This document shows, piece after piece, positions 1-64,000 of a DNA stretch of 64,000 bases. Under the pieces are notes generated by a model. That model was not told where the DNA came from. It searched no databases and saw only the letters and a list, made by a program, of their open reading frames with translations. The stretch covers positions 754,963 to 818,962 of the forward strand of contig CP064996.1 in the NCBI GenBank assembly GCA_016699995.1. Reading direction: 5' to 3'. The position numbers and the translations under genes were made by a program. The stretch's first letter is position 1. The number at the start of each line of letters is the position of its first letter. This DNA comes from a bacterium (lineage in GTDB: Bacteria; Patescibacteriota; Doudnabacteria; UBA920).

Positions 1-3000
1 AGACTCTTTCGGATGTAAAGCCAGCTTTCTTGCCGGCAATTATCAAATAGCAAGTACCCCTATCTGATCCTCTGTCAGAACAGATTATACTGCCGTCACG
101 CGGAGCAATAAACCCTTCAATCGGCAGCTGCAGATCGCCGGTGGTAGCTGGTACGACAGACTTAAAATTATTAAAGGTATAAGAAAGGAAGGCTCCTGCC
201 GAAGTATAAGGCCTTAACGTGTTATTGCTGGTGACTGTGTATATAGTCCCGTCGGCAGTTTTGATGTTAGCGCCTGCCTTGCTAGCCGGACCCTGTTTGG
301 TGGTTTGCCCGGATTTGGAGTATTCGATAGTAGCAGTAATAACTTCACTGGATTGCCCGTAGGAAGTATACAATTTAGCGTACACGGTCTTGAGCCCATA
401 GTTGCATACTGCCAAATGTTTACACAGATCCCACTGCTTACCAGAGGAGTACTTTTCCTGCCCTACAAAACTGAAGTCGGAGGTATTGGAAATTGCCATG
501 TTGGCTATATCCGAACCTCCATTGAAGGACAAGACAACATTAGAGCTTGATGTAGTTTTTGCACCGCCGTTAATTTGAAGCTTAAATCCACCGGAAGGAG
601 CGACAGGAGATAAGTATGCAATTGACGGCAAACCGCCTCCGACTGAAGGGCTGCCAAAAATAGAGAACACAGAGAACTGCGTGGTGGTGCAAGTAATTGT
701 ATTTGCAGAGGTATTTACAACGCAATCGCTTAACGGACTCCAACTAACGCCGTTATACCTGTAAACTACTAAAGCTGATTCGTTGATCCCTGCCACATCG
801 CTCTCCTGATAGCTAAACGTCAAAGTAATGGCAGAGTTAAAGCTTGTTACAGGGGTATCCAGATTGGTCAAAGATTTAAGGTCGAAAACCAGGCCCACAG
901 GGTTAACCCCGGACGGCTTGCCAATATTCGCCAAGACAGTCGTCTTATCGAGTTCTTTGATTTGGAATGTTGCGTTAGCACCTACGGCCCCCATAGGTAT
1001 GGTCAATTCCAGGCCGTTGGAACCGGAAGTCAATTGGGCGGTTCCGCCAGTGCCATTATTTACGCTCGTAGCAGACTGGGTCACGACTGTAGCAGAGCCA
1101 GCACAGCCAGTAGTAGTGAAGCTATTGGCGCCGCCGGTTGCCAAGTTGCTGGCTGCGTCATTTGATTTAACTCGGAAATAATAGGTAGAACAAGAAGTTA
1201 AATTGGTAAGGTTAACGGTGTGGCTTGTTACGCGGGGAGAAGTATCAGCTTCGCTAGTGGAAGTCCCGTAGCTAGAAGTAAGGCCATATTCCACCATAGA
1301 TGAGCTGTTCTCGTCCGTGGTCCAAGTGATAGACGCAGAATTACTGCCCGGGGTTGCAGAAACTGATGAAATCGACGGTGCGGTGCCATCGGCAGTGGTG
1401 GAATTCACAGATGTTGTATTTCCAGCTCCATTAGAATTGGCAGCTTTGACCCTAAAGTTGTAAGCTGTTCCACTGGACAAACCTGTTACCGTAGCAGAGG
1501 CTGTCGTAGAGGTGCCATCATTAAAAGTGCTCCAGGTGCTCGCCGCTGATTCTTTATACTCAATAATATAGTCGGTGATGCTAGATCCTCCATTACTTAC
1601 CGGAGCGGTCCATGAAAGCGCAACCGAAGTACTGCTCGGATTAGCAGACAAGCTGGTTGGCAACCCAGGATAATTCAATCCTAAAACATTTTTAGTAACC
1701 GTAACCATGCTGCTTGTAACGGTTTTCAAACCGGCATAGCTCCAGTGGTTTGCGTCACGCAAAGCTGCACCTGTGGAATCGATAGCGTACACATTAGGCT
1801 CCGAAGCGGCTAACTCATTGATTGCCGTGTTATAGGTTCCGTAACCCATAGACTGGAACCCTGTGAGAATAATAATCGCTCCGGGCAAATCGGCTTTAAT
1901 CCTGTCCATCCATTCAATCATATTAGTCTTCCAGGTTGAAACGTTATTTCCAGCAATAGCATCATTAATACCTAAGCTTAAAAATACTACCCATTTGCGG
2001 TTTTCCGGCAGCTGGGTTTTGGCAGCCGCTGTACGCTGCAAAAATTTGGTCCAATATGTCTGGCCGACAGCCCAGTTGGTAACTTGAGAACCGCCATGGC
2101 CAGTCTTAACCAAATAAACTTGAGGATTATCTGGGAAAGCATGCTCTTCTGTAGAGTTTGCCAATTGAAGTTCAAAGCCATGACAACAGTCATAATAACC
2201 TTCTAAGCCAGAGTGGTCGCGCAGGTTATTTGTCCCTATATCCAAATTCTCATACAAGAAATTGCCAGAAGTTAGATTCATTATCTGTACCGCCGAGCGA
2301 GATGCCAATTCCCCTACGGTAGCTTGACTATTTAATCCGATACCACCAGAATTGCTTTCGCCGGTAATAACAAAACTCAAAGTACTGATTGCATCGGGCG
2401 TTGCAGAAGCAATGGCTGAAGACGTACCGGGATTGCCATCATTAGAGCCTTTTACTCTAAAATCGTAAGCAGAACCATTTGTTAAGCCAGTAACAATGGC
2501 CTTTAGGCTAGTAGAAGTACCGTCATTAAAAGTCGACCAAGTGGAAGGTTCGGAAGAAAGCTTGTACTCAATAACATAATCGGTTGGCGTGCCTCCCGAA
2601 GTCGGAGCATCCCACCCGAGCAGCACTTGGCGGTTAAAACCGGTTGCAACCAGACCTGTAACTTGACCGGGGGCTTGCGGCAACTGAGGAGTTGCCGAAT
2701 TTGACGCGCTTGAAGCTGCGGAATCGCCCTGAACGTTAGTGGCTTTGACGGTGAAAGTATAGGCTACGTCATTAGTAAGCCCGGTCACAGTGATAGGAGA
2801 GCTGCTGCCGCTGGCTGTAACCCCGCCCGGCGAGGACGTAACTGTGTAGCCAGTAATGGCGCTGCCGCCATTAAAACTCGGTGGTGTAAATGTAACGACT
2901 GCCGAACCATTGCCAGCCGTAGCGGTACCGATTGTCGGGGCATCAGGAACAGTATCCACCGGAGTTTCACCGTAGACAACAACTTCATCAAAGGTACTGG

Positions 3001-5962
3001 CAGTGCCGGAGTTCTGCAGGAACACGGGTTTGTTATTAACCACAACAGCCGTGTTGTGAGTACATACCAAGACATTGTCCTTATAAACTTCAAAACCACC
3101 AGAAATGATTTTCATCTTGTAAATTGCTGCTCCAACGCTAGCCGTACCACAACTCGTTTGGGTCATAGCAGTATTGTCCCAAGACAGCGCTAAGATAACC
3201 GACGAACCCGCTCCAGATATATATACGAGGTAAGCCTTTTTGTTCGCACTTGCAAACTGATAATCACCGTATCCCAAGACGGGACCGGAGCCAGAAATCA
3301 TGCTTGCAGAAATTTCTAGAGAGGTGGAACTGAATACATCCTGGGAGATTAAAGCATTTTGAGCCCAGTTCCCACCTACATAACTATCTGCAATAGTTAA
3401 TGAACCATTTTGTTGAATCTTTCCCGTCGTCCCGCCGGAACCAGTAGGGTCATATTCATACCATTTATCAGTATTAATGGTTGTCCCAGTAAAACTATCC
3501 GTGAGTTGATTCGCCAAAGTACTCGGAGTTACCGAGTTTGAAGCTGAGGATGCCGAGGAAGTTCCAGCTGAGTTGGTAGCGGTAACCGTAAACGTGTAAG
3601 AGACGCCATTGGTAAGGCCTGTCACAGTTAGCGGCGATGATGCGCCAGAAGCAGTAAAACCGCCTGGAGACGATGTCACTGTATAGCTAGTTATAGAAGC
3701 GCCGCCATTATCCACCGGAGGACTAAATGACACAGTGGCTTGAGTATTACCACCTTCTGCTGATACACCAGTTGGGGCATCTGGTGCCGTTGGAGGGCCA
3801 GGGGTTTTTGTAGCAGTTCCGCTAGCGGTGCCAGTGCCTATAATATTCACTGCTTTAACCCGGAAATCATAACTTAGACCGTTGGTTAAACCAGTTATAG
3901 TAGCAGTGGTAGAGGTAGAAGTACCATCGTTAAATGTGGACCAAGTTGTTGGCTCTGAACTCAGCTTATACTCCACTATATAATCTGTAATGGCTGTGCC
4001 GCCGTTACTAGCCGGTGCAGACCAAGACAGCCCAATCTGGGTGTCTCCTCTGCTTGCACCGAGAGAGGTGGGAGCGCCGGGAACAGTCGGGCCAGACACA
4101 GCAATGTTCCATTTAGTAGAGAGATAGTTTTCTAAAATATTTCTTTGATCAGAAGTGATTGTCGAACTATAAGCGATGACTTCAGCAATATCGCCGTTCC
4201 AATAACGGCCGCCGCCGTTAATCATACCTATTGAAGAAGTTGTATTGGTCATACTGGAAGGCAGCTGAAAAACACCAATCCAATATTCATTTAGAGGCGA
4301 GAAGTCGTGGCCGCTAGAAGCAGCAATAGATGTGCCATTGCGGTGAGCCAAAGAGAAACTGCTAGTCGCTGACCCTAATTTAGTAGTACCATCTATCCCA
4401 TTCAAAACATGACCGTTACCTGGCGAGGTTCCTGTAAAATCACCGATCAAACCTGGGTAATTGCTGAAAGCCGCGGAAGTACTCTTTTTGGCAACGATGG
4501 CTACGGTGCGGTATGTAATTGAGCTGCCAATATTAAAATAATCATCACTGCCGTCAAAATTCATTACCGAACGGCCATTAAGGGCATTGGACACTAACGT
4601 CGGACGGGCTGTGCTCGCAGATGTAGCGTTTTTGCCATTTCCGCTTTTGTCATTGACCTGACTGATCCTGTCCCCAGACACGCTCATATTATCCGCATCT
4701 GCCCCGTCTAACCATAGAGCCAAATTAGGAATACTTGGAGGAATTTCTTCGTTTGGAGTAACCGCATTAGATGCGCTGGAGGCTGACGACGTGCCTATGG
4801 CGTTTGTAGCAGTAACTGTGAAAGTATAAGAAACACCATTAGTAAGGCCGCTCACAGTAATCGGGGAAGAGGACCCCGTACCTGTAAAACCGCCTGGGGA
4901 AGATGTCACAGTATAACCAGTAATGGTACTGCCGCCATTAGAGCCGGGCGTGAAGGAAACCGAAGCAGACTCATCACCAGCTACCGCAGTGCCAATTGTA
5001 GGTGCAGCCGGCGCCGTGGGCGCAGAAGGGGTTGCATTGGCAGTACTACTGGCTGTTCCAGTACCGACAGCGTTAATGGCGCTCACTCTAAAATTATACA
5101 GAGACCCGTTGCTTAAGCTTGTAACCGTTGCCGAGGTGGAAGTAGATGTACCGTCATTAAATGTGGACCACGTAGTTGGCTCCGAATTCAATTTATACTC
5201 TACTAAGTAATCCGTGATGGCAGAACCGCCATTCGAACCAGGAGCAGACCAGGTTAGTGCCACCTGGGCATCGCCTGCTTCCGCACTTAAACCGGTAACT
5301 TGACCAGGAGCCGTTGGCGCTCCGCCATTGCCTGTTACTAAGACATCATCGAATGTAGATGCTGCGGCGGAAGATTGCAAAAATATTTTCTTATTGTCCA
5401 GTGCTACCCCAGTACTCTGGGTACACATCAGCACGCCATCTTTATATACTTCAAACCCGCCAGAAATAATTTTCATTTTATATACAGCACCGGCGGTATA
5501 AGTGCCGCAGGTTTGATTGGCCACCAATGTTCCATTATTCCACACTAAACTCAAAGGATTCCCAGATCCTAAAATATCCAGAATGTAAGCCTGAGTTCCC
5601 CCAGATTAGAAATTATAATCACCATATCCCAGTAGCGCGTCTGAGCCTCTGGTAATTCTGGCGGAGACTTCTAAAGTGTCCGAGTCAAATGTATCAACCG
5701 ACGTTAAAGCATTTGTGCCCCATACACTTCCAGCAAAACCCTGGGAAGCAGTTAAGGTGCCGTTCTGTTGAATGTTGCCGGTTGTCCCACCAGAACCGCC
5801 TGTATCAATTTCTTGCCATTTATTCGTGTCGATCGTCGTACCAGTAAAGTCATCCGACAGCAAAGTTGCCGAAAAAACAAAAGGGACAGATGCAAATTGT
5901 CCGATTATCACAGAAGATACCAAAAGAATTACTGCAAAATAATTGCGGAGATTGGAAGTCAT
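1..5962 (-). pseudogene. Giant secreted multidomain surface protein, 3'-partial (runs past coordinate 1). Architecture: signal peptide, LamG/ConA-like jelly-roll domains, many fibronectin type III domains, and an SGNH/GDSL-type esterase domain at about 1700-2400. The reading frame is interrupted by an in-frame TAA at 5606-5608 and by an apparent compensating +1/-1 frameshift pair near 4378-4381 and 4256-4262.
   Basis: Hand translation of the minus strand in frame (codon first base congruent to 1 mod 3) gives continuous, domain-like protein. Repeated FN3-type segments appear throughout (for example, SWSAPASNGGTAITDYIVEYKLSSEPTTWSTFNDGTSTS..LTNGLSYDFRVKAVN). LamG-type motifs are present (MINGGGRYWNGDIAEVIAYS). 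SGNH esterase blocks are present (ITGESNSGG, LSLGINDAIAG, DANHW). The N-terminal 118 codons carry a signal peptide and are separated from the rest by a single in-frame TAA. Low GC-skewed antisense ORFs are the only track ORFs in this region. Confidence 0.6.
5606..5962 (-). CDS. N-terminal 118-aa fragment of the giant surface protein (signal peptide plus the start of a LamG-like domain), terminated by an in-frame TAA.
   Basis: The ORF-track ORF MTSNLRNYFAVILLVSSVIIGQFASVPFVFSA... ends GYGDYNF followed by TAA. The codon directly after the stop continues the same domain (SGGTQAYILDILGSG...), which aligns with the paralogous internal copy GYGDYQFASANKKAYLVYISGAG. Confidence 0.7.
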   Translation of the reverse strand: MTSNLRNYFAVILLVSSVIIGQFASVPFVFSATLLSDDFTGTTIDTNKWQEIDTGGSGGTTGNIQQNGTLTASQGFAGSVWGTNALTSVDTFDSDTLEVSARITRGSDALLGYGDYNF

Positions 5963-6021
5963 TAGATTGTTATTTATATTTTTATTTCAAGTCTTAAATC
6001 TGGCTCTATTATAGCATAATC

Positions 6022-6060
6022 TGACAAAAAATAAAAGGCCTGCTTTACAGAGCAAGCCTT
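6022..6060 (-). terminator. Rho-independent terminator downstream of pyk.
   Basis: Hairpin aaggcctgct-ttacag-agcaagcctt, followed on the minus strand by a T-run. Confidence 0.5.
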
Positions 6061-6069
6061 CGATTGAAT

Positions 6070-7500
6070 TTATTTTACATTCACGGCCTGAACTAAGTTC
6101 ATGCGCTGTCCTAACGGATTCCCCGCGACCAATACAACTTTCTGCCCTTTATGAATTAGCTTCAACCTTTTCGCCTCCGCTACAAAATATTCCAACAATC
6201 CTTCCACATTCTTTAAGGCCGTTAAGCTTTTTACGTATAAAGGCCTAATCCCCCAGAATAATGCCATCTGCCGATATACTTTAGGCCTGTCTGTAAGAAT
6301 TAAGATCGGGGCCACGGGCCGTTCGCGAGAAACAAAGCGGGCGGTGTAGCCGCTCTCGGTAGTACCGATAATTGCTTCTGCCCCGACACCAATCGCCAAA
6401 CGCAGAACAGCGCCAGCAATTAAGGAAGCCTTGTAATCTTCTATCTCGGCCTCCATGCTAAACGGCTGGGCCGGCATATCATCGTAAGGGGAATTTTCTG
6501 TGTCTTCTATGATGCGGCGCATTTCGGCCACAGCTTCGATTGGATAACTGCCGGTGGCGCTTTCGCCAGAAAGCATTACTGCGTCGGCGTGGTCTATAAC
6601 TGCATTCGCAACGTCGGAAACTTCGGCGCGCGTAGGACGTGGGTTGCGGATCATGGAATCGAGCATTTGGGTCGCCACGATAACCGGTTTAGCTACGCTG
6701 TTGCATCGCGAAATTAAATCCTTTTGGATCATCGGCACTTGCGAGTCCGCAATCTCTACGCCCAAGTCGCCACGTGCTACCATAATACCGTCGGCCTCCC
6801 GCAGGATACGATCGAAATTTTCCACGGCCTCCTTGCGTTCGATCTTCGCAATAATCTTTGGAGCGGAGCCGCCTTTGCGCAAATGCTTGTTTATCAGTTT
6901 TCGCAAATTGCGAATATCAGCGCCATTGCGAACGAACGATAGCGCGACGTAATCCACGTCATTTTCTAACCCAAACTTTAGGTCAGCCAAATCCTTGTTA
7001 GTGATAATCGGGAATGTAATAGTACTGTCTGGTAAGTTAACGCCCTTGTGAGATTTCACCACTCCTCCGTTAACAACCTTGCAAGTGATCTTCCCATGAG
7101 TCTTAGAGCCAACCCTGCTCGGCGCCACACTTACCACCTTAAGTTCCATTAATCCATCTTCTATTAAAATGCGCTCGCCCCGCTTAACAGAACGGCTAAT
7201 ATCGAAGTCCATATCAAAATCCCTGCCCAGCATAACTGTCTGACCCTTTTTTATAGCGACAGGCTTCTCTAATTCTCCAATTCGGATTTTAGGACCCTGA
7301 AGATCCTGCAAGATAGCTACCGGCTTGTCCAGTTTCTTAGAAGCGTCCCGGATGGTCTGCATCAACTGTTGATGGTTTGCATAACTGCCATGAGAAAAAT
7401 TAAGGCGGGCCACATTCATCCCGTTCGCTACCATTTTTGTTAAAATTTTTGGATCTTCACTGCTCGGTCCGATCGTTGCTATGATTTTTGTTCGCTTCAT
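6070..7500 (-). CDS. pyk: Pyruvate kinase.
   Basis: 476 aa. MKRTKIIATIGPSS...NVARLNFSHG...KIENxEA...MVARGDLGVEI motifs typical of pyruvate kinase. Confidence 0.9.
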   Translation of the reverse strand: MKRTKIIATIGPSSEDPKILTKMVANGMNVARLNFSHGSYANHQQLMQTIRDASKKLDKPVAILQDLQGPKIRIGELEKPVAIKKGQTVMLGRDFDMDFDISRSVKRGERILIEDGLMELKVVSVAPSRVGSKTHGKITCKVVNGGVVKSHKGVNLPDSTITFPIITNKDLADLKFGLENDVDYVALSFVRNGADIRNLRKLINKHLRKGGSAPKIIAKIERKEAVENFDRILREADGIMVARGDLGVEIADSQVPMIQKDLISRCNSVAKPVIVATQMLDSMIRNPRPTRAEVSDVANAVIDHADAVMLSGESATGSYPIEAVAEMRRIIEDTENSPYDDMPAQPFSMEAEIEDYKASLIAGAVLRLAIGVGAEAIIGTTESGYTARFVSRERPVAPILILTDRPKVYRQMALFWGIRPLYVKSLTALKNVEGLLEYFVAEAKRLKLIHKGQKVVLVAGNPLGQRMNLVQAVNVK

Positions 7501-7591
7501 AAAGTTTTTTAATTACCTTTTAATTATAGCAAAAAGAAAAACTTGGCAATTTACGCCTTAGATAAGCGCAATAATGCCGAGCAAGAAGATT

Positions 7592-8329
7592 TTAAAGCAG
7601 TTTACGAGCGAAATCTAAATCTTCTGGATTGTTAATTCCGTAAGCTTCCTTAGGATCGATAGATAAAGAATTCACTTTTTTTCCGTCTTTAATGGCCAGC
7701 TCAATGATATCGGTTAAATAAAATTCATGCTGATTATTATCATCGGTGATCTGAGCAAGCTTATCCCAAATCCATACTGAGTTGAACATATAAGTTCCGG
7801 TGTTAACTTCTGTAATGAGCCTTTCTTGATCGGTGCTGTCTTTAAATTCACGTATCTTGTTTACTTCGCCAGCCGCGTTGCGAATAATTCTTCCCCAACT
7901 AGAGAAATATTTGTTGCCACCTTCGAAATTTTCGAGTTTAACAGTGACCATAGAGACAACAGAGCGGTTTTGATGGTGAGAATCAATTAATTTCTGTAAC
8001 GACTCTTTGGTGGTAAAAGGCATGTCACCATTTAGCACTATAAAATTCTCCGCCACTATTTGATCTTTGGCAGAAAGTACCGCGTGGCCGGTTCCTTTTT
8101 GATCAAACTGAGTGACATAAATATATTCATCACCAAGAGCATCCATTACCATCTCTTTTTTAAAGCCAACCACTATTACCGGCTTGGTGTCCTGAGGCAG
8201 GCCTTTGATCTCATTCAATAGATGTAAAATAATAGGCTCTCCGATATTCAAGGGCAATAAAACTTTAGGAATTTCTCCGCCCATACGGGTGCCTTTGCCT
8301 GCGGCAAGAATTACAATTTGCTGTGACAT
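7592..8329 (-). CDS. Sugar-1-phosphate nucleotidyltransferase, GlmU N-terminal (UDP-GlcNAc pyrophosphorylase-like) domain only.
   Basis: 245 aa. Contains LAAGKGTRMGG (G-x-G-T-R motif) and QFDQKGTGHAV. The LbH acetyltransferase domain is absent. Confidence 0.7.
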   Translation of the reverse strand: MSQQIVILAAGKGTRMGGEIPKVLLPLNIGEPIILHLLNEIKGLPQDTKPVIVVGFKKEMVMDALGDEYIYVTQFDQKGTGHAVLSAKDQIVAENFIVLNGDMPFTTKESLQKLIDSHHQNRSVVSMVTVKLENFEGGNKYFSSWGRIIRNAAGEVNKIREFKDSTDQERLITEVNTGTYMFNSVWIWDKLAQITDDNNQHEFYLTDIIELAIKDGKKVNSLSIDPKEAYGINNPEDLDFARKLL

Positions 8330-8390
8330 ATAGTTATAAAAAATGCTTAAGTAAGGCTTAAGCTAAGGCAATTATATCAATTTCGAGACA

Positions 8391-8416
8391 ATAAAAAAAG
8401 CCTAGGAACTAGGCTG
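8391..8416 (-). terminator. Rho-independent terminator after gene 8470..8958.
   Basis: Minus-strand hairpin agcctag-ttc-ctaggct followed by T7. Confidence 0.5.
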
Positions 8417-8469
8417 TTGAATTAAGCTTTAGAAAGGCAAAAAGCTAAAAGACTTTGTCGGATTTCAGC

Positions 8470-8958
8470 TTATGCAATCTCTCGTTGCTCACACTGCTTG
8501 CGAAAAGGCCATAAGCTGCCATCCAGAATCCACGGCTTCATGCCCATGATCTCCTGTTTGTAGGTGAGTTGCGGTGCCACCTCGCGGAGAATGAATATGC
8601 CTTTCTTAAGATAGAAGGCTAACCCGATCTCTATAAGAGTATTGCCGCCTACATAGCCTTCAAGGCCGTGCTTCTCCTCGTTAACAACCAGAATATTGTC
8701 ACACCATTCGATCTTCTCAAAGTGGTCCCTAACCGCACCTTCTTTAAGATTCCAAATTTCGTGACCTGCTGGGAAAGCGTCTATGCTGCCATTGTTTCGG
8801 ATGTACTCGCCAAAGTATAGCTTCCTGCCGCCGCCGTAACTTTCCGGCACTTCTAACGCCAGTTCAGGAATCTTAACTTCGTGACCAAAGCCAATTAATT
8901 CTTTCTGGATCCTCTCCATTTCGCTGTATGCGGACATGCTGCCGCACAAAGTCATTCT
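8470..8958 (-). CDS. Nucleoside 2-deoxyribosyltransferase-like family protein (Rcl/LOG-like fold). The start is revised to the internal ATG.
   Basis: The track ORF begins at 9150 with a junk-like N-terminus. An AGGAGG RBS lies 5 nt upstream of ATG at 8958 (MRMTLCGSMSAYSEMERIQKELIGFGHEV...). The motif ILVVNEEKHGLEGYVGGNTLIEIGLAFYLKKGIFIL resembles the catalytic core of deoxyribosyltransferase-like proteins. Confidence 0.45.
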   Translation of the reverse strand, partial: RMTLCGSMSAYSEMERIQKELIGFGHEVKIPELALEVPESYGGGRKLYFGEYIRNNGSIDAFPAGHEIWNLKEGAVRDHFEKIEWCDNILVVNEEKHGLEGYVGGNTLIEIGLAFYLKKGIFILREVAPQLTYKQEIMGMKPWILDGSLWPFRKQCEQREIA

Positions 8959-9229
8959 CATAATTCCTCCTACGGTTTCTATTTTGCAGCAATTGCGATA
9001 GCTAGAATGACATGAAAGATTCCCCAAACGATGTAAATAGAGTGCCACCCGAAGTCCCTGAAACTCCGATGAAGCCTGTGACCTCTCAACACGCCTGTAA
9101 AAATGAAAAACGCGCCGATAATAATCTGAGTGTAAGGGCTCCAATACCATTCCATACCACCATCCTCCTCTGCAACTGTTGTTTTCTTAATATATCAAAT
9201 TCCCGCACCCTTGCAAACCGTCATAGCTA

Positions 9230-9255
9230 AACAAAAAACCCGCCTTTAGGGCGAG
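9230..9255 (-). terminator. Rho-independent terminator closing the 23S-5S transcription unit.
   Basis: Minus strand: CGCC-taaa-GGCG-like GC hairpin followed by TTTTTT. Confidence 0.45.
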
Positions 9256-9265
9256 TTTATTGTTA

Positions 9266-9380
9266 AAGGGCAGCTACCTACTTTTGCACTGGCATGCACC
9301 AGACTATCATCGGCACGAGCGCGTTTTACTGCTGAGTTCGGGATGGGATCAGGTAGGACCGCACTGTAAATGCCACCCGG
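9266..9380 (-). rRNA. rrf: 5S ribosomal RNA.
   Basis: The reverse complement contains CCGAACTCAGCAGTAAAACGCGCTCGTGCCGATGATAGTCTGG...AGTAGGTAGCTGCCC, which aligns with the bacterial 5S consensus. Helix I is 5' GGGUGGC / 3' GCUGCCC. The ends are approximate, within a few nt. Confidence 0.8.
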
Positions 9381-10053
9381 CTGGCAATTCCTGCTATTAC
9401 GGCAAGCCGTAAAAGAGAAACTACCAGCTAGAAGGCATTTAACCTTTTAACTTTGAAAACTAAATAGTGGTAACGAGTTTTGCCGGTTTTAAACCAGCAC
9501 CATACTCTATTGCAAGACACTCAAACATTAACCGCGATTTGCTATTACAAATTGCTTGTCAATGATTCGTATAATCCCTTTCTAAAAAGAAAGAAATAGA
9601 TTAGAACTTTCGGTTGATTAGTATTGCTCGGCTCAATTTATTACTAAACTTACACCTGCAACCTATAAAATCGCCACTTTTTAATCCAGGCAAGCCCTTC
9701 ATAAAAAATATTGATTGAAATACGCAGTAGTCTTCTGCGAACCTTTCGTATCCCGAAGGATACAACGAAACCTAGTCTTATGGACAGCTTCGCGCTTATA
9801 TGCTTTCAGCGCTTATCTAAACTATACCTAGCTACCCCGCCATGCTCCTGAAGGAACAACGGGTACACCAGAGGTATATGCATCTCGGTCCTCTCGTACT
9901 AGAGACGCGCCCACTCAAGTTTCGTACACCCACAGCAGATAAGGACCAAACTGTCTCACGACGTTTTGAACCCAGCTCGCGTACCACTTTAATTGGCGAA
10001 CAGCCAAACCCTTGGGAGCTTCTTCACCCCCAGGACGTGATGAGCCGACATCG

Positions 10054-10431
10054 TACCTGAATCCATACTTTCATATGGTGCAGACTATATCTTCATCTTA
10101 TCAACGACGTTAGGCTGGTAGGCCATAGTCTGTTTGTTTATGTTGCTAAGCAACATGATAAGAGTCGGCGTGTTACCTTGCGCTACTCATTATGTAGCCG
10201 ACAAAGTCTCCTCTTTCGAGTCAGTCGTTACGGGGTCAACGCTAATACTAGCGCGACTTCCCACGGTATCGCCGTGTAATACTTTTCTAACATACCACAG
10301 TATTACTTACGGGTTCACCGTTATAAGCCGATTTTATTTTCTTTCTATTATATCTAGAATAGTTTTACCTATTCTAAGACGGACGAAAGACCACAGTATG
10401 AGATCGCTCTCATAGCACCCCGATTAAGTTA
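10054..10431 (-). other. About 378 nt ORF-less insertion in 23S domain V at the position equivalent to E. coli about 2499/2500. Putative group I intron or intervening sequence.
   Basis: The flanks reconstitute the conserved GGCACCU|CGAUGUCGGCUC. The insert carries an AAGATATAGTC S-element-like motif followed by a CCATA-TGAAAG-TATGG hairpin (P9-like) about 45 nt from its 3' end. There is no ORF of 60 aa or more. Confidence 0.5.
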
Positions 10432-11189
10432 AGGTGCCAAACCTTCTCGTCTATGTGGACTATTGGAGAAGATCAGCCTGTTATCCCTAGAGTAACTTTT
10501 ATCCGTTGGGCTTTGCGTCTTCCACTCGAACGCATCGGATCACTAACTTCTGGTTTCCCACCTGCGCGAGTCGCCACTCTTGCAGTCAAGCAGGCTTATG
10601 CGTTTGCACTACCAGCGCGATTTCCATCCGCGCCTAGCCTACCTTAATAAACGCCTCCGTTACCATTTAGGAGGCAACCGCCCCAGTTAAACTACCCACG
10701 AGCCACTGTCCTTGATCAGGTTAGAATCAAGTTAGAATCAACATTCACACAGGGTGGTATTTCACTATTGCCTCCATTGTCGCTAGCGCGACAACTTCAA
10801 AGGCTCCCACCTATACTAAACAGTGTAAACACTGATTCAATAACACGCTATAGTTAAGCTTCATAGGGTCTTTCCGTCTTGCTGCGGGTAGACGGCATCT
10901 TTACCGCCATTGTAAGTTCATCGGAGTGTTCGTTAAGACAGTCCTCTACTCGTTATGCCATTCGTGCGGGTCGTAACTTACACGACAAGGAATTTCGCTA
11001 CCATAGGACGGTTATAGTTACCGCCGGCGTTCATCAGGGCTTGGGCTCCGAGGTTGCCCCAGGAGCTTTGACCTTCTGACACTGGCCAGGCATCAGCCCG
11101 TATACATCAGCTTGCGCTTTAGCACGGACCTAAGTTTTTGATAAACAGTCGGGAGAGGTCATTCGCTGCGGCCTGTTTAACATGCTGGG

Positions 11190-11712
11190 TAAATGGGCGG
11201 AGACTAAAGTTTTTCGTAACCTTGACCTAGCTTGGCACCAAGCGTTTAGTTTACGATTATTTTAGACTCCGCAGCTCGTCGGAAGGAGGGTTCCGTACGA
11301 CGAACAAGAAATGGAATGGGAAGACAACCGCTAGATAGCAGTTATATTCACCTAGAAATTAGGTGAGCAAAGCCTCTTAACAACTGAGCCGGGCGGCGTC
11401 ATTGTTTTACTGCAGCTTAGAAGCTTTGCTCACCACGGCCTACCGGCACTCGCTTCACCCCCTTGAAAGTATGAGGCGGTGCTATTCTTACCTACCGGAA
11501 GAATTCCAGAATTGGCAGTATGGCCGAAACAAAAGTGGGACACACGAGAGGGATTGAACCCCTGACCTCTGCCGTATCAAGGCAGCGCTCTACCCAAGTC
11601 GTAATAACTAGGATCTACCCGGGTAGATGCCTAATCTTCGTACACTGAGCTACGTGCGTCATTAACTTTTATATTTTTCTTTTTTCCATTTACCCAGCAT
11701 GCAAACAGGCAA
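11190..11712 (-). other. About 520 nt intervening sequence in 23S at the helix-63-equivalent site (after about E. coli 1700), closed by a 24/25 bp inverted-repeat stem.
   Basis: 5' arm CCTGTTTGCATGCTGGGTAAATGG (rc of about 11688-11712). 3' arm CCATTTACCCAGCATGTTAAACAGG (rc of about 11190-11215). Nearly perfect complementarity with one bulge. The conserved 23S sequence resumes directly outside both arms. Confidence 0.65.
11530..11660 (-). ncRNA. tRNA-Ile(GAU)-like element embedded inside the 23S intervening sequence, carrying a 47 nt insertion in the D-loop.
   Basis: rc reads GACGCAC-G-TAGCTCAGT-[47 nt insert containing palindrome ATCTACCCGGGTAGAT]-GGGTAGAGC-G-CTGCC-TTGATAC-GGCAG-AGGTC-AGGGG-TTCAATC-CCTCT-CGTGTGTC-CCA. 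It has an acceptor stem, D-stem, anticodon stem with a GAT loop, T-arm GGTTCAATCC and 3' CCA. It resembles, but is distinct from, the genuine tRNA-Ile at 36229..36305. Confidence 0.5.
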
Positions 11713-12382
11713 GGTATATACCGAAGGTACACCTGCTGTATTGCCGAGTTCCTTAACGAACATTGATCCGGACGCCTTAGGATTCTCTCCTCATCCACCT
11801 GTGTCGGTTTGCGGTACGGACAGTTACACGCGTAACCACGACGCTTTTCTTGGCACCTTGGTTCACCCAAATTGCTCTTGCGAGCTTTCTCCATATCTTC
11901 GAGATTACACCAAGCTAAAGTCCCGGAGGACTTAAGCCCAGTTTGAAATTCCGGATTTGCCTAGAATTTCTCCCTACGGATACAGCGACGTACATAGTCA
12001 GAGTACGCTCAGGCTACCATGATGCGTCCCGTCTTGGATAACGCATAACTGGTCAGGGAATATCAACCCTGTTTTCCATCGGATGCACCCCTTGGGGCGC
12101 ACTCTTAGGATCGACTAACCCTGGGACGACGATCGTTGCCCAGGAAACCTTGGATATTCGGCGAAGGGGATTCTCACCCCTATATATATTACTTATTCCA
12201 ACATTCTCACTTGTGCACAGTCCACGAGCCCTTACGGGTCTCGCTTCTGCCCAGTACACAACGCTCCTCTACCGCTATACAAAAATAAATTTATGCATAA
12301 CCCGCGTCTTCGGCACCTAGCTTAGCCCCTATATATTGTCGGCGCAGGATCGCTTGACCAGTGAGCTGTTACGCTTTCTTTA

Positions 12383-12419
<37 letters not shown>

Positions 12420-13259
12420 GAGCAATCCCACATCCTTTGCACTATAGCTAGGATTTGGGGGCCTTAGACGGCGGTGTGGATTCTTCTCCATTCGACCAAT
12501 GGACCTTAGAGCCCATGGTCTAACTGCCACGTTATTTATTCATCAGAATTCGGAGTTTGGTTCGAATCCGACAGTTTCCCACCGGAGTCCGATTCAGTGC
12601 TCTACCTCTGTGAGGAACACGTGACGCTAACCCTAAAGTTATTTCGAGGAGAACCAGCTATCACCCGGTTCGATTAGAATTTCTCTTCGACCCACAGCTC
12701 ATCCCCTGTTTTTGCAGCAACAGTGGGTTCGGACCTCCCGTTGCTTTTACACAACGTTCATCCTGGCCATGGGTAGCTCACTCGGGTTTCGGGTCTAGCG
12801 CGTGCGACATTAAAGAGTATATTCAGCGTCCAGTCGAAACTGAAAACTGAATATATCTTTATACGGACTATTAATCCTCGCTTTCACTACAACTTCGTGT
12901 TTGTTAACACTTAGTTAAGCCACACACAACTAACTCGTTGGATCATTCTTCAATAGGCACGCCGTTAACCTGCGCTGCGGGCAAGCCCGAGCGTTAGGTC
13001 TTCGACTCCTTGTAAGTATATGGTTTCAGAGACTATTTCATTCCCCTTCCGGGGTGCTTTTCACCTTTCCCTCACGGTACTCGTTCACTATCGGTCACTA
13101 TGAGTATTTAGCCTTACGTATTAGTCTACGCTAATTCAGTCCAGATTTCTCGTGTCTGGACTTACTCAAGAAAAAGATCAGGAATTGTATGATGTTTCAC
13201 TATACGGGACTGTCACCCTCTTTGGTCCGCCTTTCCAGGCGTGTTCTGCTACATAGCAC

Positions 13260-13480
13260 ACTAATGTTCCTCTGCGGAATTACTGTTCCGCAACGTCAAT
13301 TCTTATAACGCCTATACTGCAACGCCAGTAAGCTTTAAATTTAATCTCGCTAGTAAACTAGTTTGAAAAAATAACACAGTAAAGGTTTGGGCTAATAGAT
13401 AATTTATTCACCAGACACCAGCATAGGTGTACGATGAATAAATTTCTATATATCTCCGCGTTCGCTCGCCACTACTAACG
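13260..13480 (-). other. About 185 nt AT-rich expansion in 23S domain I (helix 9/10 region).
   Basis: Between the conserved GGCGAGCGAACGCGGAG and ACACGCCTGGAAAGGCGGACC the window has about 230 nt versus about 45 nt in E. coli. It contains the hairpin-forming inverted repeat aatttattcacc...gatgaataaatt. Confidence 0.45.
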
Positions 13481-14250
13481 GAATCGACAAGTGCTTGCGC
13501 ACTCTTTCTTTATTTTCCTCATGCTACTGAGATGTTTCACTTCGCATGGTTCCCGCTCATTTATACCCCACGGTATAAAGGCATGCATTCTTCAAATGCA
13601 TAGGTTTCCCTATTCAGAAATCTCCGGATCAAAGGTTATTGCCACCTCCCCGAAGCGTATCGCCGGCTATCGCGTCTTTCATCGGCTCATAGTACCAAGG
13701 CATCCACCATATACCCTTCTCTGTTTTAATCTACAAGATTATACAGAATTATTTTTGGCTTGCGCCAAAAGTTTTGACAAGCAATTCGTAAAAACAAATT
13801 ACTCGTCGGATACAATGTTTGATAATTGGTTCAGTACAACATCTATTCGCTGTACTTAATTTATTATTCTCACTCTGCGAGCTTTTCAGCCCGCTTATGA
13901 TTTTACTTACAATATTGTTCTGTTGGTTGAAGACAGAACAAATTACCACTATTTAGTTTTCAAAGTACATGACTGATTTCGGCTTGCTCTATATTATAGA
14001 GCGAACTGGTGACTCGAACGACAACTTTCCAGTTGAAGATTGAACGAGGCACAGAAATATTTCCAGTCAGATAACTACTGCTCTGCTAACTAAGTTAGCA
14101 TCCGGTAACATCTCGCCTGATTCCCTAAGAATTAATGGAAGGGCTACATACCTGAGAGCAGTAAATACCTGATTAGAAAATTGTGTTTGAAAGAACGGGT
14201 GGAGAAACAAATTTTGGCGACAAAAAAACCGCAAATCGCGGTGTAAGCTA

Positions 14251-14267
14251 GGCGTTAAAAAGCGCTA
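14251..14267 (-). promoter_or_regulatory. boxA-like antitermination element in the rRNA leader.
   Basis: Minus strand GCGCTTTTTAACGCC resembles boxA (GCTCTTTAACAA). It is adjacent to a small GC hairpin (accgc-aaat-cgcggt). Confidence 0.35.
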
Positions 14268-14351
14268 GTTACATAAACCGCGGAGAGTTAAGAGTTAATG
14301 TAGTCTTTAACATATTTTGTCGTGTTTCTTTAAGAAATAAATCTTATAGGC

Positions 14352-14380
14352 ATATTAATATATAGAGGATGCCTTGTCAA
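14352..14380 (-). promoter_or_regulatory. Sigma70-type promoter of the 23S-5S rRNA transcription unit.
   Basis: Minus strand TTGACA (plus 14375-14380), a 17 nt spacer, then TAATAT (plus 14352-14357). It lies about 610 nt upstream of the mature 23S 5' end. Confidence 0.6.
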
Positions 14381-14681
14381 GGGTTTTTCATGGAAATTTT
14401 GAAGAAAAACGGTCATTTATCTGCCCAAGAAAATGTCACCCCAAAACCCAGCCAAAATAAACCGGATCCTAGAAATTCAACATGTGACAAGACTTGGAAA
14501 ATTTTGGCAAGAGGGTCTTATAATTTCATTGAATCAGTTTCAAAAGCTGGTTCGTCCAAGGTATCTCTGGGACCACAATCCAGCTTTTTGGAGAATGCAG
14601 CTTTTTCAAGTAAAATTATTGATCAGGTGTCGGGACTCTCTCGAAAAAGCAGCCACGAAACTCGTATTTTATTTTTACACG

Positions 14682-17241
<2,560 letters not shown>

Positions 17242-17249
17242 GTCAAAAA

Positions 17250-17280
17250 CTAAAGACCCGTCATATGCGGGTCTTTTTAA
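17250..17280 (+). terminator. Rho-independent terminator, possibly bidirectional.
   Basis: agacccg-tcatatg-cgggtct followed by TTTTT. Confidence 0.55.
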
Positions 17281-17320
17281 ATTCCATTCAAGATTTGAGA
17301 ATAATGAATTCGGCGGGTAA

Positions 17321-18202
17321 CTAGGGCACAGGAATATATACGGTATAGGTTCTGGTTAATCCCAAATAATTCGCCACGACCTTCAATACTTTTTTTCCTA
17401 TAAACGGTAGGCCCTTTGCGGTAGCCCCATCGGCAGCATAAGAAGTGATATTCAATTGAACGTTATTCACCGGATCCGTATTCTGAACGATCAGCTCATA
17501 CTGATAATCGGGGAAAAAAGTGGAAATAGACATCGGCGGTCCTTCTGATAGATTACCATAATCGGTAGTAGTTTCTCCGGCTTCGGGGTCTTTAGGTATG
17601 CCGCGCAAGCTAATGCGAAGTTGACCTGTATTGCCTACCGCAACCCGCTGCAACCGGATTAATCCATACTGCAAGCTATAGTCATTTAACGAGTATAAAG
17701 GAAATACTTGTGTCTCCCCGGCAAAAATAGTTGTCAGTTTAGGAGTTTCGTCAAAATCCAAAGGCTGAGGATCACCGTCTTTTTCTGTGGGAAGCTCTAG
17801 TCTCACGTTGCCTATCAAGCATATCCCGTTTCTGGAGGGGAAGCAGGAAGGCACATCCATTAGCGTAACGTTATCACCGTCACTACGCTCGTTAACATAG
17901 CGTTTGTACTGAAACAAGGCCTCTTCGGTTACGCCCAAAGTCGCATACAAGTTAGGTTCGCTGCGAACCAGGTCGCGGGAAGCCCGAAGTTCTATAAAGA
18001 CGATAGTCGCCAAGCTGAACACGATAGCAGTTATAGCTGCCAACACAAGCACCGCCATCATTAGCGATACCCCTTCTTGCTTATGGTTCTTATAGAGGTG
18101 GAATGTCATATGCATCGGTAGAGATTGTGCTCTGATAATTAATAACTGACTCGTCGCGCAAGCCTTCGTATACCCTGAAAGCTGGCTAAAGATCGTTACC
18201 AT
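17321..18202 (-). CDS. Pilus-associated membrane protein with a degenerate prepilin-like N-terminus. The start is probably internal.
   Basis: KQEGVSLMMAVLVLAAITAIVFSLATIVFIELRA resembles a prepilin leader plus hydrophobic helix. It is the last gene of the pilD/minor-pilin operon. Confidence 0.4.
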   Translation of the reverse strand: MVTIFSQLSGYTKACATSQLLIIRAQSLPMHMTFHLYKNHKQEGVSLMMAVLVLAAITAIVFSLATIVFIELRASRDLVRSEPNLYATLGVTEEALFQYKRYVNERSDGDNVTLMDVPSCFPSRNGICLIGNVRLELPTEKDGDPQPLDFDETPKLTTIFAGETQVFPLYSLNDYSLQYGLIRLQRVAVGNTGQLRISLRGIPKDPEAGETTTDYGNLSEGPPMSISTFFPDYQYELIVQNTDPVNNVQLNITSYAADGATAKGLPFIGKKVLKVVANYLGLTRTYTVYIPVP

Positions 18203-18272
18203 TGGCTGGACGCCTTTATTATTACTTAAAGGATCTGTTGTTGGCCTAACAATAAATCTAAAAGTATCCGGA

Positions 18273-18683
18273 TTAATCGTTAAAGTTCTGAGGATTAATT
18301 GACTCTTCCGTTGACGTGGAAGAAGTATCTCTGCGGAGCATCAGCTCTTTCGTGTCAGTTTTAAAGTAGAAGCATAGCCTGTCTCCCGTATAGGTGATAA
18401 TAGCCAAAGACTGGTTGGCATTATTAGCATAATTACTCGCTGCACAATTGCCGCTTCCATTGTAATCCACACGCCCATTGCGGATTTCCCTAGACAATAC
18501 CTCTGTAAAGTTGCGGGCCGCTTGCGAAACCTGACGCTTTGCCTGCACCTCACGATTGATGCGCAGAACATAATTGAAGAGCACCAATACGGCGGAGATA
18601 ACCATGGCAAAAATCCCGGTAGCAACAATAATTTCTACTAAGGTGAATCCAAACTGCTTTTTATGAATTAAACGTTGAGACAT
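18273..18683 (-). CDS. Type IV pilin-like protein (prepilin-type N-terminal cleavage/methylation domain).
   Basis: KKQFGFTLVEIIVATGIFAMVISAVLVL N-terminus. Confidence 0.7.
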   Translation of the reverse strand: MSQRLIHKKQFGFTLVEIIVATGIFAMVISAVLVLFNYVLRINREVQAKRQVSQAARNFTEVLSREIRNGRVDYNGSGNCAASNYANNANQSLAIITYTGDRLCFYFKTDTKELMLRRDTSSTSTEESINPQNFND

Positions 18684-18684
18684 G

Positions 18685-19371
18685 CTAATAATTCTTCCAG
18701 TTAGTTAGATAGGTTTCTAAAGTAATCAAACAAGAATTACTCGTAGGAACATCAGCAGATGCCGGACATCGCTTGTCTGTCCACCAAACATCCACCCGCA
18801 CTCTTACCCTCGGCCCGGTTGATTGGTCAAAAGGAGGAAAATCCTCTGTAGTCAAAGTGATTTTACGGCTGAATCCAGAATCACCGGTACTATCTGCGCT
18901 TGGCTTAAAAAAACCGGTCGCGAGATTGCTAGTATCATAGTCCAGGCCATAGCCGCTATTGGTTTGAGTAAGTTCCCAGTAAGAGTGTTCATTGTTGCTG
19001 TTAGCATTAAAACCCAGTCTATAAGTTCTAGAAATAGCACCACCCGGGAAAATGCTGTAACCCCCGCCAGCCCCATTTAGCCACCCCTGATAGCAATTGC
19101 CGGCATCGGTCTGGGTGTAAAAATCAAAACAATTAGTGCTAAGACTGGTTCTTAGCCAGTTGGTATCTCGCATGTTTTTTACAGCCTCCATGCCTTCACG
19201 GGCCAATCCCGTAGCCTGAAGCTGTTTAGAGATGCCGCTAGTGGCATTTAAGCCATATACAGCCAGTCCAACAGCCGCAGAAATTCCCATGGTCAAAACT
19301 AAAGCCGCGACCATGGTCTCGATTAAGGTTTGTCCACGCTGATTTGTTTTTAAATTTTCATCGACTAACAT
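18685..19371 (-). CDS. Type IV minor pilin-like protein.
   Basis: QRGQTLIETMVAALVLTMGISAAVGL prepilin-like N-terminus. Translationally coupled to its neighbours. Confidence 0.6.
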   Translation of the reverse strand: MLVDENLKTNQRGQTLIETMVAALVLTMGISAAVGLAVYGLNATSGISKQLQATGLAREGMEAVKNMRDTNWLRTSLSTNCFDFYTQTDAGNCYQGWLNGAGGGYSIFPGGAISRTYRLGFNANSNNEHSYWELTQTNSGYGLDYDTSNLATGFFKPSADSTGDSGFSRKITLTTEDFPPFDQSTGPRVRVRVDVWWTDKRCPASADVPTSNSCLITLETYLTNWKNY

Positions 19372-20218
19372 TCGTATAGCACTTATAACTTGAAGCTAAC
19401 AACGTCCGAACAGTCTCCACCAGAATTCTATAAAACCCGCCTTCAGTACATTCCGGAGGAAGTGGTGGATCTACTGTCTCATCGCCGCCGCCGGTAACAT
19501 CGCCGGTCCCATCTCTACCTCCACCACCGTATTGACCGCCACCACTCCCATCACCGTTTCCATCGCCGTCGCCAGGATTATCGATTGCTGGACCACCTAA
19601 AAAGTTTGGTCCTGGTTCTGCTTGCTCAACTTTTCCACTCAAGCCATGCACCTTTAAAACCTTGGAACTGCCGTCCTGAGAATGAGACAATGTTAAATCC
19701 ATGCTGTAGTTCGCCCAGGGAGCTAGTTCTGGGAAATTTTGAGCAACTGCCGAAATGCTGGAATCGCAAATACTTGAACCGTACAAATATGTTTTTCCAA
19801 AAACAACACCAGAAATAACAAAGGCACACTTATAATCTGTCTCAACACCGGACGAATCTCTGAGCGTTATATCGCCCGCAGTAACACCTGACGGTAGGTT
19901 TATCGTTTCAACATCATAGTAAGAAAAAGATGTGCTAGCAATCGCGTGGACAGTATAAGAAGACGCACCGCCTTCGAAGCGGGTCAGATAATACTTTGGA
20001 GCTTCGCCGGTCGGCAAGTTACGGGAAGAAACGGCGTAAGCTTGCACCTTACGAAGGTTAGTAATAGTTTCATTCTGGGCAATTGCTAAAGTCCGGCGAG
20101 GCTTTTGCTGGTTCCAAATTACAATGCCGGCGCTAGTTAACAGCACCATAATCACAAATACCACCATCAATTCGATGACGGTAAAACCTTTTTGTCGGTT
20201 TGTCTTTTGATTTCTCAT
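19358..20218 (-). CDS. Type IV pilin-like protein with a Gly/Asp-rich C-terminal region.
   Basis: KGFTVIELMVVFVIMVLLTSAGIVIW N-terminus. The C-terminus contains a GDGDGNGDGSGGGQYGGGGRDGTGDVTGGGDE low-complexity tract. Confidence 0.7.
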   Translation of the reverse strand: MRNQKTNRQKGFTVIELMVVFVIMVLLTSAGIVIWNQQKPRRTLAIAQNETITNLRKVQAYAVSSRNLPTGEAPKYYLTRFEGGASSYTVHAIASTSFSYYDVETINLPSGVTAGDITLRDSSGVETDYKCAFVISGVVFGKTYLYGSSICDSSISAVAQNFPELAPWANYSMDLTLSHSQDGSSKVLKVHGLSGKVEQAEPGPNFLGGPAIDNPGDGDGNGDGSGGGQYGGGGRDGTGDVTGGGDETVDPPLPPECTEGGFYRILVETVRTLLASSYKCYTNVSR

Positions 20219-20248
20219 AGTTTTGAGCTTTTCTTAAGTATAACACAA

Positions 20249-21070
20249 TTAAACTAGGCCAATTAAGCCAAAGTACCAGTTAGCCAACTGCAAACCAAAC
20301 ACTATAGTGATCAGGGCAGCTACCGATAAAAAGGTACCAAACGGAATTTTGCTTGTGAGCTCTTTCTTTCCGGCAATAAGCAGCGGCAAAGATACTGCAC
20401 TGCCTAACAAAAAAGCAATAAAATAACATACCCATATCTGCGGAAACCCAAACATCGCCCCCAAAAACAAGCCCAGCTTGGCATCACCCAAGCCCATCCA
20501 TTTACCCTTGGAAATTTTATGTAAAATATAGAAAGGAACAAAACCGGCAATCATGCCAAGAAGGCTGTTTAAGAGATACAACCCTTGCCCATCCAGCGAC
20601 ATGCCGGAATACCATCCAAAAAACGCAACCATCACCAGCAGTACCGCCGTCGCTGGATATACTACCTTGTTTAAAATTAAATAATGTTCTAGGTCGATAA
20701 TAAAAACGATTAACAGCACGGAAAAAATAAACCAATACCTCACAATGAGTACGCTGTCGATTAGCCAGTTATAAGCAATAGGCGACACCAGAATTACCGC
20801 CAGAACAAATAAAGCCCCGGTAATAAGCTCGATTAAAGGATATCGCAAAGAAACCTTCTTCTTGCAATAACGGCACTTGCCGCCAGAAACTAGATAGCTA
20901 AACACAGGAACCAAATCTTGCCATCCCAGAACATGCTTACAATGTGGGCACTGGGAACGGCCGGTAATTTTCTGATCCCGCGGCAATCGCCATATGAGAA
21001 CATTTAAGAAGCTGCCGATAAACCAACCAAATAAAAAAACCGCCAGTAAAATAAGAGGATGTGTTTCCAT
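20249..21070 (-). CDS. pilD: Prepilin peptidase (A24 family).
   Basis: 273 aa polytopic membrane protein. N-terminal CPHCKH...CRYCKK zinc-binding motif plus conserved A24 peptidase blocks. TAATG overlap with the upstream ORF. Confidence 0.8.
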   Translation of the reverse strand: METHPLILLAVFLFGWFIGSFLNVLIWRLPRDQKITGRSQCPHCKHVLGWQDLVPVFSYLVSGGKCRYCKKKVSLRYPLIELITGALFVLAVILVSPIAYNWLIDSVLIVRYWFIFSVLLIVFIIDLEHYLILNKVVYPATAVLLVMVAFFGWYSGMSLDGQGLYLLNSLLGMIAGFVPFYILHKISKGKWMGLGDAKLGLFLGAMFGFPQIWVCYFIAFLLGSAVSLPLLIAGKKELTSKIPFGTFLSVAALITIVFGLQLANWYFGLIGLV

Positions 21071-21456
21071 TATTTTACTGGAGCTTTAATGATGTTTACG
21101 CCTTCCTTAAAACCGCTGACTCCTTTAGTGAGACAAAGTCGCAATTCATAGTCGTTTCTAAAATTATTGGAGTACTGAAACGTCGCAGGGCATTGCTCAG
21201 AAGGATATTGCTTAGGAGGAAAGCCGCTCACGTATTGGCGCATAAGATTATCGTCTTTAAACTCGTCTGTTGCCGGGTAGCGATTTTGGTCCTGATAAAA
21301 ATATTCCAATGCTTGTTTTATGGCGTTAGCGTCTTTAACTGCCTGCCGGCTTTGGCCAGCGTGCTGACCCGCGCGGTAAGCCCACCATAATAGCAATACT
21401 GCCAGCGCTATAAAAATGACCCCTGCGGAATACTTAAGTATTTTCAACTTATTCAT
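21070..21456 (-). CDS. Hypothetical membrane-anchored protein, first gene of the pilD operon.
   Basis: 128 aa with an N-terminal TM helix. Stop overlaps the pilD start. Confidence 0.4.
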   Translation of the reverse strand: MNKLKILKYSAGVIFIALAVLLLWWAYRAGQHAGQSRQAVKDANAIKQALEYFYQDQNRYPATDEFKDDNLMRQYVSGFPPKQYPSEQCPATFQYSNNFRNDYELRLCLTKGVSGFKEGVNIIKAPVK

Positions 21457-21537
21457 GCATATATTATAACATTTATACCCAGGTTTAGGTTATCTCAAAA
21501 CCAAAAATACGCCCGTAAAGCCTGTGCCTCTTTTTCT

Positions 21538-22839
21538 TTACCGACCTTGAAGACTGAGAATATGAAAGATTGTCCTAAGGATAATTTCTAGATCAAACCA
21601 CAGGCTGCGATGCTTGATATAATAAAAATCATATTGCAATTTAAGCCTAGTTCCCTCTACAGAATTGGCATACACATGCAGCTGGCTCCAGCCGGTAAGA
21701 CCAGGCTTAACAATATGGCGTTCGTTGTAATAAGGGATCTGCTCAACAAGACTTTCTACGATCGCCGTCTGCTCTGGCCGCGGACCCACAAGGCTCATGT
21801 TGCCTAAGAAGATGTTCCAAAATTGAGGCAGTTCATCCACGCGAAGCCTGCGCAAAAACTTGCCCACTCGAGTGATGCGCTTATCTTGTTCTTGAGTCCA
21901 GATATCTGTTGGACTGCCGGAGGTCATGGTTCGAAGTTTGAAAACGTTAAAAGGCTTTCCGCCTTGTCCGATCCGTTGCTGAACGAAAAATACCGGCCCG
22001 GTAGAATCTAATTTGATTATTACGAACAAGAAAGGCAGCAATATAGCCAACAGCAGACTTCCTAGTGCACCAACTACTAAATCTAACACCCGCTTAATGG
22101 CATCGCTCAAGCGCCGTGGAGCATAATTGACCGAGCGTAAAAACCATATCTCGCTTACCTTTTCTAAAGGAACCATGCGCTGAGTAAGTTCTATAAATTT
22201 GTGGTATTCCAAAAATTCCACACCTTGCCGCTTATGCTCAAATAAGCTGCGCAATTCGGAATCGTTTAAGGAAAAATCAACAGGTAAAATTACTGTTGCT
22301 CTATTCAAGTGAATATCTAAAGAATCCAAATCATACCTACCAGCAAACCGCCAGCCCAAAGTCCGGTGCACATCTAAATACTGTTCTATACCAACATGCA
22401 AGTTTTGCTCATACACCAACGGATGCAAATACAAATGCTTTTTCCAAATCCTCGGAAGGATATTCTGGATCAAACTATACCATAAAGCCAAGCCCAGGGT
22501 GGTGATTAGCAAATGAACCACTAAGAAGCGTCTTGGTGTTAGAATTAATTCCGGCTGAAAGTAAAAATAAGCCACAGCTATTATACCGCAAGTAAGCATC
22601 GCGCCCAGCAAGCGTGAAATAACCAGCAAGGTAGAACGGAAGGTAGCAAGGTCAAATAAGGTATATATGAATAACACCACCAGCCATATCGCATAGATCA
22701 CCGAAAAATGCACTAAGTGGTCTTGCCACCCCTGTTGCGGCAAACCGCCTGGATACCAAATCATAATAGTCAACACCAAGCCCGCATAAAAGAACAGCAA
22801 TGCTGGCGCTATTAGTAACCAAAATCTATTCATGGTCAA
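21538..22839 (-). CDS. Undecaprenyl-phosphate sugar phosphotransferase (WbaP/WcaJ-type initiating glycosyltransferase).
   Basis: 433 aa. N-terminal TM helices. C-terminal bacterial sugar transferase domain: LSDAIKRVLDLV...IKLDSTGPVFFVQQRIGQGGKPFNVFKLRTM...DELPQFWNIFLGNMSLVGPRPE. Confidence 0.8.
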   Translation of the reverse strand: MTMNRFWLLIAPALLFFYAGLVLTIMIWYPGGLPQQGWQDHLVHFSVIYAIWLVVLFIYTLFDLATFRSTLLVISRLLGAMLTCGIIAVAYFYFQPELILTPRRFLVVHLLITTLGLALWYSLIQNILPRIWKKHLYLHPLVYEQNLHVGIEQYLDVHRTLGWRFAGRYDLDSLDIHLNRATVILPVDFSLNDSELRSLFEHKRQGVEFLEYHKFIELTQRMVPLEKVSEIWFLRSVNYAPRRLSDAIKRVLDLVVGALGSLLLAILLPFLFVIIKLDSTGPVFFVQQRIGQGGKPFNVFKLRTMTSGSPTDIWTQEQDKRITRVGKFLRRLRVDELPQFWNIFLGNMSLVGPRPEQTAIVESLVEQIPYYNERHIVKPGLTGWSQLHVYANSVEGTRLKLQYDFYYIKHRSLWFDLEIILRTIFHILSLQGR

Positions 22840-23947
22840 TAATTGTTAACTCGATCAATTTCTTGAGGTTTTCCCTGAATCTGCCATAGCTGTACTCTCC
22901 GGTCACTCTGGCCAAAGCTGCCTGCCCATACCTGTGACGCAACTCAGGATCATCTGTTAATCTCATTATCGCTTGACGCAAAGCAGATTCATCAGCCGGC
23001 CTAACCGTTAGACCTGTGTACTCGTGCAGACTAACTGTAGGAACAGCGGTCGGAAGATTAGTATTAATTACCGGCAGGCCGTGCGACATAGCCTCCAGCT
23101 GAACCAACCCAAAGGCTTCGGATTTAGCAATCGACGGCAGTACAAATATATCGCTATCGGCGTAAAGCGCGGACAAATCAGCAACCGGTGGGATAATTCT
23201 TACATTAACTAACTCTAAATCTTTGATTAAATCCTTTAGCTGTTTTCTCAATGGCCCTTGGCCAACTATGGCAAGCTCTGCATCCACGCCAGCCATGGCT
23301 TTAATCAAATATTCATAGCCTTTATAGTATACCAACCTGCCAACGGACAAAATCTGGACAATCTGATTAGCGGAGTTACCCGAACCTTTCTCATTCACTT
23401 TTTTAGCAGGCAACTGTCCACCCAAAAATGGAATAACTATAAGCTTACTCCTACAATTATTTAGTAAATTAGAATTCTCAGCAATTGCTTCATGAGATAC
23501 AATCACCCGTAAAGCTTTTTGCAGAACCATTTTTAGTAGCGGCCTAATAAACATAGCCATGGCTTTTTGCCTAACAATATCGGAATGATACCAAACCACC
23601 ATAGGTTTGTTTTGGGCGTAGAGCCAGTAAGCAAAGAAGCCGAATGGAAAGGGGTGGTGCAAAATGATCAGATCATAATTGCCTGCTATCTCCTTAAATT
23701 TTTTTAGAAAGCTCCACGACAGCGGCATGCCAAAAGCCACCCCTGCCCTGCTTTGCCTGTAGATTGTATTAGCGCTGCCATTAAAGCCCGAACGCGCTAC
23801 CTCGACAGAGTCGTGCTTGTCTTCTGCGAAACACAGCACATCGCCTTCAATATTCTCATTGCCAAAAACCTGGTGGATATCTCTGACCACTGTCTCTATC
23901 CCACCAATGTGAGGATGAAAATATTTATTTACCTGAAGAATCTTCAT
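22826..23947 (-). CDS. Glycosyltransferase family 4.
   Basis: 373 aa. GGIETVVRDI...EAFGLVQLEAMSHGLPVINTN motifs. Confidence 0.75.
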   Translation of the reverse strand: MKILQVNKYFHPHIGGIETVVRDIHQVFGNENIEGDVLCFAEDKHDSVEVARSGFNGSANTIYRQSRAGVAFGMPLSWSFLKKFKEIAGNYDLIILHHPFPFGFFAYWLYAQNKPMVVWYHSDIVRQKAMAMFIRPLLKMVLQKALRVIVSHEAIAENSNLLNNCRSKLIVIPFLGGQLPAKKVNEKGSGNSANQIVQILSVGRLVYYKGYEYLIKAMAGVDAELAIVGQGPLRKQLKDLIKDLELVNVRIIPPVADLSALYADSDIFVLPSIAKSEAFGLVQLEAMSHGLPVINTNLPTAVPTVSLHEYTGLTVRPADESALRQAIMRLTDDPELRHRYGQAALARVTGEYSYGRFRENLKKLIELTIIDHE

Positions 23948-25063
23948 TTGGCAAACGTTTGCAATAATATTTGAGCAGCTTGTTCCCAGCTAAAACGGGT
24001 TATATTAGATTGCCCTGCCCTGATCAAAGCTGCAGAGGCTTCTGGTTGCAGTACACGGGCAATTGCCTCTTCCAAGTCTTTAATGTCATTTGGATCTACC
24101 AAAATAGCGCCCTCGCCTGCTACTTCCGGCATGGAAGTCGTATTGGACGTTATTACCGGAACGGCCAAGCTCTGAGCTTCCAAGATAGGCAGCCCAAAAC
24201 CTTCATAAAAGGAGGCAAAGTACATCGCCGCAGAGTTGCGAATTAAGCTTACTTTTTCCTGGTTGCTTACAAAACCCAAAAATCTGATTCTTTCTCCCAT
24301 TTCCAGCTCCGCTAGCAGAGCCTGCAAATTTGCAAAGTCCTGGTTCTGATTACCGGCCAGAGCAAACGCCAGCTCAGATTCGGGATGGGACTTGGCATAT
24401 TCGGCGTAAGCCTTGGATCATTCCGGCAATGTTCTTGCGCGGATTGAGACTACCCACATAAAACAAATAAGCTTTTGGTTTTAATTTGAATTTTGCCAGC
24501 ACTGGACTGTCTTCTGACGTGTCCACGTGCGGCAAATGCGGCACAGCCTCTTTGACCACCGCAACTTTATAAGGATCGAACCCATACTGCGAAACCAGTT
24601 CCTGCTTGGAGAAATCGGAAACTGTAATAATCCTTTTTACACATTGGGCTGAGCAGGAAACTGAGCTGGATGTAGGCCCGGGAAAGCAAATTTCTAAATT
24701 CCTTAAAGCGCTTGTAAGCTGCATCATGAATAGTGTTGACCTTGCTGCATGGTGCCAAAAACTAAAAAACGGCGACGGACTATACAATACATTTACTCTG
24801 TGGACCGCCGCATAAAAGGGCATTAAAACTTGCTGGGTAAAAATTACTCCCGCCGAATTTCTAAGCCTATAAAAGTTAACTACCCTCACCCGATCGGACA
24901 CGGTTTCTGATAGCTTATCCAATTCTAAAAACTGCTGGCTGCCCTTGTATATAATAATTTTATGTCCGCTGCCAATTCTGGCCAAAGCGCCGATAATGTT
25001 TTCTGTAAAAACTTCGGTGCCCTGGTAAGTGCGAAAAATGGTTAAGTCTATTCCTATGGTCAT
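23944..25063 (-). pseudogene. Glycosyltransferase family 4, frameshifted near 24411-24416 (CC/GG run).
   Basis: The N-terminal fragment (24374..25063) ends ...YVGSLNPRKNIAGMIQ, then out-of-frame junk. The adjacent frame continues AYAEYAKSHPESELAFALAGNQ...EGFGLPILEA...PEVAGEGAILVDP. Deleting one G restores MIQAYAEYAK. Confidence 0.75.
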
Positions 25064-25072
25064 AACTGCATG

Positions 25073-25990
25073 CTAAAAATGCCCGATCAAATTTTCTGTC
25101 TTACTTACCCCTTCAAACCATACTTCAAGATCCTCAATCTGGTTCTCATCGCCACTGCTATCCAGTTCGTACAGTTTATAGCCTAACTGTAAAAGCAAAA
25201 AAGCTGCTTCCTTGTGGCGGGAGTTGTTCGGACCAGGCCAGACTTCCATGGCCAGTTTAGGCCTAACGGTGCGCAAAATATTCATCCCGCCCCGCAAAGC
25301 ATCGAGCTCTGCATTTTCTATGTCCAATTTAATAAAAGTCGGCCGCAGGCTGTTTTCGGAGCTAAATTCATCTATAGTTGTGGTTTCCACCGGTACCGAT
25401 TCCAGCTTGGTTTCTGACTGCGTAATCGACAAGGCCTCTTCTGCGTAGAATGAATTGGAGCCGCGCTTCCCCCCGGCAGTGTAAACATTCAGGTTCCTCT
25501 CCCCGGAGCGTTCAACTACGGCCTTAGGCACAACCTGAATATTTGCAAAGGGCTTGGTGTTCTTAAGCAGTATCTTGCGAGTGCTGGGAGTCGGCTCAAA
25601 TGAATAAATTTTACTCGCGCCCTGTGTAGACGCCTCAACCACTAAGCTGTAAAAACCGTAGTGGGCGCCGATATCAAAAAATACTTCCTGATCCTTTATA
25701 TTTTTGAGCATCCATTTGGTCAGGTTAGTTTCATTTTCCTCGCCGATGATTCCGCACAGATAATAATCCATAAAATAGCCTTCGGTATAAAAATCCTGAC
25801 CGGTAAACAAAGTGTTCTTTACCACCCAGCTACTTTGCAGATTTGGCATAAATTTGAACAGAACCTTTGTAACTAATGCCCGCCATGGATAATAGCGCAG
25901 CTTTCCTAATACCGAACCCCGGAAAATAGAATGAAGTTCTTTCTCTTTAGACTGAGCTTGTTCAAATTTTGCTAGTAAATTAAAGGTCAT
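25073..25990 (-). CDS. FkbM-family SAM-dependent methyltransferase.
   Basis: FFDIGAHYGFYSL and IKLDIENAELDAL motifs. Confidence 0.7.
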   Translation of the reverse strand: MTFNLLAKFEQAQSKEKELHSIFRGSVLGKLRYYPWRALVTKVLFKFMPNLQSSWVVKNTLFTGQDFYTEGYFMDYYLCGIIGEENETNLTKWMLKNIKDQEVFFDIGAHYGFYSLVVEASTQGASKIYSFEPTPSTRKILLKNTKPFANIQVVPKAVVERSGERNLNVYTAGGKRGSNSFYAEEALSITQSETKLESVPVETTTIDEFSSENSLRPTFIKLDIENAELDALRGGMNILRTVRPKLAMEVWPGPNNSRHKEAAFLLLQLGYKLYELDSSGDENQIEDLEVWFEGVSKTENLIGHF

Positions 25991-27920
25991 TTGGAAAATT
26001 GATTTGGTTTAAGTCTGGGGCCTGTTTTATTGAGTCTATCACACCTTTAAGGCGCCGATGAGGATTAATTTTAAATGCCTCAGCCAAAGCATGAAGGGTT
26101 CCTTCGCGATCTTGCAAATAGAATTCGGTCTGGGCCAAAAACAGCCAGGTGTTGTAGTTGCCATCATCGAACACTATCGCGCGCCGGGCATATTCGTTGG
26201 CCTTTTGAAATTCGCTGGTACGGATCATGTTAATTACTGCGACTCGCAGCGTGGGCTCGTAATTGCCATTGTGCGCAATCATGTTCTGGGTGGCCGCCAC
26301 AGCCTTTGTGCGATAATTGTCATTATTAACTTTCTGATACATCTGAATATAATAATCAGCAACAGATTGGTAAACCCCCGCCGAGGAAGGATGCTGATCC
26401 TGCAACTGCTCTAAGCCGGCTTCGACAAGGTCATGCTTGCCCTGTTCCAGCTGGGCCTTAAGCACAGACAGACGCGCATTCATATTATAAGGGTAAAAAG
26501 AAACTGATTTCTTAGCCATAAGCTCTGCGGCGCTATAATCTTTAGCGTTCAGATAAATACCGGATTGCCTTAGCATTAATTCGCTGGCTAGCATGGATCC
26601 ACCAAAAACGATAAATCCTATTCCGAGCATAATCAAAATAGACTTGAGCCAAAATTTTAAGCCTATACTCCAAACTCCGGAGATATAACTTAAGCCAGTT
26701 GCTGTAAGCACCGCGAGCAATATCCAATTAGGGAGAGAAACTGGGGTAAAACTGCCCACCAATAGCCAGATCGCGATAGAAGCCGCGACAGCGCCAGCAG
26801 CAGCATCTCTGGCCACAAACCACCTCTTCAAACTCGCCAAGGCGGCCGCTCCAATGATAGCAAGCATAGAAAGCGTCAAAGGCAATCCCGCGCTGGAGGC
26901 CTGTTGCAGAATAACGCTATGCGCGTCGTCAAACCACTCAGTGCTGGTCAGAGCCGGATGCTGGCTGGCCCGAAATGCTAAAAAATAATTTCCAAAACCG
27001 TGACCAAACAGAGGGTGGGCAGCAATTTCGTTAGCCGCGATTTCCCAAATCAGCCAGCGGCTGCCAATTGATCGGTCGCTAGTGCTAGTTTCTACAGTAG
27101 GCACTTCAACCCGTGTTATTTGATAGTAAGTCCAGTAGCTAGCAGCGGACAAAACAAATATTGACCCCACAAAAATGGCCCATTTAAACTTTTTTGAATA
27201 GATAAGAATCAGTATCCCGGAGATCATAGCGGCAGCCAGTCCAAGCATGGCGCCGCGGCTGTTAAAAATCATCAGGCTCACCAGGCTGATTGCAAAAATA
27301 GCAAAATAGTATATCAACGCGGAGCGGTTCTTAGAATTGGAGAGGAGCCAGACTTGCACCGGGATAGTAACAACAACAAACATGGAAGAAAAATTGGGAT
27401 TACCCAAAAAGCTAGGGATCGCGCTTCTAACACCTTCATACAATCCTCCGTAGTATCCAAAGCCGAAGCTTTGGATGATTCCCCACAGGCCGATCAAACC
27501 GCTCATCAAAACCAACACTTGCAGCATGCCGTATTTTTCTTTAACCGAATAAAAGCCCAGAACGATTATAAAGACCCACCAGGTTAAGAAGAATATTGCG
27601 GAATTTATAAACCGCGGATAAGTACCAAAAATGGAATTAATAGGATCCAAAGAAAAAATTGGCCCCAACACTAAAAAGATGAAAAATGGGACTGATAAAT
27701 ACCCCAACCATTTAGGAAGTTTTAAAACTCTTTGCGGCTTGGAAAAAACCAAAATAAAAAGCAGTGTACCCAGACCCGTCAACCAGACAATCAATTTGGG
27801 AAGTTCTACCCCTTCCTGAAATGCTCCGACCGTAGCTAGGGAAGTTATGGCTAGCACCAAAACTAAAAACCCGCTGGCCGGATTTTTTAAAATTGGGAAT
27901 CTCTCAACGATTACTGACAT
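25980..27920 (-). CDS. O-antigen ligase/polymerase-like polytopic membrane protein (Wzy_C/WaaL-like) with C-terminal TPR repeats.
   Basis: 646 aa. About 12 TM segments. GHGFGNYFLAF motif. C-terminal periplasmic TPR-like repeats. Confidence 0.6.
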   Translation of the reverse strand: MSVIVERFPILKNPASGFLVLVLAITSLATVGAFQEGVELPKLIVWLTGLGTLLFILVFSKPQRVLKLPKWLGYLSVPFFIFLVLGPIFSLDPINSIFGTYPRFINSAIFFLTWWVFIIVLGFYSVKEKYGMLQVLVLMSGLIGLWGIIQSFGFGYYGGLYEGVRSAIPSFLGNPNFSSMFVVVTIPVQVWLLSNSKNRSALIYYFAIFAISLVSLMIFNSRGAMLGLAAAMISGILILIYSKKFKWAIFVGSIFVLSAASYWTYYQITRVEVPTVETSTSDRSIGSRWLIWEIAANEIAAHPLFGHGFGNYFLAFRASQHPALTSTEWFDDAHSVILQQASSAGLPLTLSMLAIIGAAALASLKRWFVARDAAAGAVAASIAIWLLVGSFTPVSLPNWILLAVLTATGLSYISGVWSIGLKFWLKSILIMLGIGFIVFGGSMLASELMLRQSGIYLNAKDYSAAELMAKKSVSFYPYNMNARLSVLKAQLEQGKHDLVEAGLEQLQDQHPSSAGVYQSVADYYIQMYQKVNNDNYRTKAVAATQNMIAHNGNYEPTLRVAVINMIRTSEFQKANEYARRAIVFDDGNYNTWLFLAQTEFYLQDREGTLHALAEAFKINPHRRLKGVIDSIKQAPDLNQINFPNDL

Positions 27921-27947
27921 GACTTAATTATACACTGGCCGGGGATA

Positions 27948-27982
27948 CAAAAAAACCAGCCCGAAGGCTGGTTTTAATTTTG
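27948..27982 (-). terminator. Bidirectional Rho-independent terminator after pilA.
   Basis: aaccagcc-cgaa-ggctggtt flanked by A7 and a T-rich run. Confidence 0.6.
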
Positions 27983-27999
27983 TTTCAATCAGCTGAGAA

Positions 28000-28413
28000 T
28001 TACTGAATACCGGCTGGTGAAGCAGTGTGAGTACCCCCACCCAAACCACCAGTAGTAGCTCCTACACAGAAAGTGATAGTGTAACCAGTACCGCTACCAA
28101 CTTGAGTGTAAGTGTAAGCAGTGGTACCACAGGTACCGTCAACTGGGCTCGGCGGAGTTGGAACACCACCTAAGTAACCAGCAGAGACCAATTGGCCTAC
28201 GCTAGATGGATAGCTGCTCTGGTCGTTGAAATACAATTCCAAAGCGCTAACCATTTGGCGAACATCAGCAACACGCTTAGCATCACGAGATTTAGCACGA
28301 GCTGAGTTAAGCGCGAGCAATACTACAGAAGCCAATAAACCAATGATAGCAATAACTACCAAAAGTTCGATTAAGGTAAAACCTTTTTGATTTTGTTTCA
28401 CTTTATTCACCCC
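28000..28413 (-). CDS. pilA: Type IV major pilin.
   Basis: GTG start 6 nt after AGGAGA. Leader MNKVKQNQKG then FTLIELLVVIAIIGLLASVVL. Gly/Thr-rich C-terminus. Own terminator. Confidence 0.8.
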   Translation of the reverse strand, partial: GVNKVKQNQKGFTLIELLVVIAIIGLLASVVLLALNSARAKSRDAKRVADVRQMVSALELYFNDQSSYPSSVGQLVSAGYLGGVPTPPSPVDGTCGTTAYTYTQVGSGTGYTITFCVGATTGGLGGGTHTASPAGIQ

Positions 28414-28544
28414 CGTTCTCCTTGGATTAAAGAAGTCACAGCTCCTCCAACTGATCATCTATTATTAAATTTACTTATCTTAATTATACCATATGTTGAG
28501 CAACTGCAAGCGCAATTATCAACAAGTTGGATATTGAATGGAAA

Positions 28545-29748
28545 TTAGCCTACTGAGCTAGCCAAGTTATAAATTGGCAGCAACACGCCGGCTACTAACA
28601 AACCTACACCTATACCGAGGATTACCATGATAATCGGTTCCAATAAACTGGATAAAGTACTAATCTGAGCGTCAACTTCCTTTTCATAAAAGTTAGCCAG
28701 CTTTAAGAGGATAGTATCCAATTCGGCAGTCTGTTCGCCTACGCGCACCATCTGGGTCACCAATGGAGGGAATTCTTCATATTTTACCAAGGCATCGCTA
28801 ATGCTCTTACCGTTTGTGACCTGGTCAGCTGCCTCTAACATAATCTGCTTGTAGACAACATTGTTAATAACTTCACTGATGATTCTTAACGCTTGAATAA
28901 TAGGAATGCCTCCAGCCACCAAAGTAGCAAGGTTGCGGGCAAAACGGGCCATATATCTTTTGCAAGAGCTGTCCAATTAATGGAAATTCATTTTTAAGCG
29001 TATCCCACATGTATCGGCCAGGGGTTGTAGTTACGTAATACCGGAGCAGTAATACGCCGCCGAATAGCACCAAAAGTACCAGCCACCAGTAGACCTCAAA
29101 AAAATCAGTTGCAGCTATTAAACCTCGCGACACCATTGGCAGTTCGGCGCCCTGTTCTTTTAAAACTCCAATCAAACTAGGCAAAACAAATTTGAACATC
29201 AACACGCCTACCAAAACCAATGCAGACAATACGAAAGTCGGGTAGGTTAACGCCGATTTAACCTTAGAACGCAGTTCATAATCTTTTTCTAACTGGTCAG
29301 CCAGGTAAGACAAGCTCTCGGAAACCTTACCGGACGCTTCGCCGGAACGAACGAGGCTAATATACACATTGCCGAACACTTCCGGATTGCGCGCCATCGC
29401 CAAAGAAAGGCTTTGTCCGCTTTCCACATCGGCAATTAAATTGCGGATAACAACCACCAAGCCCTTGCTAGCCACCTGGCTTTCCAAAATACGGAGCGAC
29501 TGTAAAATCGGTACGCGCGCCGAAGACAATGTAGACAGCTGGCGAGAAAACACCACTAAGTCTTTATAGCTGACCCGGTTTAGAATATTTTGAAATTTAG
29601 AAACAATTGTTTCCTTCTGAACATCCAGGCTAATAATAATCAGGCCATTGTTAGCCAATAGCTGTTCTGCTTTTGCAAGGTTGGCAGCAACTACAAACCC
29701 GCGCTTTAAATCTCCTTTTTGATCTCTTGCTTGATATACAAATCTCAT
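28545..29748 (-). pseudogene. pilC: Type IV pilus assembly inner-membrane platform protein PilC, frameshifted at about 28951-28965.
   Basis: The N-terminal fragment ends ...LIGQLLQKIY then junk. The adjacent frame gives MARFARNLATLVAGGIPIIQALRIISEV... (conserved GspF/PilC repeat). Removing one A from the A4 run, or adding one AT unit to the (AT)3 repeat, restores LLQRYMARFAR. Confidence 0.75.
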
Positions 29749-29750
29749 AA

Positions 29751-30821
29751 TTAACCTAACAAGGACATGAAGTAATCATTATCCAATACAAAATTTTCTG
29801 CGACGCTGCGTTCCACCAAGCCTTCTTGGACGAGCTTAGCCAAAGACTTATCCAACGGCACCATCCCCTCTTCGCTGCTGGTATGAATGATGTTTGCTAT
29901 CTCATAAATCTTGTTGGTTCGGATGGTGTTGCGAACAGCATGGTTTACAACCATAATTTCTGTAGCAGGGATACGGCCGCCGCCGACTTTAGGCAATAAG
30001 CGAAGGCTGGCTACGCCCAGAAGAGTGTTGGCCAGCTGCGCTCGGATTTGGCCCTGCTGGTCGCCAGGGAACACATCCACAATACGGTCAATGCTTTGTG
30101 CGGCATCGTTGGTGTGCATGGTAGCAAAGATCAAGTGGCCGGTTTCCGCCAAAGTCAAAGTTGCAGCAATAGATTCCAGATCGCGCATTTCACCTACCAG
30201 CACTACGTTAATGTCTTCACGCAAAGCAGCTTTTAGAGCGTGCCCAAAAGACGGGGTATCTTCGCCTACTTCACGTTGGGAAATAAATGACTCTTTGTGG
30301 GTAAACAAAAATTCCACCGGGTCTTCGATAGTTAAAATATGCTCAGTGCGGGTATTGTTAATATCATTGATCATAGCTGCCAAAGCGGTGGACTTACCAT
30401 GACCAGTCGGACCCACAACCAAGACCAACCCCTGCTTGTACTGAGTGAAATTCTTAAGGATAGGAGGGAGATTAAGCTCTTCCAAAGTGCGGATATGGGT
30501 CGGAATCAAACGAAACGCTGCGTTCCATACCCCTTGCGCTTTGTAAACGTTCACACGAAAACGGGCATTATCTTTGTATGAATAAGAAAAATCCAGATGC
30601 ATCTGCTCGCCCAAATTCTTCTTTTGGACATCGTTGAGCATGACGCCTACTAAATCCGATACTGCGTCTGCGCTCAGGATTTGGTAATCTTCTAAGCGGT
30701 AAATAGCGCTGTCGATACGCAAAATAGGGGGCTCCCCGACTTGCAAATGAAGGTCGGAAGCATTGCGTTCTAGCGTAATAGCTAGTAACTTTTCTAATTC
30801 AAGTTCGCTGGCTTTATACAT
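29751..30821 (-). CDS. pilT: Twitching-motility ATPase PilT.
   Basis: 356 aa. Walker A GPTGHGKST, Asp box and His box. Confidence 0.85.
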   Translation of the reverse strand: MYKASELELEKLLAITLERNASDLHLQVGEPPILRIDSAIYRLEDYQILSADAVSDLVGVMLNDVQKKNLGEQMHLDFSYSYKDNARFRVNVYKAQGVWNAAFRLIPTHIRTLEELNLPPILKNFTQYKQGLVLVVGPTGHGKSTALAAMINDINNTRTEHILTIEDPVEFLFTHKESFISQREVGEDTPSFGHALKAALREDINVVLVGEMRDLESIAATLTLAETGHLIFATMHTNDAAQSIDRIVDVFPGDQQGQIRAQLANTLLGVASLRLLPKVGGGRIPATEIMVVNHAVRNTIRTNKIYEIANIIHTSSEEGMVPLDKSLAKLVQEGLVERSVAENFVLDNDYFMSLLG

Positions 30822-30830
30822 AGTTTGTTT

Positions 30831-31256
30831 TTATTTCAATAAAATTTGCTCCAGAGCAACCAATAAATCGCGGGGTTGGGATAAATCGCGATTAATGTGC
30901 ATTCTGGCACCTAGCTTCATAATAGCATCAATTTCCTTTTCTTGCATGGTTTTCGCCATAGTTAACAGTGGAAGTTGAGGATTCTTGGATACGAAACTGG
31001 CCAGCACCTGCATCTCGCTGGACAATCGCTCTAAACTAGGGCTAAAGATAACCACATCCACAGGAGAATTGGTTACGTGATCCGCCAGTTGGCTCAAAGA
31101 TTCGAACCCGGATACGTCCATATTAGCCTGTTTGAGCTTTTGGCTGTAAAAGCTCAGCGACTGGGTATCGCTATCCACTAAGGCTATTACTGTGCCAACC
31201 AGGCTATAAAATGGCTGGTTGCGAAGGGAGTATTTTTTGGTAATTATTACGTCCAT
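30831..31256 (-). CDS. Stand-alone CheY-like receiver-domain protein embedded in the pilus operon.
   Basis: 141 aa. LVDSD...DVVIFSP...LLTMAKT...K pattern of a receiver fold. No output domain. Confidence 0.45.
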   Translation of the reverse strand: MDVIITKKYSLRNQPFYSLVGTVIALVDSDTQSLSFYSQKLKQANMDVSGFESLSQLADHVTNSPVDVVIFSPSLERLSSEMQVLASFVSKNPQLPLLTMAKTMQEKEIDAIMKLGARMHINRDLSQPRDLLVALEQILLK

Positions 31257-31265
31257 AAGGCTGGT

Positions 31266-33071
31266 TTACTCTGTGGTTACGCGCGCGATCTCTTCTAAAG
31301 TAGTTTCCCCGCGCAAAACCTTAATGATGCCATCCTGCTTCATGGTGATCATCCCCACCTTTGCCGCAGCTTCATAAATTTTATGGGCAGGCAGCTTGCT
31401 AAAAATAGTGGCCTGAAGCTCTGGCAACAAAGGTAGAACTTCAAAAATACCCATGCGGCCCTTGTAGCCGATATTGCCGCATTTATCGCAGCCCACGGCT
31501 TCGTAGGCCACTAGCTTATCCATATCTAAGTCTTCTAGGTATTCTTTAGGTACAGATTTCACAGTAGCTTCTATGTCCTTCATCAGCACTGCATTGATCT
31601 TTGTTTCCTTCTTGCATTCATTGCAGAGTTTTCTAACCAGACGCTGGGCCATTATCAGGTTAATGGATGCTGAAAGCAAAAATTCTTCGATCCCCATGTT
31701 GGTTAGACGAGGAATGGCACCCACTGCATTATTGGTATGCAAAGTAGAAAATACCAAGTGACCGGTTAATGCAGCATGAACGCCAAGCTCGGCGGTTTCT
31801 TCATCGCGGATTTCACCAACCATTACAATATTAGGATCCTGACGCAGGATACTGCGCAGCCCGGACGCGAAAGTTAAGCCAATCTCGGGCTTGATTTGGC
31901 TCTGGTTAACGCCTTCGATAAAATATTCCACCGGATCTTCCAAAGTCACGATATTTACATCGTTGGTATTGCGAATAGTCAAAATTGAATACAAAGTGGT
32001 AGACTTCCCGCTTCCTGTCGGACCAGTGATCAGGAATACGCCGTGGGTCTTTTGGATATTCTCATTAACCCATTTTAAGCCGCGTCCGCGCAGCCCTAAC
32101 TCTTCCAGAGTCGGCACCTTAGTAGTCTTGTCTAAAATACGCATCACGATCTTTTCGCCATACATAAGAGGCAAAGATGATACGCGCAAGTCTACAGACT
32201 TTTTGCCGATGTCAACGTGAAAGCGGCCGTCCTGAGGCAAACGCTGCTCGTCAATTTTTAGGTTGGATAAGATCTTAATGCGAGAAACTATTGCGGCTAA
32301 AACATTCTTGGGCAAACGCAAACTGGTGTGGAGAATACCGTCTATGCGATAGCGAACCCGCACATCGTTTTCCGACGGTTCGATATGGATATCCGAAGCG
32401 CTGGCGTCAATAGCATTGGATAAGATTACATCCACAATCTTAATAATCGGCTCTTCTTCTGTTACTGCCGCCTGGGCGGAAGCTTCTTCCCGGATCGTGT
32501 TGCGATGGTCAGGGATCATCTGGTCGACTGCTTCTTTATGCGCAATATCTTCTAAAGCCTGCCCCACGACTGTTTTTAAGTTCCTCTTAACTCCTGATAG
32601 GAAAGATTCTACGCCGCCTTTAGAAGCAACATAGACTCTGATCTGAAAATTATTCTTTTGGCCCAAAAATTCCAAAGCTTCCAGTGCCTGAATGTTGCTA
32701 GGGTCGACAATTGCAATCTTAAGATCCCGTCCGGTAAGCTCGTAAGGCACCATTTTGTAAAACAAGCGTGATTCCTCGGGAATCAAATTTATGACATTGT
32801 CCGCAACGTTGACATTGCTCAGATCCACATAGGGCAAGTTTAAAAATGCCGCCCGGGCTTTAGCGACATCTTCATCATCTAATATTTTTTCGCTCACTAG
32901 CAATTCTGCAACCTGCTCTAAGCTAAGCGCTGCCTCTGATGAGCCAAATTTAGCCGATTTGAGATTGAAGAATTTGTCCTGCTGCTGTTTGGTTAAGAAC
33001 CCATGATCCAACAGGAATTGTTCAAAAGTTGCCAGCTGCGAACTGGATGTATTCGGTTTTGAAGTAGCCAT
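31266..33071 (-). CDS. pilB: Type IV pilus assembly ATPase PilB (GspE family).
   Basis: 601 aa. N-terminal GSPII_E_N domain. Walker A ITGPTGSGKSTT. C-terminal tetracysteine CDKCGN...C motif. Confidence 0.85.
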   Translation of the reverse strand: MATSKPNTSSSQLATFEQFLLDHGFLTKQQQDKFFNLKSAKFGSSEAALSLEQVAELLVSEKILDDEDVAKARAAFLNLPYVDLSNVNVADNVINLIPEESRLFYKMVPYELTGRDLKIAIVDPSNIQALEALEFLGQKNNFQIRVYVASKGGVESFLSGVKRNLKTVVGQALEDIAHKEAVDQMIPDHRNTIREEASAQAAVTEEEPIIKIVDVILSNAIDASASDIHIEPSENDVRVRYRIDGILHTSLRLPKNVLAAIVSRIKILSNLKIDEQRLPQDGRFHVDIGKKSVDLRVSSLPLMYGEKIVMRILDKTTKVPTLEELGLRGRGLKWVNENIQKTHGVFLITGPTGSGKSTTLYSILTIRNTNDVNIVTLEDPVEYFIEGVNQSQIKPEIGLTFASGLRSILRQDPNIVMVGEIRDEETAELGVHAALTGHLVFSTLHTNNAVGAIPRLTNMGIEEFLLSASINLIMAQRLVRKLCNECKKETKINAVLMKDIEATVKSVPKEYLEDLDMDKLVAYEAVGCDKCGNIGYKGRMGIFEVLPLLPELQATIFSKLPAHKIYEAAAKVGMITMKQDGIIKVLRGETTLEEIARVTTE

Positions 33072-33072
33072 G

Positions 33073-33327
33073 CTATTTAACTAATGTTGCGCTCTGAGCG
33101 CCAATTTCTGCAGGAGTAACTACCGGATACGGGAAGAGACGGCCGTCTTTGTTGTATGACTGCACAGTATTAAAATCGAGTTTAGTTCCTTCTGGGAGCA
33201 CAGTGGAAACCGGAGCAGCATTGTTAGTAACGGTCTTCGAGTTATTTTTTGATAACGCTAAATAACCAAGCACGATCGCTGCACCCAAAGCTACTACTAT
33301 TACGATAAAAGAAATTGTTTTTTTCAT
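33073..33327 (-). CDS. Small signal-peptide protein of unknown function in the pilus operon.
   Basis: 84 aa. N-terminal hydrophobic segment. Translationally coupled to pilB. Confidence 0.35.
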   Translation of the reverse strand: MKKTISFIVIVVALGAAIVLGYLALSKNNSKTVTNNAAPVSTVLPEGTKLDFNTVQSYNKDGRLFPYPVVTPAEIGAQSATLVK

Positions 33328-33340
33328 CTCGAATTATTTA

Positions 33341-33952
33341 TTAAACTGCTTCGTACACGTAAGTTTTAAGCTTTACAGTAAACCTGGTAACGCCATCGCC
33401 GCTAGTTACATCCATATTGCTTACATCTACGATACGGCCAGAAGATTCGACAATTTGCAGGAAGTTGCGGAACTGATCGATATTACCGCTGACAGTAATG
33501 TTAACATTGACTGTCTTTAATGCGCGCTTGGCGCCGTAAGGATCTTCGAGTACGGTTTTATTTCCAGCAGCAGGGGTTTTACCAACAGCTTCGTCGGAGA
33601 TATTGATCTGGGATACTTGCATACCTGAAGATGTGGCGTAGCTTTCAAATAAGATAGAAAGCTGGGTAGCGCGGGTGGCCAAAGGAAGCGCTTCATCGAC
33701 AAGCTTTATCTGGTTTTCGGAAGTTTCCAGCTTGGAGATGAGCTCATTCATTTCCATTTCATCCGCCTGAATCTGATCCAGTTGACCTTCCGCTGATTTT
33801 AACTGATTGCTCTTTTCGACATAAGAATTAAATTTTGGTATTAAAATAAACCAGGCAAAAATAACCAGCACAATTATTATCAAAATAGACTGGAAAAGAG
33901 GGTTTTGAGCCTGCTTTGATCTCATTATAGAATTCATGTTTGGAGTATTCAT
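33341..33952 (-). CDS. pilO: PilO-like pilus assembly protein.
   Basis: 203 aa. TM helix plus coiled coil. Position between pilN and pilB. Confidence 0.55.
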   Translation of the reverse strand: MNTPNMNSIMRSKQAQNPLFQSILIIIVLVIFAWFILIPKFNSYVEKSNQLKSAEGQLDQIQADEMEMNELISKLETSENQIKLVDEALPLATRATQLSILFESYATSSGMQVSQINISDEAVGKTPAAGNKTVLEDPYGAKRALKTVNVNITVSGNIDQFRNFLQIVESSGRIVDVSNMDVTSGDGVTRFTVKLKTYVYEAV

Positions 33953-33957
33953 AGCAG

Positions 33958-34518
33958 TTATTTCTTTAATAGATCTTTATTCAGAGTAAGGCTGAGGCGC
34001 ATCGAAGTAGCTAGAAGGTTACCCTGTTCCGCTTTGGCTAAGGACATAACTTTTACGTTAGAAAATTGCTTATTATACTCCGGCAAGTCAAAGACCTGCA
34101 AAAACTTTTCCGCTTCGGCATACGAAGGAACAGTAACTGTTAACTCTAAAGTTCCGTCATCAGTGGCAGAGATAGAGGTATACTGCGCAGAAGTCAAAGT
34201 TACCCGGGCTAATTCTGGGAGCAAGCCGGACCAGTACAGATGAGTAGTCAGGAGCTGATCTATGTTCTTTAACTGTCCTTGCCGAGTCAGCAGCTCTTTG
34301 CGCTTTTCGTTGTTTTGCATCTCAGCGACGGTGCTATCGATAGTGCGCTTTACATCAGCGGTCTTTCTTTCTGCCTGCCAGCTGAACAAAAATAGCCCTG
34401 CATATAATAGCAAAGCGGCCACTAAGGCTATAGTGACTAAGCGGAGAATCCACTGCTTGCTTCGCGCGCGAATAACGTTAGTATGCGCTTGCGAATCTAA
34501 TAAATTAATATCTGCCAT
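33958..34518 (-). CDS. pilN: PilN-like pilus assembly protein.
   Basis: N-terminal INLL motif plus single TM helix. Confidence 0.6.
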   Translation of the reverse strand: MADINLLDSQAHTNVIRARSKQWILRLVTIALVAALLLYAGLFLFSWQAERKTADVKRTIDSTVAEMQNNEKRKELLTRQGQLKNIDQLLTTHLYWSGLLPELARVTLTSAQYTSISATDDGTLELTVTVPSYAEAEKFLQVFDLPEYNKQFSNVKVMSLAKAEQGNLLATSMRLSLTLNKDLLKK

Positions 34519-34550
34519 TTGATGTTAGTTTTTGATTTCTATTATATAGA

Positions 34551-35564
34551 CTATTTGGTTTGTCTTAACGCTAATCCCACAGCTACTGCGATCTGCATTG
34601 TAAACCGCTTCAATACCGGCTCGACTTCGGCTGGATAGCTAAGCTGGGCGATACTGTCGCCGTATACCACAGAAGGAGCAAGATCCGAAAAATACTCCTT
34701 TAAGCCCGGCATCTGGGAAGCGCCGCCAGCTAGAATAATGCTGTCTACGCCTACGCTGTGTGATTTATAAAGATCCAACACCTGCCTGACCTCTGACTTG
34801 ATGTTCTCCACTACAGGCTTTACCGCTTCTGGAAGGAACTCTGTTGAATTATTCATTCCGAAGTCTCTCTTGAATTGTTCTGCCCGAGCAGTCTGCAAAT
34901 TCAATGTCTGGGAAATCTTCTCGGTAATAGTATCCCCTCCGATGTTAAGATTGCGAGTCAGCTGAAGCAAACCTTGCTTTATAAAGTTAATTCCAGTGAC
35001 TTTTCCACCTATGTCAATTATAACATAATTTTTAGTCTGGTCCTTAATTAAGGCACGAATTAATGCCAAGGCCTCGATTTCTATAATCTCCAGCTCCAAA
35101 CCTGCCTGTTGAAATATTCTTATATAGATATCCCGAATTTGCTTAGGAACCGCTATCAACAGGATCTTGAAGGTATTATTAGCCATATCTTCGGAGATAA
35201 GGCTCCAGGATAATGTGACTTCCGAAAAGGGCAAAGGGATATATTTTTTGGCCTCAAATTGAATAGCCGACTCCAATTCTTCGTCAGTCATTTTTGGCAT
35301 ATCGATTACCGAGGTGAATACGGCGGAATTAGGAAGGCTAACCACGCAACGCTTTGTGGTAGCCCTAGACTTGATTACTAAGTTGCGCAGAAGTTCCACA
35401 TTCTTGTCGATGGATTCCTGAGTGCTCTGCATAGTGATAGGTTCTGCCAAATCTACTATGCCATAAGTTTCTATCAATTGGTCGTCATCGCGCAGCTGCA
35501 CCAGCTTAATGGCTTCTGTGCCGATATCAATGCCTAAAATGGATTTGTCTTTACCAAACCACAT
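34551..35564 (-). CDS. pilM: PilM, actin-like ATPase of the pilus alignment complex.
   Basis: ILGIDIGTEAIKLV N-terminal actin-fold phosphate-1 motif. 337 aa. Confidence 0.75.
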   Translation of the reverse strand: MWFGKDKSILGIDIGTEAIKLVQLRDDDQLIETYGIVDLAEPITMQSTQESIDKNVELLRNLVIKSRATTKRCVVSLPNSAVFTSVIDMPKMTDEELESAIQFEAKKYIPLPFSEVTLSWSLISEDMANNTFKILLIAVPKQIRDIYIRIFQQAGLELEIIEIEALALIRALIKDQTKNYVIIDIGGKVTGINFIKQGLLQLTRNLNIGGDTITEKISQTLNLQTARAEQFKRDFGMNNSTEFLPEAVKPVVENIKSEVRQVLDLYKSHSVGVDSIILAGGASQMPGLKEYFSDLAPSVVYGDSIAQLSYPAEVEPVLKRFTMQIAVAVGLALRQTK

Positions 35565-35758
35565 AAAAAATCTGCTTGTTCTTAATATTAGTCAATTTTA
35601 TTTTGAAAAATTTTGTTTCGGACTGCGTCTTTCGAGCCTAGAGGTTCATTTTGTCTTTTTTAGAATACTATATTTAAGGGTGTATTGTCAAAATTAAAAA
35701 GGTCTGTTACAATACCTGAGTTAGTTAACCATATTTGCCCGTCGAAGATAGACACCAC

Positions 35759-35834
35759 GGGCCTCTAGCTCATCTGGTAGAGCGCCGCATTTGCACTGCG
35801 GAGGCGAGCGGTTCGAGTCCGCTGAGGTCCACCA
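35759..35834 (+). tRNA. tRNA-Ala(UGC).
   Basis: GGGCCTC-TA-GCTC-ATCTGGTA-GAGC-G-CCGCA-TTTGCAC-TGCGG-AGGCG-AGCGG-TTCGAGT-CCGCT-GAGGTCC-ACCA. Encoded CCA. Confidence 0.9.
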
Positions 35835-35860
35835 AAAAACCGCCTTAGGGCGGTTTTTTC
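35835..35860 (+). terminator. Rho-independent terminator after tRNA-Ala.
   Basis: aaaaccgcc-ttag-ggcggtttttt. Confidence 0.7.
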
Positions 35861-35917
35861 ATACGCAAAATATCTTATACCCAGGCCGCCGGCCTTTATA
35901 TATAGTATAATTACTTT

Positions 35918-36157
35918 ATGAAATTTATCGTTGGTCCCTTACTCATTGTGCTTGGCGTACTGTTTATGAAGTACACCGTGTGGATTACCCAGCAAGTTGG
36001 GAAAGTCGGTTTCGCCGACAAATGGCTAGGCTTCCCGTTTGCGGGCACCTATTCTTGGTGGAGATTGATAGGATTGTTAATGATCGTCGGCGCCCTGCTC
36101 TGGATGGGTGGATTCCTGGATTTTGGCACTGCAAATATCGAGATTCCAAACTCCTAA
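35918..36157 (+). CDS. Small hydrophobic membrane protein (79 aa) between the two tRNAs.
   Basis: Two predicted TM helices. No recognisable family. Confidence 0.3.
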   Translation: MKFIVGPLLIVLGVLFMKYTVWITQQVGKVGFADKWLGFPFAGTYSWWRLIGLLMIVGALLWMGGFLDFGTANIEIPNS

Positions 36158-36228
36158 GCTCCGAGCTATGCATCTGCCTCGGGGTATTGATTTTTAACCC
36201 GTCTACTGCTAAACTTACTCCTATGTGA

Positions 36229-36305
36229 GGGCGTGTAGCTCAGATGGTTAGAGCGCGTCACTGATAATGACGAGGTCCCAGGTTCGATTCCTGGCACGCC
36301 CACCA
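36229..36305 (+). tRNA. tRNA-Ile(GAU).
   Basis: GGGCGTG-TA-GCTC-AGATGGTTA-GAGC-G-CGTCA-CTGATAA-TGACG-AGGTC-CCAGG-TTCGATT-CCTGG-CACGCCC-ACCA. Confidence 0.9.
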
Positions 36306-36307
36306 CC

Positions 36308-36347
36308 AAAAAATCCGCTAGCCGAAAGGCAGACAGCGGATTTTTTG
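36308..36347 (+). terminator. Rho-independent terminator after tRNA-Ile.
   Basis: aatccgct-agccgaaaggcagac-agcggatt then TTTTTT. Confidence 0.6.
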
Positions 36348-36406
36348 TTAGACGAGAGATCACCCCCTCTGGACTCTATAAAAGCGAGTCTGAATATTTT
36401 TAAAAA

Positions 36407-37858
36407 TTATACTATCAATAGCATAGCAATGAGCATTGCCACGAACGAAGCATTGGCCACTAAGCTGAGATGCTGAACATGGCGCTTAATGGCAATCGCC
36501 AAGATCAGAGCCGTAAGTATTCCGGCCAAAATTAATAGCAAGGATTTTTGTTCCCACACTTTAGGATTGAATGAAGTGCCGAAGATGGTAACCTGCGCAC
36601 CCTCTACATTACCGCCTACGTTAAGGCTTCGGCTGAATTCAGCTACCGGCTGCTGATGCATTTGGCCATTCATGTCGGTAACCTGAACAACTAGGTTATC
36701 GTACTGGCCGAGGGACGCGATCGAGATGTCTGCTTTCCATAGGCCGTTGCCAATTGGATCCAGCATCACGCTGCTATTGCCAAAGAAGGCCATGGCTTTA
36801 ACTGTATTTTCGGAAGCTTGGATTTCTAAATATAATTTATCGCCCTGTAAAGAAGTTTTTGTTTCGATAATCTGCAAAGGAGCAGGGTTAACTGGCGTAA
36901 CCAGTAATGGCAAGTTGTTAGGACCGGGTGTCGCAACCACTGGTTGCGCTACTGCTGCAGGTGAAGCTAAAGGAGATGCTCCAGACTGTGCGCTAGGAAC
37001 AGGCAAAGGACCGCTCGCCGCTGGCACAGCTGCCTGAGGGACAGAACTAGGAGCTGGTTGCGGTGCAGGAGCAGCAGCCACCTGAGTAGGCTTATCCTGA
37101 GTTGCTACCGGCGCATTAAGAGGATTGGCGAACATTTGTACAACAATCGTAGTTTGATGATTGTCATAGGTTCCTTTTGCAATACCAATGCCAATTTGGG
37201 TGAAGTTCTTGTTTAAAATATTTGCGCGGTGACCAGGGCTGTTCATCCAGGCACTTTGCACATCTTCTGCAACCGTAAAGTCGATGGCTAGGTTTTCACC
37301 GGCAGTTGTATACTTGTAGCCAACTGCTTTAATGAAGCTCCAAGGAGTTGCGCCGTCCGGAGTGTTATGCGAAAAATACTGGCGGGCCAACATATCGTCC
37401 GCTTTATTCTGGGCAGCCTTTGCCAGCAAGCCGCTGGTGGTCAATTCGCCCATGCCGGCATCAACACGGGCGCTGTTGGCCAAACTGACGATTGTTTCGT
37501 TAGTGATGGCAGCAGCATCAGCTGTTACGGTCGGACCAAGGGCAACAAAAGAAATGCTCGCCACTTTTATTGTGACAACCAATATGGACAATAACGCCAA
37601 AACCCGATGACTCAATGCATGCGGGTGATAATTGTTTCGCTCATGCGGGATCACATGATCGGCTAAAGATCGGGCTGCCCGTTTGAGGGTAGGCATGTCG
37701 ATAGCGCCAAAAGATTCCGAAATCGGCAAGTAGGTAGACAGGTTATTCATTTGTATTTTTGTTTTTGTTTCGATGGATTTGGCCGAATTTGTTTTTGATT
37801 CGGACCAAACTTTCAATTTATCTGTTACTAGTATATCATAATTTTCATAAAAAATCAA
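36407..37858 (-). CDS. Membrane-anchored CAP/SCP (YkwD-like) domain protein with a Pro/Ala/Gln-rich linker. The start is probably internal.
   Basis: YFSHNTPDG...ENLA...SAWMNSPGHRANIL...IGIGIA SCP block. Low-complexity PAPQPAPSSVPQAAVPAASGPLPVP linker. C-terminal TM helix. Confidence 0.55.
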   Translation of the reverse strand: MIFYENYDILVTDKLKVWSESKTNSAKSIETKTKIQMNNLSTYLPISESFGAIDMPTLKRAARSLADHVIPHERNNYHPHALSHRVLALLSILVVTIKVASISFVALGPTVTADAAAITNETIVSLANSARVDAGMGELTTSGLLAKAAQNKADDMLARQYFSHNTPDGATPWSFIKAVGYKYTTAGENLAIDFTVAEDVQSAWMNSPGHRANILNKNFTQIGIGIAKGTYDNHQTTIVVQMFANPLNAPVATQDKPTQVAAAPAPQPAPSSVPQAAVPAASGPLPVPSAQSGASPLASPAAVAQPVVATPGPNNLPLLVTPVNPAPLQIIETKTSLQGDKLYLEIQASENTVKAMAFFGNSSVMLDPIGNGLWKADISIASLGQYDNLVVQVTDMNGQMHQQPVAEFSRSLNVGGNVEGAQVTIFGTSFNPKVWEQKSLLLILAGILTALILAIAIKRHVQHLSLVANASFVAMLIAMLLIV

Positions 37859-38101
37859 GCTCTATTCTATACAAAATTCTAAATATAAAACCTCCCATGC
37901 GGGAGGCTTTATTATTTTCTTCGAACCACTGTGGTTGCATCGTAGTTGGTAGAGTCGATGTCAGAGATCATAATGTAACTGACGAGTGACACTCCGGAAA
38001 CCAACAGAAACACAATTGTCCATATAAACCAGCGGTTATCGGAAACTTCCTTAGGTTTAGTTATCATGGTTGTAGCTTTATTAATCTTATTATACCACAG
38101 A

Positions 38102-38842
38102 TTATTCCAACTTAAGCAGTAAAGCCATTATTACTACACCCAGCACGAAGCTGAATATCTGCCAAAACGACTTAACCGGTGAGCGCTCCTTATGGAGCTC
38201 CGGAATAATATCAGACATGGCAATATAGATGAAGCTGGCGCCGGCAAAAGCAAGCAAGATTTGCGGCGTTTCCATGTTGGGAGCGAATGCAAGTACGATT
38301 ACAGCACCCGCGATCGAGGCTAAGGCAGAAATGAAATTATACAGCAAAGCTTTGGCACGGCTCCATCCCCCATGGACGAGAATTGCAAACTGGCCTATCT
38401 CCTGAGGTATTTCGTGAAGAACCACTGCGATGGTGGCGGCAATACCCAGAGGCACACTCACCACAAAACTCGCCGCAATAACCATGCCGTCGATAAAGTT
38501 GTGCAGAGTATCACCAGCCATACTGGTATAAACTATCGAATGAACCGATTCTTCGTGCTCATCATGCGAATGATGCCATAATATGTATTTCTCCAAGAGG
38601 AAAAATATCACAATGCCGATTAGGAAATAAATTCCCATACGCGGTCCGAAACCGACCTCGCTCATCTCCGGAATCACGTGAATAAACACGTCACCCAACA
38701 ATGCACCGGCCGAGAATCCGACTAAGTAGTGAAGAATTTGCTTTAAGAACTTTTGATTAATTCCCAAAGCGACAATACCAACCAAAGAAACAACGCTCAC
38801 TACCAATACGCTGATTAAGGTATAAATATATATTTCTGTCAT
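38102..38842 (-). CDS. ZIP-family divalent metal (zinc) transporter.
   Basis: 246 aa. Eight TM segments. HHSHDEHEE loop. HNFIDG and HEIPQEIGQF signature. Confidence 0.75.
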   Translation of the reverse strand: MTEIYIYTLISVLVVSVVSLVGIVALGINQKFLKQILHYLVGFSAGALLGDVFIHVIPEMSEVGFGPRMGIYFLIGIVIFFLLEKYILWHHSHDEHEESVHSIVYTSMAGDTLHNFIDGMVIAASFVVSVPLGIAATIAVVLHEIPQEIGQFAILVHGGWSRAKALLYNFISALASIAGAVIVLAFAPNMETPQILLAFAGASFIYIAMSDIIPELHKERSPVKSFWQIFSFVLGVVIMALLLKLE

Positions 38843-38931
38843 GAATAAAAAATTAGTTTACCTACATATTATATCTGCTAATCGGATAAGAAAAAAGAGG
38901 CGCTGCTAAGAGCGCCTCATTATAATTCAAA

Positions 38932-40053
38932 CTAAGGAGCCAGGGCGATTTCGCCGTAATAAGTTGGGTCAAAATTACTCGAGCAGTACTCGCTAGGATC
39001 TATTCGCAGGCCGGTGATTATGCCAGACCATTTGTAATGCCAAGTAGAATTCACATGGCCATTGAATGGTCCGATTCCGGATGGGTGATAGTACAAGACC
39101 TTGCTCTCATCAAAGAATGGTTCAAAATTTGTCGTGAAATAAATTTTACCACCATAGGAAGAGCAGACGTTATACAGATCCAAATAGACTTGCTTATAAT
39201 CCGAAGCCTCCGCGGCAATAGAACTGCTGCAAGGCTTTGCCAAACCACAGTTAGTCAAACCGCTGCGCTTAATATACGGATCGTAGTCGCCGTCCATCCA
39301 TAGCGCATCGCCGCTCACACCCCAAGAACGAAGATTAACCAAGTCCCATAGCTCACGGTTGCCGTATTCTGAGAACTTCCATTTATAGCCGTTCTGGAGC
39401 AATACCATGGGGTTGTAAGTTCTGGCTGTTACAGCAAAACCGTCATCCCGATAGTTAAGCGTGCGGCTAGATGGGTAATACGGTTCGGCATTACCATCAT
39501 CCTTGTCTATCTGGTAATGCAAATGCGCACCGGTTGAATTGCCCCGGCAAACATCTCCCGAACCGCCGCCGCTTTTGCCAATTACTGCCCCCGCATGAAC
39601 ATAATCACCAACACTCACCGGAACCCCGTAACTATAAGTCCTGGATTTTAAGTGGGCAAATGTCTGATATATGGCCTCCCATTGCCTTTGTGGGTGATAG
39701 CTACGCACTACTATCAAACCACCCCACGAATTGTCGCATCGCGACACCACTACAGTACCAGCCATTGGCGTTCGTACATCCGTACCAGAACTCACAGCAA
39801 TATCTACCCCGGGATGCTGGCCGCAGCCCTCACCTCGGCATCCGCTGGAAACGCCATTGTCCTGATTATCCCGGTACAAAGTAGTGTATTTGCTTTTGCC
39901 CGTATTTGGACTGCCGTTATAGGTGCCGTTATAATCTGGCACCGAAGCGATAGGTTTGAGTGCCTGAGCAGCTGCACTGCTTGTACATAAAGCAATTGCT
40001 ACCAAACCCGCCACAACAACTAAAAAGCATTTTACGTTTGAATTGAATTTCAT
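38932..40053 (-). CDS. Secreted M23-family (LytM) peptidase with a C-terminal extension.
   Basis: Signal peptide. HPGVDIA...G..V.AG.V...GHLHYQI M23 metal-ligand motifs. Confidence 0.7.
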   Translation of the reverse strand: MKFNSNVKCFLVVVAGLVAIALCTSSAAAQALKPIASVPDYNGTYNGSPNTGKSKYTTLYRDNQDNGVSSGCRGEGCGQHPGVDIAVSSGTDVRTPMAGTVVVSRCDNSWGGLIVVRSYHPQRQWEAIYQTFAHLKSRTYSYGVPVSVGDYVHAGAVIGKSGGGSGDVCRGNSTGAHLHYQIDKDDGNAEPYYPSSRTLNYRDDGFAVTARTYNPMVLLQNGYKWKFSEYGNRELWDLVNLRSWGVSGDALWMDGDYDPYIKRSGLTNCGLAKPCSSSIAAEASDYKQVYLDLYNVCSSYGGKIYFTTNFEPFFDESKVLYYHPSGIGPFNGHVNSTWHYKWSGIITGLRIDPSEYCSSNFDPTYYGEIALAP

Positions 40054-40178
40054 AATCTCCTCCTTAACTATGTTTCAATTCTATCGACAGGCTCTTCAAG
40101 CCTGGTTGAAGATTTATTCAAAACCCATTCAACCCGCACACTCTAAACTAAAAATAAAAACCCTTACCAAAGTAAGGG

Positions 40179-40859
40179 TTAAAATATTTTGCGCTCCAAT
40201 GCAGTTAAGGAACGGTCCATATTAATTTCTGCCTGCTCGCTATACTTGTCGTGAAAAAATTCTGTGGAGTAGATCCGGTTACGGCTCAGAAAACTTTCCA
40301 GAACCTTGATCCGGCCCTTAGTGAAATCCTCTTCCGAAACCCAGCCGTATTCCTTGCGGACGTTGGCTTCGTATTCGTCAAAGATTTCTTTAGGTTGGCC
40401 AAGTATAGCCAAGTCGATATCTACCAGAATCTTTTCGTCGTCCTGCTGCGGCAACGCATTATGCTTAGTGATCAAAATCAGCCGGCGCACATCATCTTGT
40501 AAAGTTTGCGGCAAGCCAGCCGTGCACATTAGTGCCATGGCGTATTCCGCGCTTAGATCCTCGCTAGTCAGCTCATTGAGGTTAAGCAATTTGGTGTCAT
40601 ACACCACGTCGTGCAACCACAGCGCTAGTTCCACCGCATGGCGGTTAGGAATCTCTAATCGATAAGCTTGCAACTCTCTTAGGCAATGCTCGATGTGGGT
40701 CAAAGTATGGTAATACCTATGAGGCTCCGAGTAACGGTCGGCTATCTGATTATAGACTTCGATCGAATTACCTCGTGCTCCCAACTCTCTATACAGACGG
40801 ATCCATACCCACCGCAAGTCGCTTCTACTGCTCATTTTTCTTCTCCTTAAGCCGTTCAA
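40179..40859 (-). CDS. HD-superfamily metal-dependent phosphohydrolase-like protein.
   Basis: YYHTLTHIEHC...LALWLHDVVYD matches the H...HD motif arrangement. The start may be the internal ATG (MSSRSD). Confidence 0.4.
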   Translation of the reverse strand: MNGLRRRKMSSRSDLRWVWIRLYRELGARGNSIEVYNQIADRYSEPHRYYHTLTHIEHCLRELQAYRLEIPNRHAVELALWLHDVVYDTKLLNLNELTSEDLSAEYAMALMCTAGLPQTLQDDVRRLILITKHNALPQQDDEKILVDIDLAILGQPKEIFDEYEANVRKEYGWVSEEDFTKGRIKVLESFLSRNRIYSTEFFHDKYSEQAEINMDRSLTALERKIF

Positions 40860-41337
40860 ATACTGGAGGAGGTACCAGCTGAGGCAGCTTAGTTTCCCAA
40901 TCTTCCCCCATCCAGTAATACTTCACCCAAGTCGAGCTGGTATTACCCAACTCATACGGAGGCATTACAAACCAATGCAATACACTCGGATAGATTGATT
41001 CGTTGAATGTAAATAGTCCCTGCTCTTCGACAAAATCTGAAGGGCTTCTCATGCCGCGAATCATATCTGTGACGCGCCTTGCTCTGGCATAATCTATAAC
41101 TAGCTTGCCGGATGGCAAGATGACAACTTCGACATTTTTGCCACGGCCGGATAAATCTGCAGGGAGGCAGTCGAGAATCATTTGCCTGCGCTCTTCATCG
41201 GTAAACATATATTTCTTACCTGGATTAACGGCGATCAAAATGATCAAGTTGTCATGACGCTTGAGTGTCTGATCTACGACGTATTGGTGACCTTTAGTGA
41301 ACGGGTCAAATGAACCTGCATACAGTGCTAATGTCAT
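40825..41337 (-). CDS. coaD: Phosphopantetheine adenylyltransferase.
   Basis: MTLALYAGSFDPFTKGHQYVV (T/HxGH motif). 170 aa. Confidence 0.85.
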   Translation of the reverse strand: MTLALYAGSFDPFTKGHQYVVDQTLKRHDNLIILIAVNPGKKYMFTDEERRQMILDCLPADLSGRGKNVEVVILPSGKLVIDYARARRVTDMIRGMRSPSDFVEEQGLFTFNESIYPSVLHWFVMPPYELGNTSSTWVKYYWMGEDWETKLPQLVPPPVFERLKEKKNEQ

Positions 41338-41603
41338 AAGTCCTCCTAAATTTCTAACTTTGTAGTATAGGCTTTTTAGACGGTTTTGTAAACACCGGCC
41401 ATTTGCCCAATTTCAAACAAACAAAAAACACCCTTACGGGCGTCCTTAAACTTTTAGATAAAGTATTTAACAACTAGATAGTGATTAAAATGCAACCGAC
41501 TACATGTCTTTTGAGTTTCGTCATATTATAAATAATAGACGACGACCACAGAATATCAAGTTCTTGTTTCGAAAAACGAAGAAGCATGAAATTTTATTCC
41601 TTA

Positions 41604-43066
<1,463 letters not shown>

Positions 43067-43544
43067 AAATAAAACTGCGCACTCTATATATAGAGCTTGC
43101 AAGAGTTTGTTCTCACACTATTACACACCGAAGTGTATAGTGCTCATTGGAGAACTTGGCGATAGATTTATTTTTAAACGTTCTATCAGACGTTTGAAGT
43201 ATTATTGAACTCAAAAAACTTGACGTAATCAATTCCCATACAAACAGACGCGACGGGCAAGCCCGTCACTTCTCTTAAATATAGGCGACAATCTACAAAT
43301 GCATCCATATATAGATGCAAAAGTTTTGTACAACATTTTAATCACTATGCAGTTGTCAAAGTACTATATGGTTTCGCTAATTAGGAGTATAAAAAACACT
43401 CAAAGTGACCTTTGAAGTGCTCATTTCCCGGCATGGCCGGCCCTAGATAATCACCGTAGTTACATCTAAGTGGAATTGAGGTGTGTTTGCTTTTAAATAT
43501 TCTTAATTAGGATTCAAACCAATCTTCTACTATATTAGAGGTTT

Positions 43545-43575
43545 TGCTGGAGCTTGTCAAGGGTTTTTTTATGAA
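43545..43575 (+). promoter_or_regulatory. Sigma70-type promoter for the 43618..44058 gene.
   Basis: TTGTCA, 17 nt spacer, TATGAT. AGGAGG RBS 7 nt before the ATG. Confidence 0.45.
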
Positions 43576-43617
43576 TTATGATCAATTTTAAGAAAGCCAA
43601 AATCAAGGAGGCAAATT

Positions 43618-44058
43618 ATGGATACTCGATTCATTTTTGCTTATGGATATGGGGATAATACCCCTCAAAGCATCAAAACTGTTGAGCTAATTAAGAAGGC
43701 CGGGCCCAAAGGCATAGGCTGGTGGGAAATAGAAGCCGAACTAGCTTTGCAAAATAAGTCTAAAATCGGAGCCCGTCCGTCATTAGGAATCATGCCCTGG
43801 GCAGAGCCAAGCAGGGTCGGATCCAGGCTAAGCGGGGTGCTTATACCCCTTACTACCAATCGCCTCGTGATGGAGAACCTGGAGATGATCGAAAGTGAGG
43901 GCCATGCTATCGGATTCACAACTTTACGAAAAGAAGTATGGGATGAATCCAACGGCGAATGCTGGCTCGACCTGCAGATCAAACCGGACGGCAACCAGCT
44001 TATAGGAATACTTTCTCTGTTGGATAAAAAAATGAAAGCGTATCCGACAATGATGTAA
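43618..44058 (+). CDS. Hypothetical protein (146 aa) with its own promoter, RBS and terminator.
   Basis: No recognisable motif. Followed by the hairpin aaacttacg-attcaat-cgtaagttt plus T-run at 44065..44093. Confidence 0.5.
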   Translation: MDTRFIFAYGYGDNTPQSIKTVELIKKAGPKGIGWWEIEAELALQNKSKIGARPSLGIMPWAEPSRVGSRLSGVLIPLTTNRLVMENLEMIESEGHAIGFTTLRKEVWDESNGECWLDLQIKPDGNQLIGILSLLDKKMKAYPTMM

Positions 44059-44151
44059 AACATAAAACTTACGATTCAATCGTAAGTTTTTTTATTTCAA
44101 TATTTAAGCTTGTATAAATACCCCCGCATGCATAAATATCCCTTCGCCGAC

Positions 44152-44766
44152 TTACTGATTAGGAGTATTATTCAGGCTCTTCCAAAGATAGCGGCTGGCA
44201 GTAGTTCTATGGGGAGACCATTTTTTTGTAATGCGTTCGAGCTGCTTTTCGGTGGGCGGTTTCTTGAGCTTATAAAGCTTGATAATGGCATTGCGCAATC
44301 CTAAATCACCATTACTAAACACATCCGGACGCATTAAGCTAAACATCAAAAACATTTCCGCAGTCCACCGGCCAATGCCTTTAATTTTTACCAGCTCAGC
44401 AATAACTTCTTCGTCTGTCATTCGATTAAGGCTGTTAAGCCGCACTTCTTTGGCAATTACTTTACTGCAGACATCTTTGATATAACTAATCTTCTGGTAA
44501 GATAAACCGGCTGCGCGCATTTTACTGTCATTAGTCCTTAATATCACTTCGGGCTTGGGGAATTTCTTGTTTGGAAATAAAGCCAAAAACCGGGCATAGA
44601 TCGTATCAGCTGCTTTTACCGAAAGCTGCTGGGAAACTATGACTTCTACTAACGACTCCAGGTGGGTACGGCGCGACTTCTTGCGCGGCTCCATGATGTT
44701 CAATTTTATGAAGCTTCCCAAAATAGGGTCAGCCAATATTAAGTGCTTCTCCGGGTTCTGGTTCAT
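44152..44766 (-). CDS. HhH-GPD superfamily DNA glycosylase (AlkA/3-methyladenine glycosylase II-like).
   Basis: VIVSQQLSVKAA.TIY.RF...IKGIGRWTAEMFLMFSL..PDVFS.GDLGLRNA helix-hairpin-helix GPD motif with catalytic Asp. Confidence 0.7.
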   Translation of the reverse strand: MNQNPEKHLILADPILGSFIKLNIMEPRKKSRRTHLESLVEVIVSQQLSVKAADTIYARFLALFPNKKFPKPEVILRTNDSKMRAAGLSYQKISYIKDVCSKVIAKEVRLNSLNRMTDEEVIAELVKIKGIGRWTAEMFLMFSLMRPDVFSNGDLGLRNAIIKLYKLKKPPTEKQLERITKKWSPHRTTASRYLWKSLNNTPNQ

Positions 44767-45403
44767 AAGTAATTTGGTCTACAGAAATTGATTTTTGGTT
44801 AATAGCCACCACAGGCGTACCCGGCTTTAGTACTGAATTACCCAGACGGGTCTTAGTCGTAACCTGCTTCATTGCCTTTAACAAAGTCTCCCCATCTACT
44901 TCGCGAGCTGAGTGCTGCAAAAAATCCCATAAGACTTTGGCGTCATCGAAAGCACGGTGGCGATTAGCGCATTCAAAGTTATACCGTTCTATAATGGCGC
45001 TTAAATTATGCCTTTTATGTTCTTTATAAAGGGCGCGCGAAAGTCGGACAGTACACATACGGTCCAGGTTAAACGCCAAATCGGCTTTGCGGAATTCTTC
45101 ACGCAAAAAATTATAATCGAACGTGACGTTATGAGCCACAAAAATGGCGTCTTCAAACTTAGCAAGTAAATCTTCGGCAATATCTTCGAACAGCGGAGCA
45201 TTGGCCACGTCTTGGTCGCTGATTCCAGTCATGCGCGTAATAAATTCCGGGATCTCCTGCTTCGGATTTATAAGAGTTTGGAACTGCTCCACGACTTCGC
45301 CGCGCTCTATGCGCAATAAGCCGATCTCGATAATACGACTAAAAAACGGGCTTCCGCCAGTTGTTTCCACATCTACAATTGTAAAGTTTTGCTCGTTCAA
45401 CAT
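44729..45403 (-). CDS. DEDDh 3'-5' exonuclease (DnaQ/epsilon-like).
   Basis: Exo I FTIVDVETTG, Exo II VAHNVTFDYNFL, Exo III HRAFDDA. Overlaps the downstream glycosylase gene by 38 nt. Confidence 0.75.
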   Translation of the reverse strand: MLNEQNFTIVDVETTGGSPFFSRIIEIGLLRIERGEVVEQFQTLINPKQEIPEFITRMTGISDQDVANAPLFEDIAEDLLAKFEDAIFVAHNVTFDYNFLREEFRKADLAFNLDRMCTVRLSRALYKEHKRHNLSAIIERYNFECANRHRAFDDAKVLWDFLQHSAREVDGETLLKAMKQVTTKTRLGNSVLKPGTPVVAINQKSISVDQITYEPEPGEALNIG

Positions 45404-45554
45404 TGTCTATATTATAGCTAGGATTAAGGCACTGGTAAATTAAAGGGTTATAGCGACCCTTTATAAAATAAAAAGACGTAAAATTACGTCTTATGAATTA
45501 CAAGGCATCTCCGTCTCTGTTATCAATCTCACTTCTAGCGAAATTTTCATTAAT

Positions 45555-45770
45555 TTAAGACGGATGAACGTAGGCAATAATAGCTGTCAAACGAGTACTA
45601 GTCTCATTAATCTGGGTCTGCAACCATTCAACACTTTTTACTTGTCCGGTTTGCTCCTGGATTCTTTCACTAAATACATTAACCTCTCTGGTAAGGTCCG
45701 CCAATACTCCTACTGTGGACTGATGAAATTCAGCAGAAAAAACCTGATATTTAACTACTTTTCCAAACAT
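45555..45770 (-). CDS. Small hypothetical protein (71 aa).
   Basis: AAGGAGG RBS 6 nt upstream. Lies downstream of the ABC exporter. Confidence 0.4.
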   Translation of the reverse strand: MFGKVVKYQVFSAEFHQSTVGVLADLTREVNVFSERIQEQTGQVKSVEWLQTQINETSTRLTAIIAYVHPS

Positions 45771-45834
45771 TATTTAATTCCTCCTTTTCGAAATAACGTC
45801 ACATCATAGCTAAAATTTTTGCTAGTGTCAATAA

Positions 45835-45860
45835 AAAAGCACCAACTTAGTTGGTGCTTT
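45835..45860. terminator. Bidirectional Rho-independent terminator.
   Basis: aaaagcaccaac-ttag-ttggtgcttt. Confidence 0.6.
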
Positions 45861-45862
45861 AA

Positions 45863-47725
45863 TTAAGCTGTCGAACAGGCAAATTCGGCTGGTGCCAAAT
45901 CTTCACCCCACTTCTTCTCCTTATTATCGCTACCATTGTTTAACTCAAGGTCGCACAAGTGTCTGTAATAAGGACAGGTTATCAGTAATTCATCGTGAGT
46001 GCCCTCCCCGATCATCTCGCCGTTTTGCATTACAACAATGCGCTGGGCGATTTTGACTGTCGACAAACGGTGGGCAATAACAAACACGGTTTTGTTTTCG
46101 TGCTGGTTAACCAGACGGGACAGCGATTCCTGGACTTCCTTCTGGGAAGACCCGTCCAAAGAGCTGGTTGCCTCGTCGAGCACTAATACCCGGGAAGATT
46201 CCCGAATAAACGCCCGCGCAATAGCAATGCGCTGCTGCTGGCCACCAGAAAGATAAACGCCATGTTCGCCGACTTTGCTGTGAATGCCGTTCGGCAAGCT
46301 TTCGACAAAGTCCCAGGCATAAGCCTGCTTAAGCGCGTTCTCAATTTCCAGATCGGTTGCATCCCATTTACCGAGGGCAACATTTTCTGCGATCGTAGAA
46401 CTGAGCAAAGAGGATCTTTGTGGCACCACGGCCAATCCTTCGCTGCGATAGCGGTGAAGGTCAAGCTCGCGGATATCTATACCATCAACTTCGACCACGC
46501 CGCTGGTTGCAGGACGCTCGCCTGCTATTAGGCAAGCCAGCGTGGATTTGCCACCGCCAGATTCTCCGACCAAGGCAATGACTTCTCCTGCATTAACTTC
46601 TAAGTTAATGTTGCGCAGGGCCCATTTTTCTTTACCCGGATACTGGAACGACACATCTTTAAAGCGAATCGCACCCTCCAGCTTTTGCGGCCATTTAGGC
46701 TGCTCCGGCTGCGGCATGTCGCTAGGAGTGTTAAAGAACTCTACCATCTCGCGCAGCGACTGCATCCCGCGATAGTAATAGCGAAAGAAGTCGTTAAGCT
46801 GATACAAGTTGTTCAGCATGCGCGTCATCCAAAACATAGCCATAACCATTGCGCCGACAGTAATGCCAACGCCGTACTGAGTTTGTCCCACCAGCAACCA
46901 GTAAAACACAACGGTTAAGGTGGCAACCAACACTTCATGGGTTGTTAGGCGATTTCGCCAGGGCCTATGCCGATCTCGGTCATCGCTCCAGTATTGATTA
47001 TAAGAATCGCAATGCTTTTGAACATATTCATGTTCCCTGCCAAATGAACGCAAGGCGTACCAGTTGGAAGTCAAGCTTTTTGAATGCTCACTAATCTCTT
47101 CGCGCTGGTTATACCAGCTCTTAGACAATCTTTTCATTGTTGGCAGATTGATTCTCGCCAATACCAGATAAAGAGCAAAACAAATAAGTCCGTAAACCAA
47201 CAGTTGCCAGCCGATTATCAGCAGAGCAAAAGCCGTGATGACAATTCTCATGATTACAGGTAAAGCTCCGTAACCTAGAAAGCCGACAATATATTCCAAC
47301 CGGTCGATATTTTCTTTTACCTTCGAATCCTTCTCGCCAGTGGAATGCTCAACGTGCCATGAAGTAGGCAGGTTCAGCATTTTATCCATCGCAGCAGCAT
47401 GCATAGTTGCAAACTCGCCGCAAAAGAAATCGTTGCGCACATTATCCATTTTAGTGTGGACGAACGCACCTAGCACCAACGAGACCAAAAGAAACGCTGT
47501 CAGATAAATGAACTGGGAAATATTTAGCGGCTGCTGCTGAGCAACCGTCTGCACAATGATTTCTGTAATGCCTTGGACAGGCCAATACTGGACGATCATT
47601 ATGATCTCGCAGGCCAAAATCAGCAGCAAAGTCTGAATCAACAGTTTCTTAAGCTTGGGCCATTCTTGGTCGAAAAACTTAGATGCATGACGCAGAGCCA
47701 TGATATCTTTCCATATTTTCCTCAC
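45863..47725 (-). CDS. ABC exporter, fused permease plus ATPase.
   Basis: 620 aa. Six TM helices followed by the NBD with Walker A GESGGGKST, signature LSGGQQQRIAIARAF and Walker B VLVLDEATS. GTG start 8 nt after AGGAGG. Confidence 0.8.
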   Translation of the reverse strand: MRKIWKDIMALRHASKFFDQEWPKLKKLLIQTLLLILACEIIMIVQYWPVQGITEIIVQTVAQQQPLNISQFIYLTAFLLVSLVLGAFVHTKMDNVRNDFFCGEFATMHAAAMDKMLNLPTSWHVEHSTGEKDSKVKENIDRLEYIVGFLGYGALPVIMRIVITAFALLIIGWQLLVYGLICFALYLVLARINLPTMKRLSKSWYNQREEISEHSKSLTSNWYALRSFGREHEYVQKHCDSYNQYWSDDRDRHRPWRNRLTTHEVLVATLTVVFYWLLVGQTQYGVGITVGAMVMAMFWMTRMLNNLYQLNDFFRYYYRGMQSLREMVEFFNTPSDMPQPEQPKWPQKLEGAIRFKDVSFQYPGKEKWALRNINLEVNAGEVIALVGESGGGKSTLACLIAGERPATSGVVEVDGIDIRELDLHRYRSEGLAVVPQRSSLLSSTIAENVALGKWDATDLEIENALKQAYAWDFVESLPNGIHSKVGEHGVYLSGGQQQRIAIARAFIRESSRVLVLDEATSSLDGSSQKEVQESLSRLVNQHENKTVFVIAHRLSTVKIAQRIVVMQNGEMIGEGTHDELLITCPYYRHLCDLELNNGSDNKEKKWGEDLAPAEFACSTA

Positions 47726-48140
47726 AATTTTTTCCTCCTATTTGTTGTCAAAGTATTGCGGAATTACCCACTAAAAAGAACAAAAATCCCGGCTGTTTTC
47801 GCCGAGTTTATTAAGGTTTCTTAAGTTTTATTTCAAGAAATCTAAGTTAACACGGCAAAAAACCATTTGCGTAAAACGCAATGCGACCGGATACAATATT
47901 CAATTGTGGCACGATTGTGTGCATGGTCATGGCTTTGCCTTTCTGTGCCATCTCTATTGCTTGGCTAGCAATTCGAGGCCCATTAGTTAATTAATAAGAC
48001 GGTGTTATAACCGTAACGTTACAGTTTATACTAAATTTTTACGCATGTCAAGATGGCCCATGCATACATCCATTTATTATTTTTCAGTTGTGATTCACGT
48101 CTGTCCCTGATCGCTGGTTATTTAGAACACAGTTTTCTAT

Positions 48141-48170
48141 TGACATAGGAGACTACACTTGATACGATAA
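48141..48170 (+). promoter_or_regulatory. Sigma70-type promoter for the 48202..48693 gene.
   Basis: TTGACA, 17 nt spacer, TACGAT. Confidence 0.4.
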
Positions 48171-48201
48171 CTCCTAAAACAAATATAGGAGGATGAATTA
48201 T

Positions 48202-48693
48202 ATGGAACCTAAGCGATTAGGTTTGGACGTAGGCAACGTCCTGGTTATGGCCACGCAACAGGAAGCATTGCAAGATGACTTTTTGCTTCGCAAGCCTACC
48301 GACAACGCTTTCGAAACGATCGCGTCATTGGTGCAGGAAAAAATATTTGAGCCAGAGAATATTTTCATAATCTCTGCATGCGGCCCGGATACCGAACAAA
48401 AAACCAAACAGTGGTTCCGACATCACCGAATTTTTCACCGAGTCGGCATCCGTTCGAAAAATTGGTATTTTGTTCGCCACCGAAGCGACAAAGCACCGGT
48501 CTGCAGAGCCCTAGGAATAACTCACTTTGTGGACGATCGATTGGATGTTCTCGACAACATTCACAGGGAATCACCGAGAACAAAGTTGTTTGCTTTCAAT
48601 CCCAGGTCTATGATGATGAGCTTGGCGCAGTGGCAATACATAACAGTCGTGAATAATTTTGTAGAATTAGAAGCCAAATTAAAAACCGCTTGA
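48202..48693 (+). CDS. HAD-like hydrolase-fold protein with degenerate motif I. Function unknown.
   Basis: LGLDVGNVL at the N-terminus lacks the second Asp. ITHFVDDRLDVL resembles HAD motif IV. Start moved to the second ATG, which has proper RBS spacing. Confidence 0.4.
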   Translation: MEPKRLGLDVGNVLVMATQQEALQDDFLLRKPTDNAFETIASLVQEKIFEPENIFIISACGPDTEQKTKQWFRHHRIFHRVGIRSKNWYFVRHRSDKAPVCRALGITHFVDDRLDVLDNIHRESPRTKLFAFNPRSMMMSLAQWQYITVVNNFVELEAKLKTA

Positions 48694-48712
48694 GACTCAA
48701 GCGGTTTTATTT
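48680..48712. terminator. Bidirectional terminator shared with clpP.
   Basis: aaccgcttgag-act-caagcggtt, with a T-run on the plus strand and an A-run before it. Confidence 0.55.
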
Positions 48713-48727
48713 TCACGACTATTTTAG

Positions 48728-49303
48728 CTATTGAATGATCTTATCGATAATGCCGTACTTTTTGGCTTCTTCCGGAATCATGAAGTAATCACGGTCGGTG
48801 TCCTGTTCGATTTTCTTTAGCGGCTGGCCGGTGTGCTTAGCCATGATCTCGTTAATCTGATTCTTAATGCGCAGCATTTCGCGAGCCTGGATCTCTACAT
48901 CCTTTTGCTGACCCTCTACACCGCCCATAACTTGGTGAATCATGATGCGGGCATTAGGCAAGGCAAAGCGCTTGCCTTTTGTGCCGCTAGCAAGCAGCAC
49001 CGCAGCAGCAGAAGCCGCCTGGCCAACACAAATAGTAGCTACGTCAGCTTTAATGTGCTGAATCGTGTCGTACATAGCCATGGCCGAAGTCACGCTGCCG
49101 CCTGGGGAATTAATATATATCTTTACATCTTCTTTGGCGTTTTCGGCATCCAAGAACAATAGCTGGGCAATTAAAGTATTAGCCACAGCATCGTCGATGG
49201 GTTCGCCTAGAAAGATAATGCGCTCTTTGAGCAAACGGCTATAAATATCGTATGCGCGTTCACCCATCGGAGACTTATCGATAACCATTGGTACTAAAGG
49301 CAT
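48728..49303 (-). CDS. clpP: ATP-dependent Clp protease proteolytic subunit.
   Basis: 191 aa. Catalytic Ser in GQAASAAA. His and Asp in MIHQ...D context. Confidence 0.9.
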
Positions 49304-49364
49304 AGGTTTAAAATGATTAATAATTATTTGCCGCGGGGGTTACCCATGTACGGCCACAAACGGT

Positions 49365-50600
49365 TTATGCTCGAACTTCTTCTTCGCTGGCTGCTTCTTC
49401 TGCTACATCTTCTTCTACAGTATTAGCAAGGGGGGTTTCTTCTGCAGTACCTGCTTCTTCGTAGCTGCCGGCTTCAGCAGCTTCGGAAACTTCAGTAGCT
49501 TCGGAAGCTTCAGCTTCCACAGCTTCGCCGCTTTCTTGACTAGCTGCGCTGCCACCTTCGGAAGCAATGTCGATTTTCCAGCCTGTTAAGCGAGCTGCCA
49601 GGCGAACGTTTTGTCCGCTCTTGCCAATGGCCAAAGACAATTGATCTTCGAGTACACCAACTTGAGCAGACTGTTCTTCCTGATTCAACTGAACGTTTAA
49701 AATCTTGGCAGGAGACAAAGAGTTAGCAATAAACTTTACGGGGTCTTCGCTCCATTCAATTATGTCGATTTTCTCGCCGCCAAGCTCGCCCATAACAGTT
49801 TGCACGCGGGTTCCTTTTTGACCAACACAGGCACCGATTGGGTCAATGCCTTCCTGGGTAGAAGTAACTGCGATCTTACTGCGGCTGCCGGCTTCGCGGG
49901 CAACGGCTTTAATCTCGACAGTGCCGTTAAAGATTTCTGGAACTTCCAATTCGAACAGCTTGCGGACCATATCCGGATGGCTGCGCGACAAAGTAATCTT
50001 CGGACCTTTGCTGGTTGGCTCTACATGAAGGATCAAAACTTTAAAGCGCTGGCCGACTTCATACTTTTCGTTGCGGATCTGTTCGGACGGGAACAAAATA
50101 CCAACAGCTTTTCCGAGATCGATTAAAACCGTGTCGCCTTCGACACGTTGGATTACACCATTAATGAGGGTGCGTTCTTTAGCTTTGAAGTCAGAGAACT
50201 GCATGTTGCGTTCTGCTTCGCGTAATTTTTGGATAATAACCTGCTTTGCAGTCTGAGCAGCAATACGGCCGAATTCCATGCCATCTTTTGGAGTGATCTC
50301 CTGGCGAATTACATCGCCGGCCTTAGCGCCCTTTTGCCATTCCTGGGCCAATTCGATGCTTATTTCCTTTTGCTGATCTTCTATTTCTTCCTGGTTAATG
50401 GGCACTACAGTTTTTTCGTCGAAAATCTTGGCAGACAAATCCTCTGCATTAAATTCCACGACAGGGTTCTGTCCTGGTTCGCCGAAATCTTTACGAAATG
50501 CTGCTGCCAAAGAGGCTTCGATCATTTCGATGATCTCTTCGCGGGAAATACCTTTTTCTTCGGCAATTTGCGCCAAAGCTTGTTCTAATTGTTCGTTCAT
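49365..50600 (-). CDS. nusA: Transcription termination/antitermination factor NusA with an acidic C-terminal tail.
   Basis: NTD, S1 and tandem KH (GACVGQKGTRVQTV...GEKIDIIEW) domains. Glu/Ala-rich tail. Confidence 0.85.
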   Translation of the reverse strand: MNEQLEQALAQIAEEKGISREEIIEMIEASLAAAFRKDFGEPGQNPVVEFNAEDLSAKIFDEKTVVPINQEEIEDQQKEISIELAQEWQKGAKAGDVIRQEITPKDGMEFGRIAAQTAKQVIIQKLREAERNMQFSDFKAKERTLINGVIQRVEGDTVLIDLGKAVGILFPSEQIRNEKYEVGQRFKVLILHVEPTSKGPKITLSRSHPDMVRKLFELEVPEIFNGTVEIKAVAREAGSRSKIAVTSTQEGIDPIGACVGQKGTRVQTVMGELGGEKIDIIEWSEDPVKFIANSLSPAKILNVQLNQEEQSAQVGVLEDQLSLAIGKSGQNVRLAARLTGWKIDIASEGGSAASQESGEAVEAEASEATEVSEAAEAGSYEEAGTAEETPLANTVEEDVAEEAASEEEVRA

Positions 50601-50794
50601 ATTTAATTGCGCGTAACTACTAGTCGAGCAGTTAACTATTTAATTGTTTAGGGTTCATGATATTGCTTAAGAAAGATCTCGTTCGCACAGCCGCCAGAAT
50701 TTCTGAAGGAAATTCGCCAGCGGCGTAGCGACGGAAGCTTTCGTAGCAATATCATGGGCCATTAAACTAAATAAAAAGCGAGCTATGAGCTCAC

Positions 50795-51208
50795 CTAGTT
50801 CAGTTCTACGGCATTTGTAATTATTTTACTATATTTTACGAATTTGTCAAGGCTGGAGGCAGGCAGGGCGCGGGCGGCAGAACTTAATAAAATTGCGCAG
50901 ACATCGATGCGGGGCTGCAAATTTCGATATTGGGAATGGCGGGCCAAAAACCACGTCACCACTTTTAATAAGCGGGCCTGCTTTTGCGCCGGCACGGCCT
51001 CCTCTGGCAAGCCATACTTGCTAGACACGCGAGTTTTTACTTCCACAAAAATTATCTGGTTTTTGCCTAAGACGATTAAATCTATCTCACCCATCTGCTT
51101 GCCGGTGTGATTAAAGGAGTTGCGAGTTAGCAGCTTATACCCCTGTCTAATATATAGACGAGCTGCATAGTTCTCGCCCCATGCGCCCAATGTTTTATCC
51201 TGATTCAT
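50795..51208 (-). CDS. yraN: YraN-family (UPF0102) endonuclease-like protein.
   Basis: GEIDLIVLGKNQIIFVEVKTR PD-(D/E)xK-like motif. Confidence 0.7.
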   Translation of the reverse strand: MNQDKTLGAWGENYAARLYIRQGYKLLTRNSFNHTGKQMGEIDLIVLGKNQIIFVEVKTRVSSKYGLPEEAVPAQKQARLLKVVTWFLARHSQYRNLQPRIDVCAILLSSAARALPASSLDKFVKYSKIITNAVELN

Positions 51209-51301
51209 TGCCTAAGATTAGCAATAACCGGTTCAACTTGGCTTCAATAATTTCTCAAAATTGAACAAAGAGAATGCAAGAAAAAAAGACCCGTGGGTCT
51301 T

Positions 51302-51712
51302 TTACTTTTTCATATTCAGATACTTTTCCTTGAGCTGTTCTTTATTAAGCAAGTTCATATCCTTGCGATACTGAAACAGAAAATACTTGAGAGGCTTAAT
51401 GAGGAAGTAAATTCCCGCCAATCCGATCAGCAAAGCAGTGGTACGGCTTCCTAAAGCAGATACATATTGCCACCGCAACACGTACCATATCATTTCCAGC
51501 AAGCCTATGGTCATAAAGACGGAGCTCAAGCGGCCAAATTGCGGTCGCTTCAGTTTATCTGAGCTCAGTAAGCGAACGATGAGAAAAACAACACCCAATA
51601 CCACCAGAGCCGCTCCGAAATACAAAATAACTTTATCTGTTAAGTGCACTACGCCGCGCTCGATACCAAACCAATATTGCTTGGTAATAAATTCATTCCA
51701 GTTGATAGTCAT
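51302..51712 (-). CDS. Hypothetical membrane protein (136 aa, three TM helices).
   Basis: Hydrophobic segments only. Confidence 0.4.
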   Translation of the reverse strand: MTINWNEFITKQYWFGIERGVVHLTDKVILYFGAALVVLGVVFLIVRLLSSDKLKRPQFGRLSSVFMTIGLLEMIWYVLRWQYVSALGSRTTALLIGLAGIYFLIKPLKYFLFQYRKDMNLLNKEQLKEKYLNMKK

Positions 51713-51810
51713 AGGAATATTTTACCCATATTCCCGCCTTCGGGCAAGAGGATAAAAAAACCGGCCAAAGCCGGTTGGTAAATATGAGGCGGTTATTTAC
51801 CCCAAAAGAA

Positions 51811-52338
51811 TTATTGTTTTTCAAATACCATGGCGTAGTGGTACACATCGCCGTTTAAGTCTTTGGTGTGACGAAAACCCAGCTGCTCCAATTCGGCTCG
51901 AAGATCATGCTCAGAAATGCGCTTTTCCATGCTTGGACCAAATGGGCTATGCTCATCTTTCCAGTCGACGGTCAGCAGCTTGCCGCCGGTTCTAAGCAAG
52001 GCATAAGCATTCTTTAGCAAAGCATGACGGTCTTTGACTTCGTGCAAAATACTTGCGGCAATGACGCCATCTTCTGCCCCATGGGGAACCTTGTCAAAAG
52101 GCTTTTCCAAATCTGCTTGGTATACTTCTACATTATGCAAACCGCTTTGTATCGTAATAGATTTAGTTGCAGCCAATTTTGAATCCTGAACATCCACGGC
52201 TGCCACGCGCCCGGTGTTGCCGACAATCTTCCCGGCGGCCAAAGTATAAAAGCCGCTGCCACAGCCAAGGTCGGTGACTTTGTTGCCGGCTTTTAGGCCC
52301 ATATGGGCGACGACTTTTTCTGGTTTGATAAATTGCAT
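51811..52338 (-). CDS. Class I SAM-dependent methyltransferase.
   Basis: VTDLGCGSGFYTL motif I. Confidence 0.65.
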   Translation of the reverse strand: MQFIKPEKVVAHMGLKAGNKVTDLGCGSGFYTLAAGKIVGNTGRVAAVDVQDSKLAATKSITIQSGLHNVEVYQADLEKPFDKVPHGAEDGVIAASILHEVKDRHALLKNAYALLRTGGKLLTVDWKDEHSPFGPSMEKRISEHDLRAELEQLGFRHTKDLNGDVYHYAMVFEKQ

Positions 52339-52413
52339 TTTACTTTTGGTTTCTTATAAAACTTTAAGAGCTTAAGTATTGTAGCCGGATTGGCCCTATT
52401 TAATTTGATCCAG

Positions 52414-53247
52414 TTATGCAGCTTCGGCCTCGAACGGAACTTCGGCTTGCAACCTCTGAAAGCCGACTATTTTATTTCCATCCAATTCGACTAACAGGGC
52501 GTTGGCTATTGCGGTTCCTGATTCCGGAACTTCCAATTTGAACTTGCCGCGGCCGAGAAACACATCTAAGGAATTTTCTACCCTTACTCCAAGCACGGAA
52601 TCCCGCGCTCCGGTCATGCCCAGATCTGTCTGCAGCAGCGTTCCCTGCGATAGCACTTTAGTGTCTGCGGTCGGGATATGGGTGTGGGTTCCGTAGACAA
52701 CCGTGGCGCGGCCATCGGCATGCCAAGCAAACGCGTTCTTTTCGCTGGTTGCTTCGGCATGCAAATCTACAATGATTATATCATCTTTTTGGGCTTGGTT
52801 AGAATACACTTCGTCAAAGGCAAAAAACGGATTGCCAATTTCACCGCGGAATTGCTTTTCAAAAAATGTCTGACCCCCTAAATTGATAACTAAGTACTGT
52901 TGGCCATTTTTGCTAAAGCGGTAAAAGCCATGACCGGGAACTGTCTTTCCTTCCGCATCCAAAGTAACATAGTTGCTAGGGCGCGTAATGCTGTCGAATT
53001 TATCAAAACACTCCTCCGCCCGCGGTCCGCTGTCGAACACATGATTGCCAGAAGTGTAAGCGTCAAAACCTAATTCATTCAGCTCTTCTATATGGCGTTC
53101 GATGATGCCTTTGCCATGAGTTAAGTTTTCGACATTGCCAATAATTACATCTGGGTTATGTTCCTGCTTCCACAATGGCAAAACCTGGGCTAACGCTTGG
53201 CGCCCAGGCCGTCCCATAATATCTCCAATGAGTAAAATCTTTGCCAT
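52414..53247 (-). CDS. ymdB: YmdB-like metallophosphoesterase (2',3'-cyclic-nucleotide phosphodiesterase family).
   Basis: MAKILLIGDIMGRPGRQ...GNHVFD...DLHAEATSEK motifs. Start revised to the ATG that overlaps the upstream stop (TAATG). Confidence 0.7.
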   Translation of the reverse strand: MAKILLIGDIMGRPGRQALAQVLPLWKQEHNPDVIIGNVENLTHGKGIIERHIEELNELGFDAYTSGNHVFDSGPRAEECFDKFDSITRPSNYVTLDAEGKTVPGHGFYRFSKNGQQYLVINLGGQTFFEKQFRGEIGNPFFAFDEVYSNQAQKDDIIIVDLHAEATSEKNAFAWHADGRATVVYGTHTHIPTADTKVLSQGTLLQTDLGMTGARDSVLGVRVENSLDVFLGRGKFKLEVPESGTAIANALLVELDGNKIVGFQRLQAEVPFEAEAA

Positions 53248-53771
53248 TAATGCTGGTCTATTTTTGCCTCGTCTGGCAATGAATTCCAAACGATTGCTTT
53301 AATGCTTTCTCTGCCTTCCAATATAGCTCTGGTTAACCGGTGCATACCGTCAAACGGATGAGAGTGGACTTCTTTATCGCCATAAATCCAAATCGGGTTT
53401 TCCAAATTATTAGCTGCACGCTGGATCGATTCAATATGAACGATCCAATTAGGATGGCTATTCTTCAAACTCTCTAAGAATTCGTCTACATCGCTGTTGC
53501 CCGATTCTTTATAGCTCTCCCATAAAACAATAAAGTCATGCGGCCCCAATTTTTGTTCATCTTTAGTGCCCCAATAATAATTCCCTTCGGAAACAGAACT
53601 CTGAATTAACTCATCTGAAAGGGGAATTTCTGTAGCTGGAAATTCTTGCTCATGATCCGTTAAATACTGCTCAAGTTTAACTACATCGTACAACTGGTCA
53701 TTTACAGTTGTAGATTCTTTACGTCCGTCTACCCGTTCTGCTCGCTTAAATTCTCTGTTATTATCCATCAT
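53247..53771 (-). CDS. Hypothetical protein with a C-terminal ParB/sulfiredoxin-like motif.
   Basis: PIWIYGDKEVHSHPFDGMHRLTRAILEG resembles the ParB-N/Srx DGxHR core. Otherwise novel. Confidence 0.35.
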   Translation of the reverse strand: MMDNNREFKRAERVDGRKESTTVNDQLYDVVKLEQYLTDHEQEFPATEIPLSDELIQSSVSEGNYYWGTKDEQKLGPHDFIVLWESYKESGNSDVDEFLESLKNSHPNWIVHIESIQRAANNLENPIWIYGDKEVHSHPFDGMHRLTRAILEGRESIKAIVWNSLPDEAKIDQH

Positions 53772-54145
53772 TTTGACTCATACTTTCCGTTTTGCCAAAA
53801 ACGCTTTTTGGTGGCCTTACCTTCTTCTACTAATCCTTCCCAAATCTTCGCCGGAGGCTCGGTGAGAAAATTTCCATCCGAAACCAGCTTTATATTCTGG
53901 GGGCCCAAAAGCTCAATCATCTTTTTGTAAGCCATCTTTCCATAACCCTGGCCGCGGAATTGTTCCTTAATGTTCACCGATTCGATATTCGCTTCATCCC
54001 CTTCTAGGGTTAAACAAAAGGTCCCGATCGGCTCACCCATCTCGTTGCGAATCTCGTAAATATCCATGGGGCCGTCAGAATCTATCGGAGTCGAAGGTAT
54101 TTCTACCGACTTATCAAACTGAGCAATGTCGCCGCGTTCTCCCAT
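53768..54145 (-). CDS. GNAT-family N-acetyltransferase.
   Basis: EQFRGQGYGKMAY acetyl-CoA binding motif. Confidence 0.6.
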   Translation of the reverse strand: MGERGDIAQFDKSVEIPSTPIDSDGPMDIYEIRNEMGEPIGTFCLTLEGDEANIESVNIKEQFRGQGYGKMAYKKMIELLGPQNIKLVSDGNFLTEPPAKIWEGLVEEGKATKKRFWQNGKYESK

Positions 54146-54148
54146 AAA

Positions 54149-55693
54149 CTATCTTGCGTATTCAATAACGCGGAAGTCGCGGATAACCTGTACGCGAATT
54201 TCCCCTGGGAACTTAAGTTCGGTTTCCAAGCGGTTAGCAATATTGCGAGCCAGCTTCTGGCAAGCGTAATCATCTAATGCAGTTGGAGTAACAAACACGC
54301 GCAGTTCGCGGCCACCTTGAATAGCATAGGTCTTTTCTACACCTTCAAAGGAATTAGCAATGGCCTCCAAGTCGCCTAAGCGCTTTACATAGTTTTCAAA
54401 GCTGTCCTTACGTGCCCCTGGACGGCTGCCGGAAATGCCATCTGCTGCGTCTACCACCATAGCTTCGATAGAGAACGGTGCGCGGTGAGTAGCATGTTCT
54501 GCTACGTCGGTATCATGGTGATGAGATTCGATAGCTTCAATAACCTTTTCGTCCAAGCCAAACTTTTCTGCAATGCGGCGGCCGATCTCGATGTGAGTGC
54601 CTTCCATATCCTGATCCAGAGCCTTGCCGATATCATGCAGCAACGCACCCTGCTTACAGATCATTTCATCTGCACCAAGCTCGCGAGCGATGAGAGCTGC
54701 GATCTTAGCCATTTCTACAGAGTGAAGCAATACGTTCTGGCCATAAGAAGTACGGAACATCAAGCGTCCAACCAAATGAACCAGTTTCGGCGGGAAGTTT
54801 GTAATGCCAAGTTCGTAAACAGCATCTTCACCAGCCTGCTTAATCTTTTCGTTAACTTCGGCCTTACTCTTTTCGTAAGCTTCCTCGATGCGAGCCGGAT
54901 GAATACGGCCATCCTGCAGTAACTTTTCTAAGGTTAATTTAGCAATATAGCGGCGGATTGAGTTAAAGCCAGAAACCACTACAGTGTCCGGGCTGTCGTC
55001 GATCAAAATTTCCACACCCATCAACTGTTCGAAGGTGCGAATATTGCGTCCTTCTTTACCAATAATACGGCCCTTCATTTCTTCGTTCGGAATTACCACA
55101 GTTGTAGTGGTGCTTTCGGCAGTCACTTCTGTGGCAATACGTTCGATAGCCTGAGCCACGATTTTACGGGCTTCTTTTTCTGCAGATTCATGAGTTTTGT
55201 TAAGCAGCTTGCGATGCAAGCCAAGCATTTCTTCGGAAATGCTTTTTTCTGCATTTTCCATTAATACTTTACCAGCTTCTTCGCGAGTCATGCCGGCAAT
55301 TTTTTCCAAATTAGCCAACTGCTTGGCGCGCAATTCTTTAATTTCCTCCTGGCTTTTGGCCAACTGTTCCTTTTTGGCTTCAATTTCTTCGGTCTTTTTT
55401 TCTAAAGCAGAAGTCTTTTGATCCAAATCCTTTTCGCGGCGATCGATGCGGTCTTCGAATCGCACAATCTGCGCACGAAAATCCTCTTCGGCTTTTTTAG
55501 CCGAATCCGTAATCTCCAAAGCTTTAGCCTTGGCTTCGATCATTAATTCTTTTTCTTTGTTCCTGGCATCTTCCAAGATTTTTTCTGCGCGGCTCTCTGC
55601 TCCGGAAATCTTTTTCGACGCCATGTTCTGGCGAACTACATAGCCGACAATTCCGCCGACAATGAGTCCTGCAATTGCGTATATAAATAACAT
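54149..55693 (-). CDS. rny: Ribonuclease Y.
   Basis: N-terminal TM helix, coiled coil, KH domain, and HD domain (ALLHDIGK). Confidence 0.9.
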   Translation of the reverse strand: MLFIYAIAGLIVGGIVGYVVRQNMASKKISGAESRAEKILEDARNKEKELMIEAKAKALEITDSAKKAEEDFRAQIVRFEDRIDRREKDLDQKTSALEKKTEEIEAKKEQLAKSQEEIKELRAKQLANLEKIAGMTREEAGKVLMENAEKSISEEMLGLHRKLLNKTHESAEKEARKIVAQAIERIATEVTAESTTTTVVIPNEEMKGRIIGKEGRNIRTFEQLMGVEILIDDSPDTVVVSGFNSIRRYIAKLTLEKLLQDGRIHPARIEEAYEKSKAEVNEKIKQAGEDAVYELGITNFPPKLVHLVGRLMFRTSYGQNVLLHSVEMAKIAALIARELGADEMICKQGALLHDIGKALDQDMEGTHIEIGRRIAEKFGLDEKVIEAIESHHHDTDVAEHATHRAPFSIEAMVVDAADGISGSRPGARKDSFENYVKRLGDLEAIANSFEGVEKTYAIQGGRELRVFVTPTALDDYACQKLARNIANRLETELKFPGEIRVQVIRDFRVIEYAR

Positions 55694-56032
55694 AAATAAA
55701 AACCCTTAACCGATTCGAAAGGGTTCTGGCTAGCTATATTTAGTTTTAACTACAAAAGGCCTTAATTTATATTAATTAAGACTTAGTGATTCCTTAATTT
55801 TACGGCTCTGGATAAGCCCCAAAACGGTGTAATTTTTTAAGAAAATAGTAGTTAAACGCATAAGTATTGCTTCCAAAAACTCTCAAATCAGAATTTATAA
55901 TCTAATTTTATGTCTTCAATATACCACTTTTTAAGCCGGAGGGTCAAATACCAGATCACCTATGCATAATTGGTTGATTCTTTACTCCCCAGCAGTTAAT
56001 ATGAATATATAGACTATTAATTCATTTATTTT

Positions 56033-56614
56033 ATGCACGATTCATATGAAGAGGTAATGTCCGACATTCGAGACGAGATGTTCGATATTGCTCCAAAAGT
56101 TGGTCAGCCTGCTCCGGAATTTTCCGAATTGCAAAGCTACCATAAAGGAGAATTTCACAAAGTTTCCCTGAGCGACTATAAGGGCAAGTGGTTAGTGTTA
56201 TTCTTTTACCCTCGCGACTTCACCTTTATCTGTCCGACAGAAATTGAAGAATTCGGCCGACTATATCCAGACTTCCAAAAATTGAACTGCGAAGTCCTTG
56301 GTGCCAGCACCGACAGCGAATTTGCTCACAAGGCCTGGTACGAAACTGATGAACGCTTAAAGGGAGTTACCTATCCGATTATCGCCGATACCACTCAAGA
56401 GCTGGCCGATATGTACGGAGTATTAGACGAAGACGGCTCTGCTCAGCGCGGAACTTTTGTAATCGACCCAGAAGGAACTCTAAAGTTCATGCTTGTATCC
56501 GCTGATTCTGTCGGCCGCAACATTCAGGAAACTCTTCGAGTTGTAGAAGCGGCCCAGACTGGCGAGAAATGCCCAGTAAACTGGAAGCCAGGCCAAGAAA
56601 CATTAGGCAAATAA
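56033..56614 (+). CDS. Peroxiredoxin (AhpC/Prx1-type).
   Basis: FFYPRDFTFICPTEI peroxidatic Cys motif. Confidence 0.85.
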   Translation: MHDSYEEVMSDIRDEMFDIAPKVGQPAPEFSELQSYHKGEFHKVSLSDYKGKWLVLFFYPRDFTFICPTEIEEFGRLYPDFQKLNCEVLGASTDSEFAHKAWYETDERLKGVTYPIIADTTQELADMYGVLDEDGSAQRGTFVIDPEGTLKFMLVSADSVGRNIQETLRVVEAAQTGEKCPVNWKPGQETLGK

Positions 56615-56618
56615 TTAT

Positions 56619-57230
56619 ATGTTCGAAGCAAAACAATTTGAATCTATCAATGGCGTAGAAGGCTTAAGCGGCAAGCTCATGAGCGAGCACTACAAGCTCT
56701 ACGAAGGTTATGTAAAAAAAGCCAATGAGATTCAGGAGAAATTAAAAACTGTAGACTTAAGCGCAGCCAATGCTACTCAATCGGATTTGCGGGCACTAAA
56801 GCTTGGTTACTCTTTCGCAGTTAATGCTATAAAGAGCCACGAGCTTTACTTTACCAACCTATCCGGAAAAGGCGGGCAGCCGCAGGGTTGGCTGGCTAGC
56901 GAAATAGAAAAGACTTTCGGTTCTTACGATAACTGGCTTAAAGACATGAAAGCTACAGGCTTGGCAGCCCGCGGCTGGGTCTGGTTTGCGTTTGATTGGC
57001 AAAACGGCAGCATCTTCAACTATTTAGGCGATGCGCACGATGCTTTTCCTATCTGGCATGCTACACCGCTAGTTGCACTCGATGTTTACGAGCACGCTTA
57101 CATGATGGATTATGGAGTGGCCCGTGCAGACTATATAGACAGCTTCTTTAAGAACCTCAACTGGAATCAGGTAGAAGAATTCGCGTCCAAACTCTACATG
57201 GATAAGTGGACAGAAAACCCTGCTAAATAA
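56619..57230 (+). CDS. sod: Fe/Mn superoxide dismutase.
   Basis: HHxxHH-like N-terminal helix residues and the DVYEHAYMMDYG C-terminal metal-binding motif. Confidence 0.85.
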   Translation: MFEAKQFESINGVEGLSGKLMSEHYKLYEGYVKKANEIQEKLKTVDLSAANATQSDLRALKLGYSFAVNAIKSHELYFTNLSGKGGQPQGWLASEIEKTFGSYDNWLKDMKATGLAARGWVWFAFDWQNGSIFNYLGDAHDAFPIWHATPLVALDVYEHAYMMDYGVARADYIDSFFKNLNWNQVEEFASKLYMDKWTENPAK

Positions 57231-57231
57231 T

Positions 57232-57648
57232 ATGGCCCACGCAAGCTTCAATGTTGGCGTTAAGGCCATTATGAAAAACTCTAAAGGAAAGATCTTGGCG
57301 CTAGAGGCCCACATGAACGGGCCAATGGCTGAGTACTACGATATGCCCGGGGGTAGGATTGACGAAGAAGAAGTTGGAACACCATTCTCAGATATCTTAA
57401 GGAGAGAAATAAGAGAAGAGCTGGGAGATATAGAATTTGATTTAGACCCAAATCCTATTGCTGCAGTAAGCTGGTTATGGCCTAACGGCCAGCCGATGAC
57501 TTTCATCTATTACCCGGCAAAACTTACTGGCGGCGAGCCGCAGATAAGCGAGGAGCATCTATCGTATAAATGGGTGGAGCCAACAGAGGAAGAGCTAGAC
57601 AAATACTTCACCTCTTACCACCGGGCTGCTTTAAAACAAATTGCATAA
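57232..57648 (+). CDS. NUDIX hydrolase.
   Basis: GGRIDEEEVGTPFSDILRREIREELG NUDIX box. Confidence 0.75.
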   Translation: MAHASFNVGVKAIMKNSKGKILALEAHMNGPMAEYYDMPGGRIDEEEVGTPFSDILRREIREELGDIEFDLDPNPIAAVSWLWPNGQPMTFIYYPAKLTGGEPQISEEHLSYKWVEPTEEELDKYFTSYHRAALKQIA

Positions 57649-57676
57649 CAAAAAACCCTCCTTCAGGAGGGTTTTA
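57645..57676. terminator. Bidirectional terminator between NUDIX and rplS.
   Basis: aaccctcc-ttca-ggagggtt. Confidence 0.6.
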
Positions 57677-57679
57677 AAT

Positions 57680-58087
57680 TTATTCAGCCTTAACAGTCTC
57701 TTTCTTTGCAGACTTCTTGTTCTTAGACATAGCTGTTTTGGACTTGGTGGTGTTCTTGCGAACGCGAGGAGTATTGTCGCGCAGCTTGCGTACGTAGTAG
57801 AGCTTAGCCTGGCGAACCAAATCGTCTTTTACAACTTCGATCTTAGCGATGTTGGGGGAGTGCAAGGGGTAAATGCGTTCTACACCGACACCGTTGGAGA
57901 TCTTGCGAACCATAAAAGTTGCATTAGCTCCGGTTCCGCCTTTGCGGGCAATAACCAGGCCTTCGAAGATCTGAATACGTTCCTTGCCGCCTTCTTTAAT
58001 GCGGTTGTGAACCTTAACAGTATAGCCGGTCTTGAAATCTGGGATTTCCTTCAGCTGTTCTGCTTTTAAATTCTTTACAATTGGCAT
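57680..58087 (-). CDS. rplS: 50S ribosomal protein L19 with a Lys-rich C-terminal extension.
   Basis: [27 protein letters not shown]...[13 protein letters not shown]. Confidence 0.9.
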
Positions 58088-58100
58088 GTGATTAAATTCT

Positions 58101-59057
58101 TTAAAGTTGATTAACTTTTTGACTATTTAAATTATTGAGGATCGCTTTCAGATCATCCGGAAAGTCGCTTTCCGCTTCGATCCACGATTCGTCCGGCAAC
58201 TGAACTTCAATCTTTTTAGCATGAAGGAACTGCCGATCCAGGCCCAGCTTGCCGGCATTCTTGCCGCCGTATAGCTTGTCTCCCACCAGCGGAAAACCCG
58301 CTGAAGAAAAATGAACGCGTATCTGATGCGTTCTACCTGTGTGTAATTTTACAACAACTAGGGTGTATTCGTCAAGGGTGTCGTCGGTCTCGACAGTGAG
58401 GTATTCCAGCACTTTATACTCGGTTAAAGCCTGTTTTGGCATCACCATATCCTTCTCTTTGGTGGTATAGCGGCGGAAATCCTTCTTGCTTTTACCCAAA
58501 TCTTGTTCAAAAAAGCCATGTTTTTGAGGAATTTTACCTTGAACTAGAGCTATATATTCCTTTTTCACTTTCCTCTCCAAAAATGCATCTTTAAGATGTT
58601 CGTACATTTCCTGAGTAAGCGCTACAAGAATAACCCCGGAGGTTTCCTTGTCCAAGCGATGGACAATGCCGCTGCGCCCTTCTTCGCCCACCAGATGAAT
58701 ATCTTTAAAATGGAACAGCAAAGCCTGTGCCAACGAATCGCCTTTGAAGCCCGCGCCAGGATGTACTGCCATGCCAGCCGGCTTGTCTATTATCAACAAT
58801 CCATGGTTGTTGTACAGTGTTTTAAGAGGAATATTTACCGGCCCTGGCGCTTCTGGCTCGGCGCTTGGCGCGTAGGTTATGTGCGAACCATTACGGATAG
58901 CGCGATGCGGGAGAGTTTCTACTTCACCGTCAACTTTAACAAGACCAGCCTCGATATCCCGCTGAATTTTGCTGCGCGAAATATCTATTAGCTGGTTTGC
59001 TAAAAACTTGTCCAATCGGATCTTTAATTCTTCTACTGTAAATTTATGACTTGTCAT
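58101..59057 (-). CDS. RluA-family pseudouridine synthase (RluD-like) with an S4 domain.
   Basis: [14 protein letters not shown] catalytic Asp motif. N-terminal S4-like segment. Confidence 0.8.
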
Positions 59058-59093
59058 GATCGCTTACTCTATTATGATATTTTGGCATCAATA

Positions 59094-60185
59094 CTAACTA
59101 TTGTCGACCCCGCCCCGGCTGGCAACTTCAATCCTGCTAGCGCCAGCATCTTCCTGGCCAATAGCATTTAAAACTCTCACTTTTTCTACCAACCCTTTGG
59201 TCATGCCGGCATAATTGCCGCCACCAGGACTGGTGGCAGTCCCGGCCGTAAATTGAGCGACTGATTCTTCTTGGCTGAATTCTTTTTCCCCATATCCCTC
59301 GCTGACCATTTCGAAAGCTTTAACTACTTTCTCCTGTATCATCCTGCCAAGTATTTTATCTGGACTCTGCACTTCGTTTATATAATCGGTTAAGCTTGGT
59401 ATGTATATAGAGCTGTACTTTAAAGCATAGGGCAAAGTTAAAGTGCGGACTATACTTTCATCGTGATTGCTGCGGTCAGTTTCGATGCTTAAAATTTTGT
59501 GATTAAAATTATCCTTCAAAATCTCCGGGTCGTCTTCTAAATGCCGCAAAAAAGTAATTTGCTCCTGCAATTCTTCCCGTAACTTCTGCCTATCTGCAGA
59601 TTCCTTAGACTCACCGACGATATTTTTGCGGATAGCGCCGATTAGGGCCGAAAAACCGCTTGGCTCTCCCAATAAATTACCATTCTCACGGGCATATTTC
59701 TCTATATTCAGCCGTAACAGAGTTGCCGCAGATTTAACATCATTCCTAGCGCCTTCTGTGAATTTTACGTCCTCTGGGTTTAGTGGCGTTCCTTCCGGTA
59801 ATACTTTAGCTATCCGGGAATAAATTTGATCCCTGCCTAAAGCTAAAATCTCCTTTATAGTCGCATCCGGAAAGTCTTTCTGAATGTCCCGGGCAGTTTT
59901 AAAAAAGGCATCTACCAATAGCTCTGCATTTATCCTGCCCCGGCCCTGAACAATCGATAAATTGCCCAGCAATTCCTTAATATATGAATGACCTTCCTTA
60001 TCCAGCCGCAGCAAATCTGCCGGACGTAATTGATCAACCGGCTTCTCCTGCCAGCGCCTTTCTTCGGATTCCCTGGCTTCGGCAATTTGTTTTTTTCCGA
60101 CTTCTATAAACTCCTGACTTTCCATTTCGTGCTGCATAGCAGTCTCTGGATCCGGAGTGTAACGCGGTTGTTCGAACTTTTCCAT
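59094..60185 (-). CDS. Hypothetical protein (363 aa) inserted in the trmD-rplS ribosomal operon.
   Basis: No recognisable motif. Acidic and helical composition. Confidence 0.5.
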   Translation of the reverse strand: MEKFEQPRYTPDPETAMQHEMESQEFIEVGKKQIAEARESEERRWQEKPVDQLRPADLLRLDKEGHSYIKELLGNLSIVQGRGRINAELLVDAFFKTARDIQKDFPDATIKEILALGRDQIYSRIAKVLPEGTPLNPEDVKFTEGARNDVKSAATLLRLNIEKYARENGNLLGEPSGFSALIGAIRKNIVGESKESADRQKLREELQEQITFLRHLEDDPEILKDNFNHKILSIETDRSNHDESIVRTLTLPYALKYSSIYIPSLTDYINEVQSPDKILGRMIQEKVVKAFEMVSEGYGEKEFSQEESVAQFTAGTATSPGGGNYAGMTKGLVEKVRVLNAIGQEDAGASRIEVASRGGVDNS

Positions 60186-60219
60186 TTTGCTTATTTAAAA
60201 TCTTAGTCGAAGGGCCATA

Positions 60220-60951
60220 TTAATTGAACAAATCTGGCCGACGCTTTTTGGTGCGCTTGCGGCTTTCTTCCTGCCGCCACGCTAAAACGTTCGCATGGTG
60301 CCCTGTTAACAATACGCTAGGGACACGCAGCTTCTTTCCATTAACTTCTAATACTTCAGGCTTGGTATATTGAGGATACTCTAGGAGCAAGTTATCAGAT
60401 TTACTCTTGGGTTCTGAAAAACTTTCATTATCCGCAGATTCATCTTTCCCTAACACGCCCGGCACCAGACGCAACACCGCCTCGCTTATAATCAATGATG
60501 GCAATTCGCCGCCCATTAGCACATAATCACCAACCGAAAGCTCTTCATCCACAAACTTGCGTGCTCTTTCATCAAAACCCTCGTAGCGGCCGGACACAAA
60601 AATTAAATGTTCATATTTTGCCAAACGACGCGCATGGGCCTGGCTAAATACCTTGCCCTGTGGAGTAAGCAGAATGACCCGTGTTTTCTTGCGATTAGCC
60701 GGAGTTAATTTGCCGACTGTTTTGACAATAGCCTTTATAACAACGTCCGGTCGCAACACCATCCCTAAACCGCCGCCATAAGGACGGTCATCTACGGTCT
60801 TGCGCTTGTCCAAACCGAACTTGCGCATATCAACAGCTCCGAATTTTACCAGGCGGTTCTTAATGGCCCGGGCAATAATGCCAAAACTAGTGTACTGTTC
60901 TACAAAATTCGGGAACAAGGTAATAACTGAAATTTTAAAAGTTTTCTTCAT
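60220..60951 (-). CDS. trmD: tRNA (guanine37-N1)-methyltransferase.
   Basis: SPOUT fold motifs (LIFVSGRYEGFDER). Start moved to the internal ATG (MKKTFKISVITLFP), because the upstream track extension covers a structured inverted repeat. Confidence 0.8.
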   Translation of the reverse strand: MKKTFKISVITLFPNFVEQYTSFGIIARAIKNRLVKFGAVDMRKFGLDKRKTVDDRPYGGGLGMVLRPDVVIKAIVKTVGKLTPANRKKTRVILLTPQGKVFSQAHARRLAKYEHLIFVSGRYEGFDERARKFVDEELSVGDYVLMGGELPSLIISEAVLRLVPGVLGKDESADNESFSEPKSKSDNLLLEYPQYTKPEVLEVNGKKLRVPSVLLTGHHANVLAWRQEESRKRTKKRRPDLFN

Positions 60952-60966
60952 ATAAGGGTTCTGGTT

Positions 60967-61069
60967 TATTGATAGCAGCTGATTGCTAAGAACATAGTCC
61001 GCAAACGCACGAGCGAGCCGAACGGCGAAGCGAGGAGTGCTATATCCGGGCAAACAGCTGCTATCAATA
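60967..61069 (-). promoter_or_regulatory. 15 bp perfect inverted repeat (TATTGATAGCAGCTG / CAGCTGCTATCAATA) separated by 73 nt, in the KH-trmD intergenic leader.
   Basis: Arms at 60967..60981 and 61055..61069. It would form a long RNA stem in the trmD 5' UTR. Confidence 0.5.
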
Positions 61070-61165
61070 CCTAAATTTTAACACAAAACCCGCAAAACCG
61101 GCCTTGCGGCACAGTTGCGGGTTTTGATTGTTCTGTCCTGCTACAACTGCAGGCTAAAAGATAAA

Positions 61166-61507
61166 TTAGAGCTTGAAGTCATCCATATCAGCCTGCGCAT
61201 CTTCATGATTGTTGTCAGCCTGAGCTGCATCATCATGAGAACGGCGAGGGCCACGATGAGATCCTTCTGGTTCGTAGATCTTTAGGTTAACACGAGCTTT
61301 GTGCTTAGCGCCAACGACACGCAACAGCGTGCGAAGAGCTTTTGCAGTTTGGCCCATGCGGCCGATAACTTGACCCATATCATTAGGGTTGATGTGCAAA
61401 GTGATAAGAACGCCCATTTCGTCTACGCTGCGTTCGGTCTTTACATCGTCTGGGTTATCAACCAAAGACTTAACTACGAACTCTACAAATGCTTGATCTT
61501 GTTCCAT
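61166..61507 (-). CDS. KH-domain RNA-binding protein (YlqC/UPF0109-like).
   Basis: VIGRMGQTAKALRTLL KH motif plus acidic tail. Confidence 0.7.
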   Translation of the reverse strand: MEQDQAFVEFVVKSLVDNPDDVKTERSVDEMGVLITLHINPNDMGQVIGRMGQTAKALRTLLRVVGAKHKARVNLKIYEPEGSHRGPRRSHDDAAQADNNHEDAQADMDDFKL

Positions 61508-61647
61508 GGTATCTAGTAGTGTTCTGCGAATAGTGGAATTACTGGCTTCGACCTTACTGATTAACAGCCATCTATTTGCTAATTGGAGAATAACATAAAT
61601 TACAGCTTATGTAAAGGAATAACGTCGTTATGGTTAATAAAATATAA

Positions 61648-61670
61648 AAGCCGCGCTTTTGCGCGGCTTT
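61648..61670 (-). terminator. Rho-independent terminator after the repeat surface-protein gene.
   Basis: aaagccgcgc-tttt-gcgcggcttt. Confidence 0.6.
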
Positions 61671-61685
61671 GATTGTCGACAATCG

Positions 61686-64000
61686 TTACGGAGCGGTTTC
61701 GGTTCTGGTCGGAGCACCTCCCACAGAGAAGGTATATGGAGGAGTGGAAACTTTCTTTCCCGCTGGTAATTCATTTGAGTAGATATAAGCGATGTTCCAG
61801 AAGCGGTGCAATAGCCCCGGGGTACTGCTTGGCGCTGTTGCCTTGGCCGAAATCTTAATCGTACAAACCGTGTATTGGCCAGGAACAGCCGGTGCCGGCA
61901 AGTTAGACACCCTAAACGGATTGGATTTCGTGCCAGCTCCGCCCGTAACACAACCGCCTTGATTTTCTAGCCTTAGATCGGTGAGGTTGTGAAGATCGGT
62001 TTCGATGACCCGGATATTAGTGAGCTCTACATTGCCGCTATTACAAACATTGATATTGAAGTACACCCTGCTGTTAGCCCTAATTATGGCATCGCTTGGC
62101 AAGCTGAACGGACTATTGTCTTGGCATTGCAGCGGCGACCCTGTAACTGCATCTATCGCATATACGTCCTTGTCGGATTGGTCCAGACTAGGAGCACAGG
62201 CCTCAACATAGACCGGATTACTCCTCGTTATTGTCGAAGTAGCTCCGCCCAAAGTTGATTTTATACCGTAGTAGCTTGATATGTTAATTTCTGGGCTGTT
62301 ATCGCGGAAGAAGAAGGTAGAACCTGATACAGTGGCAATTGGCCCGATTGGAAATACCGGTACTCCGCCACTGCCTAAGGTGACGGTACGGAAGATCTGA
62401 TAGCCATCCGGAGTTGGCCCGCTCATTGGAGGTCCCCAGGTTACTGTAGCCTGGCCGCAGGTGGTAGTAGCATTTACATTTGTAGGCGGTTCTACAGAAC
62501 CGGCACCCACTATTACAGTCACAGGGCAATCCTTATAATTAACTCCCAAAATACTAGGTGATGGGGTGCCGGTAAATACGATCATGTAACTTCCTGGCAC
62601 AATCATTGAACCGGCAGAAATGCTTATAACCGTAGTTGCAGGTGGATTATTAGGATTGTTGTTTATATAACTAACGCTTAAAGGAGTGGAAGAATTAGTA
62701 ATGGCAATCGCCGTACCTGCAGGCCAATCCGAAGCTGTAGTAGTAATAGTGATAACCCCCGCAGAACCGCCTGCCATTATTGGCAGTGGTGAGCCAGAGC
62801 ATTCAAAAGTAAAGTTCGGCTCAGGATCCGGGGTATTCGCTACATTAATAGTTACGGTGGATGTAGGCCTTGCTCTTGTAACCTCATTAATACAGCGCAG
62901 GGTAAATGTAGTGGTAGATGTAATAGGAGATGTTAACGTGGTAGTGGTAGTGTTCGGCGTTGGAGTATATCCAGAAATAGCTGGAGTCAATGTGCAGCTG
63001 TTAACATTCAAAGAACTGGCCTGCAGCTGAGCGCGGTCTCCAGAATTAACAGTACATGACCCGTCTACAAATGTCGGATTAACCGGGTTAGTGCCTTTGC
63101 ATTTTAATACTGCTTCCGCTGGAGGGCCTGCTGCGACTATAATATCAACTTGCGACTCGCTCGAACTTGATCCATCTACGCTGGTGCATCGCAAAGTGTA
63201 AAGCTGGCTAGATGTTAGATTAGGTGTGTAGGTCTGGGTGGTGGCGTTCGGCGTCGGGGCATAACCAGAAATAGCTGGGGTTAGGGTACAGCTGCCTGCA
63301 TTGGAAGAACTAGCTTGCAACTGAGCCTGGTCGCCAGAATTGATGGTACAACTGCCAGTCACAAACTCGGGGTTAACAGGGTTAGTGCCTTTGCATTTCA
63401 GTTCAGTTCTGGCGTCTGCGACAGTAGCTATTCTAATTTCAACCTCATCTTCTTGAGGCTGTGAACCTGGCCCGCCATTGCAGCGGAGCGTGTATCTAGT
63501 GTTAGAAGTAATATTAGGAGTATTGGTCGTAGTAGTAACGTTTGGCGTAGGGGTATATCCGGAAATAGCTGGAGTTAAGGTACAGCTAGTGGCGTCCGCG
63601 GAACTAGCCTGCAGCTGAGCACGGTCTCCGGAATTAACCGTGCAAACACCGTCTACGAACGTCGGGTTAACCGGGTTAGTGCCTTTGCATTTTAAGTCGA
63701 CAAACGCGTCAACAGCGTTAGCTACTCTGATTTCAACTTCATCCTCCTGAGAATTAGTACCATCGGCGCCTTGGCAGCGAAGATTATAAACAGTATTGCT
63801 CAGTATTGGAGGAGTACTAACAGTAGTGGTTTCATTTGGGGTCGGAGTATATCCAGGTATCCCCGGTGTTAGCACGCAGGAAGTGGCATCTCCCGAACGC
63901 GCCTGCAGTTGAGCGCGGTCTCCGGAAAAGACTGTACAAACACCGTCTACGAATGTCGGGTTAACCGGGTTAGTGCCTTTGCATTTTAAGTCGACAAACG
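61686..64000 (-). CDS. Large repeat-containing cell-surface protein, 5'-partial (continues beyond 64000).
   Basis: Tandem repeats of about 100 aa (about 300 nt): CKGTNPVNPxFVDGxCTVNSGDxAQLQASS...SCTLTPAISGYTPTPN...YTLRC. Thr/Pro-rich. The distal two copies are nearly identical at the DNA level. Confidence 0.7.
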   Translation of the reverse strand, partial: FVDLKCKGTNPVNPTFVDGVCTVFSGDRAQLQARSGDATSCVLTPGIPGYTPTPNETTTVSTPPILSNTVYNLRCQGADGTNSQEDEVEIRVANAVDAFVDLKCKGTNPVNPTFVDGVCTVNSGDRAQLQASSADATSCTLTPAISGYTPTPNVTTTTNTPNITSNTRYTLRCNGGPGSQPQEDEVEIRIATVADARTELKCKGTNPVNPEFVTGSCTINSGDQAQLQASSSNAGSCTLTPAISGYAPTPNATTQTYTPNLTSSQLYTLRCTSVDGSSSSESQVDIIVAAGPPAEAVLKCKGTNPVNPTFVDGSCTVNSGDRAQLQASSLNVNSCTLTPAISGYTPTPNTTTTTLTSPITSTTTFTLRCINEVTRARPTSTVTINVANTPDPEPNFTFECSGSPLPIMAGGSAGVITITTTASDWPAGTAIAITNSSTPLSVSYINNNPNNPPATTVISISAGSMIVPGSYMIVFTGTPSPSILGVNYKDCPVTVIVGAGSVEPPTNVNATTTCGQATVTWGPPMSGPTPDGYQIFRTVTLGSGGVPVFPIGPIATVSGSTFFFRDNSPEINISSYYGIKSTLGGATSTITRSNPVYVEACAPSLDQSDKDVYAIDAVTGSPLQCQDNSPFSLPSDAIIRANSRVYFNINVCNSGNVELTNIRVIETDLHNLTDLRLENQGGCVTGGAGTKSNPFRVSNLPAPAVPGQYTVCTIKISAKATAPSSTPGLLHRFWNIAYIYSNELPAGKKVSTPPYTFSVGGAPTRTETAP

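Follow-up and report, generated by a model that had tools for sequence, protein, structure and literature searches.

An in-frame TAA codon, probably a recent nonsense mutation, in a gene for a predicted giant surface protein

The interrupted gene and its domains

Minus-strand translation of positions 2-5962 of the window (the whole 64-kb stretch of DNA analysed here) runs through 1,987 codons and meets a single stop, a TAA at codon 119 (5606-5608, minus strand; TTA in plus-strand letters). The short N-terminal ORF listed by the ORF finder (5606-5962, minus strand) opens with an ATG at 5960-5962 and encodes 118 amino acids, made up of a predicted signal peptide and the first half of a ConA-like domain; by itself it had no Pfam match. 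Past the TAA the frame is unchanged and stays open for a further 1,868 codons, up to the window edge, and the residues around the stop read LLGYGDYNF, then the stop, then SGGTQAYILDILG. With a G+C content of 45% in this post-stop frame, chance cannot account for 1,868 open codons. The sequence-only reading had described an in-frame TAA 118 codons into a gene whose frame and domain both go on past the stop, and this was borne out by retranslation and by alignment with an internal paralogous copy of the domain.

The gene is at least 6 kb long, with a product of about 2,000 residues, and its 3' part is cut off by the start of the window. Upstream lies a pyruvate kinase gene (6070-7500), after which a terminator-like hairpin with a T run is found at 6034-6061 (minus strand), an arrangement that implies a separate transcription start for the surface-protein gene, within 5963-6033. 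Residues 1-31 (5870-5962, minus strand; MTSNLRNYFAVILLVSSVIIGQFASVPFVFS), followed by Ala 32, were assigned by eye as a predicted Sec-type signal peptide, and the orthologues carry an equivalent hydrophobic N-terminus ending right ahead of AATLL(S/T)DDFTGTTI. The N-terminal ConA-like (GH16/CBM66-like) beta-sandwich spans 180 residues (amino acids 32-211; 5330-5869, minus strand) and is cut by the stop halfway along. Beyond the stop, the gene (2-5605, minus strand) encodes at least eight FN3 repeats, the second ConA-like copy (amino acids 816-998; 2969-3517, minus strand), a SASA/GDSL-like carbohydrate esterase domain (amino acids 1197-1416; 1715-2374, minus strand; PF03629, E 1.8e-12; PF13472, E 5.4e-07) and more beta-rich regions; intact orthologues, about 70% identical, align with this part in the same order. 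The predicted product is a secreted, probably wall-associated multidomain surface protein, and its domains suggest an adhesin- or esterase-type role.

With the stop masked, the N-terminal domain aligned with the internal copy at 55% identity over 183 amino acids (E = 1e-67). Domain continuity, which had been singled out as a point to check by careful retranslation, holds, the paralogue alignment being unbroken across the stop; the residue opposite the stop in the internal copy is Ala, as had been claimed. For a Foldseek search the internal copy was modelled with AF2 (pLDDT 92.8, pTM 0.89); the best matches were 3d6e, 1mac, 4bow and 4b1m (probability 1.0, TM 0.6-0.74). The matches include GH16 lichenases and laminarinases as well as CBM66, at sequence identities of 9-16%. 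In the model the stop corresponds to residue 89 of 183, between the strands at 79-84 and 94-100.

Profile searches with this domain returned little. Neither copy matched any relevant Pfam model up to E = 10, LamG and GH16 families included, and the PDB profile search with a domain-only alignment gave marginal GH16 porphyranase matches alone (E 0.09-0.16). Matches of the same profile to designed beta-propellers (SAKe) held no significant individual stretch and were rejected. A PDB search with a wider homologue alignment was also set aside; it was swamped by FN3/titin matches because the homologues carry FN3 repeats. The earlier description of the domain as LamG-like is thus correct at the superfamily level (a ConA-like jelly roll) but not at the family level, where GH16 glucanases and CBM66 are closest. 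The strand possibly equivalent to the GH16 ExDxxE motif, picked by eye on the domain alignment, reads LE(V/I)SA(R/x)(I/M)T; it has neither an Asp nor a second Glu. The ConA-like module would thus more likely be a binding module than an enzyme.

Stop-codon usage and integrity of the window

The 57 long non-overlapping ORFs of the window end in TAA (36), TAG (13) or TGA (8). TAA is the majority terminator, which points to a standard code in which TAA is not reassigned, and the neighbouring genes encode products of normal family length. The sequence-only reading had gone too far in stating that all other genes use TAA, but its conclusion that the genome is not recoded stands. A reassignment of TAA to Gln in this organism might be suggested by the orthologous residue, which is Gln, and TAA does encode Gln in some eukaryotic variant codes. 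However, 36 of the 57 long ORFs end in TAA at positions that fit normal gene ends, and the codon discussed here is the sole in-frame TAA among the 1,987 codons of the surface-protein gene. Reassignment has a negligible probability and is effectively refuted.

The window is CPR-like, with unlinked rRNA genes, a 23S rRNA gene carrying insertions of about 1.2 kb and a type IV pilus cluster; its rRNA genes are correctly assembled. Its tRNA genes are those for Ala-TGC and Ile-GAT only.

Six other cases of a long frame, a stop and a second long frame were found in the window. Four of these are adjacent gene pairs with different Pfam families, and in the pair at 18341 the upstream ORF alone has a Pfam match. 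The sixth lies on the plus strand (45441). On the first five cases, the TAA at 5606-5608 is the only domain-splitting stop found in the window. On the same basis, no frameshifted or split gene and no other within-domain interruption was detected among the approximately 57 ORFs, so the assembly does not look error-prone.

Origin and consequences of the stop codon

All 15 of the closest N-terminal-type copies have Gln at the position of the stop codon (CAA in 11, CAG in 4), and none has a stop there. For example, locus L005 reads AAT TTT CAA TCT GGC where the window reads AAT TTC TAA TCT GGG, with the flanking codons conserved. Comparing orthologues had been proposed as a check, and five orthologous loci (L005, L006, L008, L009 and L010), which are colinear and 64-72% identical, read through the position in a single frame; no relative carries the stop. 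Complete ORFs were recovered in L008 (2314-8031, about 1,900 amino acids) and L010 (5923-11304, about 1,790 amino acids); the C-terminal end of both resembles a peptidoglycan-binding motif. Relative to the nearest orthologues, which are only about 70% identical in protein, synonymous sites are saturated. The orthologues located in genome assemblies belong to MAGs that carry the labels Saccharibacteria, Patescibacteria and, in one case, Gammaproteobacteria. On this alignment the stop is lineage-specific and derived from a conserved Gln codon CAA by one C-to-T transition at the first codon base, a change that on the plus strand is G to A at 5608. The Ala codon (GCA) compared in the sequence-only reading is valid for the paralogue, but it is not the ancestral state, since the orthologues carry Gln and CAA is one transition away from TAA.

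Relatives retrieved by protein searches and by scans of genome and metagenome contigs reach no more than about 72% identity in the N-terminal domain, and exact-product look-ups of the 118-aa ORF and the adjoining pyruvate kinase in the gene index gave no match. The searched collections gave no near-identical copy, from the same strain or species, against which to compare the stop.

We consider it likely, with a probability of roughly two in three, that the TAA is a genuine and very recent nonsense mutation, which makes the locus a nascent pseudogene or a strain-level loss-of-function allele of the surface protein. Of the options raised from the sequence, an authentic nonsense mutation is the best supported, by the position of the stop inside one folded domain of one gene, by the intact orthologues and by TAA being the main terminator. 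A C-to-T transition is the commonest spontaneous change, and a single one would have converted the conserved Gln-119 codon CAA to TAA in this lineage. The surface-protein gene is also the largest mutational target in the window.

The absence of any further stop in the 1,868 downstream codons indicates that the mutation is recent. In these codons, 3.3% of the possible single-base changes create a stop and none is present; calculated from this fraction, fewer than about 90 substitutions (about 1.6% divergence) would have accumulated without selection, at 95% confidence. In a metagenome-derived assembly, such a base may also represent a polymorphic or minority allele.

The main rival, ranked less likely than a real knockout, is a base-call, polishing or consensus error; the organism would then have CAA (Gln), an intact gene and an artefactual A at plus-strand position 5608. 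Its chances are appreciable: a single-base substitution suffices, the restored codon is the orthologue consensus, and the 1,868 downstream codons are pristine, as would be expected equally of an error and of a very young mutation. Moreover, other assemblies of the family do contain artefacts, namely scaffold gaps at N runs (L007, L068) and homopolymer indels (L019, L001). These artefacts are, however, indels and gaps and not substitutions, and the stop lies outside any homopolymer or repeat. Substitution errors seldom survive into the consensus of such assemblies, and a random substitution gives a stop in only about 3% of cases. The approximately 57 ORFs free of frameshifts and splits and the correctly assembled rRNA genes likewise argue against an error. 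We infer that the base is correct in the organism, and that the full-length protein is lost, because the stop lies mid-domain and a re-initiated product would be without the signal peptide.

If the nonsense mutation is real, translation would end after 118 residues, in the middle of the beta-sandwich, and yield a secreted half-domain fragment that should not fold. Were translation to restart internally, the product would be missing the signal peptide as well as half of the domain, and no convincing Shine-Dalgarno motif was seen upstream of the candidate restart codons past the stop. The full-length protein would be effectively absent, save for traces from near-cognate readthrough, which would probably insert Gln and restore the wild-type sequence.

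Programmed or regulated readthrough of the stop, or a dedicated suppressor tRNA, with the stop as an expression-tuning device, would account for the wholly intact downstream frame. If tRNA-Gln read UAA as a near-cognate codon, such decoding would also give back the ancestral residue. The stop is nevertheless conserved in 0/15 of the closest copies, and its context, TAA-T, favours termination: UAA is recognised by both release factors, and a U after the stop is a strong termination context in E. coli. RNA structure 3' of the stop was no better than in shuffled sequences (fold of 5500-5611, minus strand; MFE -22.3 against a shuffle mean of -25.5, z = +0.95), so that the 100 nt downstream hold no stimulatory structure, and within the 64-kb window the only tRNA genes are the two for Ala and Ile. 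With TAA as the main genuine terminator, efficient suppression would be harmful genome-wide, and we regard a programmed readthrough as very unlikely.

The sequence-only reading had also offered an expression switch for a surface antigen. In a contingency (phase-variable) locus, or in an ON/OFF system for an antigen or adhesin that is kept by selection, the stop would be one reversible state. Large surface proteins are typical targets of switching, and contig L019, from a related population, has two +1 homopolymer frameshifts that are absent from the 97-98% identical L022 and L003. Those indels lie at other sites, however, and may be sequencing errors. No tandem repeat overlapping 5606-5608 was found, and the site has no simple-sequence repeat, invertible segment, homopolymer or other reversible element; a nonsense mutation at a single base would revert no faster than the basal mutation rate, and the stop is absent from the relatives. 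The option thus finds no support, and it seems as improbable to us as programmed readthrough.

Several candidates for further disrupted alleles were considered and rejected. The nearest partial relative (P0033/L068, 71%) has a gene call from an internal Met (MKIIS...), which suggested a second interrupted allele; contig coverage there is 1.6 with an N run, and the case is uninformative. In L007 the split falls on an N run, which makes it a scaffold gap. The multiple frameshifts of L001 were discarded, several housekeeping genes on the same contig being split too. The two indels of L019 (relative to L022 and L003) are the sole remaining possible real variation, too little for a pattern.

Finally, a real stop might also be selectively favoured. 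It would then be an OFF allele, at strain level, of a giant surface protein that binds the host or glycans, in an episymbiotic Saccharibacterium that still makes traces of wild-type protein through Gln readthrough. We think this unlikely, though less so than a reversible switch. Were it true, the allele could, for example, provide escape from a phage or host factor that targets the surface protein, and together with the frameshifted L019 it would suggest that this orthologue group has been inactivated in nature repeatedly and independently.

Comparison with known systems

The finding bears mainly on annotation: the 118-aa ORF and the long ORF that follows it are best entered as one interrupted gene (a pseudogene or possibly a sequencing error), and neither as two genes nor as evidence of CPR recoding. 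If the stop is real, the strain is without one of its largest surface proteins, which could be relevant to how it attaches to a host or interacts with glycans; large surface proteins with FN3 and lectin domains are thought to be important in Saccharibacteria (PMC8080830, PMC10633639). In Vampirococcus, giant membrane proteins that carry fibronectin and further adhesion domains have been proposed to mediate host attachment (PMC8080830), and Tn-seq in Southlakia epibionticum showed two proteins to be essential, SEML1_0890, which carries a glycan-binding FN3 domain, and a lectin-like protein with a VCBS domain (PMC10633639). The protein described here is likened by its domains to these giant surface proteins of CPR/Patescibacteria episymbionts: it exceeds 1,900 amino acids and carries FN3 and lectin-like modules behind a signal peptide. 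In contrast to them, its gene is interrupted. Its ConA-like domains share, according to the model, the fold of the ConA-like lectin/glucanase superfamily (GH16, CBM66, LamG), but they lack a match to a curated family profile.

Recoding and programmed readthrough, such as UGA to Gly in Gracilibacteria and Absconditabacteria, resemble the present case in placing a stop inside a continuous frame of a CPR-type genome. Here, however, the codon is TAA, it occurs once, it is absent from relatives, no structure lies downstream of it, and TAA is the commonest true terminator. The closest parallel is found in the nonsense pseudogenes and truncated alleles of large bacterial surface proteins, which likewise combine one transition to an early stop with intact orthologues, a standard code and an undamaged remainder of the gene. 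There is no difference in kind; what is new is the host lineage (Saccharibacteria/Patescibacteria-like) and the protein. The stop is probably an ordinary nonsense allele, or less likely a sequencing error, and not a new decoding mechanism, and it opens no new mechanistic question.

The interrupted frame and the domain it splits

The giant surface-protein gene opens with an ATG at 5960-5962 on the minus strand, its N-terminus reading MTSNLRNYFAVILLVSSVIIGQFASVPFVFSATLLSDDFTGTTI..., and reaches an in-frame TAA at 5606-5608 (minus strand; TTA on the plus strand) after 118 codons. Retranslation of 2-5962(-) gave this single stop in 1,987 codons; the 1,868 codons past it are open, and the frame leaves the window at its start. 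The coordinates, peptides and frame continuity of the sequence-only reading were all correct. This is a standard nonsense-interrupted gene, ordinary in kind, to be annotated as one interrupted gene and not as two genes or as recoding.

The N-terminal module (aa 32-211, stop masked) aligned with an internal copy (aa 816-998, window 2969-3517, minus strand) at 55% identity over 183 residues (E 1e-67), unbroken across the stop position; the claimed continuity of the domain past the stop, in the same frame, thus holds against this paralogue. AlphaFold2 modelled the internal copy as a single all-beta sandwich (pLDDT 92.8, pTM 0.89), and Foldseek matched the model to GH16 beta-glucanases and CBM66 in the PDB (probability 1.0, TM 0.6-0.74). 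The duplicated module is therefore predicted to have a ConA-like lectin/glucanase fold. Because it has no Pfam match up to E = 10, its earlier description as "LamG-like" is valid at the superfamily level but not at the family level. On this model the stop corresponds to residue 89 of 183, within the loop that links strands 79-84 and 94-100, and the sandwich could not form from either half alone. The remainder of the protein contains at least eight FN3 repeats and a SASA/GDSL-type esterase domain. The region at aa 405-620 (about 4103-4750, minus strand), starting IPPSIPNLALWLDGADADN..., is conserved in the orthologous database proteins P0003, P0033 and P0057, has no Pfam match at E = 10, and may be a third, uncharacterised lectin-like module.

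TAA ends 36 of the 57 long non-overlapping ORFs in the window (TAG, 13/57; TGA, 8/57), so this main terminator is not reassigned, in line with the earlier view that the genome is not recoded. At six other sites in the window a stop is flanked by long open frames on both sides. At four of them the two ORFs are neighbouring genes assigned to different Pfam families (PilB-like/receiver; receiver/PilT-like; methyltransferase/glycosyltransferase; RNase Y/GNAT), and at the fifth (18341) a Pfam match was found for the upstream ORF only. Among such sites other than 45441 (plus strand), no further split gene was seen.

Ancestral codon and relatives of the gene

Relatives were gathered from the protein database, GTDB genome contigs and JGI metagenome contigs, and the codon opposite the stop was read in each. 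All 15 N-terminal-type copies (identity at least 58%) have Gln there (CAA in 11/15, CAG in 4/15), and none of the collected relatives has a stop at the aligned codon. These results point to a C-to-T transition specific to this lineage, in the first position of a conserved Gln codon (plus strand 5608, G to A); the closest relative, locus L005, reads AAT TTT CAA TCT GGC versus AAT TTC TAA TCT GGG in the window. In internal-type paralogues the residue here is Ala, Gly, Ser or Asp. The Ala reported earlier is borne out, and was seen because the comparison copy was of the internal type.

The comparison of orthologues that the sequence-only reading had proposed as a check yielded intact genes. Five orthologous loci align colinearly with the window protein (64-72% identity), each reading through the stop position in one frame: L005 (aligned to aa 8-1766), L006 (aa 8-1594), L008 (aa 5-1771), L009 (aa 8-1158) and L010 (aa 5-1770). 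Complete ORFs with a signal-peptide-like N-terminus are present in L008 (2314-8031, about 1,900 aa) and L010 (5923-11304, about 1,790 aa). Their C-terminal ends (e.g. ...TKEAVIRFQLANKLLGDGIVGPMTRSKLINN) resemble by eye the PG_binding_1 peptidoglycan-binding motif, which, if true, would give the protein a cell-wall anchor; the C-terminus of the window copy lies beyond the window.

Most of the interruptions seen in relatives are artefacts. The gene splits in L007 and L068 were rejected as biological breaks, as they coincide with N runs (scaffold gaps) at about 9114-9374 and about 315-325, respectively; these gaps fall in the FN3-repeat or ConA-like part of the orthologue and produce apparent splits in public assemblies. 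The L001 orthologue (10001-15276) has multiple frameshifts and at least four called genes, and several housekeeping genes on its contig are also split (beta-lactamase-fold/RMMBL, phosphoglucomutase, TruB), which suggests an error-prone assembly rather than biology. Two +1 homopolymer insertions in L019, a contig from a related population, at about 6152 and about 8403 (G4 to G5; apparently A3 to A4), are absent from L022 and L003 (97-98% nucleotide identity to L019), which are open across the first site; the insertions are either real variation (OFF alleles) or homopolymer sequencing errors. In the database protein P0046 (JGI contig, 405 aa), the N-terminal ConA-like domain is fused in frame to phosphoglycerate kinase sequence, probably through a chimeric contig or a gene-calling artefact.

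Origin and consequence of the stop

Of the 16,812 single-base changes open to the 1,868 codons downstream, 551 (3.3%) would introduce a stop, and none has appeared. A neutrally evolving sequence would have less than a 5% chance of staying free of such stops once about 90 substitutions (about 1.6% divergence) had accumulated, a limit that indels would narrow further. With the downstream codons undamaged, the TAA at codon 119 is therefore either very young or not real. We favour a real nonsense allele, fixed or polymorphic (probability about 0.65): the assembly of the rest of the window is clean, the change is a base substitution and lies in no repeat, spontaneous mutations are most often GC-to-AT transitions, and no gene in the window offers a larger mutational target. 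A consensus error at this codon is less likely; in its favour, one base change brings back the consensus codon and no other damage is found anywhere in the gene.

Readthrough, switching and recoding, taken together, are highly improbable. The stop (5606-5608) lies in no tandem repeat or homopolymer, folding of the 100 nt after it is no stronger than that of shuffled sequence (z = +0.95), TAA is followed directly by T (TAA-T), and tRNA-Ala and tRNA-Ile are the only tRNAs in the window; nothing suggests a programmed event at the site. Both release factors, RF1 and RF2, recognise UAA, which is generally the stop codon least prone to leakage, and in E. coli termination is strong when a U comes next. 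Rare near-cognate readthrough at UAA tends to insert Gln, which at codon 119 would bring back the ancestral residue. A product begun at one of the candidate restart codons downstream would lack the signal peptide and retain only half of the ConA-like domain. Most likely, the full-length surface protein is lost through the stop.

Genomic setting and known surface proteins

The 23S rRNA gene (9597-13731, minus strand) is 4,135 nt long where the model has 2,925 nt, with about 1.2 kb of insertions and a weak internal group I intron match (10062-10376, minus strand; 41 bits, E 3.5e-8, below the gathering score), and adjoins the 5S gene (9265-9380, minus strand). The 16S gene (41605-43071, minus strand) is about 28 kb from this pair, with tRNA-Ala and tRNA-Ile between them on the opposite strand (35759-36305, plus strand), an arrangement that is CPR-like. 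A type IV pilus-type cluster (17321-33071, minus strand) includes, on the same strand, a PilB-like T2SSE ATPase (31266-33071), a receiver-domain protein (30831-31256), a PilT-like ATPase (29751-30821) and an N-methyl-motif pilin (18273-18683). Orthologues in genome assemblies come from MAGs labelled Saccharibacteria or Patescibacteria group, apart from one labelled Gammaproteobacteria. From the rRNA arrangement, the pilus genes and these labels, the window looks like a CPR/Patescibacteria genome.

Absence of the giant protein could matter biologically. Proteins with FN3 domains and with lectin-like domains were found to be essential in Southlakia epibionticum, a Saccharibacterium (PMC10633639). 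Giant FN3/lectin-type surface proteins are recognised in CPR episymbionts, with a proposed role in host attachment (PMC8080830), and the window protein is like them in its FN3 and lectin-type modules.

Follow-up and report, generated by a model that had tools for sequence, protein, structure and literature searches.

Can a group I intron that interrupts an essential rRNA gene end in a base other than the terminal guanosine, omega-G? Omega-G is treated as universal in group I introns, the reason being that a single pocket accommodates both the external G of the first splicing step and the terminal G of the second. The question is raised by a 23S rRNA gene in a 64,000-nucleotide stretch of a Doudnabacteria genome (GenBank assembly GCA_016699995.1, contig CP064996.1), hereafter the window, in which an insert resembling a group I intron has an A as its last base (window position 10054) and not omega-G. 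The initial annotation of this DNA had found no clear terminal omega-G, an observation that our analysis confirms, and had hedged between a degenerate intron, a variant intron and an intervening sequence (IVS).

The interrupted gene is 4135 nt long versus about 2900 nt in E. coli, and it is apparently the only 23S gene of its host, whose genome is about 0.94 Mb. Alignment with MAFFT to an E. coli rrl copy revealed several insertions in the window gene, the 378-nt insert being one of them. Numbering in the rrl copy used is 2 above the standard, as calibrated at the L1951 site, and the intron site is therefore U2500/C2501, in the central loop of 23S domain V, i.e. in the catalytic centre. In RNA sense, the 5' junction reads GGUUUGGCACCU / UAACUUAAUCGGGGUGC and the 3' junction AAGAUGAAGAUAUAGUCUGCACCAUAUGAAAGUAUGGAUUCAGGUA / CGAUGUCGGCUC, the longer 3' end of the intron being GGAUUCAGGUA. 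No alternative pair of junctions restores the conserved exon, because a U stands after GGCACCU where a C would be needed and an A stands before CGAUG where a U would be needed. Two close relatives without the intron, L242 and L245, read GGCACCU / CGAUGUCGG at this place, with the downstream part starting CGAUG. The E. coli alignment and the listing of RNA-sense ORFs, none of which exceeds 25 aa within the intron, agree with the initial annotation of an ORF-less insert at 10054-10431 and at E. coli about 2499/2500; the window copy has no endonuclease ORF, and the sequences quoted in that annotation, including the flanks that restore the GGCACCU exon, are all present as quoted. Opposite the intron, an antisense ORF of 93 aa with a TTG start (10134-10415, plus strand) is probably spurious.

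The same gene carries further blocks that are absent from the E. coli gene (Table 1), among them an insertion in H63 with a 25-bp closing stem (GCCUGUUUGCAUGCUGGGUAAAUGG / CCAUUUACCCAGCAUGUUAAACAGGC, -44 kcal/mol). Inside it lies an element that resembles a tRNA cloverleaf: its anticodon loop, UUGAUAC, is Ile-like, CCA is encoded, and the D-loop is enlarged by 48 nt. With the Rfam tRNA model this element scores 27.3 bits, just under the gathering score of 29. A compact tRNA-like version with a 6-nt anticodon loop is present in the 23S gene of L243 and scores 60.7 bits, above gathering, and L144 also has such an element (37.3 bits). The H63 block measures 619-858 nt in five of five relatives of the host lineage versus 94-141 nt in 40 of 42 other sampled 23S genes (174 and 261 nt in the other two). 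Its interior cannot be aligned between relatives, and the stem at its base shows compensatory changes. The block has the appearance of a spacer or IVS that evolves rapidly and contains a tRNA-like module for processing, and it may imply a fragmented 23S rRNA.

Two other features of the window deserve mention. The 16S gene, on the minus strand, is not linked to the 23S and 5S genes but lies 28 kb from them, the tRNA/16S region occupying 35759-36305 and 41605-43071; tRNA-Ala(TGC) followed by tRNA-Ile(GAT), two genes that are normally located in the 16S-23S spacer, is found 5 kb from the 16S gene on the opposite strand. The gene for NAD-dependent DNA ligase (14682-16830, minus strand) is split into ORFs of 197 aa (16237-16830) and 509 aa (14682-16211) by a break inside the adenylation domain. 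The break could stem from a frameshift, from decay into a pseudogene or from an error of sequencing; in L245, a syntenic relative, LigA is a single protein of 711 aa.

What kind of element is the insert? The Rfam model RF00028 (Intron_gpI) matches it over the whole model (1-253) at 10062-10376(-) with 41.1 bits (E = 3e-9). As the gathering score is 50, a search at the default Rfam threshold does not list this match. Relatives that do end in omega-G also score below gathering (L143, 38.6 bits; L155, 42.6 bits), and the sub-threshold score is a trait of the family. The RF00028 alignment covers all core elements, including the R element GUAACGACUG and the S element AAGAUAUAGUC, and it leaves about 55 extra bases between P7 and P3', which make up the hairpins P7.1 and P7.2. 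Hairpins P7.1 and P7.2 are the mark of IA-type introns. The minimum free energy (MFE) of the intron is -115.3 kcal/mol versus -90.1 +/- 4.6 kcal/mol for shuffled sequences (z = -5.5), and the unconstrained fold recovers P2, P2.1, P4-P5a, P6a, P7.2 and P9. From these sequence features we assign the insert to the group I introns with an IA-type core. For subgroup IA3, the comparison covers the presence and covariation of P7.1 and P7.2 and a core motif common to the introns at L1951, the site of the IA3 intron Cbu.L1951.

The group I-like reading of the initial annotation is thus upheld by a match to the full model, although the score is below gathering, and its individual landmarks find their places in the RF00028 alignment: the S-element motif is the 3' strand of P7, and the hairpin with a GNRA-like cap is P9 with a GAAA loop. 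The P1 guide that it had suggested looking for is present as GGGUGC, which pairs with the 5' exon GCACCU and places a U2500·G pair at the splice site. The four bases directly 5' of this guide, AUCG, pair with CGAU at the start of the 3' exon, and P1 and P10 therefore abut with no gap; across 29 relatives, 97% of the cells of P10 are paired, with three changes from C-G to U·G. In the 5' strand of P7, the G of the G-binding G-C pair stands beside a bulged C, and the predicted guanosine-binding site, composed of the strands AACGACUG and UAGUCU with the bulged C and the G-C pair, has the expected R/S register.

Table 1. Coordinates in the window of the 23S rRNA gene, its extra blocks and the parts of the L2500 intron (sequences in RNA sense).
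Feature	Coordinates	Strand	Remarks
23S rRNA gene	9597-13731	minus	Rfam LSU_rRNA_bacteria, 2191 bits, full model 1-2925
5S rRNA gene	9265-9380		downstream of 23S
Intron	10054-10431	minus	378 nt; MAFFT alignment to E. coli rrl copy; RF00028 match
P1, 5' exon strand GCACCU, ends in U2500	10432-10437	minus	pairs with GGGUGC; U·G at splice site in 29/29 relatives
Internal guide sequence GGGUGC, P1 3' strand, intron nt 12-17	10415-10420	minus
P10, intron strand AUCG, intron nt 8-11, directly 5' of guide	10421-10424	minus
P10, 3' exon strand CGAU, C2501-U2504	10050-10053	minus
P2 hairpin, 7 bp, GCGA loop	10397-10414	minus	7/7 pairs with compensatory changes; in MFE fold
P2.1 peripheral extension	10336-10394	minus	common to L110, L243, L246
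P3 5' strand UCGGC	10327-10331	minus	pairs with 10165-10169; 2 pairs with compensatory changes
P4-P5-P5a domain: P4 ACGGUG/UACCGU, P5 CCG/CGG, P5a hairpin	10263-10321	minus	covariation and MFE
P6/P6a hairpin	10235-10257	minus	GUC/GAC, GUU/AAC, GCC/GGC among relatives
J6/7 and P7 5' strand CCCGUAACGACUG	10222-10234	minus	R element of RF00028; invariant in all relatives
P7.1 hairpin CUC-GAAA-GAG	10211-10220	minus	compensatory C-G to U-A
P7.2 hairpin	10175-10207	minus	7/8 pairs with compensatory changes
P3 3' strand GCCGA	10165-10169	minus
P8 with internal hairpins	10096-10163	minus	5/6 outer pairs with compensatory changes
J8/7 and P7 3' strand UGAAGAUA-UAGUCU	10082-10095	minus	S element
J7/9 GCA	10079-10081	minus	first two bases form P9.0 with G(-3), U(-2)
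P9 hairpin CCAUAU-GAAA-GUAUGG	10063-10078	minus	covariation and RF00028 alignment
3' tail AUUCAGGUA	10054-10062	minus	G(-3)U(-2) is P9.0 3' strand; A(-1) at 10054 in the place of omega-G
H63 insertion	11153-11705	minus	roughly 500 nt; E. coli about 1719-1771
Cloverleaf-like element in H63 insertion	about 11535-11659
Extra block	13266-13453	minus	about 170 nt; near E. coli 263-278
Extra block	12842-12878	minus	37 nt; near E. coli 638
Extra block	9670-9722	minus	53 nt; near E. coli 2833

Relatives of the intron came from several sources. A metagenome scan with a 27-nt core motif spanning J6/7, P7 and P7.1 returned at least 120 loci, and mapping of their flanks on the E. coli 23S rRNA placed most of the matches listed at L1951, about 35 at L2500 and few elsewhere. 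Many of the L1951 introns among these matches carry a large extra block; in most of the 58 copies listed it measures roughly 400-500 nt and lies between the core motif and the 3' end, where it is probably an endonuclease ORF. A scan of genome contigs with the pattern TTTGGCACCTN{3,20}GGTGC was too loose, nearly all of its at least 120 matches being chance, and L008 and L110 are the only true L2500 relatives among the matches listed. Two more, L243 and L246, were found in the neighbourhood of homologues of the pyruvate kinase gene of the window (6070-7500(-)), the product of which is 77-84% identical to proteins of Ca. Doudnabacteria and 80% identical to one Patescibacteria group protein. These identities make the host a CPR bacterium; a placement in Saccharibacteria (TM7), also considered, was dropped because of them and because the 16S rRNA of the window lacks the U912 signature of TM7. 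Both of these syntenic relatives carry the A-ending form, L242 and L245 have no L2500 intron, and the sequence of L244 does not reach the 23S gene; the intron is therefore absent from some close relatives of the host and present in others. A BLAST comparison with phages and plasmids gave a single kind of match, a 35-nt stretch of the S element and P9 in Clostridium phage c-st and related plasmids. This stretch (AP008983.1, 128206-128241; 92% identity) is unannotated in the phage, recurs in related Clostridium botulinum plasmids, and suggests an as yet unannotated group I intron there.

To what extent is the fold maintained among these relatives? For the analysis of covariation, 29 distinct L2500 introns were cut into helix segments at fixed offsets from invariant anchors, yielding a gapless pseudo-alignment of 185 columns, and the named structure was counted as 65 pairs, including the P7, P9.0 and P10 pseudoknots. 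Over these pairs and relatives, 95.3% of the cells are paired, a value that is inflated because the tested structure was derived from the same 29 sequences, whereas the compensatory counts relative to slid controls are not affected. Changes on both sides were found in 32 of the 65 pairs, in 258 cells, and the covariation score is 0.376 versus at most 0.095 with the partners slid by 1-3 columns, which brings pairing to 34-45%; none of 500 shuffles reached the observed covariation values. Compensatory changes are abundant in P2, P7.2, P8 and P9, and P3, P5, P6 and P7.1 have two such pairs each. Because P1 and P7 never vary, covariation is silent on both, for or against. This pattern argues that the catalytic core is under structural selection. 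Among the hosts of A-ending introns, the flanking 250 nt of 23S are a median of 78% identical and the intron cores 62-97% identical, and the A-ending trait has therefore persisted through much divergence.

Is the terminal A then a peculiarity of the window copy? Among the matches listed, 21 of the 31 L2500 relatives with a readable 3' junction end in A (19 in GUA, one in AUA and one in AAA), the remaining ten end in G, and none ends in C or U; L110, L243 and L246, close relatives of the host, all end in GUA. The L1951 sister introns, which share the core, end in G in 58 of 58 copies among the matches listed. The G-binding pair in P7 is identical in A-ending and G-ending types. P9.0 is formed in 49 of the 51 distinct L1951 sisters by the first two bases of J7/9 and the two that precede omega-G, and these pairs covary (AC:GU in 15, GC:GC in 14, GC:GU in 13 and GU:AU in 5). 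The A-ending introns keep the P9.0 geometry of the sisters, with J7/9 RC pairing with G(-3)U(-2) and the A following. L134 combines J7/9 AU with the tail AUA, i.e. a compensated P9.0 pair, and L231 ends in GUG where its nearest relatives have GUA; L144 ends in GAG. From the shared P9.0 geometry and from L134 and L231 it follows that position -1 is the omega position and holds either G or A. The terminal A is thus, on comparison of these sequences, a conserved trait of a large L2500 subfamily and not damage to the window copy. Of the readings between which the initial annotation had hedged, the variant intron is the one that stands, given a terminal A conserved in a diversified subfamily and a core that appears to be under structural selection; the degenerate intron is disfavoured by the same observations, and the IVS by the position of the insert away from any helix tip and by the lack of a closing stem.

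We looked for features that might compensate for the terminal A. In P7, we found none among the L2500 relatives, the helix being invariant. P10 is formed with 4-6 bp in 16 of 19 A-ending and ten of ten G-ending copies, and its length does not differ between the two. A separate feature concerns some G-ending copies: L008, L143, L162 and L212 have a longer tail that ends in CCGACAG or UCGACAG and is complementary to the 3' exon UGUCGG. The tail resembles a copy of the exon start CGAUGU, and a hairpin spanning the 3' splice site could result.

Building on these comparisons of genomic sequence, we propose that the insert is probably a spliced IA-type group I intron that uses its terminal A. In our model, the intron would fold into the P3-P9 core, and the guide GGGUGC would pair with GCACCU to form P1 with U2500·G at the splice site. 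As the conserved anatomy implies, the bond after U2500 would be attacked by an external guanosine held at the G-C site of P7, which is unchanged. The 3' splice site would be held by P10 (AUCG/CGAU) and P9.0 (J7/9 GC with G(-3)U(-2)), and in the second step U2500 would attack the bond after the terminal A, restoring the universal CACCU-CGAUG. We favour this model because the interrupted gene is an essential one, of which the host probably has a single copy, because the core is conserved together with P10 and P9.0, helices that serve only 3' splice site choice and ligation, and because the Coxiella intron Cbu.L1917 discussed below offers a precedent. A point against it comes from the Tetrahymena ribozyme, in which an A in place of omega-G prevents most exon ligation, except where an A-U pair replaces the G-C pair of the G-binding site; the L2500 introns have kept the G-C pair.

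This point leads to the boldest alternative, in which the A-ending L2500 introns have given up ordinary ligation, so that the 23S rRNA is split at U2500/C2501 or the second step depends on a host factor; we consider it unlikely. The milder and likelier claim is that a whole natural clade ligates its exons with a terminal A in an unaltered G pocket, which we hold to be probable. In the split form of the alternative, to which we give a similarly small chance, the ribozyme would cut without ligating, or cellular RNases would excise the insert, leaving, as at an IVS, two parts of the 23S rRNA that stay associated within the ribosome. By analogy with model ribozymes, a terminal A is indeed expected to cripple the second step, and the same gene has the H63 insertion with its long closing stem, which resembles a processing substrate; moreover, CPR 23S genes are rich in insertions, some of which are thought to be removed without ligation (PMC11270868). 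The L2500 insert, however, lies in an unpaired stretch of the catalytic centre, away from any helix tip, and is not closed by a stem; its ends are unpaired with each other in both the MFE and the centroid fold, and the features of an RNase III-type IVS are absent. To free the 3' exon by hydrolysis at the 3' splice site, the ribozyme would have to recognise omega just as it does for ligation. Furthermore, most A-ending copies have kept P10, a helix needed for exon ligation alone, and its C/U changes preserve pairing; P9.0 is likewise kept beside the terminal A.

Alternatively, the intron might never be removed and stay in the mature 23S rRNA. A bacterial 23S group I intron, Simkania L1931, has been reported, according to the title of the paper, to remain unspliced (Everett et al. 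1999), but 378 nt retained at U2500/C2501 would lie within the catalytic centre of what looks like the host's only 23S rRNA. Nor does an idle ribozyme explain why the core, P1, P10 and P9.0 are conserved, with compensatory changes, among hosts whose flanking exons are about 78% identical. We therefore regard retention as improbable.

Even less probable, in our view, is that the true omega is G(-3), with the final UA either left in the rRNA (CCU-UA-CGAUG; junction GGCACCUUACGAUG) or accommodated by a 5' splice site shifted by two bases (CAC-UA-CGAUG). A G does occupy this position in 19 of the 21 A-ending copies among the matches listed, and the G-binding site is standard, but L134 (AUA) and L200 (AAA) have no G at -3. 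G(-3)U(-2) correspond to the P9.0 positions that precede omega in 49 of the 51 sisters, and L134 compensates on the J7/9 side. P10 starts at C2501 and directly abuts P1, no U·G pair would remain if the 5' site were shifted, and intron-less relatives carry the universal CCUCGAUG; a 2-nt insertion or a double substitution at 2499-2501, in the peptidyl transferase loop, would very probably not be tolerated. Finally, that the terminal A is a sequencing or assembly error, or the rRNA gene a decaying pseudogene, is scarcely credible, given the same ending in 20 other independently assembled relatives and a 23S gene that matches the full model with 2191 bits and has a 5S gene downstream of it.

Where did the A-ending introns come from? 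In a Pfam scan, full-length LAGLIDADG_2 proteins were found in L139 and L231, both of which are G-ending L2500 introns; G-ending L157 has a similar ORF of 199 aa and G-ending L212 a shorter one of 148 aa. The sole A-ending copy with an ORF, L197, retains only the N-terminal half. Among the copies sampled, intact LAGLIDADG_2 ORFs are thus confined to G-ending L2500 introns. From this distribution, the A-ending, ORF-less introns appear to descend from mobile G-ending introns with LAGLIDADG endonucleases, and the window copy appears to be an endonuclease-free derivative. A bootstrapped neighbour-joining tree of the introns has support below 0.6 at depth, and we therefore make no claim on the number of exchanges between G and A. 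Further insertions were seen in the 23S genes of relatives: L231 has three more Intron_gpI matches just downstream of its L2500 intron (L231:1034-2091), L008 has another insertion after GAGACAG, near E. coli 2593 (L008 about 150-290), and L245, which has no L2500 intron, carries a LAGLIDADG_1 ORF elsewhere in its 23S gene (L245:5198-5716).

A natural and diversified clade of introns in an essential, probably single-copy rRNA gene has kept the pocket, P9.0 and P10 and yet has an A at omega, whereas its sisters always have a G. Should the clade indeed ligate its exons with a terminal A, omega-G would not be obligatory when P9.0 and P10 hold the splice site. If spliced, these introns would constitute a ready-made natural system in which matched pairs of A-ending and G-ending copies, e.g. 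L163 and L231, could inform on the choice of the 3' splice site without G recognition. If they are not spliced, the catalytic centre of their hosts' ribosomes contains a break or an insert, and if the second step depends on a host factor, ribosome production is conditional on that factor.

The L2500 introns can be compared with several known systems. Tsurumaki et al. (2024) found insertions in 82% of CPR 23S genes, 45% of the insertions being group I by Rfam, and described how they cluster around the peptidyl transferase centre, with ORF-containing and ORF-less copies at the same sites (PMC11270868). The main text of this survey does not mention position 2500 or the 3' terminal base of the introns and its supplement holds no table of sites; its sites 23IS9-11, between 1952 and 2593, may include the L2500 site. 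The survey relied on Rfam for classification, and at the gathering score the window copy is not called group I. As this score misses the L2500 family, gathering-based surveys of CPR rRNA introns undercount. In the literature that we searched, there is no account of the terminal base of CPR 23S introns or of a clade without omega-G.

The omega mutants of Tetrahymena pose the same question, namely whether a terminal A can be used. Work by Michel and colleagues in 1989 and by Been and Perrotta in 1991 is said to have found that a terminal A is accepted only after the G-C pair of the binding site is changed to A-U; in the window intron, in contrast, the G-C pair is unchanged. Simkania negevensis L1931 is, like the window intron, a bacterial 23S group I intron, located at another site and with the abnormal fate, as stated in the title of the report, of remaining unspliced (Everett et al. 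1999), and nothing in the window data points to such retention. The L1951 introns of CPR hosts share with the L2500 introns the J6/7-P7-P7.1 motif, which was the search pattern, as well as the P7 3' strand, the P9 hairpin, the P9.0 geometry and the host group, and they differ in site, in guide sequence and in ending uniformly in G, as seen in all 58 matches listed. The L1951 site is also occupied in Coxiella, by the Cbu.L1951 intron of subgroup IA3.

The closest parallel is provided by a second Coxiella intron, Cbu.L1917, which reportedly has adenine as its last base and is, to our knowledge, the only natural precedent for an ending other than omega-G. According to the title of the report on Coxiella burnetii (Raghavan et al. 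2007, J Bacteriol 189:6572), Cbu.L1917 is a group I intron of the 23S gene that self-splices and "lacks the canonical omegaG". Cbu.L1917 and the window intron are thus alike in being bacterial 23S group I introns with a last base other than omega-G, self-splicing being reported for the former. They differ in site and class, with subgroup IB2 at L1917 for the Coxiella intron versus an IA-type core with P7.1 and P7.2 at L2500 for the window intron, and in distribution, Cbu.L1917 being found in one species and the A-ending L2500 introns forming a diversified clade in many CPR hosts (21 of the 31 copies among the matches listed). The window intron is therefore a known kind of element from which one defining feature is missing in a conserved way, and for which there is one precedent, at the level of a single species.

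Follow-up and report, generated by a model that had tools for sequence, protein, structure and literature searches.

Spacer tRNAs in rRNA operons are freed by RNase P and 3' processing enzymes, which recognise the shape formed by the acceptor and T arms and not the identity of the anticodon or D arm. Decoding is not needed for this kind of processing: in plant mitochondrial t-elements, in the mascRNA of MALAT1 and in an element upstream of the Haloferax 5S, a non-decoding cloverleaf defines RNA ends via RNase P/RNase Z. Genes for rRNA may themselves be interrupted. Intervening sequences (IVSs) of the RNase III type are known in the 23S rRNA of Salmonella, Leptospira and Campylobacter, and at helix 45 in Coxiella (PMC4990558). 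In the mitochondrion of Tetrahymena pyriformis, the LSU rRNA gene is split by a tRNA gene (Heinonen et al. 1987, as cited in PMC2996981). For the CPR bacteria, a survey of rRNA insertions describes a residual class of 500-1000 bp, made up of ORF-free insertions that are not introns and whose function is not known (Tsurumaki et al. 2024, PMC11270868). The same survey portrays Saccharibacteria as largely without long rRNA insertions (PMC11270868).

The feature analysed here is real and unusual. It unites things already known separately: tRNA genes embedded in rRNA on the one hand and, on the other, an intervening sequence or expansion segment of 23S. It lies in a stretch of 64,000 nt that we call the window, meaning the whole stretch of DNA that was analysed. 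An earlier note on this DNA, made from its letters, had described a stem-bounded block at helix 63 (H63) in 23S and, inside it, a near-complete tRNA with anticodon GAU. The block is borne out by the Infernal alignment and by its paired arms, and all of the described tRNA features are present, on the minus strand.

The helix 63 insertion and its conservation

The 23S rRNA gene measures 4135 nt, compared with the 2925 positions of the bacterial LSU model, and contains several insertions (Rfam/Infernal), one of which is a group I intron (Table 1). In the window, 28 kb separates it from the 16S gene, whose anti-Shine-Dalgarno tail reads GGATCACCTCCTTTCT, and genuine tRNA-Ala(TGC) and tRNA-Ile(GAT) genes lie between the two on the plus strand (ARAGORN, Rfam). 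At the H63 hairpin of the model, the Infernal alignment runs from GCCUGUUUG through 522 inserted nucleotides to UAAACAGGC, which puts the insertion at the apical loop. The interrupted hairpin is helix 63, E. coli 1707-1751, as judged by alignment with rrlH. The block thus exists where the earlier note had put it; its span of 11190-11712 has to be revised to 11172-11709, the left end having been 18 nt off.

Table 1. Positions of the 23S insertion, its parts and the neighbouring RNA genes in the window
Feature	Positions	Strand	Basis or detail
23S rRNA gene hosting the insertion	9597-13731	(-)	Rfam RF02541, 2191.5 bits, full length; E. coli 23S alignments
H63 insertion including closing stem	11172-11709	(-)	Infernal: 522 nt inserted at helix tip
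Closing stem, 5' arm	11686-11709	(-)	CCTGTTTGCATGCTGGGTAAATGG
Closing stem, 3' arm	11172-11196	(-)	CCATTTACCCAGCATGTTAAACAGG
A-rich single-stranded linker, 26 nt, from closing stem to tRNA-like element	11660-11685	(-)	
tRNA-Ile(GAU)-like element, 124 nt, encoded CCA	11536-11659	(-)	ARAGORN without the insert; Rfam tRNA 27.3 bits; cloverleaf in minimum-energy fold
47-nt hairpin insert in D-loop, from T16 to the G18-G19 segment	11597-11643	(-)	Folds alone at -13.8 kcal/mol
GGTGAG...CTCACC helix, 16-nt arms	11362-11434	(-)	94% complementary
Hairpin with loop CCCUCCUU	11276-11303	(-)	
Second 23S insertion, group I intron	10054-10431		After E. coli position 2500; Intron_gpI 41.1 bits, E = 4.5e-9
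5S gene	9265-9380		
16S gene	41605-43071		
Canonical tRNA-Ile(GAU) gene, same genome	36229-36305	(+)	ARAGORN; Rfam 75.2 bits

The terminal arms, whose complementarity the earlier note had named as decisive for its reading, form 23 pairs: 7 bp belong to the native base of H63 and, beyond a 1x2 internal loop, 16 bp follow at 100% complementarity. The apical part of the 23S helix is replaced and the ends of the insertion form an extended duplex, as in a typical IVS, here at H63. On the 5' side, the stem is followed by the A-rich linker, whose motif AAATATAAAAGTT was found again in five of the six homologues (all six 5' ends read directly). That note had also proposed predicting the fold of the block; the 571-nt region folds at -231.5 kcal/mol, with z = -9.1 relative to shuffled controls, and the minimum-energy fold of the whole insertion includes the cloverleaf of the tRNA-like element.

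Relatives were sought in a one-genome-per-species scan with a lineage-specific stretch of the 23S core as query. It returned 17 loci. Judged by 23S similarity, every one is a MAG contig from CPR/Patescibacteria, and most carry the label Candidatus Saccharibacteria. Over a 755-nt segment of the 23S core, identity to the window is 94-99% for six of these loci and for one metagenome sequence, and <=85% for the next relatives beyond that clade. Clade sequences that span H63 on both flanks number six (the window, L012, L040 as a second assembly of the L012 type, L013, L021 and L023). The insertion is found in every one of them, with a length of 549-946 nt including the closing stem and short flanks. 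Measured from GGAACTNGGCAA to CGACTGTTTA, the distance is 589-986 nt in these six sequences (589 nt in the window) and 69-149 nt in distant CPR relatives; in relatives at <=85% identity, H63 is typically a hairpin of 20-26 nt. An ordinary H63 in close relatives, the finding that the earlier note had said would overturn its reading, is not what these six clade sequences contain.

Across six sequences, pairing of the closing stem is complete (23 pairs in each, 138 of 138 cells), and 21 of its 23 pairs are invariant. Both variable pairs are changed on both sides, from A-U to C-G in three sequences and from A-U to G-C in one. An insertion at the same site with the same stem occurs in several independent assemblies. 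When the stem sequence served as query, a metagenome scan gave only one further sequence, on three contigs, and a viral scan gave no match. A search by way of a conserved neighbour gene (NTP-transferase) gained only L040 and L050, the latter a contig that begins inside the insertion; nearly all other contigs stop at the rRNA, and short-read contigs frequently break in or beside rRNA.

This distribution bears on what kind of insertion it is. A lineage-wide H63 insertion with conserved structure is what would be expected of an expansion segment resembling ES27, and the sporadic presence characteristic of RNase III-type IVSs is not seen in the six clade sequences. The earlier note had compared the block to the IVSs of Salmonella; assignment to that sporadic type finds no support, given its presence in all six sequences and its conserved stem and interior motifs. 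Clade-wide presence and the conserved stem and motifs make it look as much like a lineage-specific expansion of H63 as like a disposable IVS.

The interior of the insertion presents two faces. Apart from its motifs, the interior of the window's copy gave no blastn alignment with another homologue, even where the 23S core is 96% identical, and therefore evolves fast. The 3' halves of all six insertions contain elements in constant order: a GGTGAG...CTCAC helix, then the motif ATTTCCATT and then, in five of the six, a UCCUCC hairpin. Positional homologues of the GGTGAG helix occur in the other insertions with different stem sequences, and the UCCUCC loop sits on covarying stems in five of six insertions (the window and four other homologues). 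In the window this loop is CCCUCCUU, which is also the core of the 16S anti-Shine-Dalgarno tail. Conservation of these parts, the UCCUCC loop among them, suggests that part of the insertion is a functional RNA, and they may simply remain in the ribosome.

Several other identities were considered for the block. An Rfam search of 11100-11800 gave no intron and no other family, even at E <= 10. A group I or group II intron is ruled out by the lack of any hit at that threshold, whereas the insertion at E. coli position 2500 of the same gene scores. The ORFs within the insertion, of only 42-87 aa, are mechanical; none has a Pfam match at E <= 1, which excludes an IVS-protein ORF, and the 23S_rRNA_IVP (S23p) domain is not among them. 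An internal promoter for the 3' half was rejected, no promoter-like site being found on the minus strand of the insertion.

A tRNA-like element and its slot in relatives

The element within the 5' part of the insertion reads as a cloverleaf once its D-loop insert is ignored. An acceptor of 7 bp (ACGCACG/CGTGTGT, including one G-U) is followed by TA (U8 A9) and by a D stem, GCTC/GAGC, whose halves enclose AGT, the 47-nt insert and TGGGTA; a G follows GAGC. The anticodon arm is CTGCC-TTGATAC-GGCAG, the variable loop AGGTC and the T arm AGGGG-TTCAATC-CCTCT, and the 3' end is C73 plus CCA. All four stems are fully paired, with no mismatch, and U8, A14, G18-G19, U33, G53-T54-T55-C56, A58, C61 and CCA can be read directly. 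While the interior cannot be aligned between relatives, the acceptor, D, anticodon and T stems of the element have remained perfect and its invariant tRNA residues are retained.

Scoring with tRNA models, which the earlier note had put forward as a check, gives a divided answer. ARAGORN called no tRNA on the native sequence and called tRNA-Ile(gat) in 57 of 72 variants from which the insert had been deleted. The Rfam tRNA model (RF00005) gave 27.3 bits (E = 0.0019 in a 701-nt search) for an alignment from the D stem to the 3' part only, below the gathering score of 29 bits, so that the full cloverleaf is not recovered from the native element. A pattern for split tRNAs matched once in the window and not at all in 100 shuffles. 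The three matches to this pattern in viral contigs proved to be false positives, truncated tRNAs in tandem with complete ones in phage tRNA arrays.

The D-loop of the element is split as the earlier note had claimed, by a 47-nt insert at 11597-11643 that carries a 16-nt palindrome at 11613-11628. This palindrome, ATCTACCCGGGTAGAT, forms the tip of the imperfect 47-nt hairpin, and the right arm of the insert repeats the neighbouring D-loop segment GGGTAGA, a repeat that looks like a local duplication or mutational scar. Hairpin and canonical D stem compete in the minimum-energy fold, and formation of the L-shape could thereby be prevented. An archaeal-type tRNA intron is not indicated: this is a bacterium, and at the boundaries of the insert no bulge-helix-bulge (3-nt bulges flanking a 4-bp helix) is predicted; the helix is near-continuous, with 1-nt bulges.

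The element is identical to the genome's own tRNA-Ile(GAU) at 50 of 77 positions, which is no higher than expected between unrelated tRNAs, and is therefore not a recent copy; a recent duplicate of that gene was rejected on this ground. It departs from the window's own tRNA-Ile at C73, C38 and A1-U72. The canonical tRNA-Ile(GAU) elsewhere in the window makes the copy in the insertion redundant for decoding. This gene, C73 and C38, and the D-loop hairpin lead us to regard the element as probably non-decoding.

The same position was examined in the relatives, as the earlier note had suggested, and a tRNA module is found in some of them. In L012 (GCA_964536745.1), the slot is filled by an intact tRNA-Trp(CCA), encoded on the same strand as the rRNA, that matches the full model at 68.7 bits, with G73, an encoded CCA and a single C-C mismatch at 3-70. 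It is reproduced in L040, an independent assembly from another sample; over 726 nt the two differ at six positions, of which one is a variable position in the T-loop. L021 has a degenerate tRNA-like element (25.4 bits), which follows the stem at the same distance as in the window and is itself followed by the conserved block that comes after tRNA-Trp in L012. It has a hairpin of ~50 nt in the D-loop, a D-stem mismatch and the anticodon CGC, and lacks CCA. The insertions of L006, L013 and L023 gave no tRNA-like signal. The slot thus holds an intact tRNA, two disrupted tRNAs of differing identity, or nothing. A captured or decaying tRNA gene, one of the alternatives in the earlier note, gains strong support from the intact tRNA-Trp in L012 and the more decayed copy in L021.

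Proposed processing of the slot and competing explanations

We propose, tentatively, a model where the insertion is a tRNA-slot internal spacer in H63, cut by tRNA-processing enzymes to give a 23S rRNA in two pieces; we think this perhaps right and prefer it to the other readings. The block would be a lineage-specific, vertically inherited extension of H63 in a narrow clade of ultra-small, Saccharibacteria-like CPR bacteria, behaving like an internal transcribed spacer. It would be transcribed within the pre-23S RNA, where the conserved 23-bp basal stem would keep both rRNA halves paired. Its 5' part would be a tRNA slot, occupied by an intact tRNA-Trp in one relative and by a tRNA-Ile(GAU)-derived element here. 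The latter still has the determinants of processing: its 7-bp acceptor is stacked on a T arm that is intact, G18-G19 are in place, the T-loop is canonical and CCA is encoded. RNase P would cut at about 11659/11660 and a 3' nuclease after about 11536, and RNase III may also cut the long stem. Judged by the anatomy, excision by RNase P or RNase Z, which the earlier note had suggested, or by RNase III is plausible. Mature 23S would then exist as two pieces of roughly 2.07 kb and 1.56 kb, the latter after splicing of the group I intron. These would stay associated through the H63 stem and the remainder of the ribosome, and conserved parts of the insertion may remain attached to them.

The argument for cleavage begins with the relative. 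A functional tRNA-Trp could be released only by RNase P and a 3' nuclease, so at least a lineage of the L012 type would have to cut its 23S inside H63. The element in the window keeps the acceptor/T-arm shape perfectly, with CCA, so that it too is probably cut, and a cut at this place would divide the 23S rRNA. Some observations point the other way, namely the conserved interior motifs, the competition between D-loop hairpin and D stem and the scar-like copy of GGGTAGA. The L021 copy, without CCA and with mismatches, is as plain decay predicts and counts against cleavage as well. Absence of a tRNA-like element from three of six homologues indicates that the tRNA shape is no general requirement for handling the insertion.

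Some of these observations would fit an insertion that stays uncut in mature 23S as a bacterial counterpart of ES27, with the tRNA shape serving as a structural arm. We regard this as rather unlikely. In its favour, the insertion is present in all six clade sequences with 21 of 23 stem pairs invariant, its interior helices and UCCUCC loop are conserved on covarying stems, and its fold is very stable (z = -9.1); in addition, H63 is established to lie at the ribosome surface and to tolerate large expansions. It is hard to reconcile with the intact tRNA-Trp in the relative's slot, which works only if excised, so that this lineage at least must cleave its insertion. An interior that is unalignable at 96% core identity would also be unusual for ribosome-bound RNA.

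It is less probable still that the insertion is a neutral passenger, removed (for example by RNase III acting on the stem) or tolerated, and that the element is a tRNA gene inactivated not long ago, now decaying without being processed and without any role. The homologues do form a graded series, from the intact gene of L012 through the element of the window, perfect apart from its disrupting hairpin, and the L021 copy, with hairpin and mismatches and without CCA, to absence in L006, L013 and L023. The canonical tRNA-Ile(GAU) elsewhere in the window, and C73, C38 and A1-U72 in the element, which differ from that tRNA, are consistent with such decay. An unconstrained pseudogene in an unalignable interior should, however, show stem mismatches, and the element has none. 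Furthermore, RNase P reads shape and could hardly leave so intact a cloverleaf alone.

That the element is a working tRNA, aminoacylated and decoding, with the 47-nt hairpin tolerated as an extra arm or spliced out, seems to us very improbable. In its favour are intact stems and invariant residues, an encoded CCA, an insert placed at the structurally variable 16/17 position of the D-loop, and a hairpin of similar size at the same place in a second lineage. The boundaries of the insert, however, lie in the near-continuous helix described above and not in a bulge-helix-bulge, group I and II introns far exceed it in size and gave no Rfam match here, and we know of no bacterial mechanism for removing a 47-nt insert from a D-loop. 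C73 and C38 are unlike the window's tRNA-Ile, which already covers GAU, and the counterpart in L021 has the anticodon CGC and lacks CCA.

It is scarcely credible that the rRNA gene was invaded by a mobile element (a MITE or degenerate intron) or that the block is an artefact of assembly. The long terminal inverted repeat is superficially MITE-like and short-read contigs often break in or next to rRNA, but the native base of H63 supplies 7 bp of the "repeat", the flanks CCTTG/CCTG...CAGG/CCGCAG show no target-site duplication, the interior has no second copy in the 64-kb window or the fetched loci, BLAST against phages and plasmids matched only 45-65 nt (anticodon and T arms) to ordinary tRNA genes, intron signal and Pfam-matching ORFs are lacking at the thresholds given above, and independent assemblies show the same stem at the same site. 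A MITE or insertion sequence is ruled out on the first three of these counts, and the footprint of a mobile element, which the earlier note had offered as one origin, is not supported by these findings.

Relation to known systems

The earlier note knew of no description of such an arrangement in a bacterial rRNA gene, and a full-text literature search of incomplete coverage found none, nor is it described in a 2026 survey of tRNA introns in Patescibacteria. Coverage being incomplete, the lack of a report is no proof of novelty. The surveyed literature paints Saccharibacteria as nearly free of long rRNA insertions, and the clade studied here has one. It fits the residual long class of the CPR insertion survey, which never mentions tRNA (PMC11270868). 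There is also a practical side. A tRNA inside a 23S gene will go unnoticed or be masked when tRNA finders and rRNA annotators are run, and a genome could therefore seem to be without tRNA-Trp. The conserved stem and the UCCUCC loop, for their part, point to a testable function. It is tempting to speculate further that the 23S gene doubles as a tRNA host, with a functional tRNA-Trp and relics, with tRNA enzymes splitting the 23S and with a remainder that mimics the anti-Shine-Dalgarno sequence staying on the ribosome surface; taken as a whole, this picture is possible and somewhat doubtful.

Among known systems, the closest in architecture are the RNase III-type IVSs of 23S, in which the tip of a surface helix is likewise replaced and a long double-stranded stem formed, no ribozyme splicing is involved and the setting is a reduced-genome, host-dependent lineage. 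The site here is H63 and not H9, H25 or H45, and the insertion is larger, at about 0.5-0.9 kb. None of the six clade sequences lacks it, so that its presence is not sporadic; it has conserved interior motifs and no IVS-protein ORF, and holds a tRNA or tRNA-like module.

With the eukaryotic expansion segment ES27L, the insertion shares growth from H63, a comparable size and a surface location. ES27L, by contrast, is kept in the mature rRNA and contains no tRNA gene, and there is no sequence relationship. The spacer tRNAs of rRNA operons (16S - tRNA-Ile(GAU) - tRNA-Ala - 23S) are similarly co-transcribed with rRNA and flanked by processing stems, and the GAU anticodon found here is that of the classic spacer tRNA. 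The slot here, however, is inside the 23S gene and not between genes; the genome's genuine tRNA-Ile and tRNA-Ala genes are not linked to it and lie on the other strand. The known tRNA-like processing signals differ in that none of them is known to lie inside a bacterial rRNA helix, and for the element in the window such a function would be suggested by its shape.

In organellar split rRNAs and mitochondrial tRNA punctuation, rRNA segments are similarly separated by a tRNA gene and the pieces associate unligated. Those rRNAs often have a rearranged segment order and are not known to have a conserved closing stem, whereas here, in a bacterium, the halves are collinear and joined by a stem of 23 bp. 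If our preferred reading of a cleaved tRNA slot is true, tRNA punctuation as seen in organelles would have its counterpart in bacteria. Processing of the slot would mean a bacterial rRNA split by tRNA excision, linking spacer tRNAs, RNase III-type IVSs and the fragmented, tRNA-punctuated rRNAs of organelles.

Hairpin and tRNA sequences within 23S genes

The insertion at the tip of 23S helix 63, a stem-closed block that holds the tRNA-Ile(GAU)-like element, also contains a hairpin with a UCCUCC loop. This loop is kept on covarying stems in the window and in the insertions of four sequences fetched for comparison (L006, L013, L021 and L023), and its core is that of the anti-Shine-Dalgarno tail of 16S rRNA. 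The hairpin follows a GGTGAG...CTCAC helix and a conserved ATTTCCATT motif.

In L012, a related Saccharibacteria MAG (GCA_964536745.1), the 23S rRNA gene hosts an intact tRNA-Trp(CCA) gene, which a second assembly from a different sample (L040) confirms.

A search pattern for tRNAs with an interrupted D-loop, as in the tRNA-Ile-like element, also matched phage tRNA arrays. In these, a cut-off 5' tRNA fragment (GTAGCTCAG...GAGCG) lies directly upstream of a full tRNA-Ile(GAT), and we rejected the matches as unrelated to our element, being a truncated fragment and a complete tRNA in tandem.

Features in the window and in comparison sequences (L-numbers)
Feature	Location	Strand	Remarks
Group I intron, ORF-less, 378 nt	window 10054-10431	(-)	within 23S; follows E. 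coli position 2500
23S insertion, domain I, ~178 nt	window 13256-13433	(-)	relative to E. coli
23S insertion near 3' end, ~53 nt	window 9670-9722	(-)	relative to E. coli
Hairpin, loop CCCUCCUU	window 11276-11303	(-)	inside helix 63 insertion
tRNA-Trp(CCA) gene, intact	L012 1795-1869 (= L039 5063-5137); L040 3566-3640	(-) in L012	68.7 bits
Split-tRNA pattern matches	L003 144-239; L004 7342-7417; L005 3977-4052		IMG/VR contigs, phage tRNA arrays

Gene arrangement in the window

The rRNA genes are unlinked, with 28 kb between 23S-5S (9265-13731) and 16S (41605-43071), both on the minus strand. This interval holds tRNA-Ala and tRNA-Ile (35759-36305), the usual spacer tRNAs, here encoded on the opposite strand and set apart by protein genes. 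In the stretch upstream of 23S (13735-13790 (-)), a TATAAT-like hexamer stands only ~10 nt from what looks like the mature 5' end; the 5' leader of 23S would then be almost absent, and a classical end-to-end processing stem perhaps lacking.

Among the protein genes, that for NAD-dependent DNA ligase is broken by a frameshift (16205-16250 (-)) into ORFs 16237-16830 and 14682-16211. The frameshift adjoins a run of five A; either the gene is a pseudogene or the split comes from a homopolymer sequencing error. A type IV pilus cluster (17300-33100 (-)) encodes pilins with the N-methylation motif, a prepilin peptidase, a PilC-like protein and PilB/PilT-like ATPases, with glycosyltransferase and O-antigen ligase genes interspersed.

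Introns in 23S genes

The group I intron of the window scored 41.1 bits (E = 4.5e-9) against Rfam Intron_gpI, below the gathering score of 50. An intron at this site is common to the close relatives L012, L016, L019, L021 and L023; the 23S genes of L006 and L013 are precisely without it.

A further clade relative, L050 (1-4400; JGI 3300079105), was reached through a conserved neighbor gene of 23S (NTP-transferase), and its contig begins within the 3' end of the helix 63 insertion. The 3' half of the L050 23S gene carries three LAGLIDADG homing-endonuclease ORFs, although rRNA introns of this kind are reported to be absent from Saccharibacteria.
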